Shown here: positions 1-32,000 of the stretch, one piece after another
How the letters are laid out: every line of letters begins with the position of its first letter
How positions within the stretch are numbered: the stretch's first letter is position 1
Assembly (NCBI RefSeq): GCF_000022265.1
Contig: NC_011979.1
Coordinates: forward strand, 2,640,001-2,672,000
Direction: 5' to 3'
Length of the DNA stretch: 32,000 nt
Origin: Geotalea daltonii FRC-32
Lineage (GTDB): Bacteria > Desulfobacterota > Desulfuromonadia > Geobacterales > Geobacteraceae
Notes under the pieces: generated by a model
Databases searched by the model: none
Told to the model about the DNA's origin: nothing
What the model saw: only the letters and a program-made list of their open reading frames with translations
Made by a program: the position numbers and the translations under genes

Positions 1-54
1 GCATAAAGTCTGATCATCTTCGTGGCAGCTGTATTGCTGACCTCAGACGTGTAA

Positions 55-1425
<1,371 letters not shown>

Positions 1426-1452
1426 CGCAAGTATCAGAGTAAGTACAAAGGA

Positions 1453-1478
1453 GGCGGGGATCAAACCCCGCCTTTTTT
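1453..1478 (+). terminator. Rho-independent terminator after gdhA
   Basis: The stem is GGCGGGG (1453-1459) paired with CCCCGCC (1466-1472), with a 6-nt loop, followed by TTTTTT (1473-1478). It lies 28 nt after the gdhA stop. Confidence 0.75.
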
Positions 1479-1535
1479 GCATCTGTTCAAAAGTTTTCCC
1501 CTCCCTCAAAACTCTGCATCGCCATGTCTCCTCCC

Positions 1536-1564
1536 TTGACTTTATCCCATTAACTGGCTACTAT
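1536..1564 (+). promoter_or_regulatory. Candidate sigma70-type promoter for ispG
   Basis: TTGACT (1536-1541), a 17-nt spacer, then TACTAT (1559-1564). It sits only about 10 nt before the ATG at 1574. That implies a near-leaderless mRNA or use of the ATG at 1583, so the call is weak. Confidence 0.3.
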
Positions 1565-1573
1565 GCCCCGGTT

Positions 1574-2635
1574 ATGAGAAAAATGACCAAACAGATAACT
1601 GTAGGCAATGTAAAAATCGGCAGAGACGCCCCATGCTCGGTCCAATCCATGTGCAGCACCGACACCCGGGACGTGGCCGCCACTCTTGATCAAATCCGCA
1701 GGCTGAATGATGTTGGCTGCGAACTGGTGCGTTGCGCTGTTCCAGATATGGATGCCGCCGTTGCCCTGGGCCGCATCAAGGCCGACAGTCCGATTCCGGT
1801 TATTGCCGATATCCATTTCGACTACAAACTGGCACTTAAGGTGCTGGAGAACGGCATTGACGGTCTGCGGCTTAATCCGGGCAACATCGGCGATCAGTGG
1901 AAGGTGGCCGAGGTGGTAAAGGTTGCGGCTGAGCGCCAGGTGCCAATACGTATCGGCGTCAATGCCGGTTCCCTGGAAAAGGAGCTGCTGCAGAAATATG
2001 GTCATCCCACTGCTGAGGCCATGGTGGAATCGGCCCTGGGCCATGTACGCATACTCGAAGACCTGGGCTACGACCAGATAAAGATTTCCCTCAAGGCCTC
2101 CGATGTCATGAAAACCGTTTCCGCATATCGTCTCCTTTCCCAGGCGGTAGACTATCCGCTCCATATCGGCATTACCGAAGCCGGTACCATATTTTCCGGC
2201 ACCATCAAATCTTCGGTCGGTCTCGGCATCCTCCTTGCCGACGGTATCGGCGACACCATGCGTGTTTCCCTTACCGGTGATCCGGTTGACGAGGTGCGGG
2301 TCGGGTACGAGATCCTCAAATCTCTCGGCATCAGGCAGCGTGGCATCAATTTTGTCTCTTGCCCCACCTGTGGCCGTTGCCAAATCAACCTCATCAAGGT
2401 TGCAGAAGAGGTGGAAAAAAGACTGGGGGCGGTGGAGAAATCCCTTACTGTTGCAGTGATGGGCTGCGTCGTCAATGGTCCCGGCGAGGCCCGCGAGGCC
2501 GATTTCGGTGTGGCCGGCGGCCGTGGCGAAGGTCTGCTTTTCAGACATGGCGAAATCGTGCGCAAGGTTCCGGAGGGGGAATTGGCCGATGCCTTGGTTG
2601 AAGAGGTGCTTAAAGCTGCAAAGAGTGAAGAGTGA
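1574..2635 (+). CDS. ispG: 4-hydroxy-3-methylbut-2-en-1-yl diphosphate synthase (IspG/GcpE)
   Basis: This is the C-terminal 354 aa of track ORF 1160..2635. The upstream part overlaps gdhA and has no homology signal. The N-terminus MRKMTKQITVGNVKIGRDAPCSVQSMCSTDTRD is typical of IspG. The Fe-S ligand region is FVSCPTCGRC ... GCVVNGPGE. An alternative start is the ATG at 1583. Confidence 0.9.
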   Translation: MRKMTKQITVGNVKIGRDAPCSVQSMCSTDTRDVAATLDQIRRLNDVGCELVRCAVPDMDAAVALGRIKADSPIPVIADIHFDYKLALKVLENGIDGLRLNPGNIGDQWKVAEVVKVAAERQVPIRIGVNAGSLEKELLQKYGHPTAEAMVESALGHVRILEDLGYDQIKISLKASDVMKTVSAYRLLSQAVDYPLHIGITEAGTIFSGTIKSSVGLGILLADGIGDTMRVSLTGDPVDEVRVGYEILKSLGIRQRGINFVSCPTCGRCQINLIKVAEEVEKRLGAVEKSLTVAVMGCVVNGPGEAREADFGVAGGRGEGLLFRHGEIVRKVPEGELADALVEEVLKAAKSEE

Positions 2636-2706
2636 AGAGTGAAGAGTGAAGAGTGAAGAGTGAAGAGTGAAGAGTGAAGAGTGAAGAGTGAAGAGTGAAG
2701 AGTGAG
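2621..2706. repeat. Heptanucleotide microsatellite (AGTGAAG)n, about 12 copies
   Basis: There are 11 perfect AGTGAAG units at 2624-2700, plus partial units on both sides. The ispG stop TGA (2633-2635) lies in the second unit. The repeat fills most of the ispG-proS spacer. Confidence 0.95.
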
Positions 2707-2749
2707 GCGCGTGCCCCATTGTTTTTTTTATTGAGAAAGTGAGATTCGT

Positions 2750-4462
2750 ATGCGTTATTCGCAGTACTTTATTCCGACAGTCAAGGAAACTCCTTCCGAT
2801 GCGGAGGTCATATCACACCAGCTCATGCTGCGCGGCGGCATGATCCGCAAACTGGCGGCGGGCGTTTACAATTATCTCCCCCTTGGGCTTCGTTCCATCC
2901 GCAAGGTGGAGAATATCGTCCGTGAGGAGATGAATCGTGCCGGCGCCATCGAACTGCTGATGCCCACTGTCCAGCCTGCGGAGCTTTGGCAGGAGTCGGG
3001 ACGCTGGGAGCAGTACGGCAAGGAACTGCTCCGCTTCAGGGATCGCAAGGATACGGAATTCTGTCTCGGACCAACCCATGAAGAGGTCATTACCGATCTG
3101 GTGAGGCGCGAGGTAAAGAGCTACCGGCAACTCCCGATCAATCTCTATCAGATACAGGGCAAGTTCCGTGACGAGATCCGTCCCCGCTTCGGTCTCATGC
3201 GCGGTCGCGAGTTCATCATGAAGGATGCTTACTCCTTTGATGTGGATGAAAAAGCTGCGGACATTTCCTATGACAAGATGTACCAGGCCTATCGGCGAAT
3301 CTTCGAGCGTTGCGGCCTAAAATTCCGCGCCGTTGAGGCTGATACCGGCAGCATTGGAGGCTCCTGGTCCCATGAATTCATGGTGTTGGCCGAATCGGGA
3401 GAAGACGCAATTGTCTCCTGTACGGCCTGCGACTATGCAGCAAATGTGGAAAAGGCCGAAGCAAGGCAGTCTGCAGTTACCGAGCATGCCGATCCCCGCG
3501 ATATGGAGAAAGTGTCGACCCCCGAAAAGAAAAGTATTGAAGAAGTTGCCGCATTCCTTGCCATCCACGAATCTTCCCTGGTCAAGACTTTGGTGCTCCT
3601 GGCCGACAACGAGCCTGTGGTGGCGCTTTTGCGGGGCGATCATGAGCTGAATGAGATCAAGCTGAAAAATATCCTCGGCTGTGACACCCTTGAGATGGCG
3701 GGCGAAGAGGTGGTCGTCAAGGTTACCGGTGCACCGACCGGTTTTGCCGGGCCTGTTGGGTTGAAGGCAAAAATTATTGCCGACCTGGCCGTCCAGGGAA
3801 TGAAAAACTTCGTCACCGGTGCCAATGCCAAGGACCTGCACCTGAAAAACGTCAACCTGGGCCGGGATTTCAACGTAACCACCTTTGCCGATATCCGCAA
3901 TGTGGTCCTCGGCGATCCCTGCCCACGCTGCGAGAGCGGCACACTGGAGATGTGGCGTGGCATCGAAGTCGGTCACGTCTTCAAACTGGGCACCAAATAT
4001 TCCAAGGCCATGAAGGCAACTTATCTGGACGCTGACGGCAAGGAGCAGATCATCTTCATGGGGTGCTACGGCATCGGCATCGGGCGTACCGTTGCCGCCT
4101 GCATCGAGCAGAATCACGACGAGAACGGCATCATCTTCCCGCTTCCCATCGCCCCGTTTCATTGCATCATCTCTGCCCTTAATATGAAGGAAGACGTGGT
4201 CAGGGAAGCATCGGAAGCAATATATGGCCAGCTCGCAGCAGCCGGGATTGAAGTGCTGCTGGATGATCGTGACGAGCGGCCCGGCTTCAAGTTCAAGGAT
4301 GCCGATCTGATTGGTATTCCCATGCGCATCGTCGTGGGGAGCAAGAATCTGGCCGACGGGAAGGTGGAGCTCAAATGTCGCCGATCCGGCGAGGTGGAGT
4401 TGCTTTCCATTGCTGATGCCGTGGAAAAAGTAAAAGCCGCAGTTAATGCTGCGTTGAAGTAG
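2750..4462 (+). CDS. proS: Prolyl-tRNA synthetase (bacterial type with editing insertion)
   Basis: 570-aa ORF. The class II aaRS motif 2 region is [26 protein letters not shown] long insertion domain and a C-terminal anticodon-binding domain are present. The size matches bacterial-type ProRS. Confidence 0.93.
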
Positions 4463-4473
4463 AAGGTGAAGCA

Positions 4474-5193
4474 ATGACCAGAGACGAAGCACGGGCAAAG
4501 ATAATTTTCGCCCTTGATGTAAACGAGTTCAGCGATGTTGAGAAATGGGCAGACCTGCTTTCGCCCCATGTGGGGATGTTCAAGGTGGGAAAGCAGCTTT
4601 ATACCGCCTGTGGTCCCGCCGTGGTGCGGATGATCCAGAAATACGGCGGCGAGGTGTTTCTTGACCTGAAGTATCATGATATTCCCAACACCGTGGCCAT
4701 GGCCTCCCTCGAAGCGGCCCGCATGGGGGTGAAGCTGTTCAATCTCCATGCCCTTGGCGGCTATGAGATGATGGCCAAAACGGTGGAGACGCTGGATAAG
4801 GAATTCAAGGGGGAAGAGCGGGGGAAAGTTTTGGCCGTGACCATCCTCACCTCATCCAACGAGCAGACCTTGCAAGAGGTGGGGATAAACCTGCCGGTGC
4901 CGGAAATGGTGGTGAAACTTGCAGCTCTGGCCAAAAAGGCGGGCATTGATGGCGTAGTCGCTTCTCCCCAGGAGGTGCCGCTGATCCGTGAAGCCTGCGG
5001 CAACGATTTCCTCATCGTTACTCCCGGCGTTCGGCCGGCCTTTGCCGCTGCCGATGATCAGAAAAGGATCATGACACCGGCTGAAGCAGTGAAAAGCGGT
5101 GCCGATTACCTGGTAATCGGTCGGCCTATCGCCGCTGCGCCGAATCCTGCAGAAGCCGCACAAGCCATTGTTGCGGAGATTGTCGCAGGCTGA
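4474..5193 (+). CDS. pyrF: Orotidine 5'-phosphate decarboxylase
   Basis: 239-aa ORF with the OMP decarboxylase signature FLDLKYHDIPNT and the C-terminal motif VIGRPI. Confidence 0.9.
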   Translation: MTRDEARAKIIFALDVNEFSDVEKWADLLSPHVGMFKVGKQLYTACGPAVVRMIQKYGGEVFLDLKYHDIPNTVAMASLEAARMGVKLFNLHALGGYEMMAKTVETLDKEFKGEERGKVLAVTILTSSNEQTLQEVGINLPVPEMVVKLAALAKKAGIDGVVASPQEVPLIREACGNDFLIVTPGVRPAFAAADDQKRIMTPAEAVKSGADYLVIGRPIAAAPNPAEAAQAIVAEIVAG

Positions 5194-5209
5194 AAGGATC
5201 ATCGTCACC

Positions 5210-5947
5210 ATGAAAGATGAAATCATATACGGGCTAAATTCGGTTATGGAGGCTCTCCGCGGGAAACGGAGGGCCTTCGAGCTTTTTGTCGCCAGCGGCA
5301 GCAGTGATCGCCGTTTGGAAAAACTTCTCGATCTTGCTGAAGAGAAGAGGGTGCCGGTGCGCCACCGGGACAAGCGGGATATTTCCCGGCTCTGCGGTAC
5401 TGATCACCATCAGGGGATCGCTTTACGGACAGAACGATTTGCCTATGCGCAACTGGCTGATATACTGGAATCTGAAACGGCCCGCAGCAACGGCCTGTTA
5501 TTGGTTCTGGACGGTGTGCAGGACCCGCACAACCTGGGTGCACTGATTCGCAGTGCCGCTTGTGCCGGAGCCCAGGGAGTGATCATCCCCAAAGACCGTG
5601 CAGTAGGGGTGACAGCGGCAGTGGAAAAAGCTTCGGCCGGCGCTATTGAAACCATTGCGGTTGCAGAGGTGACCAACATCGCCCAGACCCTGGATGAGCT
5701 GAAAGCTGCCGGATTCTGGATCTACGGAGCAGACGGCGAATCGCCCATCTCTATCTTCGAGCAGAAATTGACCGGAGCCGTGGCGCTGGTCATCGGCAGC
5801 GAAGGGGAGGGGATCAGGCCGCTGGTAAAGAAGAGATGTGACATCCTGGTGTCGATCCCGCTCAAAGGGGGCGTCAACTCCCTCAATGCCTCGGTTGCCG
5901 GAGGGATTATGCTCTTCGAAGTGGTGCGGCAGCGGGATAAAAAATAA
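5210..5947 (+). CDS. rlmB: 23S rRNA 2'-O-ribose methyltransferase, SpoU/TrmH family (RlmB-like)
   Basis: Track ORF 5168..5947. The likely start is the ATG at 5210 (MKDEIIYGLNSVMEAL), which avoids most of the overlap with pyrF. It has an N-terminal substrate-binding domain and SpoU motifs LVLDGVQDPHNLGALIRSA, LVIGSEGEGI and SLNASVAGGI. Confidence 0.78.
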   Translation: MKDEIIYGLNSVMEALRGKRRAFELFVASGSSDRRLEKLLDLAEEKRVPVRHRDKRDISRLCGTDHHQGIALRTERFAYAQLADILESETARSNGLLLVLDGVQDPHNLGALIRSAACAGAQGVIIPKDRAVGVTAAVEKASAGAIETIAVAEVTNIAQTLDELKAAGFWIYGADGESPISIFEQKLTGAVALVIGSEGEGIRPLVKKRCDILVSIPLKGGVNSLNASVAGGIMLFEVVRQRDKK

Positions 5948-5964
5948 ATTTTCAAATTATTCCA

Positions 5965-5994
5965 TTGACAGCAAGTGTCTGGTTAGGGTATAAG
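5965..5994 (+). promoter_or_regulatory. Candidate sigma70 promoter for tRNA-fMet
   Basis: TTGACA (5965-5970), an 18-nt spacer, then TATAAG (5989-5994). It ends about 12 nt before the mature tRNA 5' end at 6006. Confidence 0.45.
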
Positions 5995-6005
5995 TAACAA
6001 GTTAA

Positions 6006-6082
<77 letters not shown>

Positions 6083-6091
6083 AATCATTTC

Positions 6092-6123
6092 AGGGACTTA
6101 CAGCGATGTAAGTCCCTTTTTTA
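6092..6123 (+). terminator. Rho-independent terminator after tRNA-fMet
   Basis: An 11-bp perfect stem, AGGGACTTACA (6092-6102) paired with TGTAAGTCCCT (6107-6117), with loop GCGA, followed by a T-run. Confidence 0.8.
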
Positions 6124-6376
6124 TTGCCCACTGTACACACAAGTACTATGTTGCAAGAAAACCGAGGAGAATATCCTTAGAAGCCGTCTCTCCCTGTAGC
6201 CGCCAACTTGAATCCTCCCTCTACAGGGGAGATTCTGTCCCTCTACCCACCAAAATACCCATTCCTAAAGTTGTAGAACAGCGTGCCGCCGATTGTTGGA
6301 AATATTCTCTTTCGTGTGGTGGAATGTAGGGAACGAGATGAAAAACTCCGTGATTGCTAGTGGCAACTTTGCTTCG

Positions 6377-6730
6377 CTAACCAGTACGTAGTCTTTTTGC
6401 GCGTTCTGTCGTGCAGACGTTTTGATTTTTTGCTTTCTTGGCTACCTTTTCACTGACCAAACGCAACTCCAAACGGCAACCAAGAGCATGTGCATATTTC
6501 TGCAATGTCGCAATGGATGGTGAATGCTTTCCTCCTCCTGATTCGAGTCGGGCGATTGCAGATTGTGTTGTACCGATGCGCTCAGCTACTTCGGCTTGTG
6601 TTACCCCTGCGGCAGCACGAGCTTTGAGGAATTCATCAAGAAATCGGAACTCTTCATCCAGTGCATCATATTCAGTTTTTACGTCTGCCCTCTGAAGGGC
6701 GCGATCTTTAAGTTCTTTGTGTGTGAGCAT
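6377..6730 (-). CDS. higA: XRE-family HTH antitoxin (HigA-like)
   Basis: 117-aa ORF with the HTH segment GVTQAEVAERIGTTQSAIARLESGGGKHSPSIATLQKYAHALG. It lies downstream of the toxin gene and overlaps it by 23 nt (the HigBA gene order). Confidence 0.75.
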   Translation of the reverse strand: MLTHKELKDRALQRADVKTEYDALDEEFRFLDEFLKARAAAGVTQAEVAERIGTTQSAIARLESGGGKHSPSIATLQKYAHALGCRLELRLVSEKVAKKAKNQNVCTTERAKRLRTG

Positions 6731-7049
6731 TTTTGTACTCCTTCATCCGTCTTTGTGCCGTTTCAAGTTCTCTTGGTGGGGTTTTGTCTGTCTTCTTTAC
6801 AAATTGGTGCAGCATCACGATTTTACGACCAATCATCGTGCAGTAGAATACCCGTGCAATTCCCTCAGCGGATTTCAGTCGCAATTCAAAAAGGCCGTCT
6901 CCCATTGCTCGGGTATGCGGCATGCCGAGGTCTGGTCCGTAAAGCTCCATTCTGTCGGTGTACCGAAAATAGCGACCAAGGAATCCGGCAGGCATGGCAA
7001 GGATTTCTTCTTGTACTGATTCGCTGTAGTAGGTGAGTGTCCAAATCAT
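6708..7049 (-). CDS. higB: RelE/ParE-superfamily toxin, Gp49/HigB-like
   Basis: 113-aa ORF. The pattern LFELRLKSAEGIARVFYCTMIGRKIVMLHQFVKKTDKTPPRELETAQRR is typical of the phage Gp49-like (DUF891) toxin family. Confidence 0.75.
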   Translation of the reverse strand: MIWTLTYYSESVQEEILAMPAGFLGRYFRYTDRMELYGPDLGMPHTRAMGDGLFELRLKSAEGIARVFYCTMIGRKIVMLHQFVKKTDKTPPRELETAQRRMKEYKNAHTQRT

Positions 7050-7578
7050 GGCTTCAATATATCATATTTGCTATTATGGTCTATATGTTTTTCAGCTTTT
7101 TTACCAACGGGTTGTGGCATTACTCCCGCTGCGGTTCTTAGTCCCAGTTGATGTACAAGGCAATTCTCGGGCTTTTCCCATCAATTTTTTTGTTGCAAAT
7201 CTCTATTACACTTAGGGCATCTTCTGAGAAGAAGTGTGTCCGCAAAATAAAGTTCAAAGTCAAGTAGCAGCGTCCATATTGTGAGCAACCATAGTCCGGG
7301 TCTGCAGCCGCACTGACACCTGATTATAAAAACTCGCGTTATCAATATTGCTGGGATGATTGCCAGCATTAGATATGCTTTTTGAAGGTCATGCCGTCGT
7401 CAGAAAGTAGACGATGGCAACAAGGTCAATAACAAGAAGCGCTGAAAGTGTTCGGTAAATTATTATTCTCATGGGTTTTACCAGTTCAACGGCTGCGCCG
7501 TTGAACCGCAAGCCGGCTTTTTCGGCGGGCGGCGTCCAACGGTATGGTTGGGATCACATTCTCAAATTTCCACTTTCA

Positions 7579-7628
7579 AGGGCTGACCCCGTCACGTCGG
7601 ACCAGGGCTGACCCCGTCACGTCGGACC
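7579..7628. repeat. Two tandem 25-bp direct repeats (AGGGCTGACCCCGTCACGTCGGACC)
   Basis: Perfect copies at 7579-7603 and 7604-7628. The truncated istB frame runs into copy 2 and stops there. This is consistent with multi-repeat IS21-type terminal transposase-binding sites brought next to the gene by a deletion. Confidence 0.85.
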
Positions 7629-7775
7629 CTCCGCCTTGAGGACATGCTCAAGAAAATCGATATAGGATGACTCCTGTTTGGCCGCCACATCCGCGAGATC
7701 GGCATAGACATCGGCCACCGCCTGGAACTTGAGATCATCGCACAAGGCTAGTATCCGTTGGTGCTGTACGCTCAT
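7617..7775 (-). pseudogene. istB: IS21 helper ATPase IstB, N-terminal fragment only
   Basis: My own translation gives MSVQHQRILALCDDLKFQAVADVYADLADVAAKQESSYIDFLEHVLKAEGPT*. This matches only the first ~50 aa of IstB-type proteins. The AAA+ domain is absent. Confidence 0.6.
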
Positions 7776-8602
7776 AGCCGTCCCTCCTGGAGCATCTGCT
7801 CATAAATGGCAGGAGTGCGCTGCAGAGGTGTCACGGGCCAGAAAGCAGGGAGAATAACCTTCTTCTCGGACTCAACGGATACACCCTGCGGAAGCGGCAG
7901 CAGAACTTTGAGCTCGGTCTCCATCCGGTCACAGGGGCGCTCGTTGGTTTCACCGTGGATACGGCAATTGGCTACCTCGTCGAGCCAGCGTCGCACTTCG
8001 ATATTGGCGGTGGCAACGTCGAGGACCAGACCAGCCTGCTTCAGCCGCGAGACTAAAGGGTAATGGAAGCTGTACCGCAGGTAACGATTGAAACGCTCTA
8101 CCTTTCCCTTGGTCTTGGCGCGGTACGGCTTGCAGAGCCTGGGTAAGAACCCAAAACGCTTGGAGATGTCCCACAGTCCGGCATGAAAGCGGTGTTTACC
8201 GTTGCCGTAAGCGTTACGCTCCAGTACCACGGTCTTCATGTTGTCATAGAGCACTTCATACGCCGCCAAAGAATGAGAAAGCTGCCTCATGGCACTCGCG
8301 AAGGACATTGAAAGCTTGGCTGGTCGTATAGGCGACGAAGGTGTTACGACTGAAGCCGAGTGTGGCAACGAAAGGATATGGTGCGGCAAGGCGGCCTTCA
8401 CCCGCTCTTCCAGAAACGCCTTGAACGGGTCCAGTTTCGATGGTCGCTTAGGCCGCGTCTTATACCGTGGGTCTGCTCGCGAACGAAGATACTTTCTGAC
8501 GGTGTGTCGGGACAAACCGGTGATCCTGGTGATCTCCCGGATGCTTTTGTGTTGCTTGTCTCTTAGGATTCTGACTTCCATGCACTCTTCCTTTCCAGTC
8601 AT
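7772..8602 (-). pseudogene. istA: IS21-family transposase IstA with internal deletion
   Basis: 276 aa, compared with about 400-500 aa for intact IstA. The N-terminal HTH (IREITRITGLSRHTVRKYLR) is joined to the distal DDE region (LYDNMKTVV ... PYRAKTKGKVERFNRYL ... VANCRIHGETNERP). The first part of the catalytic core is missing. Confidence 0.7.
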
Positions 8603-8886
8603 GCCGACCCTCCAGGTCGGCTAGGATACAGGAAGTGTGGGTCAAATTTCAGTTTCCGAGGTGGGTTATTTTTACATTGCCGCTAACACTATCTACATTG
8701 TGTGCTTCGGATTCATGCATTAATCACGCTGGCCATGGGGTGGGTTTTCGGTTCCTTTTTTGATGCTGCAAGAATTCGTCAGGCCACCAAACTGACTTCA
8801 AACTGAGGCACAAGTCGAGAAAGAAATGTAACTTGGCGGGCGTATAGTGCAATATGATACTACACAGAGTAGCTTTGGCTCGTCCT

Positions 8887-9549
8887 TTACTCCAGATTAT
8901 TGGGTTCCAAATTAAAATGCCATTCCTCAAAGAAATCGCTCAAAAATTGTTCAATGACTGCATGCCTGGACCTCGCCAGCCTTTTACCTGTTTCTGTATC
9001 GAAATCGTCTTTAAGTAGCAACAGTTTCTCGTAATAATGATGAATAACAGAAGGACAATGGGCTCCTGATTCGTACGGCTTGTTTGAGAATGGCACTGTA
9101 GGGTTCCAAATGCATTCATCATACTTTCCACCATATACGAACGACCTGGCAACACCTATAGCACCCAATGCATCGATGTTATCAGCATCTCTGACTATTT
9201 GCGCCTCGAGCGAGAGCTTGGATCGCGCACCAGGAGAAAACGAGTATTGGCTTGTATATGAAATGATTTCTAATATTGTGTCATGATATTTTGGGTTAAC
9301 AGCTATCTGGCCTAAATGTTCTCTTACCGTTTTTTCAGCCTCTTTATGAGATACCTTGGTTGCTTTCAAGCCCTCAAGATGTCGATCGATATCATGTAGA
9401 TAACAAGAAGCGACTATAACCTCCAAATTCCCACCTTCATAATGCGAGATATAACGGGCGATCCTCTCAACCCGCTCTAAATGAAAAAAATCGTGAGCAG
9501 AAGACTCGCCTTGGTAAAAGTCTTTGACATAATCCTTAATATCTTTCAT
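8887..9549 (-). CDS. HD-domain metal-dependent phosphohydrolase (YedJ/YpgQ-like)
   Basis: 220-aa ORF. The HD signature is FFHLERVERIA ... SCYLHDIDR ... VRDADNIDALG. RBS GGGGGAT lies upstream. It is the last gene of the AT-rich operon. Confidence 0.75.
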   Translation of the reverse strand: MKDIKDYVKDFYQGESSAHDFFHLERVERIARYISHYEGGNLEVIVASCYLHDIDRHLEGLKATKVSHKEAEKTVREHLGQIAVNPKYHDTILEIISYTSQYSFSPGARSKLSLEAQIVRDADNIDALGAIGVARSFVYGGKYDECIWNPTVPFSNKPYESGAHCPSVIHHYYEKLLLLKDDFDTETGKRLARSRHAVIEQFLSDFFEEWHFNLEPNNLE

Positions 9550-9576
9550 TTATCCCCCAAACTAGCCGGGTGTGCA

Positions 9577-10458
9577 CTAGTTTTCAAAAACACAGCCAAC
9601 ACCGGTATGAGCCATAAACCACGCGAGATGCGATAAATAAGCACCTTCCTTGATAATGACTGAATCATTATTTCCCATGGATGAAATATGATCAAACAAT
9701 GGATTACTAATCAACTTGGTAGCACACCCTTGAGAATGCGGGCTGACCATAAATGGCTTCTCTAATCTTCCCCCTGACAAACCTTGATAGGCCAATTTGT
9801 CAATGTCTTTATACTCTAGAAAATACATCCTTCCAGCTTGAAAGCCCACTTCGTAAAGGCAATCATGGTCAGGGTCAATATTTTCGAGGACTCTTAAACT
9901 GTCCAATGACGGACATTTACTTGAGCTAGCAGGATATTCCATCCATTGAGCACCATCCCACCTAACGCAGACTGGCTGGCGGCCGAAATCTTCGCTAATT
10001 AAATCACCATTTGAATCTAATAGGAATCTATTTTTGAAAAATCCTTTCCTAAACAAGGCATCCGGCGCACCTTCCACGATCTCAAGAAGAATATGCCTGT
10101 CTTTGACAAGTATTCCTCCAGACCAATCAAACTCCAATAGTGGTTGGACTGTCATGTCATAATCATGAATTCCAAGGTCCTCTGCTTCGGCAATAAGAAT
10201 GTGAATGGTTTCTTCAATATCCTGAGTGGAGGTTAACCTTTTCAGGCAATGTGGATAAACTGAATCTGAAAAATTAGCTCTAACATACAACCATTGTGGT
10301 GCCCATTGGCTAACCAATTGGACCGCGGTGGGGACTTCAGCTTTTTTATGAAACAAAACCGTATTAGGAATCCTCAAATTGCTGCCATCCAAGGCTATAA
10401 GACTCCTGACTTTATCCGTAACTACCTCAAAATTGTTTAGCCTGAATAACCCAGTCAT
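9577..10458 (-). CDS. Small PEP-utilising-enzyme-like protein (ATP-grasp-like core plus phosphohistidine swivel-like C-terminus)
   Basis: 293-aa ORF. TVQPLLEFDWSGGILVKDRHILLEIVEGAPDALFRKG resembles the PpsA/PPDK nucleotide-binding domain. The C-terminal VIIKEGAYLSHLAWFMAHTGVGCVF resembles the mobile His-domain motif (GG-x-T-SH-aAI-ARE-GIP). The assignment is by eye only. Confidence 0.4.
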   Translation of the reverse strand: MTGLFRLNNFEVVTDKVRSLIALDGSNLRIPNTVLFHKKAEVPTAVQLVSQWAPQWLYVRANFSDSVYPHCLKRLTSTQDIEETIHILIAEAEDLGIHDYDMTVQPLLEFDWSGGILVKDRHILLEIVEGAPDALFRKGFFKNRFLLDSNGDLISEDFGRQPVCVRWDGAQWMEYPASSSKCPSLDSLRVLENIDPDHDCLYEVGFQAGRMYFLEYKDIDKLAYQGLSGGRLEKPFMVSPHSQGCATKLISNPLFDHISSMGNNDSVIIKEGAYLSHLAWFMAHTGVGCVFEN

Positions 10459-10558
10459 TTCGTACCCTATAAAAAAATGGAATTATAAGACCACTGGCGA
10501 CTTGACCCCAAACCATCAAACCTATGGTACTGTGGCTTATGTCGAGTTTCAGAATTTC

Positions 10559-10822
10559 TTATTCAGCTTCGGCTTGAGCAGAAAAAGAGGGCGTAGTTTC
10601 GTCTCTGTTTTTCCACTTAAAAAACCCATATAAAGCTTGCACTGAATACACAGTAAACAGGAATACAGAAGCATAGATTCCCTGATAATAATAGAAAAAA
10701 ACCCAAAAAACGTTTATCACCACCCATATTAAATATCCGGTTCGTCTTTTATTAATAACAAGTTGGCCACCAAGTAAACTTCCAGCCACAAGCAACCAAG
10801 TTAAAGCACCATTTGCATTCAA
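10559..10822 (-). CDS. 87-aa three-helix membrane protein, PnuC (nicotinamide riboside transporter)-like single repeat
   Basis: Three hydrophobic segments. The pattern LVINKRRTGYLIWVVINVFWVFFYYYQGIYASVFLFTVYSVQALYGFFKW resembles the PnuC/NMN-transporter family consensus, which ends in YG-x2-W. It uses a TTG start with GAGGGGGA upstream. Confidence 0.4.
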   Translation of the reverse strand: MNANGALTWLLVAGSLLGGQLVINKRRTGYLIWVVINVFWVFFYYYQGIYASVFLFTVYSVQALYGFFKWKNRDETTPSFSAQAEAE

Positions 10823-10882
10823 AACGTTCCCCCTCGTTCCACCTACCCTGAGTTATTAGATGTTCAAATAAAATGACTCAAT

Positions 10883-11788
10883 TCAACTAAAAGCTTGCAA
10901 AATAACATCTTGAGCGGACGCACCCTCTTTAGGGCAGCAACAATTCGTAGCGGAATGGAGTATTTTTACGTAACCTTCTAAGATATTAAGCCTTGAGCCG
11001 TTGTCCATGACACAATCTACCGACTTATTGTTTCTGAATTCCTCAAAACTACTGGTGTTTGCAACAAACCCCTCATTTACTAGATTTCCATTGAAATTTG
11101 AAGGAAACAAACCATTAAACTCACTAAGGGTCAAAAATTTATGATTGTCCTTATGCACATGAACGGATCGGACTTTTAAACCTTTGTTACTTAAACTTTT
11201 AATTCTTTCAATATATTCCGGTACCCCACCACATTCGTATGTATCAAGTAAGACAGAAGCACCATGCCCTACCATTAACTTTTCGTAAAGTTCTCCAACA
11301 TAACGCCTATGCCTGGAACTGAGCCAGTTATGGTAGGATAGTCTTATCTCCTCAACTTCTAGATTATTCCCAGCGGCAAGATAGGCGAGCTTTTGTTTGT
11401 AATCTGAAAGTTCGGCCTCCTCATTAACACGGAGATCTCCTACTGGCGCATGCACAATGTAGTCAGTGAATCCTAATGTGGCGCAAAAAGAAAAAAATTG
11501 CTGCAACAATTTAAAGCCAAGAGGCTTTGACCAGTCATAACTATAACCGCCAGGTTGGTGTACTCTCACCTCTGATGGTGACAGACCATAATCATGTAGG
11601 TACTCCTTGAACCTCAATATCTCACCTTGCAGCGTTTTTAAATCGTCAGTAAAAAAAGACTGGCCAGCAATTACTGGAAGTTGGGTTAATAAGGCAACCT
11701 CAATTCCAATATTCAGTCCAATTAACCCCTGAATGTAACCCCTATCAGCAAAATCGTTGACAGTTACAGTCGTATACATAATACCCAT
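10883..11788 (-). CDS. Xylose-isomerase-like TIM-barrel protein (sugar-phosphate isomerase/epimerase family)
   Basis: Track ORF 10883..11806 has a TTG start. The ATG at 11788 has GGAAGGA upstream. Family-like strand motifs are DYIVHAP, NNLEVEEI, VLLDTYECGG and VRSVHVHKDNH. Confidence 0.45.
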   Translation of the reverse strand: MGIMYTTVTVNDFADRGYIQGLIGLNIGIEVALLTQLPVIAGQSFFTDDLKTLQGEILRFKEYLHDYGLSPSEVRVHQPGGYSYDWSKPLGFKLLQQFFSFCATLGFTDYIVHAPVGDLRVNEEAELSDYKQKLAYLAAGNNLEVEEIRLSYHNWLSSRHRRYVGELYEKLMVGHGASVLLDTYECGGVPEYIERIKSLSNKGLKVRSVHVHKDNHKFLTLSEFNGLFPSNFNGNLVNEGFVANTSSFEEFRNNKSVDCVMDNGSRLNILEGYVKILHSATNCCCPKEGASAQDVILQAFS

Positions 11789-11889
11789 TGAATTAATCCT
11801 TCCCAACCCGTGCCCTTACAAAATGAATACGGAACAGGTCTTAGTCGGCCCAAAAGCTTATCCCAACGCCCTAGATTTTTACCTGCTAA

Positions 11890-13161
11890 CTAAACCTTAA
11901 GTAGGCGCAAATCGTTTTTGATAATGTATCTGAACCATGCCCCTGCAAAGGCCGAGGTTATTATCGCAATCAAGATGAGCGAAGCTGAAAAAGAGCTACT
12001 GACTATCCCCAAGTCAAGCGCTACAGTCGCCAAAACAATGAGTGGCCCACCTTTAGTACTCATCGCAATCCCTAAATTGACACTAGAAAACCAATCTACT
12101 CTCAACATCCTAGTTGCAACTAAGCACCCAGCCATCTGAAAAAAAGTCATATACAAAAGGAACCAACCAAGAAAGAGAGGATCGAAATCCCTGATAAGGT
12201 TCAGCTTTAACCCGACTATGGCGAAATAGAGTGGAACAAAGAAAGCAAGAGAAAATTCCCGGATATGCTTTTTAACATTTATAAATTCGGGCTCTTTAGC
12301 CATCCCAACTACGATACCGGCGAGGAGTGCGCCAAATACCAAGTTAACGCCTAACATACTAGCTATTGCCACAAGAAACAGGCACACCGCCATGACATAC
12401 CCAACAATTGATGACCTGGCAACTACATTCCATTTCGAACCATTCAAGAACATTATTGCTCTTGGTATGATCTTTAAGAAAACTATAAAAAACGCTATCG
12501 TGATGACTAATTTGAGGACTATTTCTGATAAATTGATGGTACGTGCAGCTACTAAATCCCCAGCAATAGCTAAAGCGATCCACACTACTAAATCATGTAT
12601 TGTTGCAGCGGCGAGAACAACATTCGCAAACGGTGTACTTACAATATTCAGTTCGATAAATATTTTAGAAATAACAGGGATAGAAGTGACCGCAGTTGCA
12701 ATTGCTATAATCAATTGCAATGCTAACAGGCTGTGTTTGTCACCGACGTAAGGCGTGAGGTCAAAACAAATCGGCAAAAACCATCCGGCAATGAATGGTA
12801 TGATTGTAGAGCCAATAGTGAGTCCAAAAACAAGTTTATTGTTTTTCTGGTTTAAATAGTTCTGTATTTCAAATCCAGAAATAAACATTAATAAAATCAA
12901 GCCAAACCAGTAGACAATGGAAATTAGCTTACCCTCTGCTACAAATGCATTAAAAACCCAATTCTGCAGATCCGGCAGAAAATGACCAAATACCGTTGGC
13001 CCTAATAAGAATCCACCAAATATTTCACCAATAACACTAGGCATCCTCAATAAAGTAAAAAAGTAGCCACAAATGTGAGCAAAGGTCAACAGCAGGAAGA
13101 TTGCCATGAAAAACCGCGTCAACTCCAGGTCTGTCAAATAGATTGTGTCAGAAACCGTCAC
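11890..13161 (-). CDS. Cation:proton antiporter, CPA2/Na_H_exchanger family, without a KTN domain
   Basis: 423 aa with about 12 predicted hydrophobic helices. The N-terminal signature LLRMPSVIGEIFGGFLLGPTVFG is typical of KefB/NapA-type antiporters. Confidence 0.75.
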   Translation of the reverse strand: MTVSDTIYLTDLELTRFFMAIFLLLTFAHICGYFFTLLRMPSVIGEIFGGFLLGPTVFGHFLPDLQNWVFNAFVAEGKLISIVYWFGLILLMFISGFEIQNYLNQKNNKLVFGLTIGSTIIPFIAGWFLPICFDLTPYVGDKHSLLALQLIIAIATAVTSIPVISKIFIELNIVSTPFANVVLAAATIHDLVVWIALAIAGDLVAARTINLSEIVLKLVITIAFFIVFLKIIPRAIMFLNGSKWNVVARSSIVGYVMAVCLFLVAIASMLGVNLVFGALLAGIVVGMAKEPEFINVKKHIREFSLAFFVPLYFAIVGLKLNLIRDFDPLFLGWFLLYMTFFQMAGCLVATRMLRVDWFSSVNLGIAMSTKGGPLIVLATVALDLGIVSSSFSASLILIAIITSAFAGAWFRYIIKNDLRLLKV

Positions 13162-13195
13162 ACCAACCCCTGCTCTGCTAAGATAACTCTAGTAA

Positions 13196-14101
13196 TCATG
13201 AATAAATTGCCCTGTTTGATACGCACTTATCCCAAAGATGATTGATTTCGTGGAAAGCCTCACGTATATGATCTGCTGTCATTTGTTTGGTATCACCAAG
13301 CGATACGTAATCTCCTTTACTGGAATACGCTAAAGTTAAATCAGGCTTTACAAATACATATGATTCATCCCTTTCTGCAGCTGTCGCATGTGATATGTGT
13401 ACATCGGGAAAATATTCTTTTAAGTTTTGCATCAGTCCTTCGAAATCATCTTGAGGGATACTCAGGCTATCTATATAACTGTAATTATCGTTATAATCAT
13501 TAAAATTGCTAAATTGATAGAATCTCCAGACATCAGGCGTATACAGCGGAAACTTCTCAAACATGATCTTGCCAAGTAATGCGACATGATCGATATTTTT
13601 TTTGGTTACAACAGTACCAAGTTTAACTTTAGCTGTTAGATCATCGTATTCTTTGTAATATCTGAGGAACTCTACTACTTGTGTAAAGTGTTGCGCACCT
13701 AATTCTCCCGTGATTATTTTATCTAACTCTGCTGATGGTGCGTCGAGAGATATACTAATCCATGACAAATATGGGGAAATTTCTTTCCATATTTGTTTTA
13801 ACAGCAGGCCATTAGTAGACAGGTACACGGCGAAACCAATTTTTTTTGCATATTGGGCAATGTCAGCAACATCTTCTCGGACCGTCGGTTCTCCGCCAGT
13901 CAAAACCACTCGCCTCAACCCTGCGATGTATAGCTTGTCTAAAACGTGCTTTATTTCAGCCAAAGAAGCCTCACTGCCCTCTTTTGGGGCATAGCACTTA
14001 TTACAGTTGAGATTACAACGATAAGTAACCATAATATCCACCGGGATTTGACTCAAATCTGTTGTTTTCACATTACCTCCCTCATTAGGCACAAAGGACA
14101 T
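13196..14101 (-). CDS. Radical SAM enzyme, viperin-like (candidate prokaryotic viperin / NTP dehydratase)
   Basis: 301 aa. The cluster motif is YRCNLNCNKCY (CX3CX2C), followed by VVLTGGEPTV, YLSTNGLLL and ISISLDAP. The distal VWRFYQF ... SIPQDDFEGLMQ ... DESYVFV lines up with animal viperin RWKVFQC ... IGDEEFERFLE ... KDSYLIL (from memory). An alternative GTG start at 14071 has the strong RBS GAGGGAGG. Confidence 0.6.
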   Translation of the reverse strand: MSFVPNEGGNVKTTDLSQIPVDIMVTYRCNLNCNKCYAPKEGSEASLAEIKHVLDKLYIAGLRRVVLTGGEPTVREDVADIAQYAKKIGFAVYLSTNGLLLKQIWKEISPYLSWISISLDAPSAELDKIITGELGAQHFTQVVEFLRYYKEYDDLTAKVKLGTVVTKKNIDHVALLGKIMFEKFPLYTPDVWRFYQFSNFNDYNDNYSYIDSLSIPQDDFEGLMQNLKEYFPDVHISHATAAERDESYVFVKPDLTLAYSSKGDYVSLGDTKQMTADHIREAFHEINHLWDKCVSNRAIYS

Positions 14102-14104
14102 CCC

Positions 14105-14935
14105 TTAATTATCAAATATGCCCAATACCTGAGCTGCACGTTGATATTTGATTTTCTTTGTAATACTAACGCCGAACCTATTACCCAACGATTGTGATAG
14201 GACCTCTATCAACTTGACCACGCGAGGGTCCTTTGCAACCTCCGGGCTTATTCGAGGGTAAATAGCCAGCTCTACTTCTGAAACAGGGCAGCTTTTACGC
14301 TTATCCTCTGGTAACCGTAGATTGGACACATGAGCTCTATCTATGCTACATCGCAATGCGTCTTTCTTATCGAGCCAGACAAAAAACGTGAACCTGTAAT
14401 CATCAAGACGTATAGAAGGAATAAGATCAGTACCACGAATACCAAGCTTTTGCTCTAAGTGTAGTCCAGGCTGATCAATGTCTTTTCGTTTTAATAAAGA
14501 CTTGACGATACTCACCGCCTCGATTGAGTCAGGTCCATTTTGTATTGTTTTTTTCTCATCACCCGCAAACACATATCTGTGGTCCCGCCTGACGCTGTGA
14601 CTATCTGATGCTTCTTTAAAGGCACAAAAAGCATGCGTTATTTTATTGCACGAAGTACGCAGCAATGCGCCAGTGTTCAATATCTTGTAATCCTCTGTAT
14701 CGTAATATATTGCGGTGTTTAACGGTGGAGTCACCCGCGCATTTTCCTTTTCAACAATTTTTGCGCCATGTACCAATCCATCAATACAATCTTTCATCTC
14801 ATCTAACCACTGGTAGTACTGTTCGTTCGTTACATTGTCCATCTCGACTTTAACCGCAAGCTGATTAAATATCACCAGCTTCCCAGGTTCGACGGTATAA
14901 ACGGCCTCTTCACTTGGCATCCTTATGCAATCCAT
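14105..14935 (-). CDS. CYTH-like (triphosphate tunnel metalloenzyme) domain protein
   Basis: Track ORF 14105..14950 has a TTG start. The ATG at 14935 has GGAGG 6 nt upstream. The strand pattern resembles CYTH: YYDTEDYKILNTGALLRTS, AFKEA, RRDHRYVF, DDYRFTFFV, SIDRAHV, VSEVELAI, and a C-terminal KIKYQRA. The N-terminal EXEXK motif is degenerate (VKVEMD). Confidence 0.45.
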   Translation of the reverse strand: MDCIRMPSEEAVYTVEPGKLVIFNQLAVKVEMDNVTNEQYYQWLDEMKDCIDGLVHGAKIVEKENARVTPPLNTAIYYDTEDYKILNTGALLRTSCNKITHAFCAFKEASDSHSVRRDHRYVFAGDEKKTIQNGPDSIEAVSIVKSLLKRKDIDQPGLHLEQKLGIRGTDLIPSIRLDDYRFTFFVWLDKKDALRCSIDRAHVSNLRLPEDKRKSCPVSEVELAIYPRISPEVAKDPRVVKLIEVLSQSLGNRFGVSITKKIKYQRAAQVLGIFDN

Positions 14936-14981
14936 GGTTAATCCTCCCAAATATAAGAAATTGATTAATCTCCTCTTTGCC

Positions 14982-15932
14982 CTAAAGGACGGGACATAGC
15001 GGATCGATGCTCGGTTGGTGCTTCAATGCGACAGCAACGCACCCTTTACCGCATCCGGGAACACCACAATTGCTGCATAAAGGGTGATTAAAAAGCTTCT
15101 CCAATTCCGTCGGAAATCCAAATACGTCTTTTACACTGTCGGAATCATATTCTGAGGTGAAGCTAGAAATCCAAGAGCACGGCGTTATCTTGCCATCGGA
15201 CAATATTCCGATAATGTTTTTGCCGGCTGGGCATTTTTGCAACTTCCCTTTTTTAGGTCTAATCAAGTCGATGTACTTTTTGTCTTGCAGTACGTCAGAA
15301 TTTACAATCTGACTTATTTCCTCCTGTGAAACTACATATTCAGAAAGTTCCGCATTATCGTCGACTTCAATTATGTCATTGAGCTTGGCACTTAAATCAT
15401 GAGTTTTTAAGAACTTAAATAATTCGGGAAGTTCATGAATATTCTTCTTCGTTACTGTGTACTGTAAGGAGATTTTTGCCTTGTAAGGCAATAACTCCAG
15501 TATGTTATTAATCACCTGGTCGAAGGCTCCAACCCTACCAGTAAACTCATCGTGTGTTTGCGCAGAAAAACCACACAATCCAATTCTTATTTTCACTGAT
15601 TCACAACACAGTAAATCTAAGAAATGTTTATCTAACAAAAGACCATTCGTATTGATTGATACTGTCATACCTTTTGCTTGAGCATAATTTACAACCTGAA
15701 ATATCCCATCGAATAGTAACGGCTCACCACCTGTTAGTATTATACGTTTAATCCCATGAACAGCCAAATCGTCGATTAGACCCTCGGCTTCCTTCAAAGT
15801 TATTTGTGCATTTTCTCGACGATGTTTGTTTAGACAGTGCTTGCAGCTTAATTGACATTTCCCTGTAATTTCCCAGTTCACCTTGATGACATCTTCATTT
15901 GGCCAGAAACAACATGCTCTTATGTATTCCAT
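14982..15932 (-). CDS. Radical SAM enzyme with C-terminal SPASM/twitch domain
   Basis: 316 aa. The cluster motif is GKCQLSCKHCLN, followed by RIILTGGEPLL and SINTNGLLL. The C-terminal auxiliary-cluster cysteines are KCPAGKNIIGILSDGKITPCSW and CSNCGVPGCGKGCVAVA ... DPLCP. RBS AGGAGA lies upstream. Confidence 0.8.
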   Translation of the reverse strand: MEYIRACCFWPNEDVIKVNWEITGKCQLSCKHCLNKHRRENAQITLKEAEGLIDDLAVHGIKRIILTGGEPLLFDGIFQVVNYAQAKGMTVSINTNGLLLDKHFLDLLCCESVKIRIGLCGFSAQTHDEFTGRVGAFDQVINNILELLPYKAKISLQYTVTKKNIHELPELFKFLKTHDLSAKLNDIIEVDDNAELSEYVVSQEEISQIVNSDVLQDKKYIDLIRPKKGKLQKCPAGKNIIGILSDGKITPCSWISSFTSEYDSDSVKDVFGFPTELEKLFNHPLCSNCGVPGCGKGCVAVALKHQPSIDPLCPVL

Positions 15933-16049
15933 TATTTTCTCCTATTGATACTTCGAAATGAAAGCTGAAGCTTATGGCTAAACCTTTTCAGCGGCTACAA
16001 CCTTACTTTCATTACGACAGCAATAAGGCTGTATCTACGCAAACCATTC

Positions 16050-16442
16050 TTAATCAGCGATGGTGTCACAACTGCCAAAACTCCAACCTTCTATAGGTTT
16101 GTAAACCATCGCTTTATCCTTGAGCAGGCCAGAATGCTTTTTTACGAACAGCTCGATTTCTTCGCGCAATGAAATAAGCTCAATATAGAGATTTAAAGAA
16201 GAGTTATGGTATTCCGACAATTTCCCTGTTTCTATCTTTCCATTAGGAATGTAGCCGCTGTGCATTAGATAAGCGTACGCACTAAAAATCCCGTCCTGCT
16301 TGGCTGCTTCAATAATATCTTCGTACAGAGACCTACCGAAAAAACGCTGTAGGTTGGTAGTCGCTTTGACTTTATCTCTTGCAGTCATATAAATACGCAA
16401 TTGTCCATATTCTTTTATGACTACACTTTCGTCATCCGACAC
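16050..16442 (-). CDS. DUF190 (PII-like fold) protein
   Basis: 130 aa with a GTG start and GGGAGG 6 nt upstream. The pattern LRIYMTARDKV ... SLYEDIIEAAKQDGIFSAYAYLMHSGY ... LNLYIELISLREEIELFVKK matches the DUF190 family layout. Confidence 0.55.
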   Translation of the reverse strand: MSDDESVVIKEYGQLRIYMTARDKVKATTNLQRFFGRSLYEDIIEAAKQDGIFSAYAYLMHSGYIPNGKIETGKLSEYHNSSLNLYIELISLREEIELFVKKHSGLLKDKAMVYKPIEGWSFGSCDTIAD

Positions 16443-16508
16443 TTACAACCTCCCATAGTCCCATGGTTTAACATTGCCTTACTACACTAGTAACAAATTC
16501 ACCTTTAC

Positions 16509-17057
16509 CTAAACAGTTTCCAAAATACCATTGAGGCAATGTTCCTTTTCAATCACTGCTTCACTACAATTAACAAATTCATTGAATGCTTTGTTAAGTA
16601 ATTTTTTGTAGTTTGGGAAAATATTCAGAGCCTGTATCTCTGCTTTGCTAAACCATCCTATATTTTTATACTCTCGGTAATCATGCCGGATTTGATCAGT
16701 ATTTGAACTGCATATAAAAACAAAATCTATGTGATAATGTAAATCATTTGGTATATTTATCAGTTCGCATAAAACAGCGTATGGGTTGTGCAGTACAACG
16801 GCTTCATTTGTTCCAAGATTTACATCACAATTACTAACAATGGTTATTTTTAAACCTGTTTCTTCCATTATTTCTCTACTAACAGCTTCGTCAGGGGATT
16901 CGTTTACCTCTATATGCCCACCTGGCCCGAGCCAGGTGCCTAATTTTTTGTGTTCTAGTAATAGCACTTTCTCATTGTGGAAAATGATTGCCGACGCAAC
17001 GAAATGCTTAATGACCGAACCTTCTCTTAAGGTTGCTACCTCACAGTCTACAGACAT
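16509..17057 (-). CDS. NUDIX hydrolase
   Basis: 182 aa with a complete Nudix box, GGHIEVNESPDEAVSREIMEETGL (GX5EX7REUXEEXGU). It is the first gene of the AT-rich operon. Confidence 0.85.
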   Translation of the reverse strand: MSVDCEVATLREGSVIKHFVASAIIFHNEKVLLLEHKKLGTWLGPGGHIEVNESPDEAVSREIMEETGLKITIVSNCDVNLGTNEAVVLHNPYAVLCELINIPNDLHYHIDFVFICSSNTDQIRHDYREYKNIGWFSKAEIQALNIFPNYKKLLNKAFNEFVNCSEAVIEKEHCLNGILETV

Positions 17058-17237
17058 TGAAAACCCCTATTCTAGCTGACTATTTAGCTTGTCAGTCTTC
17101 CCAGATGGACTGCATTGCACTCATTTGCGTCGCGTTTTTACGTTCTAACAATAAGCATCCAGACAACAGCTGAACAATCCCTACCACCTCGTTTAAACCC
17201 TGTGCGGTTTGAAATACAATTTTTGGTCATATTAATG

Positions 17238-17257
17238 AACTGTCCTAAAGGACAGGT
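17238..17257. promoter_or_regulatory. lux-box-like 20-bp palindrome (AACTGTCCTAAAGGACAGGT)
   Basis: It has the CTG-N10-CAG core and 8 of 10 symmetric half-site positions. It lies in the 482-bp divergent region between the NUDIX operon start (17057) and the luxI-like start (17540). Confidence 0.5.
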
Positions 17258-17539
17258 GCTTCGTGCTTAGCTTCTTTAAGCCGCTAAAAGAGGAGTCGTT
17301 ATTGATTATTTTTTGAACTTGCTGGCGGGTATTTACTGAAACATTTCAAAGCAGTTTGGGATTACTCGGAGTCATTAATTGACGTAACCAGTGTAAATTG
17401 AATGCAATTCCATCTTGATTTTTGGAGGAACCACATCGGTACAGACCTGATTTTGGCAAGGAATGTTGCCGCAGCTGTACTTAAAGCCAGGTGATTTTCT
17501 TTCAATTTTCTCCTCTTATGTGTTTCAAGGAGGAGTAAT

Positions 17540-18277
17540 ATGATAGCGATTAGCAAACATGTTGCAACACCCGCTGCTAATGGCCTTAAGAGTGATGTCT
17601 TTATAAGGGAGGGTGGTCTTTATGTCACAAACATTGTTGCAAAAGAAGATATATTTAAAGCACATTCATTGAGGTATAGAGTTTTTTGTGATGAATTGGG
17701 ATGGGCTCCCCAAAATTTTTGTAAGCTTGATATAGATAATTATGATGATGGGGCTGTCTTTTTTGGCGTTTTTGATGTGAATAATGATTTAAAAGCCTTT
17801 TTACGGATTGTGACCTCAGATCATCCATTCATGATAGAGAACGAGTTTCCGTTTTTGGTAAAGGCGGGATCAACTATAAGCAAACGAGACGATGTCGTTG
17901 AGGTATCAAGACTATGTGTTGATGCCGATGCAAGATCAGAGACGTTTTCTGGTAATTTCGGCGTGCATACTGCCTCTCTTCTTTTATATAAGGGTGTTTA
18001 TCATTGGTGTTTGAAGAATCGAATAAACTACCTTTATCTTGTTGTTGATTATAAGGTGTTCAGATTGCTAAATGTGAAAGGATTTCCCTGCAGATTGATA
18101 GGAGATCCAAAAGTTATGCCCGATGGTGTAGTTGCGGTTGCAGCAATGCTGAATTGGAGGGAATTTGAAGAGTTGAACCTTGTTGGAACTAAAAATTTGA
18201 AATCATGGTTCAGTCAATATCAATTACCCCCGCCGACAGTGCAATTGCCACAGCGTGAGTTCTGCTCACAGCATTAA
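17540..18277 (+). CDS. LuxI-family acyl-homoserine-lactone synthase-like protein (GNAT fold)
   Basis: 245 aa with RBS AAGGAGG upstream. Family-invariant positions are present with the expected spacing: LRYRVFCDELGW, DIDNYD, AFLRIV and VEVSRL. The related N-acyl amino acid synthase family cannot be excluded. Confidence 0.65.
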   Translation: MIAISKHVATPAANGLKSDVFIREGGLYVTNIVAKEDIFKAHSLRYRVFCDELGWAPQNFCKLDIDNYDDGAVFFGVFDVNNDLKAFLRIVTSDHPFMIENEFPFLVKAGSTISKRDDVVEVSRLCVDADARSETFSGNFGVHTASLLLYKGVYHWCLKNRINYLYLVVDYKVFRLLNVKGFPCRLIGDPKVMPDGVVAVAAMLNWREFEELNLVGTKNLKSWFSQYQLPPPTVQLPQREFCSQH

Positions 18278-18956
18278 GTTTAACCATGATATTTTCAACA
18301 TGAAATTTTACAGTTCTTACACTGATAGCGAGAATTACTGAGATATCCCAAGAACTCTTTCCCTTTTTCACCCAATTAAGCACTTCTATTTCTCTTTTTG
18401 AAAGTTCGAAATTTACTGGAGCTTTTGTTTTTGATAAATAAGTCGTAAATGCAGTATGTAAATGTGGGGTCAAATTTTCAATTATGAATTTCTCACGTGG
18501 GTGGTTTTCCAGTTTACCAGCAACTGAAAACAGGCTTCCTTCTGTCGATTTCAAGTTTCTAACTCCACAGGCAATACCATTATATAAGTTAAAATCTCTT
18601 GCCGCTGAGATGAATTCTTTAGGTGGATTCCATTTCTTGTAGGTGTCTTCCCAAAACTGTAGCTCAAAATTACTAAAGTTTTCTTTAGCAATCGGGTCGA
18701 CTTGACAAAAATTTTTTCTTTTATAAGTGATTAGCCATTCTTCTGGATAAGATATATTCATTACATCATATGTCTGTATTAGACCGTTAGTACCTATTTG
18801 GGCTATACCAAATACTGCGTTATCAATCGCTACAAGACTAGACAAACTGTCTACAATATTCTTAATACCTGTCTTATTCTTACAGGTCACACATTCGTGA
18901 ATAAGCTCTAAAAGAAAAACTGCATCACGCTTTGAAATACAATCAGTATTTTCCAT
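18210..18956 (-). CDS. LuxR-family transcription regulator with autoinducer-binding domain
   Basis: 248 aa. The N-terminal segment EEWLITYKRKNFCQVDPIAKENFSNFELQFWED reproduces the W-x3-Y-x8-DP-x13-W spacing of the AHL-receptor invariants (TraR W57, Y61, D70, P71, W85). The C-terminal HTH is LSKREIEVLNWVKKGKSSWDISVILAISVRTVKFHVENIMVKL. Confidence 0.8.
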   Translation of the reverse strand: MENTDCISKRDAVFLLELIHECVTCKNKTGIKNIVDSLSSLVAIDNAVFGIAQIGTNGLIQTYDVMNISYPEEWLITYKRKNFCQVDPIAKENFSNFELQFWEDTYKKWNPPKEFISAARDFNLYNGIACGVRNLKSTEGSLFSVAGKLENHPREKFIIENLTPHLHTAFTTYLSKTKAPVNFELSKREIEVLNWVKKGKSSWDISVILAISVRTVKFHVENIMVKLNAVSRTHAVAIALSAGVIDID

Positions 18957-19276
18957 ATTTTCTCTATCTGTGTTATGTCCAATTGTTAGCCGCCATAGCT
19001 CCTTTAACCAATCATGTACGGTATCTGGCGTCTTGAATTATAAGCTTCATCTGCTGTTTTTATTCTTGTAGTTCTTACAAATTATTTCAGCGCTTGGCGG
19101 TGCCCAAATGGATTCAATTAAAACAGCAGACCTCCTTTTTAAGGATTCCTGAGTTGCTCAGCAGTTGCTTTCCAGGAGGGCAAAATGTTTGCTTAGCCCC
19201 ATCGAGTATCCTGGAATAAGTGGCATCGTTTTCACAAGGGGACGAGGTAATTCGACATATTCCCGAAATTGAATTT

Positions 19277-19345
19277 GTGTGCCTTGTATGGCACACGGCG
19301 TAAGTCCTGTGTAAAAAAAATTACACGTGTAAAATTTCTTTACAC
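19277..19345. promoter_or_regulatory. Cluster of three palindromes (candidate operators) upstream of the luxR-like gene
   Basis: GTGTGCC-N6-GGCACAC (19277-19296), GTGTAA-A6-TTACAC (19309-19326) and GTGTAAA-N5-TTTACAC (19327-19345). The last two share a perfect 12-bp palindrome, TTACACGTGTAA (19321-19332). Confidence 0.35.
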
Positions 19346-19653
19346 CTATGTACCTTAACTCACTACATAAACTGAAACGGAATATATTTTTAGACAACCT
19401 AATAATCAAGATAATTAAAAATATTTTTATTTAATTAATGCAAGAAAGTTGGCAAAAAACGAAAACCGCCACATATCACCTAGTAGATTCTACTCGTAAG
19501 TGCATTCGAGTTAGGGGCCCCAGACTCGCGGCCAGTGTACCTGGCTAGGCATAATCGGAACACCTCTGGAGCTCCCATAGATGGTCCTTCTGATCCCTCT
19601 CCAGATGGCAGTGCTGGGGAGGGATCACAGTCCCCAGAATAGCGTTCAGCTCG

Positions 19654-19881
19654 TCAGCGTCGTCTCGGACTCCGCCAGCCGGATAACTTTCCTTTTAATT
19701 CAGAGCAGATGTCATTGGTTTTATGGGCGAATGTAGTGATATAGGAGCAACTTTCAGGCGGGACGATGTAGCTGTCGTCGTACTGCTCTAATCCAGTACT
19801 CAACATAATCATTTCAGATTCGCTAGCGTTCTCCGGCATTCCGTCTGAGTAGCCAATGATCAGCGCGCATGTGTTATTCAT
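19654..19881 (-). CDS. Hypothetical protein (75 aa from the ATG at 19881)
   Basis: Track ORF 19654..19899 has a TTG start, with an internal ATG at 19881. I recognise no motif, and the RBS is weak. It lies between the repeat cluster and the AT-rich region. Confidence 0.25.
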   Translation of the reverse strand: MNNTCALIIGYSDGMPENASESEMIMLSTGLEQYDDSYIVPPESCSYITTFAHKTNDICSELKGKLSGWRSPRRR

Positions 19882-20044
19882 ATTTATTCTTTCACCCAAC
19901 GGGCATGAAGTTGACCCGTCGTCTTTGTTTTTGGCGGGTCTAACTTTCTGGTTGGAAATTTGCCTTTTTCGCCGTTGATTTGTCTGGTTTTGCCAAATGC
20001 GTAGATCGGACCCTCGAAGGTTCCTCCACTATGCACGCTCAATA

Positions 20045-20140
20045 CGGGAGTTCAGGGGACACCAACGGGAGTTCAGGGGACACGGGAGTTCAGGGGACAC
20101 CATACTTATCTACTGGTGTCATTCGAATTAAGTATGGTGT
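20045..20140. repeat. Three direct 17-18-bp repeats followed by a 12-bp perfect inverted repeat (transposon-end, iteron or arm-site-like)
   Basis: GGGAGTTCAGGGGACAC occurs at 20046-20062, 20067-20083 and 20084-20100. ACACCATACTTA (20097-20108) pairs with TAAGTATGGTGT (20129-20140). An alternative stem is GACACCA (20096-20102) with TGGTGTC (20114-20120). Confidence 0.85.
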
Positions 20141-20741
20141 TTGAATGAATAAGTAGCGAAGAGGAAGCCTCCGGTGGTATTGAAGCTTGTGCAAGCAAGC
20201 TGCCGGACCGGCAAAGCCGTCCGGATCAAATCACCACAGGAGGCTTCCATGAACGCAATTTACACATGCTCTACACCTGGCGCAGCAGAATCAGGCACAG
20301 CAGCAGCGGAGAGTGGCTGAACAGTCGCTTGCTGTTGAGAATGCCAAGTTGAAATGCCAGTTGGCAGAACAGGCATCAGCACAATACGGCACAACGGAGA
20401 ATTTCATCATTTGATAAAAGATGATGGGTACCGGGGGTCTGTTTTAAAAATAATAAAACTTCAAATGGTGATCTTTTTCGCTCTTCCAATCCTTCCCCAC
20501 CTTCTTTTTTTCCTGGGCGTGTGTGCTTACAACTAGCTTGAATTTCACTGTTTTTGCAATTTCTCCCCCCCCATGGCAGTTCTTTCTCCCTGTGGCCCTC
20601 CTAAATTGATTCCTAAAATAAAATAACGTTCAAATCTCATCTAATAGCTTAAGTCTCTAGCATAATGGGTTGTTATATAAGAGGATTCCATTCAGCCTTA
20701 ATACGGCAGGTTTAGTTGTGTGAAAAAATAAAAACAGCGTT

Positions 20742-20757
20742 TGGCATATTAAGTGCT
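20742..20757 (+). promoter_or_regulatory. Sigma54 (RpoN) -24/-12 promoter-like element
   Basis: TGGCAT-ATTAA-GTGCT fits TGGCAC-N5-TTGCW with exact GG-N10-GC spacing. It lies about 180 nt upstream of the first CoA-transferase gene. Confidence 0.5.
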
Positions 20758-20938
20758 TATGTTGTGGTAATTCACAAGTATACGGACCTATTAGCTGGCA
20801 ATTACAGGGTTGTTCGCGGAAAAAACTTCATAGAACTATGATTTATATTTTGAAATTGAAAATTTGGACACCGGGTTGTGTTTATTTTCGGACAAAGAGC
20901 TGCCGGCAAAGCCGACAGTGGCTGAAGGAGAAGAGAGA

Positions 20939-22177
20939 GTGTGTGAAACAAGCTCATTATCCGAATTAAGAATCCTGGATTTCACCGGCGAGCTAGGTCC
21001 CTATGCTGCAAAACTGTATGCAGGTCTGGGCGCTGATGTCATTCACATAGAACCTGTAACTGGAGATCCTTTGCGGTCCACGGGACCGTTCTACGAAAAC
21101 CGGCCAGGAAAAGAAAACAGCCTCCAGTTCATCTATTACAATGCTGGCAAGAGAGGAATGGTGTTGGACATCAGCAACGAGACGGGTAGAAAAATATTTG
21201 TGGAAATGTGCAAAGGGGTCGACATTCTGTTCGAGAGCTTTGCCCCCGGATATCTTGATGCCCTGGGCCTGTCCTATGATGAGCTGAGTGCGGTAAATCC
21301 CAAATTGGTACAAACCTCCATTACACCGTTTGGTTACTTCGGACCGTACAGCGCGTATCCGGGGTCCGATCTGACCTGCGCGGCACTTGGAGGATTTTTG
21401 TATCTTGCAGGTGTCGATAACGACAAGCCGGTCCGGGCCTGTGACAATCAGGCCTATAGGATGGCTGAGGTCTATGCTGCTGTCGGTAGTTCAATTGCTG
21501 CACTGTTTGCCAAACGTACCGGCATAGGCCAGTTCGTCGATGTCTCCTGCATGGAGGCGGTGGGCATGGCTTTGGAGACCGCCGCTCAATGCTGGGATCT
21601 GGAAGGTACCCTGCGAAGGGGGAGAGGACGGGAGGCAGGATCGGCTACCATTCATCCCTGCAAGGATGGCTTTGTGGCCATCGTTGCCATCATGGGCAGG
21701 AACAAGGTCATGTGGGAGCCGTTCGTTGAATGGATGAAGGATGAAGATGTGGACGGATGGGAGCTCTTTAACAGCGATAACTGGATCAATGCTGCCTACC
21801 GTGAATCCAAGGAAGGATACGAACTGTTCTGCCGCATTTTTGAAGGCTTCACCATGAAGCACACCAAGCAGTATCTCTATGACGCCGGCCAGGCCCATCG
21901 AGTCGCCGTCAGCCCGGTCAGTAACGGCAAGGACCTTTTGGAAAATCCCCAGCTGAACTATCACGACTTCTGGAAGCGGCTGTATCACGAGCCGGTCGGT
22001 GGCGAGGTGGTCTGTCCCGGTCCCCCCTACGAGTTTGGGAATCTTAAGTGGCGCTTGGGGGATTTTGCTCCCACCTTTGGCCAGCACACCGCCGAGGTGC
22101 TTGGCGAATGCGGCTATAGCCGCACTGAAATCGAAGCGTTTCACAGGGAGGGGGTCGTCCATGTTGCCAAACCTTAG
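20939..22177 (+). CDS. bbsE: Family III CoA-transferase subunit (BbsE-like, succinyl-CoA:arylsuccinate CoA-transferase)
   Basis: Track ORF 20864..22177 has a TTG start. The GTG at 20939 has GAAGGAGAAGAG upstream. The CaiB/BaiF family N-terminus is [30 protein letters not shown]. The bbs assignment comes from the operon context. Confidence 0.6.
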
Positions 22178-23390
22178 AAAGGCCCTCGAAGGGATTGTGG
22201 TCTGCGACTTTTCCTGGGTAGGGGCCGGTCCGATCGCCACGAACGTCCTCGGCCAGTGCGGGGCCGAGGTGATCAAGATAGAAAGCAGGAACCGGCCGGA
22301 CCTCCTGAGAACAGGTGGCCCCTTCAAGGATGGGATCAACGAGGGGCTGGAGCGGAGCGGCTACTTCGCCAACCGCAATCCCAACAAGAAGGGGATCGCG
22401 CTGGATATGAGCCAGCCAAAGGCCAGGGCCGTGGCGGTTCGCCTGATCAAAAAGAGCGACATCGTCATCAACAACTTCCGCGTGGGGCAGATGGAGAAGT
22501 GGGGTCTTGGCTGGGAGGACGTGCAGAAGATCAACCCGCGGATCATCTACGTTACCATGAGCCTGCAGGGGGAAACCGGGCCGCAGAAGAGCTACATGGG
22601 GTTCGGGGTCAATCTGAATGCCTTGTGCGGACTCACCGCCCGGGCCTGTTTTCCCGGCGAGCGCCCTTTCGGGACCGGCACGAACTACACCGACCACGTC
22701 ATGGCCCCCAGCCACACGCTCTTTGGCATTATGGCCGCCCTGCTTGAACGGGAACAAACCGGCAAGGGGCAGACAGTGGCTGTCTCCCAGCTGAAATCCG
22801 CCATCAGCATGGCACCTACGAGCGCAATGGCCTATGCGGCCAATGGGGACACGCTGGGTCCGGCGGGATTCGGCGATCCCCATGCAGCGCCCCACGGACT
22901 GTACACAACTCTCGGTTATCGGAAATGGATCGCCATTGCAGTGTTCAGCGAGGACGAATGGCGGGCGCTGAAGAAGGTGATGGGAAACCCCGCCTGGGCT
23001 GAGGACGAGAAGTTCAGCTCGCTGCAAGGGCGCAAGGAGCACGAGGCGGAACTGAACGACCAGATCGAAGGGTGGACAAGAGGGCTGCACGCGGACCGGA
23101 TCATGAGCGAGCTGCTGCGAAACGGCGTCAGGGCAGGCGTGGTCAACGATGCACGGGGCGCCATCGAAGATGAGCACCTGCGGAAGCGGGAGTTCTGGTC
23201 GTACCTGGACCATCCGGTGATGGGGCGCACCCTGTACAATCGGGCACCGATCCGCCTTTCCAAGACTCCGCTCCGGATGGAAACCGCTGCCCCCCTCTTG
23301 GGCCAGCATACCAAGGAAGTGCTGAAAGGGATGCTCGACTACACGGATGAAGAGATCGCCATGCTCACCGAGGAAAAGGTGCTCGTGTAG
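22161..23390 (+). CDS. bbsF: Family III CoA-transferase subunit (BbsF-like)
   Basis: This is the in-frame ATG at 22161 within track ORF 21999..23390. It overlaps the previous gene by 17 nt. The N-terminus is [34 protein letters not shown]. Confidence 0.6.
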
Positions 23391-23438
23391 CTGCTGGTCA
23401 CCGGAGCTGCTTCAATACTAATCACCAGGAGAACAAGA

Positions 23439-24671
23439 ATGGATTTCAGCATACCCGAAGAATACATGATGCTTAAAGAATCGATGCGGGAGTTCGTCAA
23501 GCGGGAACTGATGCCGCTGGAAAAGACGCTTCTGGAGCGGGAGCTCTCCCTCTGGACCCAGCCCGGCCACCTGATCCCCGAAGAGGATCACAAACGGCTT
23601 TTGCAGAAGACGAAGGACCTGGGCTTCTGGGGTCTTGAGGTGGATGAGGAATTTGGCGGCCAGGGGCTGGGGATGCTGGCCAAGACCCTGGTGGTTGAGG
23701 AGCTCTCCAAGAGCCTGGTGGGCTTCTCCAACCATGGCTTTACTCTGCCGCCGGACGCCCCCAACCTGTACTACCTGCACGAGTGCTGCGGACCCCGGCA
23801 GCGGGAAAAGTACTTCGTACCGTACTGCAACGGCGAAGTCGATTCAGCCATGGCGTGTACCGAACCGGGAGCCGGATCGGACGTGAGCGGTCTCAAGACC
23901 AAGGCGGTGAAGAAGGGTAACAAGTGGGTCATCAACGGCACCAAGACATTCATCAGCAAATGCGACTATGACAACGTCTTCTTCATAGTCATTGCGGTCA
24001 CCGATCCCAGTGCAGCGAGCAAAGACAGGTTTACGGCCTTTCTCATCGACCGGGAGCATCCGGGGGTACGGATAGGCAAGGAGATTCCGGTCATCGGGCC
24101 GATGCCGACCTGGGACCTGATCCTGGAGGATGTGGAGGTGGATGATGACGCCATCCTCGGCGATGTGGGCAAGGCGTTCATCCCGCTGCAGAACCGGTTC
24201 GGCGTGCGCCGGATCGAGCTGGCCTCCAGTTGCACCGGCATGGCGGAGCGGCTGATCCAGATGATGATCGACCAGGCCAACACGCGCGTCACCTTTGGTC
24301 AGCCGCTGGCCGACCGGGGCACCATCCAGAACTGGATCGCCGACTCTACCATGGAACTGGAACAGGTTCGCTGGATGCTCTACTACGCAGCCTGGAAATC
24401 GGATCAGGGGCACAAGGACCTGCGGATCGAAGGGGCGAGCGTCAAGGTGGCGGCCACCGAGATGCTGACCCGTGTGGCTGACCGGGCGATCCAGATCCAT
24501 GGCGGAGTTGGGGTTTCCCACGAACTGGGCATCGAATATGTAGCCCGGCATGTGCGGATCTGGCGCATCCTGGAAGGCCCTTCCGAGATCCATCGGTGGC
24601 TGATCGCCCGTCAGCTGTTGAAGGAGAAGAAGCCGTACAACCCGTTCATCGTTGCCAGTGACGAAATGTAG
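23439..24671 (+). CDS. bbsG: Acyl-CoA dehydrogenase (BbsG-like)
   Basis: 410-aa FAD acyl-CoA dehydrogenase fold: MACTEPGAGSDVSGLKT ... WVINGTKTFIS ... IHGGVGVSHE ... EGPSEIHR. RBS AGGAGA lies upstream. Confidence 0.65.
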   Translation: MDFSIPEEYMMLKESMREFVKRELMPLEKTLLERELSLWTQPGHLIPEEDHKRLLQKTKDLGFWGLEVDEEFGGQGLGMLAKTLVVEELSKSLVGFSNHGFTLPPDAPNLYYLHECCGPRQREKYFVPYCNGEVDSAMACTEPGAGSDVSGLKTKAVKKGNKWVINGTKTFISKCDYDNVFFIVIAVTDPSAASKDRFTAFLIDREHPGVRIGKEIPVIGPMPTWDLILEDVEVDDDAILGDVGKAFIPLQNRFGVRRIELASSCTGMAERLIQMMIDQANTRVTFGQPLADRGTIQNWIADSTMELEQVRWMLYYAAWKSDQGHKDLRIEGASVKVAATEMLTRVADRAIQIHGGVGVSHELGIEYVARHVRIWRILEGPSEIHRWLIARQLLKEKKPYNPFIVASDEM

Positions 24672-24726
24672 GCCGAGTCGCGAACTACAGCGGCGTTCGT
24701 TTAAGCGCCCGTAGCCGGAGCACTCC

Positions 24727-24793
24727 CCCTCTCCCTAGCCATCTCCCACTGGGGGAGAGGGAATCATACCTCCCCTCCCTTCGATGGGAGGGG
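24727..24793. repeat. Two adjacent G/C-rich hairpins (REP-like intergenic element)
   Basis: CCCTCTCCC (24727-24735) pairs with GGGAGAGGG (24753-24761). CCCCTCCC (24772-24779) pairs with GGGAGGGG (24786-24793) around a 6-nt loop. No T-tract follows. Confidence 0.6.
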
Positions 24794-24865
24794 CTGGGGA
24801 AGGGTGCAAGAGACTGATCATAAGCCCGAACGTTAACAGGACACTGATCGATAAAGGAGAAAGTA

Positions 24866-25636
24866 ATGGGAGTCGATTTTCGTACAGAGAACAATGTTGG
24901 CTACATCACCCTGAACAGGCCTGACGCCATGAATGCCCTGGACCCCGAAGGGTTGGTGCGGCTGGCGGAGATCTGGGGCGAGGTGAAGACCAATCCGGAC
25001 ATCAGGGTCGCGGTGCTGACCGGTGCCGGGGAGAAGGCGTTCTGCACCGGCACGGACATGAAAAAGTCAAAGGTGCCGGACGAGTGCATGGCCGCCCTCT
25101 ACTACAGGGAAGGACAGCCGATTATCCCGCACATGAAGATGTGGAAGCCGATCATCGCCTGCATCAACGGGTACGCCATTGGTGGCGGCCTTGAGATGGC
25201 CCTGGCGTGCGACCTGAGAATCTGCAGCACTACGGCCAAGTTCGGCCTGACCGAAACCAAGGTAGCAAGCCTTGCCGGCCTGAACGGGACCCAGTGCCTG
25301 CCGAGGGCCATTCCCCAAGCGGTTGCCATGAAGATGCTTTTGACCGGAGAAATGATCGACGCCGCCGAGGCGCACCGGGTCGGCCTGGTCAGCGATGTTG
25401 CCGAACCGGACCAGCTGTTGGATCTGGCCAGGAAGTATGCGGAGAAGATCGCCGGCAATGCGCCTTTGAGCGTCATGGCCGCCAAGCAGGCGGCAGTGAT
25501 GGGGATGGATATGCCGCTCTCCCATGCCATCGACTTCTCGTACCTGTTGTGGGGGATCCTGCGGGACACGGAAGACCGGAAAGAGGGTTTCACCGCCTTT
25601 GCCGAGAAGCGGGCGCCCCAGTATCGGGGGCGGTAG
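24866..25636 (+). CDS. bbsH: Enoyl-CoA hydratase/isomerase, crotonase family (BbsH-like)
   Basis: 256 aa with a crotonase fold: ITLNRPDAMNAL, VAVLTGAGEKAFCTGTDM, IACINGYAIGGGLEMALACDLR. RBS AAAGGAGA lies upstream. Confidence 0.65.
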   Translation: MGVDFRTENNVGYITLNRPDAMNALDPEGLVRLAEIWGEVKTNPDIRVAVLTGAGEKAFCTGTDMKKSKVPDECMAALYYREGQPIIPHMKMWKPIIACINGYAIGGGLEMALACDLRICSTTAKFGLTETKVASLAGLNGTQCLPRAIPQAVAMKMLLTGEMIDAAEAHRVGLVSDVAEPDQLLDLARKYAEKIAGNAPLSVMAAKQAAVMGMDMPLSHAIDFSYLLWGILRDTEDRKEGFTAFAEKRAPQYRGR

Positions 25637-25790
25637 TTCCGAAACAAAAACTCAGGTTGCTCAAAAGCAGTCAGATCGTCGCACCCGCAGGAAGCTCCGC
25701 GGAGGCGTAGCAGCGCTACGCCGCACAAAGGGGCTTTCGAGGACGGCGGCGAGATGGCTGCTTTTCAGCAACCTGCCAAGGAGCCAAATT

Positions 25791-26546
25791 ATGCACATAG
25801 TCGTCTTGGCAAAAGTAGTCCCCGATTACGAAGTCCCGTCGGCGGACTTCGAACTGGTGGAGAACAGGGCCCATCCCCGGTACACGCGGATGATCGGCCT
25901 GTACGATGAAAACGCCGTCGAATTGGGGGTACAGCTGAAGGAGAAACTCGGGGCTGACCTGACCATCGTCTCCTATGGACTCAGTGATGACGTGCAGTTC
26001 CTCAGGAAGGCGCTGGCCATGGGTGCGGACAAGGTGGTCCTGGTGGAGGGGAGTTCGGACGACCCGTACGTGATCGCCGCCAACCTGAAGGAGGCCATCG
26101 ACCGGCAGGGGAACGTGGACCTGGTCCTGGCGGGCCGCCAGTCCTCGGACATGGACCGGGGAGTGGTTCCGGGGGTGTTGGCCGGTATGCTCGACCTCCC
26201 CTTTGTCCCCCAGGCCTGCAGCGTTGAAAGCACGGATGGGGGGTGGAAAATCGCCCAGATAACCGAAAACGGCAAGCGGCTCTTGAAGCTCTCCGGCAAG
26301 GGGGTGCTCTCCATCACCAGCGTTCCGGAGAACGTTCCCCGGATCCCGGCGGTGAAGGCGATCTTCGCGGCCAAGAAGAAGCCGGTGGAAAAGCTGGCCG
26401 AGATCGGGGCGAGGAAGATGAGCATCGCCGAACTGTCGGTGACCATCCCCAAGGTGGAGTCCAACTGTGAACAGATACCGGCCGAGGACATGGACGAGGC
26501 TGTCCGTCAGCTTCTGAGAAGGCTCAAGGAGGAGCGATACCTATGA
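25791..26546 (+). CDS. etfB: Electron transfer flavoprotein beta subunit
   Basis: This is the ATG at 25791 within track ORF 25524..26546. The N-terminus MHIVVLAKVVPDYE, then LVLAGRQSSDMDRGVVPGVLA, are typical of EtfB. Its stop overlaps the etfA start (ATGA at 26543). Confidence 0.85.
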   Translation: MHIVVLAKVVPDYEVPSADFELVENRAHPRYTRMIGLYDENAVELGVQLKEKLGADLTIVSYGLSDDVQFLRKALAMGADKVVLVEGSSDDPYVIAANLKEAIDRQGNVDLVLAGRQSSDMDRGVVPGVLAGMLDLPFVPQACSVESTDGGWKIAQITENGKRLLKLSGKGVLSITSVPENVPRIPAVKAIFAAKKKPVEKLAEIGARKMSIAELSVTIPKVESNCEQIPAEDMDEAVRQLLRRLKEERYL

Positions 26547-27430
26547 AAACGCTGATCATCGAAACCGCCAATGCCAAGCTCCTCGGGGAGCTGGTAACCG
26601 CAGCAAGGATTTTCAGCCCGACCCCGGATGTGGTCGTGCTGGGAGCAGGCGAGTTTCCGGGGAGCTACGGCAAGGGGTATCGGGTTCCCGACACCCTGGG
26701 GGCAAACCTGGGAACGGGGCTTGCCGACCTCATCAAGAGCGAGGGATACGAACTGATCCTCCTCAGCGCGACGGCCATCGGGAGCGGCCTGGCCGGACCC
26801 CTGGCGGTCAGCCTGGGTGCGCCGATCCTTTCCGAGGTCACCGCCATTACCCCGGATCTCACCGTCGAGCGGTCACTGTACGGCTCAAAGGCGGTTGCCC
26901 GCTACAAGGTGGAGTCAGGGCCGCTGGTCCTGACCATCAAGCGCAAATATTTCGAGGCGGCAGTCCTGGAAGGTACGACGCCGACCGCCGATCTGCCGGC
27001 CGGGCCGCAGAGGATCGTTCTTCTGGAAGAGATCGACGAGGAGCGGCAAGGCGTTCCCCTGGAGGATGCCGAGGTGATCGTCACCGGCGGCAGGGGAATC
27101 GGCAGCGGCGACAACTTCGCCATCCTGAACGACATGGCCGGACTCTTGAACGGGGCGGTCGGGGCGTCGAGAGGTGCGGTGGACGAGGGGTGGATGCCCC
27201 CCGGCGCCCAGATCGGCCAGACCGGCAAGATCGTGGCGCCCAACGTCTATTTCGCCGTCGGTGTCTCAGGCGCCAGCCAGCACCTGGCAGGGATCTCCAA
27301 CGCCAAGTGCGTGGTTGCCATCAACAAGGATAACGAGGCGAATATCTTCAAACGGGCCAGGTTCGGCATCGTCGGCGACTACAAAAAGGCGGTGCCGGCC
27401 CTGATCAACGCCCTCAAGGAGAGTGCCTGA
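26543..27430 (+). CDS. etfA: Electron transfer flavoprotein alpha subunit
   Basis: 295 aa. The C-terminal FAD-binding signature is VGASRGAVDEGW ... QIGQTGKIVAPNVYFAVGVSGASQHLAGI. Confidence 0.85.
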   Translation: MKTLIIETANAKLLGELVTAARIFSPTPDVVVLGAGEFPGSYGKGYRVPDTLGANLGTGLADLIKSEGYELILLSATAIGSGLAGPLAVSLGAPILSEVTAITPDLTVERSLYGSKAVARYKVESGPLVLTIKRKYFEAAVLEGTTPTADLPAGPQRIVLLEEIDEERQGVPLEDAEVIVTGGRGIGSGDNFAILNDMAGLLNGAVGASRGAVDEGWMPPGAQIGQTGKIVAPNVYFAVGVSGASQHLAGISNAKCVVAINKDNEANIFKRARFGIVGDYKKAVPALINALKESA

Positions 27431-27431
27431 C

Positions 27432-29417
27432 ATGGAACGGGTCCCCTACTGGAATATCAACTTCGGCCTCCTGATCGATATCCTCTCCCTGCCGGCCCTG
27501 GCCGTCTTCGGGTACGGCATCTATCGCCACTGGCTGCGAATCCGGCAGGGCAAGGCGAACGTCAAGCTGGGGCTGACCCTGGAGGCGTTGAAGGTGGGAC
27601 CGCTCTACCTGCGCTCCTTCCTCACCAGGGGCATCGTCGGGACCCGCATCTACAAAAAGCTGTTCACCGGCGTGGCCCACGGCCTCCTGTTCTGGGGGAT
27701 GGTCGTGTTGACCGTGGGGACCGTGCTGGTGTTTGCCAATGTGCTGTTCGGCATCCCCGTGTTCAGGGGGGAGTTCAATCGTCTGTTCATGGGCGCTTTC
27801 CTTGACGCAGCCGGGCTGGCAGCCCTGGCCGGGGTGCTGTTCCTCCTGGTACGGAGGCTCTTGCCCCCTGAGCGGCTCACCTGTTTCAAGGCCAACACCG
27901 GCTTCATCCTCATGGAGGTGGGGATCATCGCCATCATCGTCACCGGCTTCTTCATCGAAGGGGCGCGGATCGCCCAGAACGGCGCCGATCCCGGCTCGTT
28001 CGTGGGCAACTGGCTGGCAGCCCAGCTGGCAGGCTCTGGAGCGCTTTCGGCAGTTCACCGTTACCTCTGGTGGACCCATGGCCTCATCGCCCTGGCCCTG
28101 ATCGCCTACATCCCCTACTCCCCCCTGGTCCACCTGGTGCTTGCCCCGGCCAATGCCGGACTCGACGTCCCGGTTCCCGGCCCCAAGATGGGGGTCATGG
28201 ACTTCGAGGCCTTCGAAGGGGAAGGGGAGGAGACGCCGAGCCTGGGGGTGAGCAAACTGGCCGATTTCAGCCGCAAGAACCTGCTGGACATCTCCACCTG
28301 CCTGAAATGCGGCCGGTGTCACGAGGTCTGCCCGGCGGCCCAGACCGGCAAAAAGCTCTCTCCCAAGGGGGTCATGGTCACCCTTGCCGAGTACCTGCAC
28401 GAGGGGCGGATGGAGGACGAGTCGCTCCTGGAGACCATCACCACCGACGCCATCTTCAACTGTACCACCTGCGCCGCCTGCATGGAGGCCTGCCCGGTGG
28501 CGGTGAACCAGCCCAACGCCATTCTGAGGATGCGCCAGCACCTGCTCATGGAGCGCTCCGAGATGCCCGAGATCATGGGGCAGGCCAACAGGAGCCTGGA
28601 GGCGCGCCACCACCCCTTCATCGGCACCGGCTTCGGCCCCAACGACTGGCGCAAAGGGCTGGATGTCCCGATCTTTGAAAAGGGAAAGACGGAGTATCTC
28701 CTCTGGATCGGTTGCTCGGTTGCTTACGAGGAGCGGGCCCAGCATATTGGCCGGGCCATGGTCGCCATCCTCAAGAATGCCGGCGTTTCCTTCGGCATCC
28801 TGGAAGAGAACCGCTGCACCGGAGATCCGGCAAAGCAGATGGGAAACGAGTTCCTCTTCACCGAAATTGCCGGCCAGAACATCGAGGAGTTCAACGAGCT
28901 GGGGGTGACCAGGGTGATCACCATGTGCCCCCACTGCTTCAACAGCTTCACCCGCCATTACCCGCTTCTGGGGGCGAAGTTCGACGTCATCCCCCATGCG
29001 GTCGTCATACGCGACCTGATAGAGGCAGGGAAGATCACCCTCGCCAACAGCGGACAGGCCATCTGCTATCACGACCCCTGCTATCTGGGTAGGCACAACC
29101 GGCTTTTGTCGGAACCGCGCCAGGTCGTTGCATCGGTGGGGCAACTGGTGGAGATGCCGAGGAACGGGTGCGAAAGCTTCTGCTGCGGCGCCGGTGGGGG
29201 GAATTACTGGACCGAGGAGGAGGGGACCCGGATCAATCAGACCAGGGCAAAGGAGGCGCTGGATACGGGTGCCAAGACCATCGCCACAGCCTGCCCCTTC
29301 TGTATGCTGATGCTGACCGACGGCCTGAAGAAGTTCACGGAAGAACAGCTGGTGAAGGATATTGCGGAGCTGGTCTGCAGTCAGATGGAACAGAAAACGG
29401 AGAGCGTTTCACCATAA
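27432..29417 (+). CDS. Membrane-bound Fe-S oxidoreductase (HdrD/GlpC-like, candidate ETF:menaquinone oxidoreductase)
   Basis: It has an N-terminal multi-helix membrane domain with conserved His residues. Two ferredoxin motifs follow, CLKCGRCHEVCP and CTTCAACMEACP. Two cysteine-rich CCG domains are present (CPHCFNSF, CYHDPCYLGRH, CCGAGGG, CPFCMLM). The ATG at 27432 has AAGGAG upstream. Confidence 0.8.
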   Translation: MERVPYWNINFGLLIDILSLPALAVFGYGIYRHWLRIRQGKANVKLGLTLEALKVGPLYLRSFLTRGIVGTRIYKKLFTGVAHGLLFWGMVVLTVGTVLVFANVLFGIPVFRGEFNRLFMGAFLDAAGLAALAGVLFLLVRRLLPPERLTCFKANTGFILMEVGIIAIIVTGFFIEGARIAQNGADPGSFVGNWLAAQLAGSGALSAVHRYLWWTHGLIALALIAYIPYSPLVHLVLAPANAGLDVPVPGPKMGVMDFEAFEGEGEETPSLGVSKLADFSRKNLLDISTCLKCGRCHEVCPAAQTGKKLSPKGVMVTLAEYLHEGRMEDESLLETITTDAIFNCTTCAACMEACPVAVNQPNAILRMRQHLLMERSEMPEIMGQANRSLEARHHPFIGTGFGPNDWRKGLDVPIFEKGKTEYLLWIGCSVAYEERAQHIGRAMVAILKNAGVSFGILEENRCTGDPAKQMGNEFLFTEIAGQNIEEFNELGVTRVITMCPHCFNSFTRHYPLLGAKFDVIPHAVVIRDLIEAGKITLANSGQAICYHDPCYLGRHNRLLSEPRQVVASVGQLVEMPRNGCESFCCGAGGGNYWTEEEGTRINQTRAKEALDTGAKTIATACPFCMLMLTDGLKKFTEEQLVKDIAELVCSQMEQKTESVSP

Positions 29418-29451
29418 GAGACGTTGGAAAAACAACTTGAGGAGGAGCGTC

Positions 29452-29892
29452 ATGGCTCAGGAAGAAGCCCAGAAAAAGAAAACCAAAGAAAAGGAACCCG
29501 ATATCACCTTTTTTCACCCTGGCATATTGGAAGTGCCGAAGGATGGGAGCCTGCCCTACCTGAAGGGGTATCGTTGCAAGAAGTGCGGCCAGCTGGATTT
29601 CATGACCGAAATGTGCACCAGCTGCTGGAGCCAGGAGTTCGAGATAATCCCTCTCTCCCGCAGGGGAAAGGTCTACAGCTTTTCGGACATCTATATTGGT
29701 CAGCAGGGGCTGTCAACCCCATATATCTTCGCCTATGTGGATCTGCCTGAAAATATTCGGGTATTCGCCCAGTTGGAGGGAGAGGTCAACACCTATCGTT
29801 GCGACGAAGAGGTGGAACTGACCCTGGGGCACATCAGGATGAACAACGATAATCTGCCGATCGTGAGCTACAAGTTCAAGAAAATTGGCTGA
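29452..29892 (+). CDS. bbsA: DUF35 Zn-ribbon/OB-fold protein (BbsA-like thiolase partner)
   Basis: This is the ATG at 29452 within track ORF 29362..29892, with GAGGAGGAG upstream. The zinc ribbon is CKKCGQ...CTSC, followed by an OB-fold region. It lies immediately upstream of a thiolase-like gene. Confidence 0.65.
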   Translation: MAQEEAQKKKTKEKEPDITFFHPGILEVPKDGSLPYLKGYRCKKCGQLDFMTEMCTSCWSQEFEIIPLSRRGKVYSFSDIYIGQQGLSTPYIFAYVDLPENIRVFAQLEGEVNTYRCDEEVELTLGHIRMNNDNLPIVSYKFKKIG

Positions 29893-29940
29893 GCGTAAAG
29901 AATAAAACCTATAGAACCAGAGAAACAGGAGATTATTCAT

Positions 29941-31113
29941 ATGAAATTACAGCGTGAAGTATATATCGCAGGGGTGGGAGAAACGAAATTCGGCAAGCAC
30001 ACTGTCGATTTCGATGTCCTGGGGAGGGAAGCCGCCCTCCAGGCCATGAGGGGGTCCAACATCGATCGGCCCGACATGGTCCAGAGCGCCTATGTGGGAA
30101 ATGGCATGAACGACATGGTGACCGGGCAGACCGTCTTCAGGGGACTGGGGATGTGCGGTCCCAATCTGCCAATCATCAACGTGCAGAGCGCCTGCTCCGC
30201 CGGGGCCATGGCCGTTTTCTGCGCCATCAAGGATGTGGCCACAGGGGTTACCGACCTCTCCATCGGCGTTGGTTGCGAAAACCACACCATGCACAGGCAG
30301 AGCGGGGCAGCCTTCAGTGCGGCCCGGTCGGACATCGAGACCATGCACGGGGCGGTCATGACCGGCAAATACGCCATGCGGGCGACCCGGTACATGCATG
30401 AGACCGGCGCCACCATCGAGGATCTGGCAATGATCACGGTGAAGAACCGCAAGCATGCCACCCACAACCCCCATGCCTGGTTCAAGGGGCCGATCACCAT
30501 TGAAGAGGTGGTCAATTCCCGCATGGTTGCCTATCCCATGACCCTGCAGCAATGTTGCGGTATTGCCGACGGCGCTGCCGCGGTGGTGGTCGGTTCCAAG
30601 GAGATGATGAAAAAACTGGGCATCGCCAAGCCGGTGCGGGTTGCCGGGGTGGTGGTGGAGTCGGGGCCGTACCATAACCGGCCGCGGGACATTACCGGCG
30701 ATGACATCACCGAGACCACTTCCGAGAAACTCTATGAAGAGTCCGGAATCGGTCCTGATGAGGTGAATATCCTGGAGTTGCACGATGCCTTCACCATCTC
30801 GGAACTGCTCTACTACGAGTGCATGGGGCTCTGCAAGAAGGGGGAAGGACTCAAGTTCCTGAGGGACGGCCAGTCCACCTACGGCGGCAAGTGCGTAGTC
30901 AGCCCCCGCGGCGGAATGCTCTCCTACGGGCATCCCATCGGCGCCTCCGGTGCCGCTCAGGTTGCCCAGAACGTGAAACAGCTGCGCGGGGAGTGCGGGG
31001 GACACCAGGTCGGTCCGACCCCCAAGGTCGCCATGTCCCACGTCACCGGCGGAGGGCTTTCCGGCACCGAGCATGCGGCCTGCACAATGCACATGCTGGT
31101 CAAGGGCTGGTGA
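29941..31113 (+). CDS. bbsB: Thiolase-like protein, SCP-x type (BbsB-like)
   Basis: 390 aa. The active-site Cys context is [11 protein letters not shown]. The C-terminal motifs are ELHDAFT and GHPIGASGA. Confidence 0.7.
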
Positions 31114-31153
31114 GACCGTAAGGACATCTTCAGGTATATCAAGGAGGCAGACC

Positions 31154-31900
31154 ATGAAGGATAGGATAGCAGTTATAGTTGGAGCAACTGACGACGTGGG
31201 GCGGGCGATCAGCACCCGGTTTGCCCGTAATGGGGCGCGCACGGTGCTGATCGACATCGACCGCCAACCATTGGCAGAGACTTTGCGCATGGTGGAGGAT
31301 GTGGGAGGCAGGGGTGAAATCATTGCCCTTGACCCCACCGATGCACAGGCCGTCAAGACGGCAGTGGCCAGTCTGGCCAATAGATACGAGGCCATCGATA
31401 TACTGGTCAACAATATCGACCGCAGAGATGCCTCATCGGTGGCCGCATGCACCATTGAGAACTGGGAGCGATCACTGAAGGACAATGTGGTGCCACTGGT
31501 TTCATTTTGTCTCAACATAATTCCGGTCATGAAAAAGAGAAACTACGGCCGTATCATCAACGTGGGCAGCCTTGATTACCTGGGCTTTGCCAACCAGTCC
31601 CCCTACAGCACATCCAAATCGGCCATCTTCGGGCTGACCCGCTCCTTCGCCTTGGAACTGGCCAAGGACGGCATTACCGTCAACCAGATCCTGAAGGGTG
31701 ATCTGAAAACAGCAGATAATCCGCTCTCTGCAGAGGCAGAGGAACAAAGCGCGAGCCGGTTGCCGGTGCAACGTCTGGGAAAACCGGAGGACATTGCCTA
31801 TGCCGCGGCATACTTCGCTTCCGGCCTGAGCAGCTATGTTACCGGACAGAACCTCATTGTCTGCGGCGGGAAGAGCATCTATTCGTCAATGTCCGCTTAG
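31154..31900 (+). CDS. bbsC: Short-chain dehydrogenase/reductase with degenerate cofactor motif (BbsC-like)
   Basis: This is the ATG at 31154 within track ORF 31073..31900, with AAGGAGG upstream. It has an SDR fold with YSTSK. The glycine-rich motif reads VGATDDVGRA instead of TGxxxGxG. Confidence 0.6.
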   Translation: MKDRIAVIVGATDDVGRAISTRFARNGARTVLIDIDRQPLAETLRMVEDVGGRGEIIALDPTDAQAVKTAVASLANRYEAIDILVNNIDRRDASSVAACTIENWERSLKDNVVPLVSFCLNIIPVMKKRNYGRIINVGSLDYLGFANQSPYSTSKSAIFGLTRSFALELAKDGITVNQILKGDLKTADNPLSAEAEEQSASRLPVQRLGKPEDIAYAAAYFASGLSSYVTGQNLIVCGGKSIYSSMSA

Positions 31901-31925
31901 GCGGTAGAGATAGGGGAGGAACATC

Positions 31926-32000
31926 ATGGCAGGTTTACAAGACAAAGTGGCATTGATAACCGGATCGGCAAGCGGCATGGGGAAGAAGACAGCCCAGCGG
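31926..32000 (+). CDS. bbsD: Short-chain dehydrogenase/reductase, N-terminal fragment at the window edge (BbsD-like)
   Basis: My own translation gives MAGLQDKVALITGSASGMGKKTAQR, with a canonical TGxxxGxG motif. RBS GGGGAGGA lies upstream. The ORF is cut by the window end. Confidence 0.6.
   Translation, partial: MAGLQDKVALITGSASGMGKKTAQR

Follow-up and report, generated by a model that had tools for sequence, protein, structure and literature searches.

Heterologous expression of thmABC makes 4'-thiothymidine, with an NTPase giving self-resistance (PMC12691670). HD and Nudix phosphatases, such as PenF (PMC11592144) and TubG (PMC6112128), are also well-established in tailoring roles in nucleoside antibiotic pathways, and the roles of PenA, PenB and PenC have been described for pentostatin (PMC12648386). 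In the case of pVip, nucleotide kinases are a known partner, and eukaryotic viperins are reported that carry a fused "triphosphatase or cyclase" domain (10.1101/2023.09.13.557418). In this study, a stretch of 32,000 nucleotides of Geotalea daltonii FRC-32 (the window) was analyzed, in which ten genes run on the minus strand from 8887 to 17057. A sequence-only reading had proposed that they form an operon for a nucleotide analogue, with a viperin-like enzyme at its center. The ten genes, in transcription order, and their neighbors are:

16509-17057, minus strand: NUDIX hydrolase, Geob_2416, first gene of the putative operon (PF00293, 53 bits)
16050-16442, minus strand: DUF190/PII-like small protein, Geob_2415 (PF02641, 32 bits vs. 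cut-off 23.4)
14982-15932, minus strand: second radical SAM enzyme with a Cys-rich SPASM/twitch-like C-terminus, Geob_2414 (PF04055, 63 bits)
14105-14950, minus strand: CYTH/triphosphate-tunnel-metalloenzyme-like protein, Geob_2413 (AF2 model and Foldseek)
13196-14101, minus strand: viperin-related radical SAM enzyme, 301 aa, Geob_2412 (NCBIfam, PADLOC, relatives, alignments)
11890-13161, minus strand: CPA2-family cation:proton antiporter, Geob_2410 (PF00999, 124 bits; TIGR00932, 112 bits)
10883-11806, minus strand: metal-dependent xylose-isomerase-like/endonuclease-IV-like TIM barrel, Geob_2411 (AF2 and Foldseek)
10559-10822, minus strand: PnuC-like membrane protein, 87 aa, three helices (PF04973, 42.8 bits)
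9577-10458, minus strand: 293-aa protein of a small uncharacterized family, Geob_2409 (homologue family, no domain match)
8887-9549, minus strand: YedJ/YpgQ-type HD phosphohydrolase, Geob_2408, last gene (PF01966, 37.7 bits)
17240-17255, no strand assigned: lux-box-like palindrome CTGTCCT-AA-AGGACAG (fits CTG-N10-CAG)
17475-17490, no strand assigned: weaker lux-box-like site, an imperfect palindrome, CTGTACTTAAAGCCAG
17540-18277, plus strand: LuxI-type acyl-homoserine-lactone synthase, divergent from the operon (PF00765, 67.6 bits)
18210-18956, minus strand: LuxR-type regulator (PF03472, 87.8 bits; PF00196, 71.4 bits)
6006-6082: tRNA-Met, left of the cluster

By sequence comparison, the ten ORFs are real genes rather than chance ORFs, because seven have a Pfam match above the gathering score, the remaining three each have their own conserved homologue family, and the products are exact or near-exact matches to Geob_2408-2416 of the G. 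daltonii FRC-32 annotation. Gaps of 3-117 bp separate them (66, 117, 31, 3, 34, 83, 60, 100, and 27 bp in transcription order), and a search of the minus-strand intergenic regions inside the cluster gave no convincing intrinsic terminator. The whole operon, luxI, and luxR lie within one low-GC island, a stretch of approximately 8.6-19.5 kb with a GC content of 0.36-0.44 (0.37-0.40 over luxI) versus 0.50-0.64 in the flanks. A Gp49/HTH toxin-antitoxin-like pair and an IS remnant are found to the left of the operon. The cluster was acquired horizontally and is most likely an operon. The tightly spaced, co-directional, AT-rich and operon-like run of genes, as well as its surroundings of tRNA, toxin-antitoxin-like pair, IS debris, and LuxI/LuxR (both Pfam-confirmed), are all located where the sequence-only reading had placed them.

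The luxR gene is convergent with luxI and overlaps it by 68 bp. The lux-box-like palindrome occupies the divergent intergenic region between the NUDIX gene and luxI, 183 bp upstream of the NUDIX start codon; the weaker site lies 50 bp upstream of luxI. Since the bare CTG-N10-CAG pattern shows no enrichment across the window (11 occurrences vs. 7.7 expected), only the palindromic form and the position of the first site are suggestive, and its being a pattern match only counts against the nucleoside pathway discussed below. The operon is probably under acyl-homoserine-lactone quorum sensing.

The 301-aa enzyme is presumed to be the core sugar-modifying enzyme of the operon. Its top-scoring NCBIfam model is that of viperin (NF038283), which matches residues 21-291 with 101 bits; the cut-off is 180, and the whole clade remains below it at 77-104 bits. 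The PADLOC pVip model matches the enzyme over its full length (116 bits, E 5e-34), but it is unspecific, because the unrelated SPASM radical SAM enzyme next door also reaches 79 bits with it. Among 5.8 billion proteins, 11 close relatives share 46-59% identity, after which identity drops to 30% or less. The Asn and His ahead of the Cys triad in viperin are replaced by Asp and Met/Leu in every aligned clade member. R64, K160, and R193 align with the triphosphate-binding Lys120, Lys220, and Lys247 of viperin and are basic in all 11 members, which fits a nucleotide substrate. Among the sequences compared, the nearest outgroup of the clade comes from an E. coli plasmid. This radical SAM protein aligns end to end (32% identity over 284 aa; 153 bits) and is encoded in a trio with a deoxynucleoside kinase (dNK) and the nucleoside triphosphatase NudI; mouse viperin shows 24% identity and 61 bits. 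Among PDB sequences, the clade scores 49.7 bits with MoaA and 53 bits with viperin. The alignments thus place the enzyme as a relative of viperin in a distinct, ThmA-type-related family, and not as a bona fide viperin. The relatedness claimed by the sequence-only reading is upheld, whereas membership in the viperin family is not: the enzyme falls into a separate family, and the closest annotated relative of that family shows a thmA-type architecture. A ddh-NTP product cannot be assumed, because the enzyme fails the viperin cut-off, lacks the Asn/His pair, and groups with this separate family.

Three putative phosphohydrolases are encoded in the operon. Geob_2416 has an intact Nudix box (G-x5-E-x7-REIMEETGL) and resembles the NudI encoded in the E. 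coli trio only in a generic way (27% identity, 36 bits); as a candidate NTP/NDP pyrophosphatase, it may mature the product or protect the producer. The HD protein Geob_2408 scores 95.6 bits against PRK10119, with 3djb, 2qgs, 5dqv, and 3gw7 (YedJ) as PDB relatives. Geob_2413 has no match in Pfam, NCBIfam, or PDB sequences; its AF2 model (pLDDT 94.5) finds YgiF 5a60 (E 2e-10), class IV adenylate cyclases, ThTPase, and VTC4 as the best Foldseek matches. Its homologues number at least 334, with identities of 60-74% even for those from Streptomyces, Kitasatospora, Myxococcus, and Bacillota; judged from them, the family is large, highly conserved, and unannotated.

The second radical SAM enzyme, Geob_2414, has a weak SPASM signal (17.5 bits, under the Pfam cut-off); its best NCBIfam models are AhbD/NirJ at about 100 bits, far under their cut-offs, and its nearest PDB sequences are SkfB and BlsE. 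For Geob_2411, the AF2 model (pLDDT 87.5) is most similar to endonuclease IV, ketose 3-epimerases, and xylose isomerase, and H83, H119, E150/152/153, D188, E191, H216, H218, H222, and E245 are invariant. PnuC-family proteins are riboside importers. The PF04973 match of the 87-aa protein is confined to the C-terminal third of PnuC (positions 113-175 in a profile of 175), and TIGR01528 gives 34.8 bits, under its cut-off of 42.45; the ORF is possibly a half-size riboside transporter or a gene remnant, and the latter counts against a nucleoside pathway. Geob_2409 belongs to a family of 49 representatives at 50% clustering, with K16, R60, Q105, E126, G139, R144, E203, G272, and H277 invariant; nothing was found for it in Pfam, NCBIfam, or PDB. 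Its earlier description as a "mini PEP-utilising" protein found no support, as hhalign against a PPDK_N protein gave a probability of 1.3%. The other nine family calls were correct: profiles verified the NUDIX, HD, DUF190, CPA2, PnuC-like (a fragment), and radical SAM + SPASM proteins, and the CYTH-like protein and TIM barrel were recognized only through structure prediction and Foldseek. No recognizable kinase is present in the operon, though most relatives' loci have kinases alongside, which also counts against a nucleoside pathway.

Gene-neighborhood comparison found no other locus with all ten families together, in agreement with the earlier statement that no such locus is described; co-occurrence elsewhere holds for sub-modules only. 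One of these is the radical SAM gene with the TIM barrel, in many cases with adenylate-kinase-like (ADK-like) domains fused or adjacent. TIM-barrel homologues with 39-50% identity adjoin the radical SAM gene at loci L005/6/24, L009, L010/11/26, L019/20, and L025, and are fused to the ADK-like kinase in L009 and L010/11; the TIM barrel is, on this distribution, a conserved partner of the clade. Another is CYTH + radical SAM + TIM barrel, found as a CYTH/radical SAM/TIM/MFS string in a Bacillota MAG and a second contig; the CYTH-radical SAM adjacency, with a 3-bp gap in Geotalea, recurs in two other lineages. At least five contigs carry the radical SAM gene with HD, two more radical SAM enzymes, and an APH-like kinase as a conserved cluster. 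An HD gene adjoins the radical SAM gene in L007/8/32, L027, L028, L029, and L030 and lies 3.7 kb off in L031. These conserved partners point to nucleotide chemistry. CYTH and CPA2 genes also occur together in Streptomyces and Kitasatospora, within nucleoside clusters of the pentostatin type; there (Kitasatospora and S. calvus), the CPA2 gene adjoins the CYTH-like gene, and its product is 32-33% identical to Geob_2410. The S. calvus locus has the pentostatin/coformycin genes HisG, SDR, and SAICAR-synthetase homologue, the Kitasatospora locus has an SDR and SAICAR-synthetase homologue of this type, and the actinomycete loci additionally hold NUDIX or DUF190, PNP, NDK, and MFS genes. The NUDIX and DUF190 proteins resemble these counterparts only at the family level (DUF190 in Kitasatospora: only 25% identity over 63 aa), a further point against a nucleoside pathway. 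Loci of the relatives contain EamA or MFS exporters and LuxR/GerE/SARP-type regulators; their NB-ARC/TPR neighbors look like regulators, since they bear GerE or BTAD DNA-binding domains. In IMG/VR contigs, no relatives of three core families were found, which shows only that these are not phage-borne.

The explanation that we favor, at roughly even odds, is that the acquired cluster, probably AHL-controlled, makes a sugar-modified nucleotide or nucleoside analogue of the antimetabolite type, strips its phosphates, and exports it. Gene order, nine folds or families, sub-module recurrence, and the island and quorum context are observed; substrate, product, step order, and regulation are inferred. 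The viperin-related enzyme would bind a nucleoside polyphosphate and start radical chemistry on the sugar, likely at C4' by analogy with viperin and 4'-thionucleoside formation. The His-rich TIM barrel may act next, on either sugar or phosphate, and the second radical SAM/SPASM enzyme may add one further tailoring step. The CYTH-like, NUDIX, and HD enzymes would trim the product down to a lower phosphate or free nucleoside, and may keep the analogue triphosphate from the producer's polymerases, the part that the Nudix NTPase ThmC plays for 4'-thiothymidine. For export or ion coupling, the operon would have the CPA2 antiporter and the three-helix PnuC-like protein, and LuxR with its autoinducer would turn the operon on at high cell density. 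The general idea of an analogue pathway with phosphate trimming and transport, put forward earlier, is supported, with its chemistry still conjectural; of the two contexts then considered, a quorum-controlled nucleoside product is preferred to a defense system.

Such a defense system would be of the anti-phage pVip type, in which infection would lead the 301-aa enzyme to produce a chain terminator, a 3'-deoxy-3',4'-didehydro-NTP, that the neighboring hydrolases modulate or detoxify. The PADLOC and NCBIfam matches, the nucleotide kinases near several relatives, the eukaryotic fusions, and the island setting, with IS debris and a toxin-antitoxin-like pair, speak for this. It is nevertheless unlikely, given the sub-threshold scores, the replaced Asn and His, the far closer enzyme of thmA-type architecture, the unspecific PADLOC model, and the regulator-like NB-ARC/TPR neighbors. 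A nucleoside-analogue pathway with NTPase self-protection is favored over it because of the exporters, LuxR/SARP-type regulators, tailoring enzymes, and lack of phage-borne relatives.

Because the full gene set was found nowhere else, the operon could also be a recent mosaic, in which island assembly joined two or three small modules to house-cleaning hydrolases and an ion transporter with no common pathway. Geotalea indeed mixes neighborhood types (TIM barrel + CYTH from one, HD + second radical SAM from another, and CPA2, NUDIX, and DUF190 from a third, actinomycete type), the PnuC-like ORF matches no more than a third of its model, and IS debris is adjacent. The close spacing on one strand, uniform composition, lack of an internal intergenic terminator, CYTH/radical SAM adjacency (3 bp apart in Geotalea) that recurs in two other lineages, and nucleotide or nucleoside chemistry of each recurring module make this equally improbable. 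Slightly less probable still is an uptake/salvage or cofactor-type pathway, in which a riboside imported via the PnuC-like protein is trapped or remodeled by the radical SAM and TIM enzymes, the hydrolases balance nucleotide pools for the cell's own use, and nothing is secreted. The Pfam match to riboside importers, the near-equal similarity to MoaA, a GTP-processing cofactor enzyme, and the housekeeping-type NUDIX and HD enzymes fit this; however, the patchy, horizontally acquired distribution with about 11 close relatives is unlike a cofactor pathway, and the adjoining quorum-sensing pair, the CYTH-like partner in antibiotic-type clusters, and the relatives' exporters also argue against it.

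In sum, if the nucleoside-analogue explanation is true, the operon would yield a sugar-modified nucleoside that is a candidate antimetabolite of the antibiotic type. Its central enzymes belong to uncharacterized families that recur together in distant bacteria. The E. coli plasmid trio (radical SAM/dNK/NudI) has the same three-gene architecture as thmABC, and its assignment to that family rests on architecture and taxonomy and not on a comparison with the ThmA sequence. Unlike pVip loci, the Geotalea operon combines its viperin-related enzyme with transporters in the membrane, probable control by quorum sensing, and several putative tailoring enzymes.

All ten minus-strand open reading frames that the sequence-only reading had joined into one operon (8887-17057) are present, with gaps of 66, 117, 31, 3, 34, 83, 60, 100 and 27 bp. 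In transcription order they are:

16509-17057, minus strand: Nudix hydrolase
between the Nudix and SPASM genes, minus strand: DUF190 protein
14982-15932, minus strand: second radical SAM enzyme (the SPASM enzyme)
14105-14950, minus strand: 281-aa CYTH-like protein
13196-14101, minus strand: 301-aa viperin-related radical SAM enzyme, Geob_2412
between the 301-aa enzyme and TIM-barrel genes, minus strand: CPA2 antiporter
10883-11806, minus strand: 307-aa xylose-isomerase-like TIM barrel (TIM307)
10559-10822, minus strand: 87-aa PnuC-like protein
9577-10458, minus strand: 293-aa protein, Geob_2409
8887-9549, minus strand: HD phosphohydrolase

Exact database sequences were found for seven of the ten products, including Geob_2409 and Geob_2415, and one more matches Geob_2413; the 301-aa product shows 100% identity to an NCBI protein of Geotalea daltonii FRC-32. 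The shared AT-rich composition was borne out, with a GC content of 0.36-0.44 over approximately 8.6-19.5 kb compared with 0.50-0.64 in the flanks. No convincing intergenic terminator was seen on the operon's coding strand within the cluster.

The description of the 301-aa enzyme as viperin-like holds for its overall architecture and fails for its score and signature residues. Its best NCBIfam match is the viperin model NF038283, on which residues 21-291 align with positions 4-274 of 281, a near-whole-model alignment that takes in the viperin-type C-terminal extension. The score, however, is 101.3 bits against a curated viperin cut-off of 180. Its close relatives, about 11 proteins of 46-59% identity among 5.8 billion, are followed by a gap to at most 30% identity; members of this clade and the outgroups score 77-104 bits on the same model, which is not the top match in one subgroup and is matched by the N-terminal half only in the members from the type-B neighbourhoods described below. 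The PADLOC pVip model also covers the enzyme (residues 23-292 on 4-252 of 257, E = 5e-34), but the PADLOC pVip models are non-specific, because they give 79 bits for the unrelated neighbouring SPASM enzyme too. Profile-based defence annotation could thus call the 301-aa enzyme a pVip despite its score below the curated viperin cut-off. The radical SAM CxxxCxxC and SAM-binding motifs are present (C29, C33 and C36 invariant; PF04055, 68.7 bits), and G69-G70 is invariant in the clade within GG[ED][PA], which reads GGEP in the 301-aa enzyme. When the clade profile was compared with PDB sequences, mouse viperin (53 bits), GDGT-MAS (52.5) and MoaA (49.7) scored similarly. A scan of genome contigs with the 301-aa enzyme returned distant N-terminal matches only.

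The clade was then aligned with mouse viperin, for which residues 70-285 were taken from HMMER output; the columns of the C-terminus beyond them are less certain. One signature of ddhNTP synthases is an Asn-x-His that precedes the Cys triad, N77 and H79 in the mouse enzyme. Where mouse viperin reads VNYHFTRQC, Asn77 is replaced by an invariant Asp and His79 by Met or Leu in 11 of 11 clade members. Among the mouse residues that we take to be the basic residues binding the NTP triphosphate (K120, K220, R245 and K247), K120 corresponds to R/K64, K220 to an invariant K160 and K247 to an invariant R193; R245 is lost to V/I/A, as is N222 to G/A. The column of viperin Tyr302, which lies in the less certain C-terminal part of the alignment, holds Tyr in eight of the 11 members and Phe in the other three. 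Overall, the 301-aa enzyme is 24% identical to mouse viperin (61 bits).

A closer relationship was found on plasmids. In a tblastn search, E. coli genes annotated as "radical SAM protein" spanned 94% of the 301-aa query, and on NZ_CP045714.1 genes for a deoxynucleoside kinase and then for the nucleoside triphosphatase NudI come immediately after such a gene. The Geotalea enzyme aligns with the radical SAM enzyme of this trio end to end, at 32% identity over 284 aa (E = 3e-49), and scores 153 bits against it versus 61 against mouse viperin. The two enzymes have in common the motifs D-x3-T-x2-CNLxCxxC, STNG, KLxTVV, W-R-x-Y-Q-F, ERD and a C-terminal NR; the E. coli enzyme also has Asp at the viperin Asn77 column. 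In Photorhabdus asymbiotica, thmABC encodes the radical SAM enzyme ThmA, the nucleoside kinase ThmB and the nucleoside triphosphatase ThmC; its heterologous expression yields the antibiotic 4'-thiothymidine, ThmC is sufficient by itself for self-resistance, and homologous trios are reportedly spread throughout Enterobacterales (PMC12691670). The identical architecture and this reported spread suggest that the E. coli trio may be of the thmABC type. That trio (L083, record positions 20793-22790) is flanked by toxin-antitoxin modules and colicin/immunity genes on a conjugative IncF plasmid; a related radical SAM gene is also present on another E. coli plasmid, NZ_CP027324.1. These finds hint that E. 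coli may make nucleoside antibiotics from plasmid genes. Since identity is only about 32%, the Geotalea reaction need not equal that of the E. coli or thm enzymes. None of the ten Geotalea proteins matched a kinase family in Pfam or NCBIfam; kinases of the ADK, guanylate kinase, thymidylate kinase and APH types lie near the radical SAM genes of the relatives. The Nudix neighbour is present in Geotalea and resembles NudI only weakly (21 bits on PRK15472, 27% identity).

Among the remaining products, profiles supported the Nudix, DUF190 and CPA2 assignments, and they agreed on the HD protein as YpgQ/YedJ-like, with PDB relatives including 3gw7 (YedJ) and 5dqv. The radical SAM profile of the SPASM enzyme was supported as well, with a weak SPASM signal. 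The 281-, 307- and 293-aa proteins had no match to a Pfam or NCBIfam profile or a PDB sequence. The CYTH-like and TIM-barrel proteins also found nothing among PDB sequences when searched singly or as profiles, and their folds were placed solely by structure prediction. The CYTH-like assignment is right at the level of the fold because the AlphaFold model (pLDDT 94.5) matches triphosphate tunnel metalloenzymes: Foldseek returned YgiF, CyaB-type class IV adenylate cyclases, ThTPase and VTC4 with probability 1.0 and target-normalised TM-scores up to 0.71, and the model has the eight-stranded tunnel fold. No CYTH match in Pfam or NCBIfam was found for this protein or 41 relatives. In place of the N-terminal ExExK motif, the first tunnel strand carries VKVEMD (K-x-E-x-D), and SEVELA is present C-terminally. 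The xylose-isomerase-like TIM barrel was likewise correctly recognised, as the 307-aa model (pLDDT 87.5) is a TIM barrel that matches endonuclease IV, ketose 3-epimerases and xylose isomerases, with a Foldseek E of 1e-8 to 4hno, 4pgl, 2x7v and 1qum. Only one of 18 family members touches PF01261 (E = 0.0017). The invariant residues are His-rich (H83, H119, E150/152/153, D188, E191, H216, H218, H222 and E245) and, judged from their pattern, would lie nearer to the endonuclease IV metal site than to the four-ligand site of epimerases.

Two further assignments fared less well. The PnuC-like assignment of the 87-aa protein stands as a family match to the last third of the model: the protein covers only positions 113-175 of 175, falls below the TIGR01528 cut-off and lacks the full seven-helix architecture. 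It has three helices, corresponding to the C-terminal repeat of PnuC alone, and the 60-bp gap upstream is too short for the missing part. By analogy with SemiSWEET, it could be a half-size "semi-PnuC" transporter working as a dimer, or it could be a truncated remnant. The 293-aa protein, whose family is small (49 representatives), had been read as a mini PEP-utilising, ATP-grasp-like protein. This identity was dropped after all searches proved negative: neither PPDK_N nor PEP-utilizers was matched in Pfam or NCBIfam, nor in Pfam among 35 relatives, the family profile matched nothing in the PDB, and hhalign against a PPDK_N protein gave a probability of 1.3%; a local "GAxLSH" resemblance is what is left. 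Its closest homologue outside Geotalea (33% identity) is in a Clostridia MAG (L081, JAOABQ010000102.1, 7179-10882), where it shares 4 nt with the gene of a 302-aa protein; an HGDL...N kinase-like motif was noted by eye in that protein, which has no Pfam match. Upstream lie genes for a GNAT protein, a PycTM protein of the Pycsar effector type and an MBL/Apyc1-like hydrolase, and a phage-type integrase adjoins. Such neighbours, which differ from those in Geotalea, are reminiscent of defence or cyclic-nucleotide signalling.

The neighbourhoods of relatives were collected by exact-protein look-ups and a metagenome scan and then compared by tblastn. No locus carries the full set of ten families; three sub-patterns recur. 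In type A, the radical SAM gene accompanies a TIM307 homologue of 39-50% identity; this pattern was found in one MAG each of Anoxychlamydiales and Bacillota and in three further contig groups. Two of the groups have the TIM barrel fused, as N-terminal half, to an adenylate-kinase-like C-terminal half in a protein of about 547 aa, and in another it is followed by two ADK-like genes. The Bacillota MAG and one further contig show the order CYTH-like, radical SAM, TIM barrel, with an MFS gene next in the MAG; Geotalea has the same families with the CPA2 gene between the radical SAM and TIM-barrel genes. Type B consists of the radical SAM gene, an HD gene, a 375-aa radical SAM protein, two DUF4254 proteins, a 310-aa radical SAM protein, an APH-like kinase and a 586-aa protein, and is kept in at least five contigs. 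This eight-gene metagenomic cluster (contigs L007/L032, L027, L028, L030 and L031), with its three radical SAM enzymes and an APH/choline-kinase-like kinase, appears to be uncharacterised.

The third pattern centres on the CYTH-like family, which is far larger than the others (at least 334 proteins, 60-74% identity, across phyla). In Kitasatospora (L013-L015) and Streptomyces calvus (L023), the CYTH-like gene lies within 3 bp of, or overlaps, a gene for a CPA2 antiporter 32-33% identical to that of Geotalea, and a histidine phosphatase gene follows. The S. calvus locus holds HisG, SDR and a SAICAR-synthetase homologue, and the Kitasatospora stretch holds SDR and a SAICAR-synthetase homologue, genes whose roles are known from pentostatin-type clusters (PMC12648386). 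The actinomycete loci also encode Nudix or DUF190 proteins, PNP, NDK, MFS transporters and SARP or GerE regulators; they are apparently uncharacterised nucleoside clusters of the pentostatin/coformycin type. The Nudix and DUF190 proteins of Geotalea resemble the actinomycete ones at the family level only. NB-ARC/TPR neighbours of the relatives at first suggested STAND NTPases of defence systems, but DNA-binding domains (GerE or BTAD) in two of these proteins make LAL/SARP-type regulators the better reading. Plasmids of Pantoea and Erwiniaceae carry a CYTH-like gene with a histidine phosphatase gene, and in Pantoea also a deoxynucleoside kinase gene. On the 7.6-kb plasmid NZ_CP010911.1 of the stink-bug gut symbiont Candidatus Pantoea carbekii, a CYTH-like homologue (3058-3818, 46% identity) may be a pseudogene, because it matches in two pieces and is annotated as two hypothetical proteins. 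IMG/VR viral contigs held no close relatives of the radical SAM, CYTH-like or TIM-barrel families.

DUF190 proteins and Na+/H+ antiporters accompany fluoride-responsive genes. On that ground, and because a CYTH homologue was found in the nucleocidin producer S. calvus, a fluoride or fluoronucleoside link was considered. It was dropped: no fluoride or other riboswitch occurs in the window, and the S. calvus locus is seemingly of the pentostatin type and not the nuc cluster.

The surroundings agree with a tRNA-linked island bordered by toxin-antitoxin and insertion-sequence debris, all on the left side: a Gp49 (HigB-like) and HTH_3 pair (6377-7049, minus strand) directly follows tRNA-Met, and a 276-aa open reading frame after it (7772-8602, minus strand; GC 0.56, unlike the island) has only weak HTH_7 and rve_3 matches and probably represents an IS transposase in decay. 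The island borders showed no att-like direct repeat of the tRNA-Met end. Short tandem repeats occur near both edges, two 25-nt units of AGGGCTGACCCCGTCACGTCGGACC at 7579-7628 and three overlapping copies of ACGGGAGTTCAGGGGACACCA at 20044-20102. The adjoining LuxI/LuxR pair was confirmed by Pfam as an autoinducer synthase and an autoinducer-binding/GerE regulator (PF00765, PF03472 and PF00196, all above cut-off). Both genes lie inside the low-GC island, with luxI divergent and luxR convergent; the two coding regions share 68 bp (18210-18277). A 16-nt near-repeat, CGGTTTGAAATACAAT and CGCTTTGAAATACAAT, occurs at 17205-17220 and 18928-18943, the second copy over the luxR start. Pattern matching gave two candidate regulatory sites:

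17240-17255: lux-box-like 7+7 palindrome between the operon and luxI, pattern match only
17475-17490: weaker lux-box-like site, pattern match only

These candidate sites fit LuxR control of the operon.

The recurring partners in these neighbourhoods are all enzymes of nucleotides or nucleosides, exporters or pathway-type regulators, which is the logic of a nucleoside-antibiotic cluster. In such clusters, the HD enzyme PenF (PMC11592144) and the Nudix enzyme TubG (PMC6112128) dephosphorylate intermediates, and ThmC protects the producer. By that logic, we propose that the operon encodes a quorum-regulated nucleoside-analogue pathway, a reading that we hold to be evenly balanced between right and wrong and for which we infer substrate, product and step order. 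The viperin-related radical SAM enzyme would modify the sugar of a nucleoside polyphosphate, and the TIM barrel and SPASM enzyme would tailor its product. The CYTH-like, Nudix and HD proteins would trim phosphates and shield the producer, and the membrane proteins of the operon would export the product.

Three other explanations were weighed. The PADLOC match, the kinases beside the relatives and the island context would suit defence of the pVip type, which we consider unlikely, given that the enzyme falls short of viperin in score and signature residues, that its thmA-type relationship is closer, and that the operon is accompanied by a quorum-sensing pair and includes transporters and tailoring enzymes. 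A mosaic of genes that do not cooperate is similarly improbable: close gene spacing, even composition and a shared biochemical theme argue against it, although only the Geotalea locus mixes partners of all three neighbourhood patterns and the PnuC-like reading frame may be a remnant. A salvage or cofactor pathway is less probable still, as it fits poorly with a rare, patchy and horizontally transferred distribution.

The proposed nucleoside-analogue pathway is of a kind already known, namely a radical-SAM-based cluster with hydrolase self-protection. Our literature searches found no description of the gene set, the radical SAM and TIM-barrel module, the CYTH-like family or the quorum-sensing linkage, and nothing on the Geob locus tags or on "daltonii" together with prokaryotic viperin. 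It is conceivable, if rather doubtful, that the radical SAM enzyme, the endonuclease-IV-like TIM barrel and the CYTH-like protein form an unrecognised cross-phylum module for a new class of sugar-modified nucleotides or nucleosides, placed under AHL control in Geotalea daltonii to make a secreted antimetabolite. Such a module would be spread over Desulfuromonadota, Chlamydiota-like MAGs and Bacillota, and its product would possibly be a 4'-substituted nucleotide or nucleoside. If so, it would be a new chemical branch among the viperin/ThmA-like nucleotide-sugar radical SAM enzymes, which supply chain terminators active against viruses and bacteria, and the first nucleoside antibiotic pathway of such a kind in an anaerobic metal reducer; a nucleoside antimetabolite under quorum-sensing control in subsurface Geobacteraceae would also be ecologically interesting. 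It would further give the first functional leads for three uncharacterised families, including the CYTH-like family with its hundreds of members, some of them inside apparent actinomycete nucleoside-antibiotic clusters. The locus is a good, testable and wholly inferential lead for new nucleoside chemistry and three orphan families.

Among known systems, thmABC resembles the Geotalea operon in combining a radical SAM enzyme with a Nudix-type NTPase, and in the relatives nucleotide kinases as well; the radical SAM enzyme of an identical three-gene architecture on the E. coli plasmid is 32% identical to that of Geotalea. Because the NTPase provides self-resistance in thmABC, there is a rationale for the Geotalea hydrolases. 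The operon differs in having ten genes instead of three and no recognisable kinase; its additional products are the TIM barrel, the CYTH-like and HD proteins, the second radical SAM enzyme and the membrane proteins. With pVips, the 301-aa enzyme shares the radical SAM core and a C-terminal extension aligning to nearly the entire viperin model; counterparts of several, though not all, of the presumed triphosphate-binding basic residues are kept in its clade, and kinases lie beside its relatives, as they do at many pVips (10.1101/2023.09.13.557418). It differs in its score below the cut-off, the absence of viperin Asn77/His79, its 24% identity to mouse viperin and its position inside a multi-enzyme operon with transporters beside a quorum-sensing pair.

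In the oxetanocin A pathway, the B12-dependent radical SAM enzyme OxsB acts on a deoxyadenosine phosphate, remodelling its sugar, and the HD phosphohydrolase OxsA strips phosphates. A pairing of a radical SAM enzyme with an HD enzyme recurs in Geotalea and its type-B relatives, but in Geotalea the radical SAM enzyme lacks a B12-binding domain. As background outside the comparison made here, the ada cluster encodes a Nudix hydrolase, AdaJ, and a cation/H+ antiporter, AdaE. The pentostatin-type protector-protege clusters (pen, ada/ade, cof and mac) resemble the operon in the company of the CYTH-like and CPA2 proteins with Nudix or DUF190 proteins in S. calvus and Kitasatospora, and in the use of HD (PenF) and Nudix proteins as dephosphorylating tailoring enzymes. 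The Geotalea operon, in contrast, has neither the HisG/SDR/SAICAR trio nor PNP, and the actinomycete loci compared here have neither a viperin-related radical SAM enzyme nor a TIM307 homologue.

What the first reader, a model, noticed from the sequence alone, without database searches (positions are those of the whole stretch)
13196..14950. Viperin-like radical SAM gene tightly coupled to a CYTH-like triphosphate-tunnel gene
Seen: the CYTH-like ORF ends at 14105 and the radical SAM ORF starts at 14101 (or at the GTG at 14071, which has a strong GAGGGAGG RBS). The two are therefore essentially coupled.

Beyond the CX3CX2C cluster, the radical SAM protein shares a series of blocks with animal viperin as I remember that sequence:
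- LTGGEP
- SxNG
- ISxD
- the distinctive hydrophobic W-R/K-x-F/Y-Q block (VWRFYQF versus RWKVFQC)
- the SYxxx block

Established: CYTH enzymes bind triphosphate substrates in a beta-barrel tunnel and act as triphosphatases or cyclases.

Inference: pairing an NTP-modifying radical enzyme with a triphosphate-tunnel enzyme suggests substrate channelling, product detoxification, or cyclisation of the modified NTP. As far as I know, this combination has not been characterised for prokaryotic viperins.
Basis: partly seen in the sequence, partly recalled or inferred. Interest (0 to 1): 0.75.

Follow-up and report, generated by a model that had tools for sequence, protein, structure and literature searches.

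The report
Viperin-like enzyme beside nucleocidin-type tunnel protein
In a horizontally acquired gene island of the anaerobe Geotalea daltonii, a viperin-like radical SAM enzyme sits directly after a close relative (68% identical) of the Streptomyces protein that is genetically required to put fluorine on the antibiotic nucleocidin, which points to an oxygen-independent route to sugar-modified nucleotides and gives a new handle on an unsolved fluorination enzyme.

Summary
On the minus strand a 276-aa gene (14105-14935, Geob_2413) ends 3 nt before the ATG, or 33 nt before the annotated GTG, of a radical SAM gene (13196-14071/14101).

The radical SAM protein is viperin-like by profile. Viperin is its best NCBIfam, PADLOC and PDB match, and the match is full length. 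It scores below the curated cut-off and lacks the N-x-H motif, so it is not a certified pVip.

The upstream protein has no Pfam CYTH hit and no ExExK motif. A confident AlphaFold model nevertheless matches triphosphate tunnel metalloenzymes.

The main new point is that this protein is 68% identical to Orf2 of the Streptomyces calvus nucleocidin cluster. Published knockouts show Orf2, a histidine phosphatase (Orf3) and a cupin (Orf(-3)) to be essential for 4'-fluorination.

Of 38 non-redundant loci, 28-30 carry that trio. The three loci with a viperin-like radical SAM gene all lack the cupin and the phosphatase.

My best reading is a nucleotide-analogue biosynthetic operon in which radical SAM chemistry at ribose C4' replaces the cupin. 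Fluorination itself is unproven, and no fluoride riboswitch was found.

The parts
14105..14935 (-). Tunnel protein 'X' (Geob_2413, 276 aa). It has a triphosphate-tunnel (TTM/CYTH-like) fold and belongs to the nucleocidin Orf2 family.
   Evidence: 100% match to Geob_2413. AlphaFold2 pLDDT 94.7. Foldseek top hits are YgiF, class IV adenylate cyclases, ThTPase and VTC4. No Pfam, NCBIfam or PADLOC hit. 68% identical to the S. calvus Orf2 locus protein.
13196..14071 (-). Viperin-like radical SAM enzyme 'vipL' (Geob_2412, 291 aa from the GTG at 14071; an alternative ATG lies at 14101).
   Evidence: PF04055. NF038283 viperin_w_prok 101 bits, full length, below the cut-off of 180. PADLOC pVip 116 bits. 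Family profile A2: best PDB hit is mouse viperin 5vsl, E 5.6e-17. Only 12 related clusters among 5.8 billion proteins.
14076..14083 (-). Shine-Dalgarno sequence GAGGGAGG, 4 nt upstream of the GTG start of vipL and inside the short X-vipL spacer.
   Evidence: Read directly from the sequence. The GTG start agrees with the GenBank protein P0121.
14982..15932 (-). Second radical SAM enzyme with a SPASM-type C-terminal cysteine cluster (Geob_2414, 316 aa), 46 nt upstream of X.
   Evidence: PF04055 at 63 bits and a weak PF13186 SPASM hit. Below cut-off for all named NCBIfam families. The pattern C-x17-C ... C-x2-C-x4-C-x3-C ... C is readable in the translation.
10883..11788 (-). Metal-dependent TIM-barrel protein of the endonuclease IV / xylose-isomerase-like superfamily (Geob_2410, 301 aa). 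It is the most regular partner of vipL.
   Evidence: No Pfam hit. AlphaFold2 pLDDT 87.4. Foldseek gives Endo IV 4hno at E 6.4e-10, then ketose 3-epimerases and xylose isomerases. Invariant His, Glu and Asp residues. Found next to vipL homologues in L044/45, L050, L052 and L053, in the last two fused to an adenylate-kinase domain.
11890..13161 (-). CPA2-type Na+/H+ exchanger (Geob_2411), between vipL and the TIM-barrel gene.
   Evidence: PF00999 at 124 bits. 31-35% identical to the exchanger next to X in Streptomyces and Kitasatospora. An exchanger lies within 8 kb of X in 17 of 38 non-redundant loci.
16050..16442 (-). DUF190 (PII-like) protein (Geob_2415).
   Evidence: PF02641 at 32 bits. DUF190 also lies next to X in C. 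akagii (tandem copy, 108 bits) and in Kitasatospora/Streptomyces loci.
16509..17057 (-). NUDIX hydrolase (Geob_2416), first gene of the operon.
   Evidence: PF00293 at 53 bits. NUDIX genes accompany X in 11 of 38 non-redundant loci, including orf(-2) of the nucleocidin locus.
8887..9549 (-). HD-domain phosphohydrolase (Geob_2408), last gene of the operon.
   Evidence: PF01966. NF007515 phosphohydrolase at 96 bits, below cut-off. HD genes also flank vipL in L051 and in the P0131 locus.
9577..10458 (-). Protein of unknown function (Geob_2409, 293 aa).
   Evidence: No hit in Pfam, NCBIfam or PADLOC. No homologue in any fetched locus.
10559..10822 (-). 87-aa ORF matching only the C-terminal third of PnuC nucleoside transporters. 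It is probably a gene remnant.
   Evidence: PF04973 positions 113-175 of 175, 43 bits. TIGR01528 below cut-off.
17540..18956 (.). LuxI-type autoinducer synthase (17540-18277, +) and LuxR-type regulator (18210-18956, -), lying upstream of and divergent from the operon. They are candidate regulators.
   Evidence: PF00765; PF03472 plus PF00196.
8900..20900 (.). Low-GC genomic island (GC 0.36-0.45, against 0.48-0.64 in the flanks) that carries the whole operon.
   Evidence: Composition profile. About 3 kb to the left lie tRNA-Met at 6006-6082 and a Gp49/HTH toxin-antitoxin-like pair at 6377-7049.

Best explanation
The pair belongs to a horizontally acquired ten-gene operon (17057 to 8887, minus strand). 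I read the operon as a pathway that makes a ribose-modified nucleotide or nucleoside analogue without oxygen.

Shown:
- The upstream protein X is a triphosphate-tunnel-fold protein of the very compact Orf2 family.
- The S. calvus member of that family is genetically essential for 4'-fluorination of adenosine in nucleocidin biosynthesis.
- The downstream protein is a viperin-like radical SAM enzyme.
- Its regular partner is an endonuclease IV/xylose-isomerase-like metallo-TIM barrel.
- The viperin-like radical SAM gene occurs next to X only in loci that lack the cupin (Orf(-3)) and the histidine phosphatase (Orf3) that usually accompany X.

Inferred:
- X binds the triphosphate of an NTP, probably a purine NTP.
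- The viperin-like enzyme generates 5'-deoxyadenosyl radical and abstracts the ribose C4' hydrogen, as viperin does on CTP. It thereby takes over the C-H activation role that the iron cupin is presumed to have in aerobes.
- The C4' radical is then either dehydrated to a ddh-nucleotide or oxidised, possibly with the SPASM radical SAM enzyme as electron sink, and captured by a nucleophile.
- The TIM-barrel metalloenzyme processes the sugar or phosphate further.
- NUDIX and HD trim the phosphates.
- The Na+/H+ exchanger and DUF190 provide the ion handling seen in fluorometabolite clusters.
- LuxI/LuxR may control expression.
For: 1. Identity of X. AlphaFold pLDDT is 94.7, and the Foldseek hits are almost exclusively tunnel enzymes. 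X is 68% identical over 269 residues to the S. calvus protein.

2. That S. calvus protein is Orf2. Its gene lies between the Na+/H+ exchanger and the histidine phosphatase, downstream of the orf1 oxidoreductase. The neighbouring 218-aa protein carries Y, W, H, H, H exactly at the published Orf(-3) positions 73/100/115/117/200 once a 50-residue offset is applied. PMC10946740 reports Orf2 as TTM-fold, Orf3 as a histidine phosphatase and Orf(-3) as a cysteine-dioxygenase-like cupin, all three essential for fluorination.

3. Census of 38 non-redundant X loci. The cupin is present in 28, the histidine phosphatase in 30, the Na+/H+ exchanger in 17, NUDIX in 11 and DUF190 in 7. A viperin-like radical SAM gene is present in 3, and all 3 are among the 10 loci without the cupin (Fisher p = 0.014). 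The window has no homologue of either usual partner at E <= 1.

4. Viperin-likeness of the radical SAM enzyme. The divergent C. akagii enzyme next to X is viperin-like too.

5. Conserved order X, vipL, TIM in other lineages. One such locus also carries HisG and a SAICAR-synthetase-like gene, the hallmark of pentostatin/coformycin 'protector' pathways for adenosine analogues, plus HD, a SPASM radical SAM gene and guanylate kinase (PMC12648386).

6. The TIM barrel is fused to adenylate-kinase domains in two loci, which indicates a nucleotide substrate.

7. Hosts of the radical SAM-linked version include anaerobes: Geotalea and Clostridium akagii (physiology from general knowledge).

8. Viperin abstracts H4' of CTP (established knowledge, Gizzi et al. 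2018). O'Hagan and colleagues proposed direct C4'-H activation for nucleocidin (PMC7017864).
Against: - No biochemical activity is known for any member of the Orf2 family. Its role in fluorination may be indirect.
- The N-terminal ExExK metal-binding motif of tunnel hydrolases is missing (QLAVKIEMD; position 31 is variable), so even triphosphate hydrolysis is uncertain.
- vipL scores below the curated viperin cut-off. It has D-I-M where viperins have N-x-H.
- Half of the vipL homologues with known context (4 of 8) have no X nearby and sit instead beside kinases and NB-ARC/TPR proteins. X is therefore not obligatory for vipL.
- The complementary distribution rests on only three independent radical SAM-linked loci.
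- One further radical SAM-linked locus is in an aerobic actinomycete, and that enzyme is not viperin-specific (L033).
- No exporter is intact in the operon; the PnuC ORF is a fragment.
- SPASM enzymes more often act on peptides.
Confidence: 0.5

Rival explanations
1. Anti-phage defence of the prokaryotic viperin type. The radical SAM enzyme makes a chain-terminating ddhNTP on infection. The tunnel protein, NUDIX and HD are accessories that supply, limit or detoxify the product.
For: - PADLOC pVip models give E 4.9e-34, with near full-length coverage.
- Viperin is the top NCBIfam and PDB match.
- The operon lies on a low-GC island near a tRNA and a toxin-antitoxin-like pair.
- vipL homologues sit next to nucleotide kinases, as many pVips do, and next to NB-ARC/TPR and caspase-like proteins.
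- C. akagii has a thymidylate kinase after X.
- The NUDIX protein hits the PADLOC candidate PDC-S07.
Against: - The score is below the curated viperin threshold, and the N-x-H motif is missing.
- The PADLOC pVip model also hits the unrelated SPASM enzyme at 79 bits, so it is not specific.
- X is absent from 50,697 phage records. Elsewhere it is embedded in nucleoside-antibiotic clusters with pentostatin/coformycin genes, transporters and, in one case, an NRPS.
- A ten-gene operon with two radical SAM enzymes, an ion exchanger and a quorum-sensing pair is unlike the one- or two-gene pVip systems.
Confidence: 0.22
2. The adjacency has no shared-substrate meaning. Two separate modules, vipL plus the TIM barrel and X plus Na+/H+ exchanger, DUF190 and NUDIX, were merely brought together on a mosaic island and act on different molecules.
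For: - Each module occurs without the other. vipL with the TIM barrel and kinases but no X is seen in L050, L052 and L053.
- X occurs without radical SAM genes in 35 of 38 non-redundant loci.
Against: - The same gene order, with a short spacer, recurs in at least three further lineages whose proteins are only 47-74% identical.
- A very divergent viperin-like enzyme (28% identical) is again adjacent to X in C. akagii.
- The spacer in the window is 3-33 nt with a strong ribosome-binding site, as expected for co-translated genes.
Confidence: 0.12
3. X is an ordinary CYTH enzyme, either a class IV nucleotidyl cyclase or a tripolyphosphatase. It makes a cyclic-nucleotide signal or removes the triphosphate by-product, and the radical SAM genes mature a peptide or cofactor.
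For: - Class IV adenylate cyclases and tripolyphosphatases are among the best fold matches.
- The upstream radical SAM enzyme has a SPASM domain of the kind typical of peptide maturases.
Against: - There is no sequence similarity to any CYTH family, and the ExExK motif is lost.
- No precursor-peptide-like ORF or signalling effector is evident in the operon.
- The family's only genetic phenotype is loss of fluorination.
- Its constant partners are a cupin and a phosphatase.
Confidence: 0.06

Closest known systems
Orf2 / Orf3 / Orf(-3) fluorination genes of the nucleocidin cluster (Streptomyces calvus, S. virens; Wojnowska et al. 2023, PMC10946740)
   Same: The window's tunnel protein is 68% identical over its full length to Orf2 and shares every invariant residue of the family. 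A Na+/H+ exchanger (NucU-like) and a NUDIX gene are neighbours in both.
   Different: The window has no Orf3-type histidine phosphatase and no Orf(-3) cupin. X is flanked instead by two radical SAM genes and, one gene further on, an Endo IV-like TIM barrel. The host is an anaerobic deltaproteobacterium, not an actinomycete. There are no sulfamoylation or glucosylation genes. The biochemical function of Orf2 itself is unknown.
Viperin / prokaryotic viperins (pVips; NF038283, TIGR04278), SAM-dependent NTP 3'-dehydratases
   Same: - A CxxxCxxC radical SAM core followed by a viperin-type C-terminal extension.
- Aligned blocks GGEP, S(T/V)NG, IS(L/C)D, K(L/I)(G/N)(T/S)V, PxxW(R/K)x(Y/F)Q and SY.
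- Viperin is the best match in NCBIfam, PADLOC and the PDB.
- Relatives are often next to nucleotide kinases.
   Different: - 101 bits against a cut-off of 180.
- N-x-H before the cluster is D-I-M.
- The arginine equivalent to viperin R245 (numbering from memory) is not conserved.
- The tyrosine aligned with viperin's proposed electron/proton donor is Phe in 3 of 12 family members.
- The gene is embedded in a ten-gene operon.
- The family is very small, 12 clusters.
CYTH / triphosphate tunnel metalloenzymes (PF01928: YgiF, CyaB class IV adenylate cyclase, ThTPase, NeuTTM, VTC4)
   Same: - Predicted beta-barrel tunnel fold. Foldseek probability is 1.0, and TM-scores normalised to the smaller targets are 0.6-0.7.
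- Alternating invariant Arg, Lys, Asp and Glu on the strands, and a C-terminal E-x-E (E220, E222).
   Different: - No detectable sequence relationship.
- The N-terminal ExExK is replaced by Q-L-A-V-K-I-E-M-D, with only K29 and D33 invariant.
- X is about 90 residues longer than minimal CYTH domains, with extra helices.
Fluorinase (fl) cluster of Streptomyces cattleya
   Same: Presence of a FlH-like Na+/H+ antiporter. The acm table cites flH as the nearest named homologue of such antiporters. A DUF190 protein is also present; FlJ is DUF190 from memory. Na+/H+ antiporters are the second most common class of gene under fluoride riboswitches (PMC11139923).
   Different: There is no fluorinase (SAM hydroxide adenosyltransferase family) gene. 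No fluoride riboswitch was found in the window or in 15 related loci. No fluoride exporter was seen.
Aerobic/anaerobic enzyme pairs in which a radical SAM enzyme replaces an O2-dependent metalloenzyme (HemF/HemN, AcsF/BchE, FGE/anSME)
   Same: The distribution pattern is similar. X is paired with an iron cupin in most, mainly aerobic, hosts, and with a radical SAM enzyme in Geotalea, Clostridium and a Bacillota MAG. The two never occur together.
   Different: This is an analogy only. Neither partner's reaction is known, and there are only three independent cases.

Membership tests
Viperin / pVip (NF038283 viperin_w_prok) | Radical SAM CxxxCxxC cluster motif | tested here: met
   CNLNCNKC; PF04055 at 68.7 bits.
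Viperin / pVip (NF038283 viperin_w_prok) | Whole-protein score at or above the curated cut-off (180 bits) | tested here: not met
   101.3 bits, although it is the top-ranked family. Homologues score 77-104 bits.
Viperin / pVip (NF038283 viperin_w_prok) | Match extends through the viperin-specific C-terminal extension, not only the radical SAM core | tested here: met
   Profile positions 4-274 of 281. PADLOC 4-252 of 257. PDB viperins align to residues 216-242, whereas MoaA, SkfB and others stop near 170.
Viperin / pVip (NF038283 viperin_w_prok) | N-(hydrophobic)-H motif just before the cluster cysteines (substrate phosphate contact; the motif is recalled from memory) | tested here: not met
   Viperin 'vNyHfT' aligns to 'pvDiMvT'. 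The Asp is invariant in the vipL family.
Viperin / pVip (NF038283 viperin_w_prok) | Basic residues that hold the NTP triphosphate (equivalents of K220, R245, K247; numbering from memory) and the conserved Tyr donor | tested here: inconclusive
   K150 and R183 are invariant and align with the Lys of 'fKins' and of 'WKvfQ'. The R245 position is variable. The Tyr of 'SY' is Phe in 3 of 12 members. The role of a conserved tyrosine is cited from PMC9642334.
Viperin / pVip (NF038283 viperin_w_prok) | Converts an NTP to 3'-deoxy-3',4'-didehydro-NTP, and protects against viruses | not testable with these tools
   Needs anaerobic enzymology and phage challenge.
CYTH / triphosphate tunnel metalloenzymes (PF01928) | Significant match to the Pfam CYTH profile | tested here: not met
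   No Pfam family even at E <= 10. The family profile finds nothing in PDB sequences. No distant relatives among 1.84 billion representatives.
CYTH / triphosphate tunnel metalloenzymes (PF01928) | Closed beta-barrel tunnel fold | tested here: met
   pLDDT 94.7, pTM 0.90. Foldseek gives 5a60 YgiF at E 5.8e-10. There are 49 hits with E < 1e-3; nearly all are TTM/CYTH, the exceptions being the fold-related Mediator Med18/20 and RESC proteins.
CYTH / triphosphate tunnel metalloenzymes (PF01928) | N-terminal ExExK motif supplying the metal-binding glutamates | tested here: not met
   The first long strand reads FNQLAVKIEMD. K29 and D33 are invariant, and E31 is V, K, A or P in homologues.
CYTH / triphosphate tunnel metalloenzymes (PF01928) | Conserved charged residues lining the tunnel, including a C-terminal ExE | tested here: inconclusive
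   R93, K107, R116, D118, R120, R181, R195, D199, R200, E220 and E222 are invariant and alternate along predicted strands.
Nucleocidin Orf2 family | Full-length close similarity to S. calvus Orf2 | tested here: met
   183/269 identical, E 4e-138. The locus is identified as the nucleocidin cluster edge by gene order and by the Orf(-3) residue check.
Nucleocidin Orf2 family | Neighbouring Orf3-type histidine phosphatase and Orf(-3)-type cupin | tested here: not met
   No homologue of either anywhere in the 32-kb window at E <= 1. They are present in 30 and 28 of 38 non-redundant loci elsewhere.
Nucleocidin Orf2 family | Required for C-F bond formation | not testable with these tools
   The knockout evidence exists only for S. 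calvus and S. virens (PMC10946740).
Xylose isomerase-like TIM barrel / endonuclease IV superfamily (for Geob_2410) | TIM-barrel fold with conserved His, Glu and Asp metal ligands | tested here: met
   Foldseek 4hno at E 6.4e-10, 185 hits with E < 1e-3. H77, H113, E146, D182, E185, H210, H212, H216 and E239 are invariant. No Pfam AP_endonuc_2 hit.

The most novel reading that the evidence does not exclude
The Geotalea operon, and its relatives in Clostridium akagii and Bacillota MAGs, is an oxygen-independent counterpart of the nucleocidin fluorination system. In this reading:
- The viperin-like radical SAM enzyme abstracts H4' of a nucleoside triphosphate held by the Orf2-type tunnel protein.
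- The radical is oxidised to the C4' oxocarbenium ion, with the SPASM enzyme or an auxiliary cluster as electron acceptor.
- Fluoride, managed by the Na+/H+ exchanger and DUF190, is captured to give a 4'-fluoro-nucleotide.

This would be the first radical SAM-dependent biological fluorination. It would also reveal the chemical logic of the still unknown second natural C-F bond-forming system.
Probability: 0.13. Interest if true: 0.95.

Novelty: new variant of a known kind. Interest (0 to 1): 0.68.

Why it matters
Only one natural C-F bond-forming enzyme, the fluorinase, is understood. How nucleocidin gets its 4'-fluorine has been open for decades. The three genes shown in 2023 to be essential have no assigned chemistry.

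This window shows that the central one, the Orf2 tunnel protein, is an exceptionally conserved and widely transferred family. It also shows that in anaerobes the protein is coupled not to the iron cupin but to a viperin-like radical SAM enzyme. That enzyme class has one well-established reaction, abstraction of the ribose C4' hydrogen from a nucleoside triphosphate, and C4' is the very carbon that is fluorinated.

Two concrete hypotheses follow and can be tested: the substrate is an NTP, and the chemistry is C4'-H activation. The window also supplies small, soluble, non-actinomycete proteins to test them with.

Independently of fluorine, the finding defines a new module: a viperin-like radical SAM enzyme with an Endo IV-like TIM barrel, with or without a kinase or the tunnel protein. 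This widens what viperin-type enzymes are used for beyond ddhNTP-based immunity.

Tried and rejected
- Sequence-level assignment of X failed everywhere: Pfam at E <= 10, NCBIfam, PADLOC, phmmer and a family profile against PDB sequences, and a profile search of 1.84 billion representatives. Only the fold comparison worked.
- Fluoride riboswitch: none in the window, whether at gathering thresholds or at E <= 5 over 8500-21000. None in 15 related loci either.
- Ara-A/pentostatin (pen) cluster as the home of X: rejected. PenD-J are SAH hydrolases, a transporter and phytoene dehydrogenases, with no tunnel protein.
- Adechlorin/2'-amino-dA (ade) cluster: considered because of its antiporter and NUDIX gene. 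Chlorination there is attributed to the AdeV halogenase. I could not obtain the cluster sequence or the 2017 paper.
- NucJ, the radical SAM enzyme of the nucleocidin cluster, as a vipL relative: dropped. The knockouts assign NucJ to sulfamoylation, not fluorination.
- Literature searches for viperin + CYTH, for tunnel enzyme + nucleoside antibiotic, and for the locus tags gave nothing relevant.
- My first tblastn census was too insensitive for NUDIX and DUF190. My simple ORF caller failed on high-GC loci. I replaced both with phmmer against stop-to-stop ORFs.
- The promoter/terminator scan of the operon was at noise level for promoters and uninformative.
- Phage records hold no X, and only weak core-only radical SAM matches for vipL.
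- DNA of the P0131/P0060 contig was unavailable, so its 293-aa gene could not be compared with the TIM barrel.

Full report
**Source and layout.**
The window comes from Geotalea (Geobacter) daltonii FRC-32. The protein of the upstream ORF is 100% identical to Geob_2413, and the neighbouring proteins match ACM20761-ACM20769 exactly.

All genes of interest are on the minus strand. Short gaps link ten ORFs from 17057 down to 8887:

| Coordinates | Product |
|---|---|
| 16509-17057 | NUDIX hydrolase |
| 16050-16442 | DUF190 |
| 14982-15932 | radical SAM with a SPASM-type cysteine cluster |
| 14105-14935 | protein X, the 'CYTH-like' gene |
| 13196-14071 | the viperin-like radical SAM enzyme, here called vipL |
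| 11890-13161 | CPA2 Na+/H+ exchanger |
| 10883-11788 | TIM-barrel protein |
| 10559-10822 | PnuC C-terminal fragment |
| 9577-10458 | unknown 293-aa protein |
| 8887-9549 | HD phosphohydrolase |

These assignments rest. A LuxI/LuxR pair lies divergently upstream.

The block from about 8.9 to 20.9 kb has 36-45% GC, against 48-64% on either side. To its left lie a tRNA-Met gene and a Gp49/HTH toxin-antitoxin-like pair. It is therefore a horizontally acquired island.

**The observation.**
It is correct in every detail once the strand is taken into account.
- X stops with TAA at 14107-14105.
- The longest vipL ORF starts at the ATG at 14101, a 3-nt gap.
- The GTG at 14071 is preceded by GAGGGAGG (14083-14076). 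It is the start used in GenBank, and homologues begin to align there.
- X itself starts at the ATG at 14935, behind GGGAGGA, not at the TTG at 14950.
HMMER aligns them with the matching blocks of mouse viperin.

**Is vipL a viperin?**
Viperin is consistently the closest named family.
- NF038283 ranks first among 67 NCBIfam hits. It is the only one that covers the whole protein (positions 4-274 of 281). MoaA, NirJ, AhbD and the rest cover only the radical SAM core.
- The PADLOC pVip model scores 116 bits.
- A profile of the 12-member family finds mouse viperin as the best PDB sequence (E 5.6e-17). Seven other viperin or viperin-like structures follow, with alignments running to residue 216-242. 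Non-viperin enzymes stop near residue 170.

Against membership:
- The NF038283 score, 101 bits, is far below the curated 180.
- The N-x-H motif before the cluster is D-I-M.
- One of the triphosphate-binding basic positions is not conserved.
- The tyrosine aligned with viperin's proposed electron/proton donor is Phe in three family members.
- The PADLOC model also scores the unrelated SPASM enzyme at 79 bits, so it is not discriminating.

I therefore call vipL viperin-like, and probably an NTP-ribose radical enzyme, but not a demonstrated pVip. The family is rare. It has 11 clusters at 47-59% identity plus one at 30%, among 5.8 billion proteins.

**Is X a CYTH protein?**
By sequence it is not.
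- There is no Pfam hit even at E <= 10.
- Nothing turns up in NCBIfam or PADLOC.
- Neither the single sequence nor the family profile matches any PDB sequence.
- A profile search of 1.84 billion representatives returned 21 proteins, only two of them full length. The rest are fragments of the same family.

By fold it is.
- An AlphaFold2 model with pLDDT 94.7 matches E. coli YgiF (E 5.8e-10), class IV adenylate cyclases, thiamine triphosphatases, plant and archaeal tunnel enzymes and VTC4.
- Nearly all 49 hits below 1e-3 belong to this fold.

The alignment of 38 homologues shows invariant Arg, Lys, Asp and Glu residues alternating along the predicted strands, and a C-terminal E-x-E. The N-terminal ExExK signature is replaced by QLAVKIEMD, with a variable middle residue. 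X is thus a sequence-orphan branch of the tunnel fold. Hydrolase activity cannot be assumed.

**What X really is.**
The 334 detectable homologues are 48-74% identical across Geobacter, Streptomyces, Kitasatospora, Nocardiopsis, Myxococcus, Chloroflexia, Acidobacteria, Bacteroidota, alpha- and gammaproteobacteria and Clostridium. That degree of conservation is striking.

In Streptomyces calvus the homologue is 68% identical. It lies in this order:
- a 218-aa protein;
- NUDIX;
- a 154-aa protein;
- a GFO/IDH/MocA oxidoreductase;
- a Na+/H+ exchanger;
- X;
- a histidine phosphatase;
- a SARP regulator;
- further on, a sulfatase and an amidinotransferase.

This is the edge of the nucleocidin cluster. 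Wojnowska et al. (PMC10946740) deleted 26 genes there. Three of them, orf(-3), orf2 and orf3, proved essential for fluorination but not for sulfamoylation, glucosylation or export. They reported Orf2 as a tunnel-metalloenzyme fold, Orf3 as a histidine phosphatase and Orf(-3) as a cysteine-dioxygenase-like cupin with Tyr73, Trp100, His115, His117 and His200.

The 218-aa protein in my locus has Y23, W50, H65, H67 and H150. That is the same five residues at a constant offset of 50, which confirms the correspondence. X therefore belongs to the Orf2 family. Its only known phenotype is loss of the 4'-fluorine of nucleocidin, and its biochemistry is unknown. I found no later paper that resolves it.

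**Gene-neighbourhood census.**
I searched stop-to-stop ORFs of 51 loci carrying X with phmmer seeds taken from annotated gene tables. I then collapsed the loci to 38 clusters at 90% X identity. Within 8 kb of X the counts were:

| Neighbour | Clusters (of 38) |
|---|---|
| Histidine phosphatase | 30 |
| Cupin | 28 (more if the window is widened; in Kitasatospora it lies 9.2 kb away) |
| Na+/H+ exchanger | 17 |
| NUDIX | 11 |
| SAICAR-synthetase-like gene | 8 |
| DUF190 | 7 |
| Deoxynucleoside or thymidylate kinases | 5 |
| Viperin-like radical SAM gene | 3 |

The three radical SAM cases are the window, the Bacillota-like contigs L044/L045 and Clostridium akagii L034. All three lack both the cupin and the phosphatase. 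None of the 28 cupin-containing clusters has a viperin-like gene (Fisher p = 0.014). The window has no homologue of either usual partner at E <= 1.

A further locus known only from its gene table has this content: HisG, a SAICAR-synthetase-like gene, HD, a SPASM radical SAM gene, X (308 aa), vipL, a 293-aa protein and guanylate kinase. HisG with a SAICAR-synthetase homologue is the signature of pentostatin/coformycin-type adenosine-deaminase inhibitors. These 'protect' a co-produced adenosine analogue (PMC12648386). That argues for a purine nucleoside product made for export rather than an intracellular antiviral.

**The third partner.**
Geob_2410 has no Pfam match. Its model (pLDDT 87.4) matches endonuclease IV (E 6.4e-10), ketose 3-epimerases and xylose isomerases, and it has a full set of invariant His, Glu and Asp residues.

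Its family is as rare as vipL's, with 12 homologues. It follows vipL in L044/L045. It also accompanies vipL where X is absent, in L050, L052 and L053. In L052 and L053 it is fused to an adenylate-kinase domain.

The most stable unit is therefore vipL plus the TIM barrel, often with a nucleotide kinase. X joins it in a subset of loci. Four of eight vipL homologues with known context have X (the fourth X-linked case, P0124/P0003, rests only on matching contig lengths, not on an inspected gene table).

**Mechanism.**
Shown:
- the folds and family relations above;
- the conserved adjacency;
- the complementary distribution;
- the published genetic role of Orf2.

Established elsewhere:
- Viperin's 5'-deoxyadenosyl radical abstracts H4' of CTP.
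- Nucleocidin labelling data led its investigators to propose direct C4'-H activation and a C4' oxocarbenium ion captured by fluoride (PMC7017864).
- Na+/H+ antiporters are the second most common gene class under fluoride riboswitches (PMC11139923).

Inferred:
- In this operon X holds the triphosphate of an NTP.
- vipL activates C4'-H in place of the cupin.
- The SPASM enzyme or the TIM-barrel metalloenzyme completes the transformation.
- NUDIX and HD remove phosphates.

Whether the outcome is a ddh-nucleotide, another 4'-substituted nucleotide or a 4'-fluoro-nucleotide cannot be decided here. Several points weigh against fluorine:
- There are no fluoride riboswitches in the window or in 15 related loci.
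- No fluoride exporter was seen.
- Radical SAM fluorination has no precedent.
- The Orf2 trio is present in many bacteria, for example on Pantoea plasmids, that are not known to make fluorometabolites.

**Rivals.**
A pVip-type defence system is the main alternative. In its favour are the island context, the kinase and NB-ARC/TPR neighbours of vipL relatives, and the PADLOC hits. Against it are the biosynthetic contexts of X, the size and composition of the operon, the sub-threshold viperin score and the absence of X from phage genomes.

Mere juxtaposition of two modules is possible. It is weakened by recurrence of the pairing in lineages as divergent as 28% identity.

An ordinary CYTH cyclase or triphosphatase role has no support beyond the fold.

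**Verdict.**
- The arrangement is a new variant that combines two known kinds of system. Its main value is as a testable lead into the mechanism of 4'-fluorination, and into non-immune uses of viperin-type enzymes.

Noticed in passing
window 8900-20900: A low-GC island (0.36-0.45, against 0.48-0.64 in the flanks) carries the operon and the LuxI/LuxR pair. Between the left edge of the island and tRNA-Met (6006-6082) lie a Gp49/HigB-like plus HTH_3 pair (6377-7049) and a 276-aa protein with a weak resolvase-type HTH (7772-8602).
   Followed up: partly
window 17540-18956: A LuxI-type autoinducer synthase (+ strand) and a LuxR-type regulator (- strand) are convergent and overlap by 68 bp. They sit directly upstream of the operon, so quorum-sensing control is possible.
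   Followed up: no
window 18957-20860: About 1.9 kb with no ORF longer than 83 aa and no Rfam match, between LuxR and the first core gene (a family III CoA-transferase at 20864-22177).
   Followed up: partly
window 10559-10822: An 87-aa ORF matches only the last 60 residues of PnuC nicotinamide-riboside/nucleoside transporters. It is apparently a truncated remnant, and it is not annotated in GenBank.
   Followed up: no
L005-L049, L055 (loci with X homologues): The nucleocidin 'fluorination trio' (cupin Orf(-3), tunnel protein Orf2, histidine phosphatase Orf3) is present in 28-30 of 38 non-redundant loci across at least seven phyla. These include Pantoea and Erwiniaceae plasmids, Hahella, Erythrobacter, Chloroflexia and Acidobacteria MAGs. 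That is far beyond the handful of known nucleocidin producers. The genes are annotated as hypothetical throughout.
   Followed up: partly
protein family of window 14105-14935: The family is unusually compact. A profile search of 1.84 billion 50%-identity representatives finds only two full-length representatives and no distant relatives, yet members keep 48-74% identity between genomes of 30% and 73% GC.
   Followed up: yes
L052 11320-12960; L053 10882-12525: Homologues of the Geob_2410 TIM-barrel protein are fused to an adenylate-kinase domain (546-547 aa) next to vipL homologues. In L050 the TIM protein is followed by two separate adenylate-kinase-like genes.
   Followed up: partly
L050 1384-8798; L052 5286-8792: vipL homologues in a Chlamydiae-like MAG and another metagenome contig are flanked by large NB-ARC/TPR (STAND) proteins. 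In L050 there is also a caspase-like Peptidase_C14/TPR protein. This context is reminiscent of defence islands.
   Followed up: no
L001-L003, L005-L012 (Kitasatospora/Streptomyces): An uncharacterised nucleoside-type cluster surrounds X. It holds a coformycin-like SAICAR-synthetase homologue with an SDR, an AdoHcy-hydrolase-like protein, a HAD-GFO/IDH/MocA fusion, a Na+/H+ exchanger, a purine nucleoside phosphorylase, a histidine phosphatase, Cupin_5, NDK, DUF190 and a PEP mutase. The content partly mirrors the S. cattleya fluorinase cluster, but without a fluorinase.
   Followed up: partly
L051 9001-13352: A vipL homologue without X is followed by an HD phosphohydrolase, two further radical SAM genes and two DUF4254 genes. 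This looks like another unexplored radical SAM nucleotide-modification cassette.
   Followed up: no
H3, NZ_CP010911.1 3058-3818: The 7.6-kb plasmid of the stink-bug symbiont Candidatus Pantoea carbekii carries an X homologue split into two pieces. It is apparently a pseudogene.
   Followed up: no

Follow-up and report, generated by a model that had tools for sequence, protein, structure and literature searches.

In the Geotalea daltonii FRC-32 genome, a 20-bp palindrome lies between a gene for a quorum-sensing signal synthase and a divergent operon of ten genes, with the gene of a LuxR-type regulator close by. This raises two questions: is the palindrome an operator of that regulator, and if so, which of its two neighbors does it control? 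We analyzed both in a window of 32,000 nucleotides, meaning the whole stretch of DNA, with positions counted from its first letter. The palindrome, here called Box 1, had been reported in a first-pass annotation, and both its sequence and its coordinates were exact in the window. A second, similar site (Box 2) had been overlooked there. The boxes and the genes around them are as follows.

17238..17257, no strand: Box 1, the reported palindrome AACTGTCCTAAAGGACAGGT, with its 16-bp core CTGTCCTAAAGGACAG at 17240-17255
17473..17492, no strand: Box 2, AGCTGTACTTAAAGCCAGGT
16509-17057, minus strand: NUDIX gene, the first of the ten cargo genes
17540..18277, plus strand: luxI-type acyl-homoserine-lactone synthase gene, 245 aa (PF00765, E = 1.3e-18)
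18210..18956, minus strand: luxR-type regulator gene, 248 aa, CviR-like by sequence (PF03472 + PF00196)

The 20-mer of Box 1 pairs at eight of its ten positions around a CTG-N10-CAG core, as described before, and the 16-bp core at seven of eight. Its likeness to the lux box of Vibrio fischeri, given earlier as 13/20 identities, was reproduced with the published sequence of that box, ACCTGTAGGATCGTACAGGT (confirmed in PMC4444344). The center of Box 1, at 17247.5, is 190.5 bp away from the ATG of the NUDIX gene (17057) and 292.5 bp from the ATG of luxI (17540), in agreement with the approximate distances first reported. The Pfam domains found in the surrounding genes also matched the names that they had been given: Autoind_synth for the synthase, Autoind_bind plus GerE for the regulator, and NUDIX followed by nine co-directional genes for the operon.

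Generic palindromes of this quality were common. The 32-kb window contained 26 20-mers with at least 8/10 pairs, compared with 14.4 in dinucleotide shuffles, and palindromy alone is therefore weak evidence for Box 1. Once the CTG-N10-CAG core was required in addition to at least 8/10 pairs, Box 1 alone remained in the 32 kb, and 30 shuffles contained no such site.

For comparison we used 37 loci encoding relatives of the synthase (37–70% identity), from Geobacteraceae, Nitrospirota, Thermodesulfobacteriota and other MAGs. Two of them (L001 and L002) were 100% identical to the window and so brought no extra comparative information. Almost all 37 loci had a convergent receptor gene, and in about 20 of them the motif ACCTGT-N8-ACAGGT was found 43–77 bp 5' of the luxI start. 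A symmetrised weight matrix was built from 17 luxI-proximal boxes of other organisms, none of them from the window. Across 408 kb of related loci, every matrix match of at least 13 bits adjoined a luxI/luxR pair, showing that the motif is specific to these quorum-sensing loci.

Box 1 was the best match of this matrix in the 32 kb, with 25.1 bits, followed by Box 2 (17.0 bits) and, far below, by a third site (6.6 bits). The best scores from 100 dinucleotide-shuffled versions of the window averaged 9.3 bits and went no higher than 17.5 bits, and only one of the 100 reached the score of Box 2 anywhere. The matrix scan found no further boxes inside the ten-gene cluster.

These numbers make it very unlikely that Box 1 is non-functional, either as a chance match or as a remnant in decay, left by a duplication of the luxI promoter or by an earlier cargo junction. 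Such a reading draws on the frequency of generic 8/10 palindromes given above, and, the cargo junction being unique to the Geotalea genome, purifying selection on Box 1 is not demonstrable. However, the score of Box 1 tops those of all 100 shuffles and lies nearer to the matrix consensus than that of the presumably functional Box 2, whereas a relic would be expected to drift away from it. Box 1 is also located in the sole intergenic region that adjoins the quorum-sensing genes.

The regulator encoded in the locus had CviR as its best solved relative (3qp6; E = 5.8e-38, 134 bits, residues 14–241), while SdiA, RhlR, LasR, QscR and TraR reached at most 68 bits each. Among solved structures, CviR is by far the most similar one. 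The recognition helix, RTVKFHV, is identical in the two proteins. The regulator residues Y70, W74, Y78, D87, P88 and S144 align with Y80, W84, Y88, D97, P98 and S155 of CviR, positions which we take to be AHL contacts and hallmarks of the family. Natural relatives of the regulator were found in Geobacteraceae and in Nitrospirota MAGs. The motif, its specificity, its conservation in the relatives and the family of the regulator are computed properties of the locus.

The ideal operator consensus of CviR is a 16-bp palindrome, CTGNCCNNNNGGNCAG (Stauff & Bassler 2011, as cited in PMC12114271). The core of Box 1 fits this consensus at 10/10 specified positions, and that of Box 2 at 8/10. The palindrome in the csuI promoter of Chromobacterium, CTGTCCGATAGGACAG, departs from the Box 1 core solely at the four N positions. 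Thus, the V. fischeri lux box, with which Box 1 was compared earlier, yields to the CviR/CsuR palindrome as the closest known operator. The gene topology is shared as well: csuI/csuR and cviI/cviR of Chromobacterium are convergent with an 80-bp overlap, and the Geotalea luxI and luxR genes are convergent with 3' ends overlapping by 68 bp, a layout kept in the relatives. There are also differences from CviR/CsuR. Their host is a betaproteobacterium, whereas the host of Box 1 belongs to the anaerobic Geobacteraceae. The near-ideal site of Geotalea is not placed before the synthase gene, where Box 2 fits only at 8/10 positions, and the flanks of the Geotalea boxes extend to ACCTGT/ACAGGT, as in the lux type. 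The cargo is adjacent in Geotalea and dispersed in Chromobacterium.

With respect to the operator class, Box 1 is a dyad of ~20 bp with a CTG-N10-CAG core. The locus encodes a receptor with an autoinducer-binding domain and a GerE-type HTH (PF03472, PF00196), together with a LuxI-type synthase (PF00765), and the motif recurs at orthologous quorum-sensing promoters, Box 2 being the positional counterpart. By these sequence criteria, Box 1 belongs to the lux-box operators, closest to the CviR/CsuR subtype. The proposal that the adjacent LuxR-type protein uses it as its operator gains support from the recurrence of the motif, the top matrix score, the fit to the CviR consensus and the CviR-like regulator. 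We predict that, very probably, the neighboring quorum-sensing regulator does bind at Box 1.

The arrangement of the locus was compared with those of other known systems. The V. fischeri lux box and Box 1 are both 20-bp dyads whose core is CTG-N10-CAG and whose ends are of the ACCTGT/ACAGGT type. In V. fischeri, luxR and luxI are divergent with a single box, whereas in Geotalea the synthase and regulator genes are convergent and there are two boxes. The tra boxes (TraR) and the esa boxes (EsaR) are 18–20-bp dyads, also bound by dimers of the LuxR family, and the tra boxes serve divergent promoters. TraR itself was a much weaker match to the Geotalea regulator (E = 1e-6 to 2e-8). The lux box of Nitrospira NspR1, ACCTGGCGGTTCCGCCAGGT, is situated between two divergent genes, of which the synthase gene is 81 bp away and the other one 125 bp; NspR1 with C8-HSL induces both divergent neighbors, and binding to the box was detected by EMSA (PMC8553950). 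It resembles the Geotalea boxes in its non-classical host and its divergent intergenic placement, and it provides an experimental example of divergent neighbors being controlled from a lux box. One box is shared by both directions in the NspR1 system, whereas Geotalea has two, and the inner half-site bases differ (GCG/CGC for NspR1, TCC/GGA for Geotalea).

Box 2 was first picked up in a search for intergenic repeats, as a direct repeat (D1) whose copy of the core, at 17475, is 77% identical. Its center is 57.5 bp 5' of the luxI ATG and 235 bp from that of Box 1, both boxes lying within the 482-bp divergent intergenic region. Judged by motif and distance, it corresponds in position to the luxI-proximal box that is conserved in the relatives. 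Downstream of it, we found three elements.

17514..17519, plus strand: TCTTAT, candidate luxI -10 hexamer, 22–27 nt after Box 2
17529-17535, plus strand: GGAGGAG, luxI ribosome-binding site (RBS), 52 nt downstream of Box 2
17505..17541, plus strand: potential anti-Shine-Dalgarno hairpin of the luxI leader (inverted repeat I4), with arms at 17505-17517 and 17528-17541

Boxes of the lux class are centered near -42.5 (class II) or about -60 (class I) from the signal-dependent start. With TCTTAT as the -10 element, the center of Box 2 would fall near -43, a class II arrangement; this spacing is compatible with that of V. fischeri LuxR, which gives class II activation at -42.5. The stretch TTTTCTCCTCTTAT was kept at equal offset in five related loci (L031, L033, L036, L039 and L003), and a T-rich tract was also conserved downstream of the Box 2 counterparts. 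Hexamers of the TCTTAT type score weakly on an E. coli-weighted -10 scale, and there was no clear peak toward luxI. Against the class distances, this hexamer ruler weakly supports about -43 for Box 2 and is ambiguous for Box 1 in both directions.

The luxI-leader hairpin has 13 pairs, three of them with compensatory changes (RNAalifold, six loci). It pairs UUUUCUCCUC with the luxI Shine-Dalgarno GAGGAG. The hairpin would mask the luxI ribosome-binding site only in transcripts starting upstream of ~17505, and because it overlaps the candidate -10 hexamer, its conservation has two possible causes. The luxI product itself had 99 homologs, mainly in Geobacteraceae, Nitrospirota and Desulfobacterota MAGs.

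For the target of Box 1, the second boxes of the relatives are informative. A second high-scoring box was present in five independent relatives. In L031/L032 and in L033-35 it faces a small repeat-peptide gene (MKKFSSVTAASANLSNCTYTGTI...), followed by a radical SAM(/SPASM) enzyme, and in L036-38 an isochorismatase-AIRS-HypF-aminotransferase-permease operon. In L003, from the Geobacteraceae, it faces a metallo-beta-lactamase-fold protein and a phosphopantetheinyl transferase, while L021 and L024 have tandem boxes upstream of luxI. The distance from the second box to the first cargo gene was 115–190 bp in the relatives, versus 190 bp for Box 1. The cargo operon of the window was found beside luxI/luxR in none of the 37 related loci, so Box 1 has analogs, the second boxes, but no true ortholog.

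The first-pass annotation had proposed the operon, the synthase gene, or both as targets. Because the synthase has its own Box 2 at the conserved proximal position, Box 1 is more likely the site of the operon and less likely that of the synthase. Since the second boxes of the relatives often face a variable cargo operon, we infer that Box 1 controls the divergent operon.

In the closest relatives, the repeat peptides are encoded at 1020-1226 (minus strand) in L032 and at 6140-6382 (plus strand) in L033, with …SANLSNCTYTGTITPAIKRYSS… occurring twice. Together with the radical SAM(/SPASM) enzymes, they likely form a RiPP cluster under quorum-sensing control in these two loci.

Box 1 could also be a genuine LuxR site that acts mainly on luxI and leaves the NUDIX operon outside of quorum-sensing control, either as an upstream auxiliary operator or as part of a distal second promoter with a leader of ~250 nt. 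We consider this unlikely. The flank ACAGGTGCTT and, 47 nt on, the RBS-like AAAGAGGAGT do resemble the arrangement of Box 2 and luxI, the tandem boxes of L021 and L024 are upstream of luxI, and the conserved anti-Shine-Dalgarno hairpin would matter only for transcripts starting upstream of the promoter of Box 2. On the other hand, the similarity between the flanks of Box 1 and Box 2 was non-significant (p ~0.10), no usable ORF follows the RBS-like stretch, the spacing of 235 bp between the boxes is a non-integral number of helical turns, and the second boxes of the relatives face cargo genes. Control of the divergent operon thus stays the preferred role of Box 1.

An origin of Box 1 by duplication of the luxI promoter found no support in the flank comparison, which was non-significant on both sides (p ~0.10 downstream, 0.29 upstream). 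The RBS-like stretch is located at 17287-17316 on the plus strand and mirrors the luxI RBS after Box 2; only a 4-codon ORF follows, with a TTG at 17302, which may be a relic or a mini-ORF. The small ORFs between Box 1 and the NUDIX gene (30–31 aa) had a poor ribosome-binding context and no homologs.

On the NUDIX side of Box 1, there were two -10 candidates.

17229..17234, minus strand: TAATAT, the best -10-like hexamer on this side, 4 nt from the Box 1 edge
17211-17216, minus strand: TATTTC, an alternative -10 candidate, 22–27 nt from the Box 1 edge

At 20–27 nt from Box 1 the hexamers were poor on both sides by the E. coli-weighted ruler (TATTTC on the minus strand, TAAAAG on the plus strand). 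This lack of a good -10 hexamer on either side, measured with an E. coli-type ruler, counts against control of the operon by activation from Box 1 as part of a two-operator model. L003 and L033, at their second boxes, share with Box 1 the succession of a box, 4–5 nt and TAATAT; the flank in L003 is also similar to that of Box 1 (p = 0.018). A -10 element 4 nt from the box edge suggests a geometry more typical of repression.

It is therefore conceivable, if improbable, that the regulator represses at Box 1, with the box overlapping the core promoter of the NUDIX operon instead of being centered at -42.5. Repression could come from ligand-free binding that is relieved by the signal, as for EsaR, or from signal-dependent occlusion. 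The TAATAT next to Box 1, with the same arrangement in L003 and L033, is in line with such a mode. So is the convergent, overlapping layout of the synthase and regulator genes, which is also that of EsaI/EsaR-type systems, an illustration of the repressor mode. In engineered promoters, a lux box placed inside the core promoter led to LuxR-dependent repression (Egland & Greenberg, as described in PMC4444344). However, TAATAT is not accompanied by a -35 element, as the ACCTGT at that place matches TTGACA at 0/6 positions. CviR, the nearest characterized relative, works as an activator that depends on its signal, and it shares the gene topology. Box 2 and the corresponding boxes of its relatives show activator-like spacing to the conserved downstream hexamer. 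Activation is thus the mode that we favor for the boxes.

Strong -10-like hexamers (TATGAT, TATAAT, TATAGT, TAAACT) were observed 22–24 nt beyond the far edge of the proximal boxes, on the opposite strand and at class II distance, in many relatives, including L033, L036, L003, L022, L019 and L010. In L036-38, a minus-strand operon begins ~90 nt away. The hexamers hint at divergent, box-dependent promoters or at a bidirectional use of the boxes.

Other searches of the intergenic region gave no further elements. A scan for consensus promoters and terminators remained at chance level, and Rfam (E <= 1) returned one chance-level sRNA match and no riboswitch or leader element. The implied NUDIX leader of ~150 nt is without a recognizable element, and the fold of the 161-nt NUDIX leader was not more stable than those of shuffles (z = 0.30).

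The genes that Box 1 would control form a compact cluster.

8887..17057, minus strand: ten co-directional cargo genes (Pfam, NCBIfam, PADLOC), in the order NUDIX, DUF190, radical SAM, CYTH/TTM-like, viperin-like radical SAM, CPA2 antiporter, uncharacterized 307-aa protein, PnuC fragment, uncharacterized 293-aa protein, HD hydrolase
14105-14950, minus strand: 281-aa protein with no Pfam domain, between the radical SAM genes
8887-9549, minus strand: HD hydrolase gene

The gaps between the cargo genes were at most 117 bp, and no convincing intergenic terminators were found within the cluster. The second radical SAM enzyme had a full-length match to prokaryotic viperins (PADLOC pVip, 116 bits); it stayed under the NCBIfam cut-off (101 vs 180) and was distant from RSAD2 (E = 6e-10). 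The first radical SAM enzyme was a weaker match to viperins. The two genes with viperin-like profiles are at 13196-14101 and 14982-15932 on the minus strand, with PADLOC pVip scores of 116 and 79 bits, respectively.

The 281-aa protein between them was 60–74% identical to proteins of Streptomyces, Kitasatospora, Myxococcus and Bacillota. Its AlphaFold model (pLDDT 93.9) matched the CYTH/triphosphate-tunnel enzymes YgiF, class IV adenylate cyclases and thiamine triphosphatase, with E values down to 2.6e-10 and a target-normalised TM of 0.65–0.70. From this model, a CYTH/triphosphate-tunnel-metalloenzyme fold is confidently predicted. Elsewhere (L040-L045), homologs of this protein are encoded beside radical SAM, histidine-phosphatase, metallophosphatase, MFS and glycosyltransferase genes. 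It is the most specific protein of the cluster, and near its homologs in other phyla we found no boxes (best score <=10.4 bits) and no luxR gene.

The PnuC fragment is an 87-aa ORF (10559-10822, minus strand) that matches only profile positions 113-175 of 175, i.e., the C-terminal third. It is either a truncated gene or one with a mis-called start. When three of the cargo proteins that lack Pfam domains were compared by sequence with solved structures, there were no matches. The 281-aa fold, the viperin-like enzymes, the NUDIX and HD proteins and the PnuC fragment together point to nucleotide-triphosphate chemistry as the predicted activity of the cargo. The operon could encode a nucleoside-analog or a defense-type pathway.

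The quorum-sensing pair and its cargo are part of a low-GC island of ~6.1–20.5 kb, with a GC content of 36–43% at 9–20.5 kb versus 53–64% in the flanks. Toward its left end, the following features were found.

6006..6079, plus strand: tRNA gene at the left edge of the island (Rfam tRNA, 65.6 bits)
6377-7049: Gp49/HTH toxin-antitoxin pair, on the island
7772-8602: resolvase-HTH-like protein of 276 aa, on the island

The tRNA (6006-6079) was the only Rfam match in the whole window at the gathering threshold. No integrase is present on the island, and when the right border was searched for att-like direct repeats of the tRNA end, an 11-bp match was all that turned up. The low GC content, the tRNA edge and the toxin-antitoxin and resolvase-like genes indicate that the quorum-sensing pair and the cargo are on a horizontally acquired island. 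In the flanks, ProRS and the benzylsuccinate-pathway proteins fell into 90%-identity clusters with Geotalea toluenoxydans and Geotalea sp. SG265.

The right flank (20864-31900, plus strand) carries genes for the beta-oxidation of benzylsuccinate (anaerobic toluene degradation): family III CoA-transferases, benzylsuccinyl-CoA dehydrogenase, phenylitaconyl-CoA hydratase, ETF, an Fe-S oxidoreductase and a thiolase. The proteins of this flank are at least 90% identical to Geotalea and Geobacter proteins.

For the locus as a whole, we propose that the divergent region holds two operators for the island-encoded, CviR-like receptor of the LuxR family. The acyl-homoserine lactone made by LuxI would build up until dimers of the receptor bind Box 1 and Box 2. 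From Box 2, centered near -43 of a weak promoter, the receptor would exert a positive feedback on signal synthesis, i.e., luxI autoinduction. Box 1 would be the control site of the divergent ten-gene NUDIX/CYTH-like/viperin-like radical-SAM/HD operon, which would thereby come under cell-density control. An effect of Box 1 toward luxI as well, making it bidirectional, is possible. We consider the full two-operator model, with autoinduction through Box 2 and control of the operon through Box 1, to be reasonably probable. Binding by the receptor, the dependence on the signal, the target promoters and the sign of regulation are what we infer for the two boxes.

Quorum sensing by AHL is almost uncharacterized in the Geobacteraceae. 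Gene clusters linked to luxR in Deltaproteobacteria were flagged as unexplored in 2018 (PMC5872303), and we found no published description of the Geotalea system of two boxes, quorum-sensing pair and cargo in the literature. As an operator, Box 1 is an ordinary representative of a well-known class. Three features are of interest: the layout with two operators, the recurrence of a second box in front of a variable cargo, and, on a mobile island, a cargo of an unusual, nucleotide-directed kind. The locus is a compact and testable regulon, consisting of one receptor, two operators of different strength, a 482-bp region and the adjacent cargo operon. The family-wide consensus ACCTGT-N8-ACAGGT can be used to predict quorum-sensing regulons in Geobacteraceae and Nitrospirota, and natural-product or defense clusters under quorum-sensing control could be located through the second box that recurs in front of the cargo.

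More tentatively, and with less confidence than for the two-operator model, we raise the less likely possibility that luxI, luxR and the two operators form a portable "density switch" on the mobile islands of anaerobes, placed before varied cargo, which here would be a pathway that modifies nucleotide triphosphates and yields a modified nucleoside or nucleotide. Its parts would be both viperin-like radical SAM enzymes, the CYTH/TTM-like enzyme, the NUDIX and HD proteins and the transporter genes, and the switch would turn it on directly. If this is true, the switch would have been plugged repeatedly before different cargo operons in Geobacteraceae, Nitrospirota and Desulfobacterota, and in Geotalea the modified nucleoside or nucleotide, produced under density control, would serve as an antimetabolite or in anti-phage defense.

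What the first reader, a model, noticed from the sequence alone, without database searches (positions are those of the whole stretch)
17540..18956. Complete LuxI/LuxR-type quorum-sensing pair, convergent with a 68-bp 3' overlap, inside the island of a Geobacter-like genome
Seen: the synthase-like protein keeps the LuxI-family invariant positions with correct spacing. These are R-x3-F-x5-W in LRYRVFCDELGW, the acidic D-x-D-x2-D cluster, R in FLRIV, and E-x-S-R in VEVSRL. The regulator keeps the receptor invariants with the exact W-x3-Y-x8-DP-x13-W spacing, plus a LuxR HTH.

The two genes converge and overlap by 68 bp (18210-18277). Their mRNAs would therefore be antisense at the 3' ends, which could allow transcriptional interference.

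Established: AHL circuits are mainly found in Alpha-, Beta- and Gammaproteobacteria.

Inference: finding one on a low-GC island in this lineage implies horizontal acquisition. It may control the neighbouring ten-gene operon. An alternative is that the pair belongs to the related N-acyl amino acid synthase / EpsA-like regulator families associated with exosortase systems.
Basis: partly seen in the sequence, partly recalled or inferred. Interest (0 to 1): 0.7.

Follow-up and report, generated by a model that had tools for sequence, protein, structure and literature searches.

The report
CviI/CviR-type quorum-sensing pair in Geobacter
This is an intact signal-maker and signal-receptor gene pair of the well-known acyl-homoserine-lactone quorum-sensing type, carried on foreign low-GC DNA in Geotalea (Geobacter) daltonii, and it probably switches on itself and a neighbouring ten-gene operon; it is a new example of a known system, not a new kind.

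Summary
The window holds a 245-aa LuxI-family synthase gene (17540-18277, +) and a 248-aa LuxR-family receptor gene (18210-18956, -).

The window is Geotalea daltonii FRC-32, where both genes are already annotated. The closest characterised relative is CviI/CviR of Chromobacterium:
- CviR is by far the best solved-structure match.
- The CviR residues I know as its AHL contacts are conserved.
- The published CviR operator CTGNCCNNNNGGNCAG occurs exactly at 17240-17255.
- A second, weaker box sits in the conserved luxI-promoter position (17473-17493).

The 3' overlap is not peculiar to this genome. All 31 non-duplicate related loci that hold both genes are convergent. All but one overlap, and 18 overlap by exactly 80 bp, including C. 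violaceum and G. uraniireducens.

The exosortase alternative fails its thresholds and its gene context. Horizontal acquisition is supported by GC3 of 0.28-0.33 against 0.61-0.82 in the flanks, an IS21 remnant and an adjacent tRNA-Met.

Control of the neighbouring operon, which includes a viperin-like radical SAM enzyme, is plausible because "luxI box plus cargo box" recurs in relatives. It is unproven.

Verdict: new member of a known kind, moderate interest.

The parts
17540..18277 (+). luxI/cviI-type acyl-homoserine-lactone synthase gene (245 aa)
   Evidence: ORF. Pfam Autoind_synth 67.6 bits against cut-off 24. PDB sequence hits are LasI, TofI, EsaI and RpaI. AlphaFold model has pLDDT 85, and the 11 best Foldseek rows are all AHL synthase entries. 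It is 30% identical to C. violaceum CviI at E 1e-30 and 46% identical to the G. uraniireducens homologue.
18210..18956 (-). luxR/cviR-type AHL receptor-transcription factor gene (248 aa)
   Evidence: ORF. Pfam Autoind_bind 87.8 bits and GerE 71.4 bits. The best solved-structure match is CviR 3qp6, E 5.8e-38 over residues 14-241; the next best is SdiA at 1e-17. The window residues aligned with CviR Y80, W84, Y88, D97, W111 and S155 are identical.
18210..18277 (.). 68-bp convergent 3' overlap. It encodes the last 22 residues of each protein on opposite strands.
   Evidence: The homologous overlap is 80 bp in 18 related loci, including C. violaceum and G. uraniireducens. Other loci have 116, 77, 74, 59, 49, 46, 40 or 17 bp.
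17473..17493 (+). Box 2: lux/CviR-type operator of the luxI promoter (AGCTGTACTTAAAGCCAGGTG)
   Evidence: It has 2 mismatches to the clade consensus ACCTGT-N8-ACAGGTG. It is collinear with the luxI-promoter boxes of L003, L033 and G. uraniireducens.
17514..17519 (+). -10-like hexamer TCTTAT of the putative luxI promoter; GGAGG follows at 17531-17535 and the ATG at 17540
   Evidence: Read. It lies 21 nt after the 20-mer box. The TCTTATGT stretch is identical in L033. Inferred only; no transcription-start data.
17237..17258 (.). Box 1: near-perfect palindrome GAACTGTCCTAAAGGACAGGTG. Its core 17240-17255 (CTGTCCTAAAGGACAG) matches the CviR operator CTGNCCNNNNGGNCAG exactly. It is the candidate operator for the divergent operon.
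   Evidence: Unique in the window. It has 1 mismatch to the clade consensus. Boxes 1 and 2 are the only sites with 2 or fewer mismatches in 32 kb: 4 strand hits against 0.57 expected, with 1 of 100 shuffles reaching 4. The operator consensus comes from Stauff & Bassler as quoted in PMC12114271.
17211..17216 (-). -10-like hexamer TATTTC on the minus strand, 21 nt after box 1; candidate promoter of the NUDIX-to-HD operon
   Evidence: Read. The spacing is the same as box 2 to TCTTAT. It is a weak match (3 of 6 to TATAAT) and is inferred only.
8887..17057 (-). Ten-gene candidate cargo operon. In order: NUDIX, DUF190, radical SAM/SPASM-like, unknown 281 aa, viperin-like radical SAM, CPA2 cation/proton antiporter, unknown 307 aa, 87-aa PnuC-like fragment, unknown 293 aa, HD phosphohydrolase.
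   Evidence: ORFs. Family matches. Gaps between genes are 3-117 bp and GC3 is 0.30-0.42, the same as the luxI/luxR pair.
8650..19450 (.). Low-GC segment carrying the operon and the quorum-sensing pair; approximate borders
   Evidence: Composition profile. GC3 of its genes is 0.28-0.42 against 0.61-0.82 in the flanking genes.
6006..6082 (+). tRNA-Met at the left edge of the atypical region
   Evidence: ARAGORN and Rfam. No direct repeat of 12 nt or more from the tRNA region (5951-6400) was found at 7101-22000.
7772..8602 (-). IS21-family transposase remnant between the tRNA and the low-GC segment
   Evidence: NCBIfam transpos_IS21 scores 156.6 bits against cut-off 160, in two stretches. Pfam gives weak HTH_7 and rve_3 matches.

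Best explanation
This is a functional CviI/CviR-type acyl-homoserine-lactone quorum-sensing cassette. It arrived in Geotalea daltonii on a low-GC mobile segment together with a ten-gene cargo operon.

Proposed mechanism:
1. The synthase makes an acyl-HSL from S-adenosylmethionine and an activated acyl group.
2. At high cell density the signal binds the receptor, which dimerises and binds two 20-22 bp palindromes in the 482-bp divergent intergenic region.
3. Box 2 (17473-17493) sits where a lux-type activator site sits, about 42 bp upstream of the inferred start. It activates the synthase gene, giving positive feedback.
4. Box 1 (17237-17258), an exact CviR-consensus site, activates the divergent NUDIX-to-HD operon.
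5. The convergent 3' overlap makes the two mRNAs antisense over 68 nt. This is a lineage-wide feature that could damp co-expression.

What is shown: family membership, conserved ligand-contact and catalytic residues, the operator sequences and their conservation in relatives, the conserved overlap, and the foreign composition. What is inferred: the signal's identity, DNA binding, which promoter each box serves, and any effect of the overlap.
For: **Family membership**
- Pfam matches are far above cut-off.
- The PDB sequence hits for the synthase are all AHL synthases.
- The AlphaFold model has pLDDT 85. The 11 best Foldseek rows are all AHL synthase entries, E 2e-13 to 2e-8. FeeM, an N-acyl amino acid synthase, follows at 6e-8.
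- The receptor matches CviR full-length at E 5.8e-38, 20 orders of magnitude better than any other solved receptor. The CviR positions Y80, W84, Y88, D97, W111 and S155 are identical in the window protein.
- The synthase is 30% identical to CviI at E 1e-30.

**Operators**
- Window box 1 equals the published CviR operator CTGNCCNNNNGGNCAG.
- A palindrome ACCTGT-N8-ACAGGT lies upstream of the luxI homologue in at least 16 related loci. In 443 kb of related loci, 22 sites have one mismatch or fewer, against 0.6 in shuffles, and all lie within about 3 kb of a pair.
- The window box 2 promoter is collinear with those of L003, L033 and G. uraniireducens.
- A second box next to adjacent genes recurs. 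It precedes radical SAM/SPASM genes in L033, an isochorismatase-to-HypF-like gene set in L035, the same MBL-fold/PPTase/acyltransferase genes in both G. uraniireducens and L003, and a divergent sensor kinase in L016, L018 and L020.

**Experimental support in relatives**
- C. violaceum CviI/CviR is an established AHL system.
- The metagenomic AubI/AubR pair had as its closest database relatives the G. uraniireducens LuxI and this very FRC-32 LuxR. It makes and senses C12-HSL.

**Foreign origin**
- GC3 is 0.28-0.33 for the pair against 0.61-0.82 in the flanks.
- An IS21 remnant and a tRNA-Met lie at the left edge.
- The G. uraniireducens pair is flanked by IS110, IS1595 and IS91 elements and an integrase. 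The L035 pair lies among RepB, ParB and resolvase genes.
Against: - No signal chemistry, DNA binding or transcript data exist for this organism. I found no paper on AHLs in G. daltonii.
- No NCBIfam equivalog threshold is reached (TraI 79.8 against 292, SdiA 84.7 against 350), so the exact product cannot be assigned by homology.
- Box 2 is degenerate, with 2 mismatches.
- The -10-like hexamer after box 1 is weak (TATTTC), and box 1 lies 181 bp from the NUDIX start codon.
- The cargo operon is not found next to the pair in any other locus, so co-regulation rests on box position alone.
- The sequence after box 1 faintly resembles a luxI leader, so box 1 could be a relic duplicate.
- The synthase here ends 4 codons earlier than in the 80-bp loci.
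Confidence: 0.72

Rival explanations
1. The pair belongs to the PEP-CTERM/exosortase-associated N-acyl amino acid synthase and EpsA regulator families. It would make an N-acyl amino acid linked to exopolysaccharide or protein sorting, not a diffusible AHL signal.
For: TIGR03694 (exosort_acyl) gives a sub-threshold match of 54.9 bits. All 31 clade members match it at E of 0.001 or better, with a best E of 4e-22. One homologue carries that name in JGI (P0059). EpsA gives a 75.5-bit partial match. FeeM is a significant structural neighbour.
Against: - All scores are below curated cut-offs: 54.9 against 111.95, 75.5 against 170, and FeeM Pfam 15.2 against 27.
- The TraI AHL-synthase models score higher (79.8 and 73.4 bits).
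- The EpsA match covers only residues 118-238, whereas the N-terminal domain is a clear autoinducer-binding domain with CviR's ligand-pocket positions conserved.
- AHL synthases outrank FeeM in fold search by about 5 orders of magnitude.
- No exosortase or PEP-CTERM family turned up among the window ORFs scanned.
- The operator and gene topology match CviI/CviR.
Confidence: 0.03
2. The cassette is a silent or decaying passenger. It was inherited with the island but is no longer a working circuit in G. daltonii, for example because of a weakened luxI operator, no expression under anaerobic growth, or a signal that is never made.
For: Box 2 has two mismatches. The synthase tail is 4 codons shorter than in most relatives. 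The island carries a transposase remnant and about 1.9 kb without a convincing gene next to luxR. Published reviews mention AHL genes only for G. uraniireducens, and D. soudanensis was described as the first AHL producer among metal reducers.
Against: Both ORFs are intact. All family-invariant residues are kept and the ribosome-binding site is good. The right half-site variant GCCAG of box 2 is shared with G. uraniireducens, so it is a lineage variant rather than decay. Box 1 is an exact consensus site. Identical copies of the locus occur in other sequencing runs.
Confidence: 0.12
3. The circuit works as proposed, but the signal is non-canonical, for example an aryl- or branched-acyl-HSL made from a CoA thioester rather than a fatty acyl-ACP. 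This would fit an organism that degrades aromatics through CoA esters.
For: CoA-dependent synthases RpaI and BjaI are among the best structural neighbours, E 1.2e-12 and 3e-12. RpaI is also a PDB sequence hit. The island abuts a bbs (benzylsuccinate beta-oxidation) operon rich in aromatic CoA esters.
Against: The closest characterised relatives use straight-chain acyl-HSLs: CviI, at 100 bits pairwise, and AubI with C12-HSL. TofI and LasI, which I know as acyl-ACP-dependent, score as well as RpaI and BjaI. Adjacency to bbs is probably an accident of insertion, because the compositions differ sharply.
Confidence: 0.1
4. Box 1 is not an operator for the divergent operon. It would be either a second upstream site acting on luxI or a relic of a duplicated luxI promoter, and the ten-gene operon would be regulated independently.
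For: Box 1 has the same orientation as box 2 (ending in CAGGTG towards luxI). It is followed by a GAGGAG-N8-TTG stretch that resembles the luxI leader. The operon is not linked to the pair anywhere else.
Against: A 'luxI box plus a second box facing neighbouring genes' recurs in at least seven related loci. This includes the same cargo in two Geobacteraceae genomes and a divergent arrangement in L016, L018 and L020. On the plus strand no -10-like hexamer follows box 1 at the conserved spacing (AGCCGC), whereas on the minus strand TATTTC does.
Confidence: 0.3

Closest known systems
CviI/CviR (CsuI/CsuR) of Chromobacterium violaceum and C. subtsugae
   Same: - The genes are convergent and overlap at their 3' ends. 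I measured 80 bp in C. violaceum, and the literature reports 80 bp in C. subtsugae.
- The receptor matches CviR over residues 14-241 at E 5.8e-38, with the ligand-pocket positions identical.
- The operator is CTGNCCNNNNGGNCAG, present in the synthase promoter region.
- The synthase is 30% identical to CviI, including the HPFM-E-EF and WRE motifs.
   Different: - The overlap is 68 bp, not 80 bp.
- The synthase is 245 aa against 217 aa, with a longer N-terminus and a different tail.
- Sequence identity is only 30% for the synthase.
- The host is a strictly anaerobic Desulfuromonadales species rather than a betaproteobacterium.
- The target genes are adjacent (a divergent operon), whereas in Chromobacterium the pair lies away from its regulon.
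- The signal is unknown.
Putative LuxI/LuxR pair of Geotalea (Geobacter) uraniireducens Rf4, and the wider uncharacterised clade in Geobacteraceae, Nitrospirota, Thermodesulfobacteriota and Methylacidiphilaceae
   Same: They belong to the same clade: 46% identity for the synthase and 49% for the receptor. They share the convergent overlap, the luxI-promoter box including the GCCAG half-site, and a second box next to cargo genes. Both lie in mobile-element contexts.
   Different: The overlap is 80 bp there. The cargo differs: MBL-fold, PPTase and acyltransferase genes there, against the NUDIX/radical-SAM operon here. The G. uraniireducens pair has been noted in reviews and in a survey of luxR-linked gene clusters. 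The G. daltonii pair has been cited only as a database homologue.
AubI/AubR, a metagenome-derived C12-HSL system (Nasuno et al. 2012)
   Same: When it was described, its nearest database relatives were the G. uraniireducens LuxI, the Geobacter sp. FRC-32 LuxR (the window protein) and CviI/CviR. It is experimentally shown to produce and respond to acyl-HSLs.
   Different: It is only 33-42% similar by the published figures. I did not have its sequence, so its topology and operator were not compared here.
Convergent overlapping luxR/luxI topology ('R2' of Gelencser et al. 2012)
   Same: It describes convergently transcribed luxR and luxI overlapping by 2-79 bp in 53 proteobacterial genomes. Transcriptional interference or antisense pairing was proposed as a brake.
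   Different: That survey covered proteobacterial genomes. Here the same feature is traced, at a nearly fixed 80 bp, through Nitrospirota, Thermodesulfobacteriota and Geobacteraceae, and at 40 bp in Verrucomicrobia.

Membership tests
LuxI-type acyl-homoserine-lactone synthase (Pfam PF00765) | Profile match above the curated gathering score | tested here: met
   67.6 bits against 24, residues 35-203 on profile positions 7-173 of 183.
LuxI-type acyl-homoserine-lactone synthase (Pfam PF00765) | Conserved N-terminal and core residues (LuxI R25, F29, W35, E44, D46, D49, R70, E101, S103, R104; numbering from my own knowledge) | tested here: met
   R45, F49, W55, D64 (Glu in at least 90% of homologues), D66, D69, R89, E121, S123 and R124 are present. 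They align with the LasI RxxxFxxxxxW, ExDxxD, R and ExSR motifs.
LuxI-type acyl-homoserine-lactone synthase (Pfam PF00765) | AHL-synthase fold (GNAT-like alpha/beta core) | tested here: met
   AlphaFold model pLDDT 85.2, pTM 0.80. The 11 best Foldseek rows are entries of TofI, RpaI, BjaI, LasI, MesI and EsaI, with TM-score on the target of 0.64-0.83.
LuxI-type acyl-homoserine-lactone synthase (Pfam PF00765) | Makes an acyl-HSL from SAM and acyl-ACP or acyl-CoA | not testable with these tools
   Needs heterologous expression with LC-MS/MS or biosensors. The relatives CviI and AubI do make acyl-HSLs.
Named AHL-synthase or regulator equivalogs in NCBIfam (TraI, SdiA, TraR, PA1136 family) | Score at or above the curated equivalog or subfamily cut-off | tested here: not met
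   TraI 79.8 against 292 and 73.4 against 250; SdiA 84.7 against 350; TraR 42.7 against 250; PA1136 family 70.8 against 215.6. The pair is therefore not an orthologue of those named proteins.
LuxR-type AHL receptor | N-terminal autoinducer-binding domain plus C-terminal GerE/LuxR helix-turn-helix, both above cut-off | tested here: met
   PF03472 87.8 bits against 23 (residues 30-169); PF00196 71.4 bits against 23.5 (residues 185-239).
LuxR-type AHL receptor | Invariant ligand-pocket residues (TraR W57, Y61, D70, P71, W85; CviR Y80, W84, Y88, D97, W111, S155; roles and numbering from my own knowledge) | tested here: met
   Y70, W74, Y78, D87, P88, W102 and S144 align with the CviR and SdiA residues.
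LuxR-type AHL receptor | Binds a 16-20 bp dyad-symmetric lux-type box in target promoters | tested here: inconclusive
   Two candidate boxes lie in the divergent intergenic region. They are the only sites with 2 or fewer mismatches in 32 kb, and homologous boxes are conserved in relatives. Binding itself cannot be tested here.
CviI/CviR-type subgroup | Receptor most similar to CviR among characterised receptors | tested here: met
   CviR 134 bits, E 5.8e-38, against 67.6 bits or less for SdiA, RhlR, LasR, QscR and TraR.
CviI/CviR-type subgroup | Convergent synthase and receptor genes with 3' overlap (80 bp in Chromobacterium) | tested here: met
   Convergent, with a 68-bp overlap here. The overlap is 80 bp in C. 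violaceum L031 and in 17 other loci of the clade.
CviI/CviR-type subgroup | Operator CTGNCCNNNNGGNCAG | tested here: met
   17240-17255 CTGTCCTAAAGGACAG is an exact match (consensus). Box 2 (CTGTACTTAAAGCCAG) departs at 2 of the 10 specified positions (read).
PEP-CTERM/exosortase-associated acyltransferase (TIGR03694) with EpsA regulator (TIGR03020) | Scores at or above the curated cut-offs | tested here: not met
   54.9 against 111.95 and 75.5 against 170. The EpsA match covers only residues 118-238.
PEP-CTERM/exosortase-associated acyltransferase (TIGR03694) with EpsA regulator (TIGR03020) | Neighbourhood containing exosortase or PEP-CTERM genes | tested here: not met
   No such family appeared in any ORF of the 32-kb window that I scanned.
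Prokaryotic viperin (pVip), for the cargo gene 13196-14101 | NCBIfam NF038283 at or above cut-off; CxxxCxxC radical SAM motif; viperin-like C-terminal part | tested here: inconclusive
   NF038283 scores 101.3 bits against 180, aligned nearly full length. PADLOC pVip scores 116 bits. The best long PDB match is viperin RSAD2, E 6e-10. The CNLNCNKC motif is present. The protein is viperin-like but below the family threshold.

The most novel reading that the evidence does not exclude
The cassette may be one instance of a mobile 'quorum-sensing pair plus swappable cargo' unit that has spread through anaerobic phyla (Geobacteraceae, Nitrospirota, Thermodesulfobacteriota, Verrucomicrobia). In this reading the conserved antisense 3' overlap is a selected, built-in brake on the autoinduction loop.

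In G. daltonii the cargo it gates would be a viperin-like nucleotide-modifying pathway: a viperin-like radical SAM enzyme, a second radical SAM enzyme, NUDIX and HD hydrolases, and a transporter. That would mean density-dependent production of a modified-nucleotide antiviral or antimetabolite.
Probability: 0.25. Interest if true: 0.65.

Novelty: new member of a known kind. Interest (0 to 1): 0.35.

Why it matters
AHL signalling has hardly been studied in the metal- and aromatic-respiring Geobacteraceae. Here there is a concrete, testable circuit in a cultivated, sequenced strain: one synthase, one receptor, two predicted operators and one adjacent candidate target operon.

The comparative result is the more general point. 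CviI/CviR-like pairs, with the same operator and the same 3' overlap, occur across several anaerobic phyla next to different cargo. This suggests that quorum-sensing control travels with accessory gene sets as a unit.

If the cargo here really is a viperin-like nucleotide-modifying pathway under density control, it would link quorum sensing to that kind of chemistry. None of this changes how LuxI/LuxR systems are understood to work.

Tried and rejected
- **Island att sites.** I looked for direct repeats of the tRNA-Met 3' end (12 nt or more, both strands). None was found between 7.1 and 22 kb, so the island borders rest on composition only.
- **Cargo operon next to homologous pairs.** tblastn of all ten proteins against the first 28 fetched loci found only unrelated radical SAM genes in L007 and L014. 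The gene calls of the six later loci show none of these genes either.
- **Operator upstream of luxR (18957-19500).** None with 2 or fewer mismatches.
- **Phage-borne relatives.** A scan of viral contigs with the synthase alignment found none.
- **The three unknown cargo proteins.** No match in Pfam at E up to 10, NCBIfam, PADLOC or PDB sequences.
- **Exosortase / EpsA reading.** Rejected on thresholds and gene context.
- **The 68-bp overlap as a peculiarity of this genome.** Rejected, because it is ancestral to the clade.
- **Selection on the overlap, tested as reduced synonymous change in luxR.** The effect is small: 0.53 in the overlap against 0.58-0.60 elsewhere. This is suggestive only.
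- **Literature.** I found no paper linking G. daltonii or FRC-32 to AHLs, other than a table entry citing its LuxR as a homologue.
Full report
**1. The observation**

The ORF list shows a 245-aa ORF at 17540-17540+737 (17540-18277, +) and a 248-aa ORF at 18210-18956 (-). They converge and share 18210-18277, which is 68 bp including both stop codons.

- Synthase: R45-x3-F49-x5-W55, D64-x-D66-x2-D69, R89, E121-x-S123-R124.
- Receptor: W74-x3-Y78-x8-D87-P88-x13-W102.

In an alignment of 31 homologues these synthase residues are invariant or nearly so. The synthase ATG is preceded by GGAGG at 17531-17535.

Pfam scores leave no room for chance:

| Model | Score (bits) | Cut-off (bits) |
|---|---|---|
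| Autoind_synth | 67.6 | 24 |
| Autoind_bind | 87.8 | 23 |
| GerE | 71.4 | 23.5 |

**2. Where the window comes from, and whether the pair is already known**

The synthase is 100% identical to a protein of Geotalea (formerly Geobacter) daltonii FRC-32. It is annotated there as "N-acylhomoserine lactone synthetase-related protein". The receptor is annotated as a LuxR-family regulator with an autoinducer-binding domain.

I found no paper on AHLs in G. daltonii. [quoted passage not shown] AubI/AubR makes and senses C12-HSL.

LuxI/LuxR homologues in G. uraniireducens are mentioned in reviews and in a survey of luxR-linked gene clusters. An unrelated LuxI in Desulfuromonas soudanensis yields AHL activity.

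**3. What the two proteins are**

*Synthase.*
- All five PDB sequence matches are AHL synthases: LasI, TofI, EsaI, RpaI and one further entry.
- An AlphaFold model built on the 31-sequence alignment is confident (pLDDT 85, pTM 0.80). The N-terminal 15 residues and the tail beyond about residue 226 have low confidence.
- The 11 best Foldseek rows are entries of TofI, RpaI, BjaI, LasI, MesI and EsaI, with E from 2e-13 to 2e-8. The N-acyl amino acid synthase FeeM comes next at 6e-8.

*Receptor.*
- CviR of Chromobacterium violaceum is the best solved relative by far: 134 bits, E 5.8e-38, over residues 14-241. SdiA, RhlR, LasR, QscR and TraR reach 32-68 bits.
- Counting along that alignment, CviR Y80, W84, Y88, D97, W111 and S155 align with identical residues in the window protein (Y70, W74, Y78, D87, W102, S144). 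I know these CviR positions as its AHL-contact residues.

*Direct comparison with Chromobacterium and G. uraniireducens.* I fetched the C. violaceum locus to compare the synthases.
- The window protein and CviI are 30% identical over 187 residues, E 1e-30. This is far better than any match to LasI-type enzymes.
- The G. uraniireducens homologues are 46% identical for the synthase and 49% for the receptor.

**4. The rival family**

The exosortase-associated acyltransferase model TIGR03694 scores 54.9 bits against a cut-off of 111.95. That is below the two TraI AHL-synthase models, at 79.8 and 73.4 bits.

EpsA scores 75.5 bits against 170 and matches only the C-terminal part of the receptor. FeeM Pfam scores 15.2 bits against 27. 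The same pattern holds for all 31 clade members.

No exosortase or PEP-CTERM family appears in any window ORF I scanned. This alternative is rejected.

No NCBIfam equivalog cut-off for a named AHL synthase or receptor is reached either. The pair is therefore a LuxI/LuxR family member of the CviI/CviR kind, not an orthologue of a named protein. Its signal cannot be read from homology.

**5. The overlap is a lineage trait**

I gathered three sets of related loci:
- a scan of one genome per species with the synthase alignment, which returned 26 loci;
- the G. uraniireducens and two Chromobacterium loci;
- two close metagenomic relatives.

The loci come from Geobacteraceae, Nitrospirota, Thermodesulfobacteriota (Smithella, Syntrophobacteraceae), unclassified "delta proteobacteria", one gammaproteobacterial MAG and Methylacidiphilaceae (Verrucomicrobia).

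In every locus that holds both genes, the receptor gene is convergent with the synthase gene. All but one overlap at the 3' ends:

| Overlap | Loci |
|---|---|
| 80 bp | 18 loci, including C. violaceum and G. uraniireducens |
| 77 bp | L014 |
| 116 bp | L011 |
| 74 bp | L033 |
| 59 bp | L035 |
| 46 and 49 bp | L021, L022 |
| 40 bp | 4 Verrucomicrobia loci |
| 17 bp | L017 |
| 68 bp | this window |
| none | L032, a second Chromobacterium pair type |

The 80-bp overlap of csuI/csuR is published. Convergent overlapping luxR/luxI genes, with overlaps of 2-79 bp, were catalogued in 53 proteobacterial genomes, and interference or antisense pairing was proposed.

I asked whether the overlap is merely passive.
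- With each receptor protein held fixed and its last 26 codons redrawn synonymously, the antisense frame stays open with probability 0.09-0.73 per sequence (median about 0.25). Yet it is open in all 15 non-redundant 80-bp loci.
- Tail identity is 0.36, against 0.23 ± 0.01 under this null.
- Synonymous differences in luxR are only slightly fewer inside the overlap (0.53) than outside it (0.58-0.60).

The null ignores shared ancestry. I read this as modest evidence that the synthase tail, and hence the overlap, is maintained. The tail is predicted to be disordered. In G. daltonii the synthase simply stops four codons earlier than in the 80-bp loci.

**6. Operators**

The 482-bp region between the synthase gene and the divergent NUDIX gene holds two palindromes.

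*Box 1* is 17237-17258, GAACTGTCCTAAAGGACAGGTG.
- It is unique in the window.
- Its core, CTGTCCTAAAGGACAG, is an exact match to the CviR operator CTGNCCNNNNGGNCAG reported by Stauff and Bassler (quoted).

*Box 2* is 17473-17493, AGCTGTACTTAAAGCCAGGTG.

These two are the only sites in 32 kb within two mismatches of the clade consensus ACCTGT-N8-ACAGGTG. That gives 4 strand hits against 0.57 expected, and 1 of 100 shuffles reached 4.

The consensus comes from the relatives.
- The palindrome lies upstream of the synthase gene in at least 16 loci.
- Over 443 kb of non-duplicate loci there are 22 sites with one mismatch or fewer, against 0.6 in shuffles. All lie within about 3 kb of a pair.

Box 2 is the positional orthologue of the luxI-promoter box. 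Its flanks align with those of L003, L033 and G. uraniireducens. The shared features are the left half CTGTACTT, the GCCAG right half-site also seen in G. uraniireducens, and the TCTTATGT stretch that is identical in L033.

The -10-like TCTTAT (17514-17519) starts 21 nt after the 20-mer. This puts the box centre about 42-43 bp upstream of the inferred start, which is the geometry of lux-type activation (inference; no transcription-start data).

**7. Does the pair control the neighbouring operon?**

*Evidence for.*
- On the minus strand, box 1 is followed at the same 21-nt spacing by TATTTC (17216-17211). On the plus strand the equivalent hexamer is AGCCGC. The NUDIX start codon is 181 bp from the box.
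- A second box facing neighbouring genes recurs in relatives:

| Locus | Second box (mismatches to 20-mer consensus) | Genes it faces |
|---|---|---|
| L033 | 0 | radical SAM/SPASM gene |
| L035 | 2 | isochorismatase, AIR-synthase-like, HypF-like, aminotransferase and permease gene set |
| G. uraniireducens (L029) | 0 | MBL-fold, PPTase and acyltransferase genes |
| L003 | 2 | the same cargo as G. uraniireducens |
| L016, L018 | 0 | divergent 1646-aa PAS/histidine-kinase gene (read in L018) |
| L020 | 1 | same position upstream of the luxI box as in L016 and L018 |

*Evidence against.*
- The G. daltonii cargo is not found next to any other pair.
- The -10-like element is weak.
- The sequence after box 1 faintly resembles a luxI leader, so a relic duplication cannot be excluded.

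I put control of the operon at roughly 0.55-0.6.

**8. The cargo and the island**

The ten minus-strand genes (8887-17057) have gaps of 3-117 bp and share the pair's composition: GC3 is 0.30-0.42, against 0.33 and 0.28 for the pair.

They encode, in order:
1. a NUDIX hydrolase;
2. a DUF190 protein;
3. a radical SAM enzyme with a weak SPASM-like match;
4. an unknown 281-aa protein;
5. a viperin-like radical SAM enzyme (NF038283 101 bits against cut-off 180, aligned nearly full length; PADLOC pVip 116 bits; best long PDB match viperin RSAD2);
6. a CPA2 antiporter;
7. an unknown 307-aa protein;
8. an 87-aa PnuC-like fragment;
9. an unknown 293-aa protein;
10. a YedJ-like HD phosphohydrolase.

This looks like nucleotide-modifying chemistry, but I could not assign a product.

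Flanking genes have GC3 of 0.61-0.82.
- To the left lie gdh, ispG, proS, pyrF, a SpoU methylase gene, tRNA-Met, a HigB/HigA-like pair and an IS21 remnant.
- To the right lies a bbs operon for benzylsuccinate beta-oxidation, with BbsA and BbsB above their equivalog cut-offs.
- No att-like repeat was found.

Foreign origin is well supported. The nearest relatives, however, are in other anaerobic lineages, not in classical Proteobacteria.

**9. Verdict**

The pair is an intact CviI/CviR-type AHL quorum-sensing cassette on horizontally acquired DNA. It is already annotated and belongs to a clade that has been noted in G. uraniireducens but not characterised. It is a new member of a known kind.

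What this analysis adds:
- the precise subtype;
- the two operators;
- the finding that the overlap and the "luxI box plus cargo box" layout are conserved across phyla;
- a candidate target operon of unusual content.

All functional steps remain inferences: signal production, DNA binding, promoter use and any effect of the overlap.

Noticed in passing
window 13196-14101 (-), within the operon 8887-17057: A viperin-like radical SAM protein. NCBIfam viperin_w_prok scores 101 bits (below the 180 cut-off) and aligns nearly full length; PADLOC pVip scores 116 bits; the best long PDB match is RSAD2/viperin. It sits with a second radical SAM enzyme, NUDIX and HD hydrolases, a CPA2 antiporter, a PnuC-like fragment and three proteins with no family match. 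This may be a modified-nucleotide pathway or a defence module.
   Followed up: partly
window 20864-31900 (+): The high-GC right flank is a bbs-type operon for benzylsuccinate beta-oxidation in anaerobic toluene degradation. It has two family III CoA-transferase subunits, an acyl-CoA dehydrogenase, an enoyl-CoA hydratase, ETF beta and alpha, an Fe-S/CCG oxidoreductase, BbsA (262 bits, cut-off 250), BbsB (818 bits, cut-off 750) and an SDR. The low-GC island is inserted between tRNA-Met and this operon.
   Followed up: partly
loci L003-L036 and window 18210-18277: The convergent 3' overlap of synthase and receptor genes is conserved at exactly 80 bp in 18 loci spanning Betaproteobacteria (C. violaceum), Geobacteraceae, Nitrospirota and Thermodesulfobacteriota, and at 40 bp in four Methylacidiphilaceae loci. 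The antisense frame stays open more often than synonymous resampling of luxR predicts.
   Followed up: yes
L029 14149-14168; L003 11942-11961; L033 6094-6113; L035 11644-11663; L016 7871; L018 9442; L020 9753: Besides the box at the synthase promoter, most longer loci have a second CviR-type box facing neighbouring genes. G. uraniireducens and the Geobacteraceae MAG L003 share the same boxed cargo (MBL-fold protein, phosphopantetheinyl transferase, acyltransferase/NMO genes). This suggests quorum-sensing-controlled specialised metabolism in Geobacteraceae.
   Followed up: partly
window 6377-7049 (-) and 7617-8602 (-): A HigB (Gp49)/HigA (HTH_3)-like toxin-antitoxin pair lies next to tRNA-Met. 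Beside it is a disrupted IS21-family transposase (156.6 bits against cut-off 160, in two stretches), followed by a short ORF that looks to me like the N-terminus of IstB. These are mobile-element debris at the island's left edge.
   Followed up: partly
window 18957-20860: About 1.9 kb between luxR and the bbs operon has no convincing gene; two small ORFs there gave no Pfam match. GC rises stepwise. It contains a tandem repeat of about 3 copies of a 17-21 nt unit (ACGGGAGTTCAGGGGACACCA, 20044-20102) and a sigma-70-like promoter on the minus strand at 19409-19381, about 425 nt upstream of luxR.
   Followed up: no
L035 / L036 (JGI metagenome contigs): A 61%-identical synthase/receptor pair lies among RepB, ParB, resolvase and Bro-N genes, which is a plasmid- or phage-plasmid-like context. 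This fits the cassette being mobile. No relative was found in the viral contig collection.
   Followed up: partly
L032 (Chromobacterium, GCA_033095845.1) 4001-5540: A second type of Chromobacterium pair has a receptor 76% identical to CviR and a 242-aa synthase. The genes are convergent but do not overlap (10-bp gap), so the overlap has been lost at least once within the genus.
   Followed up: no
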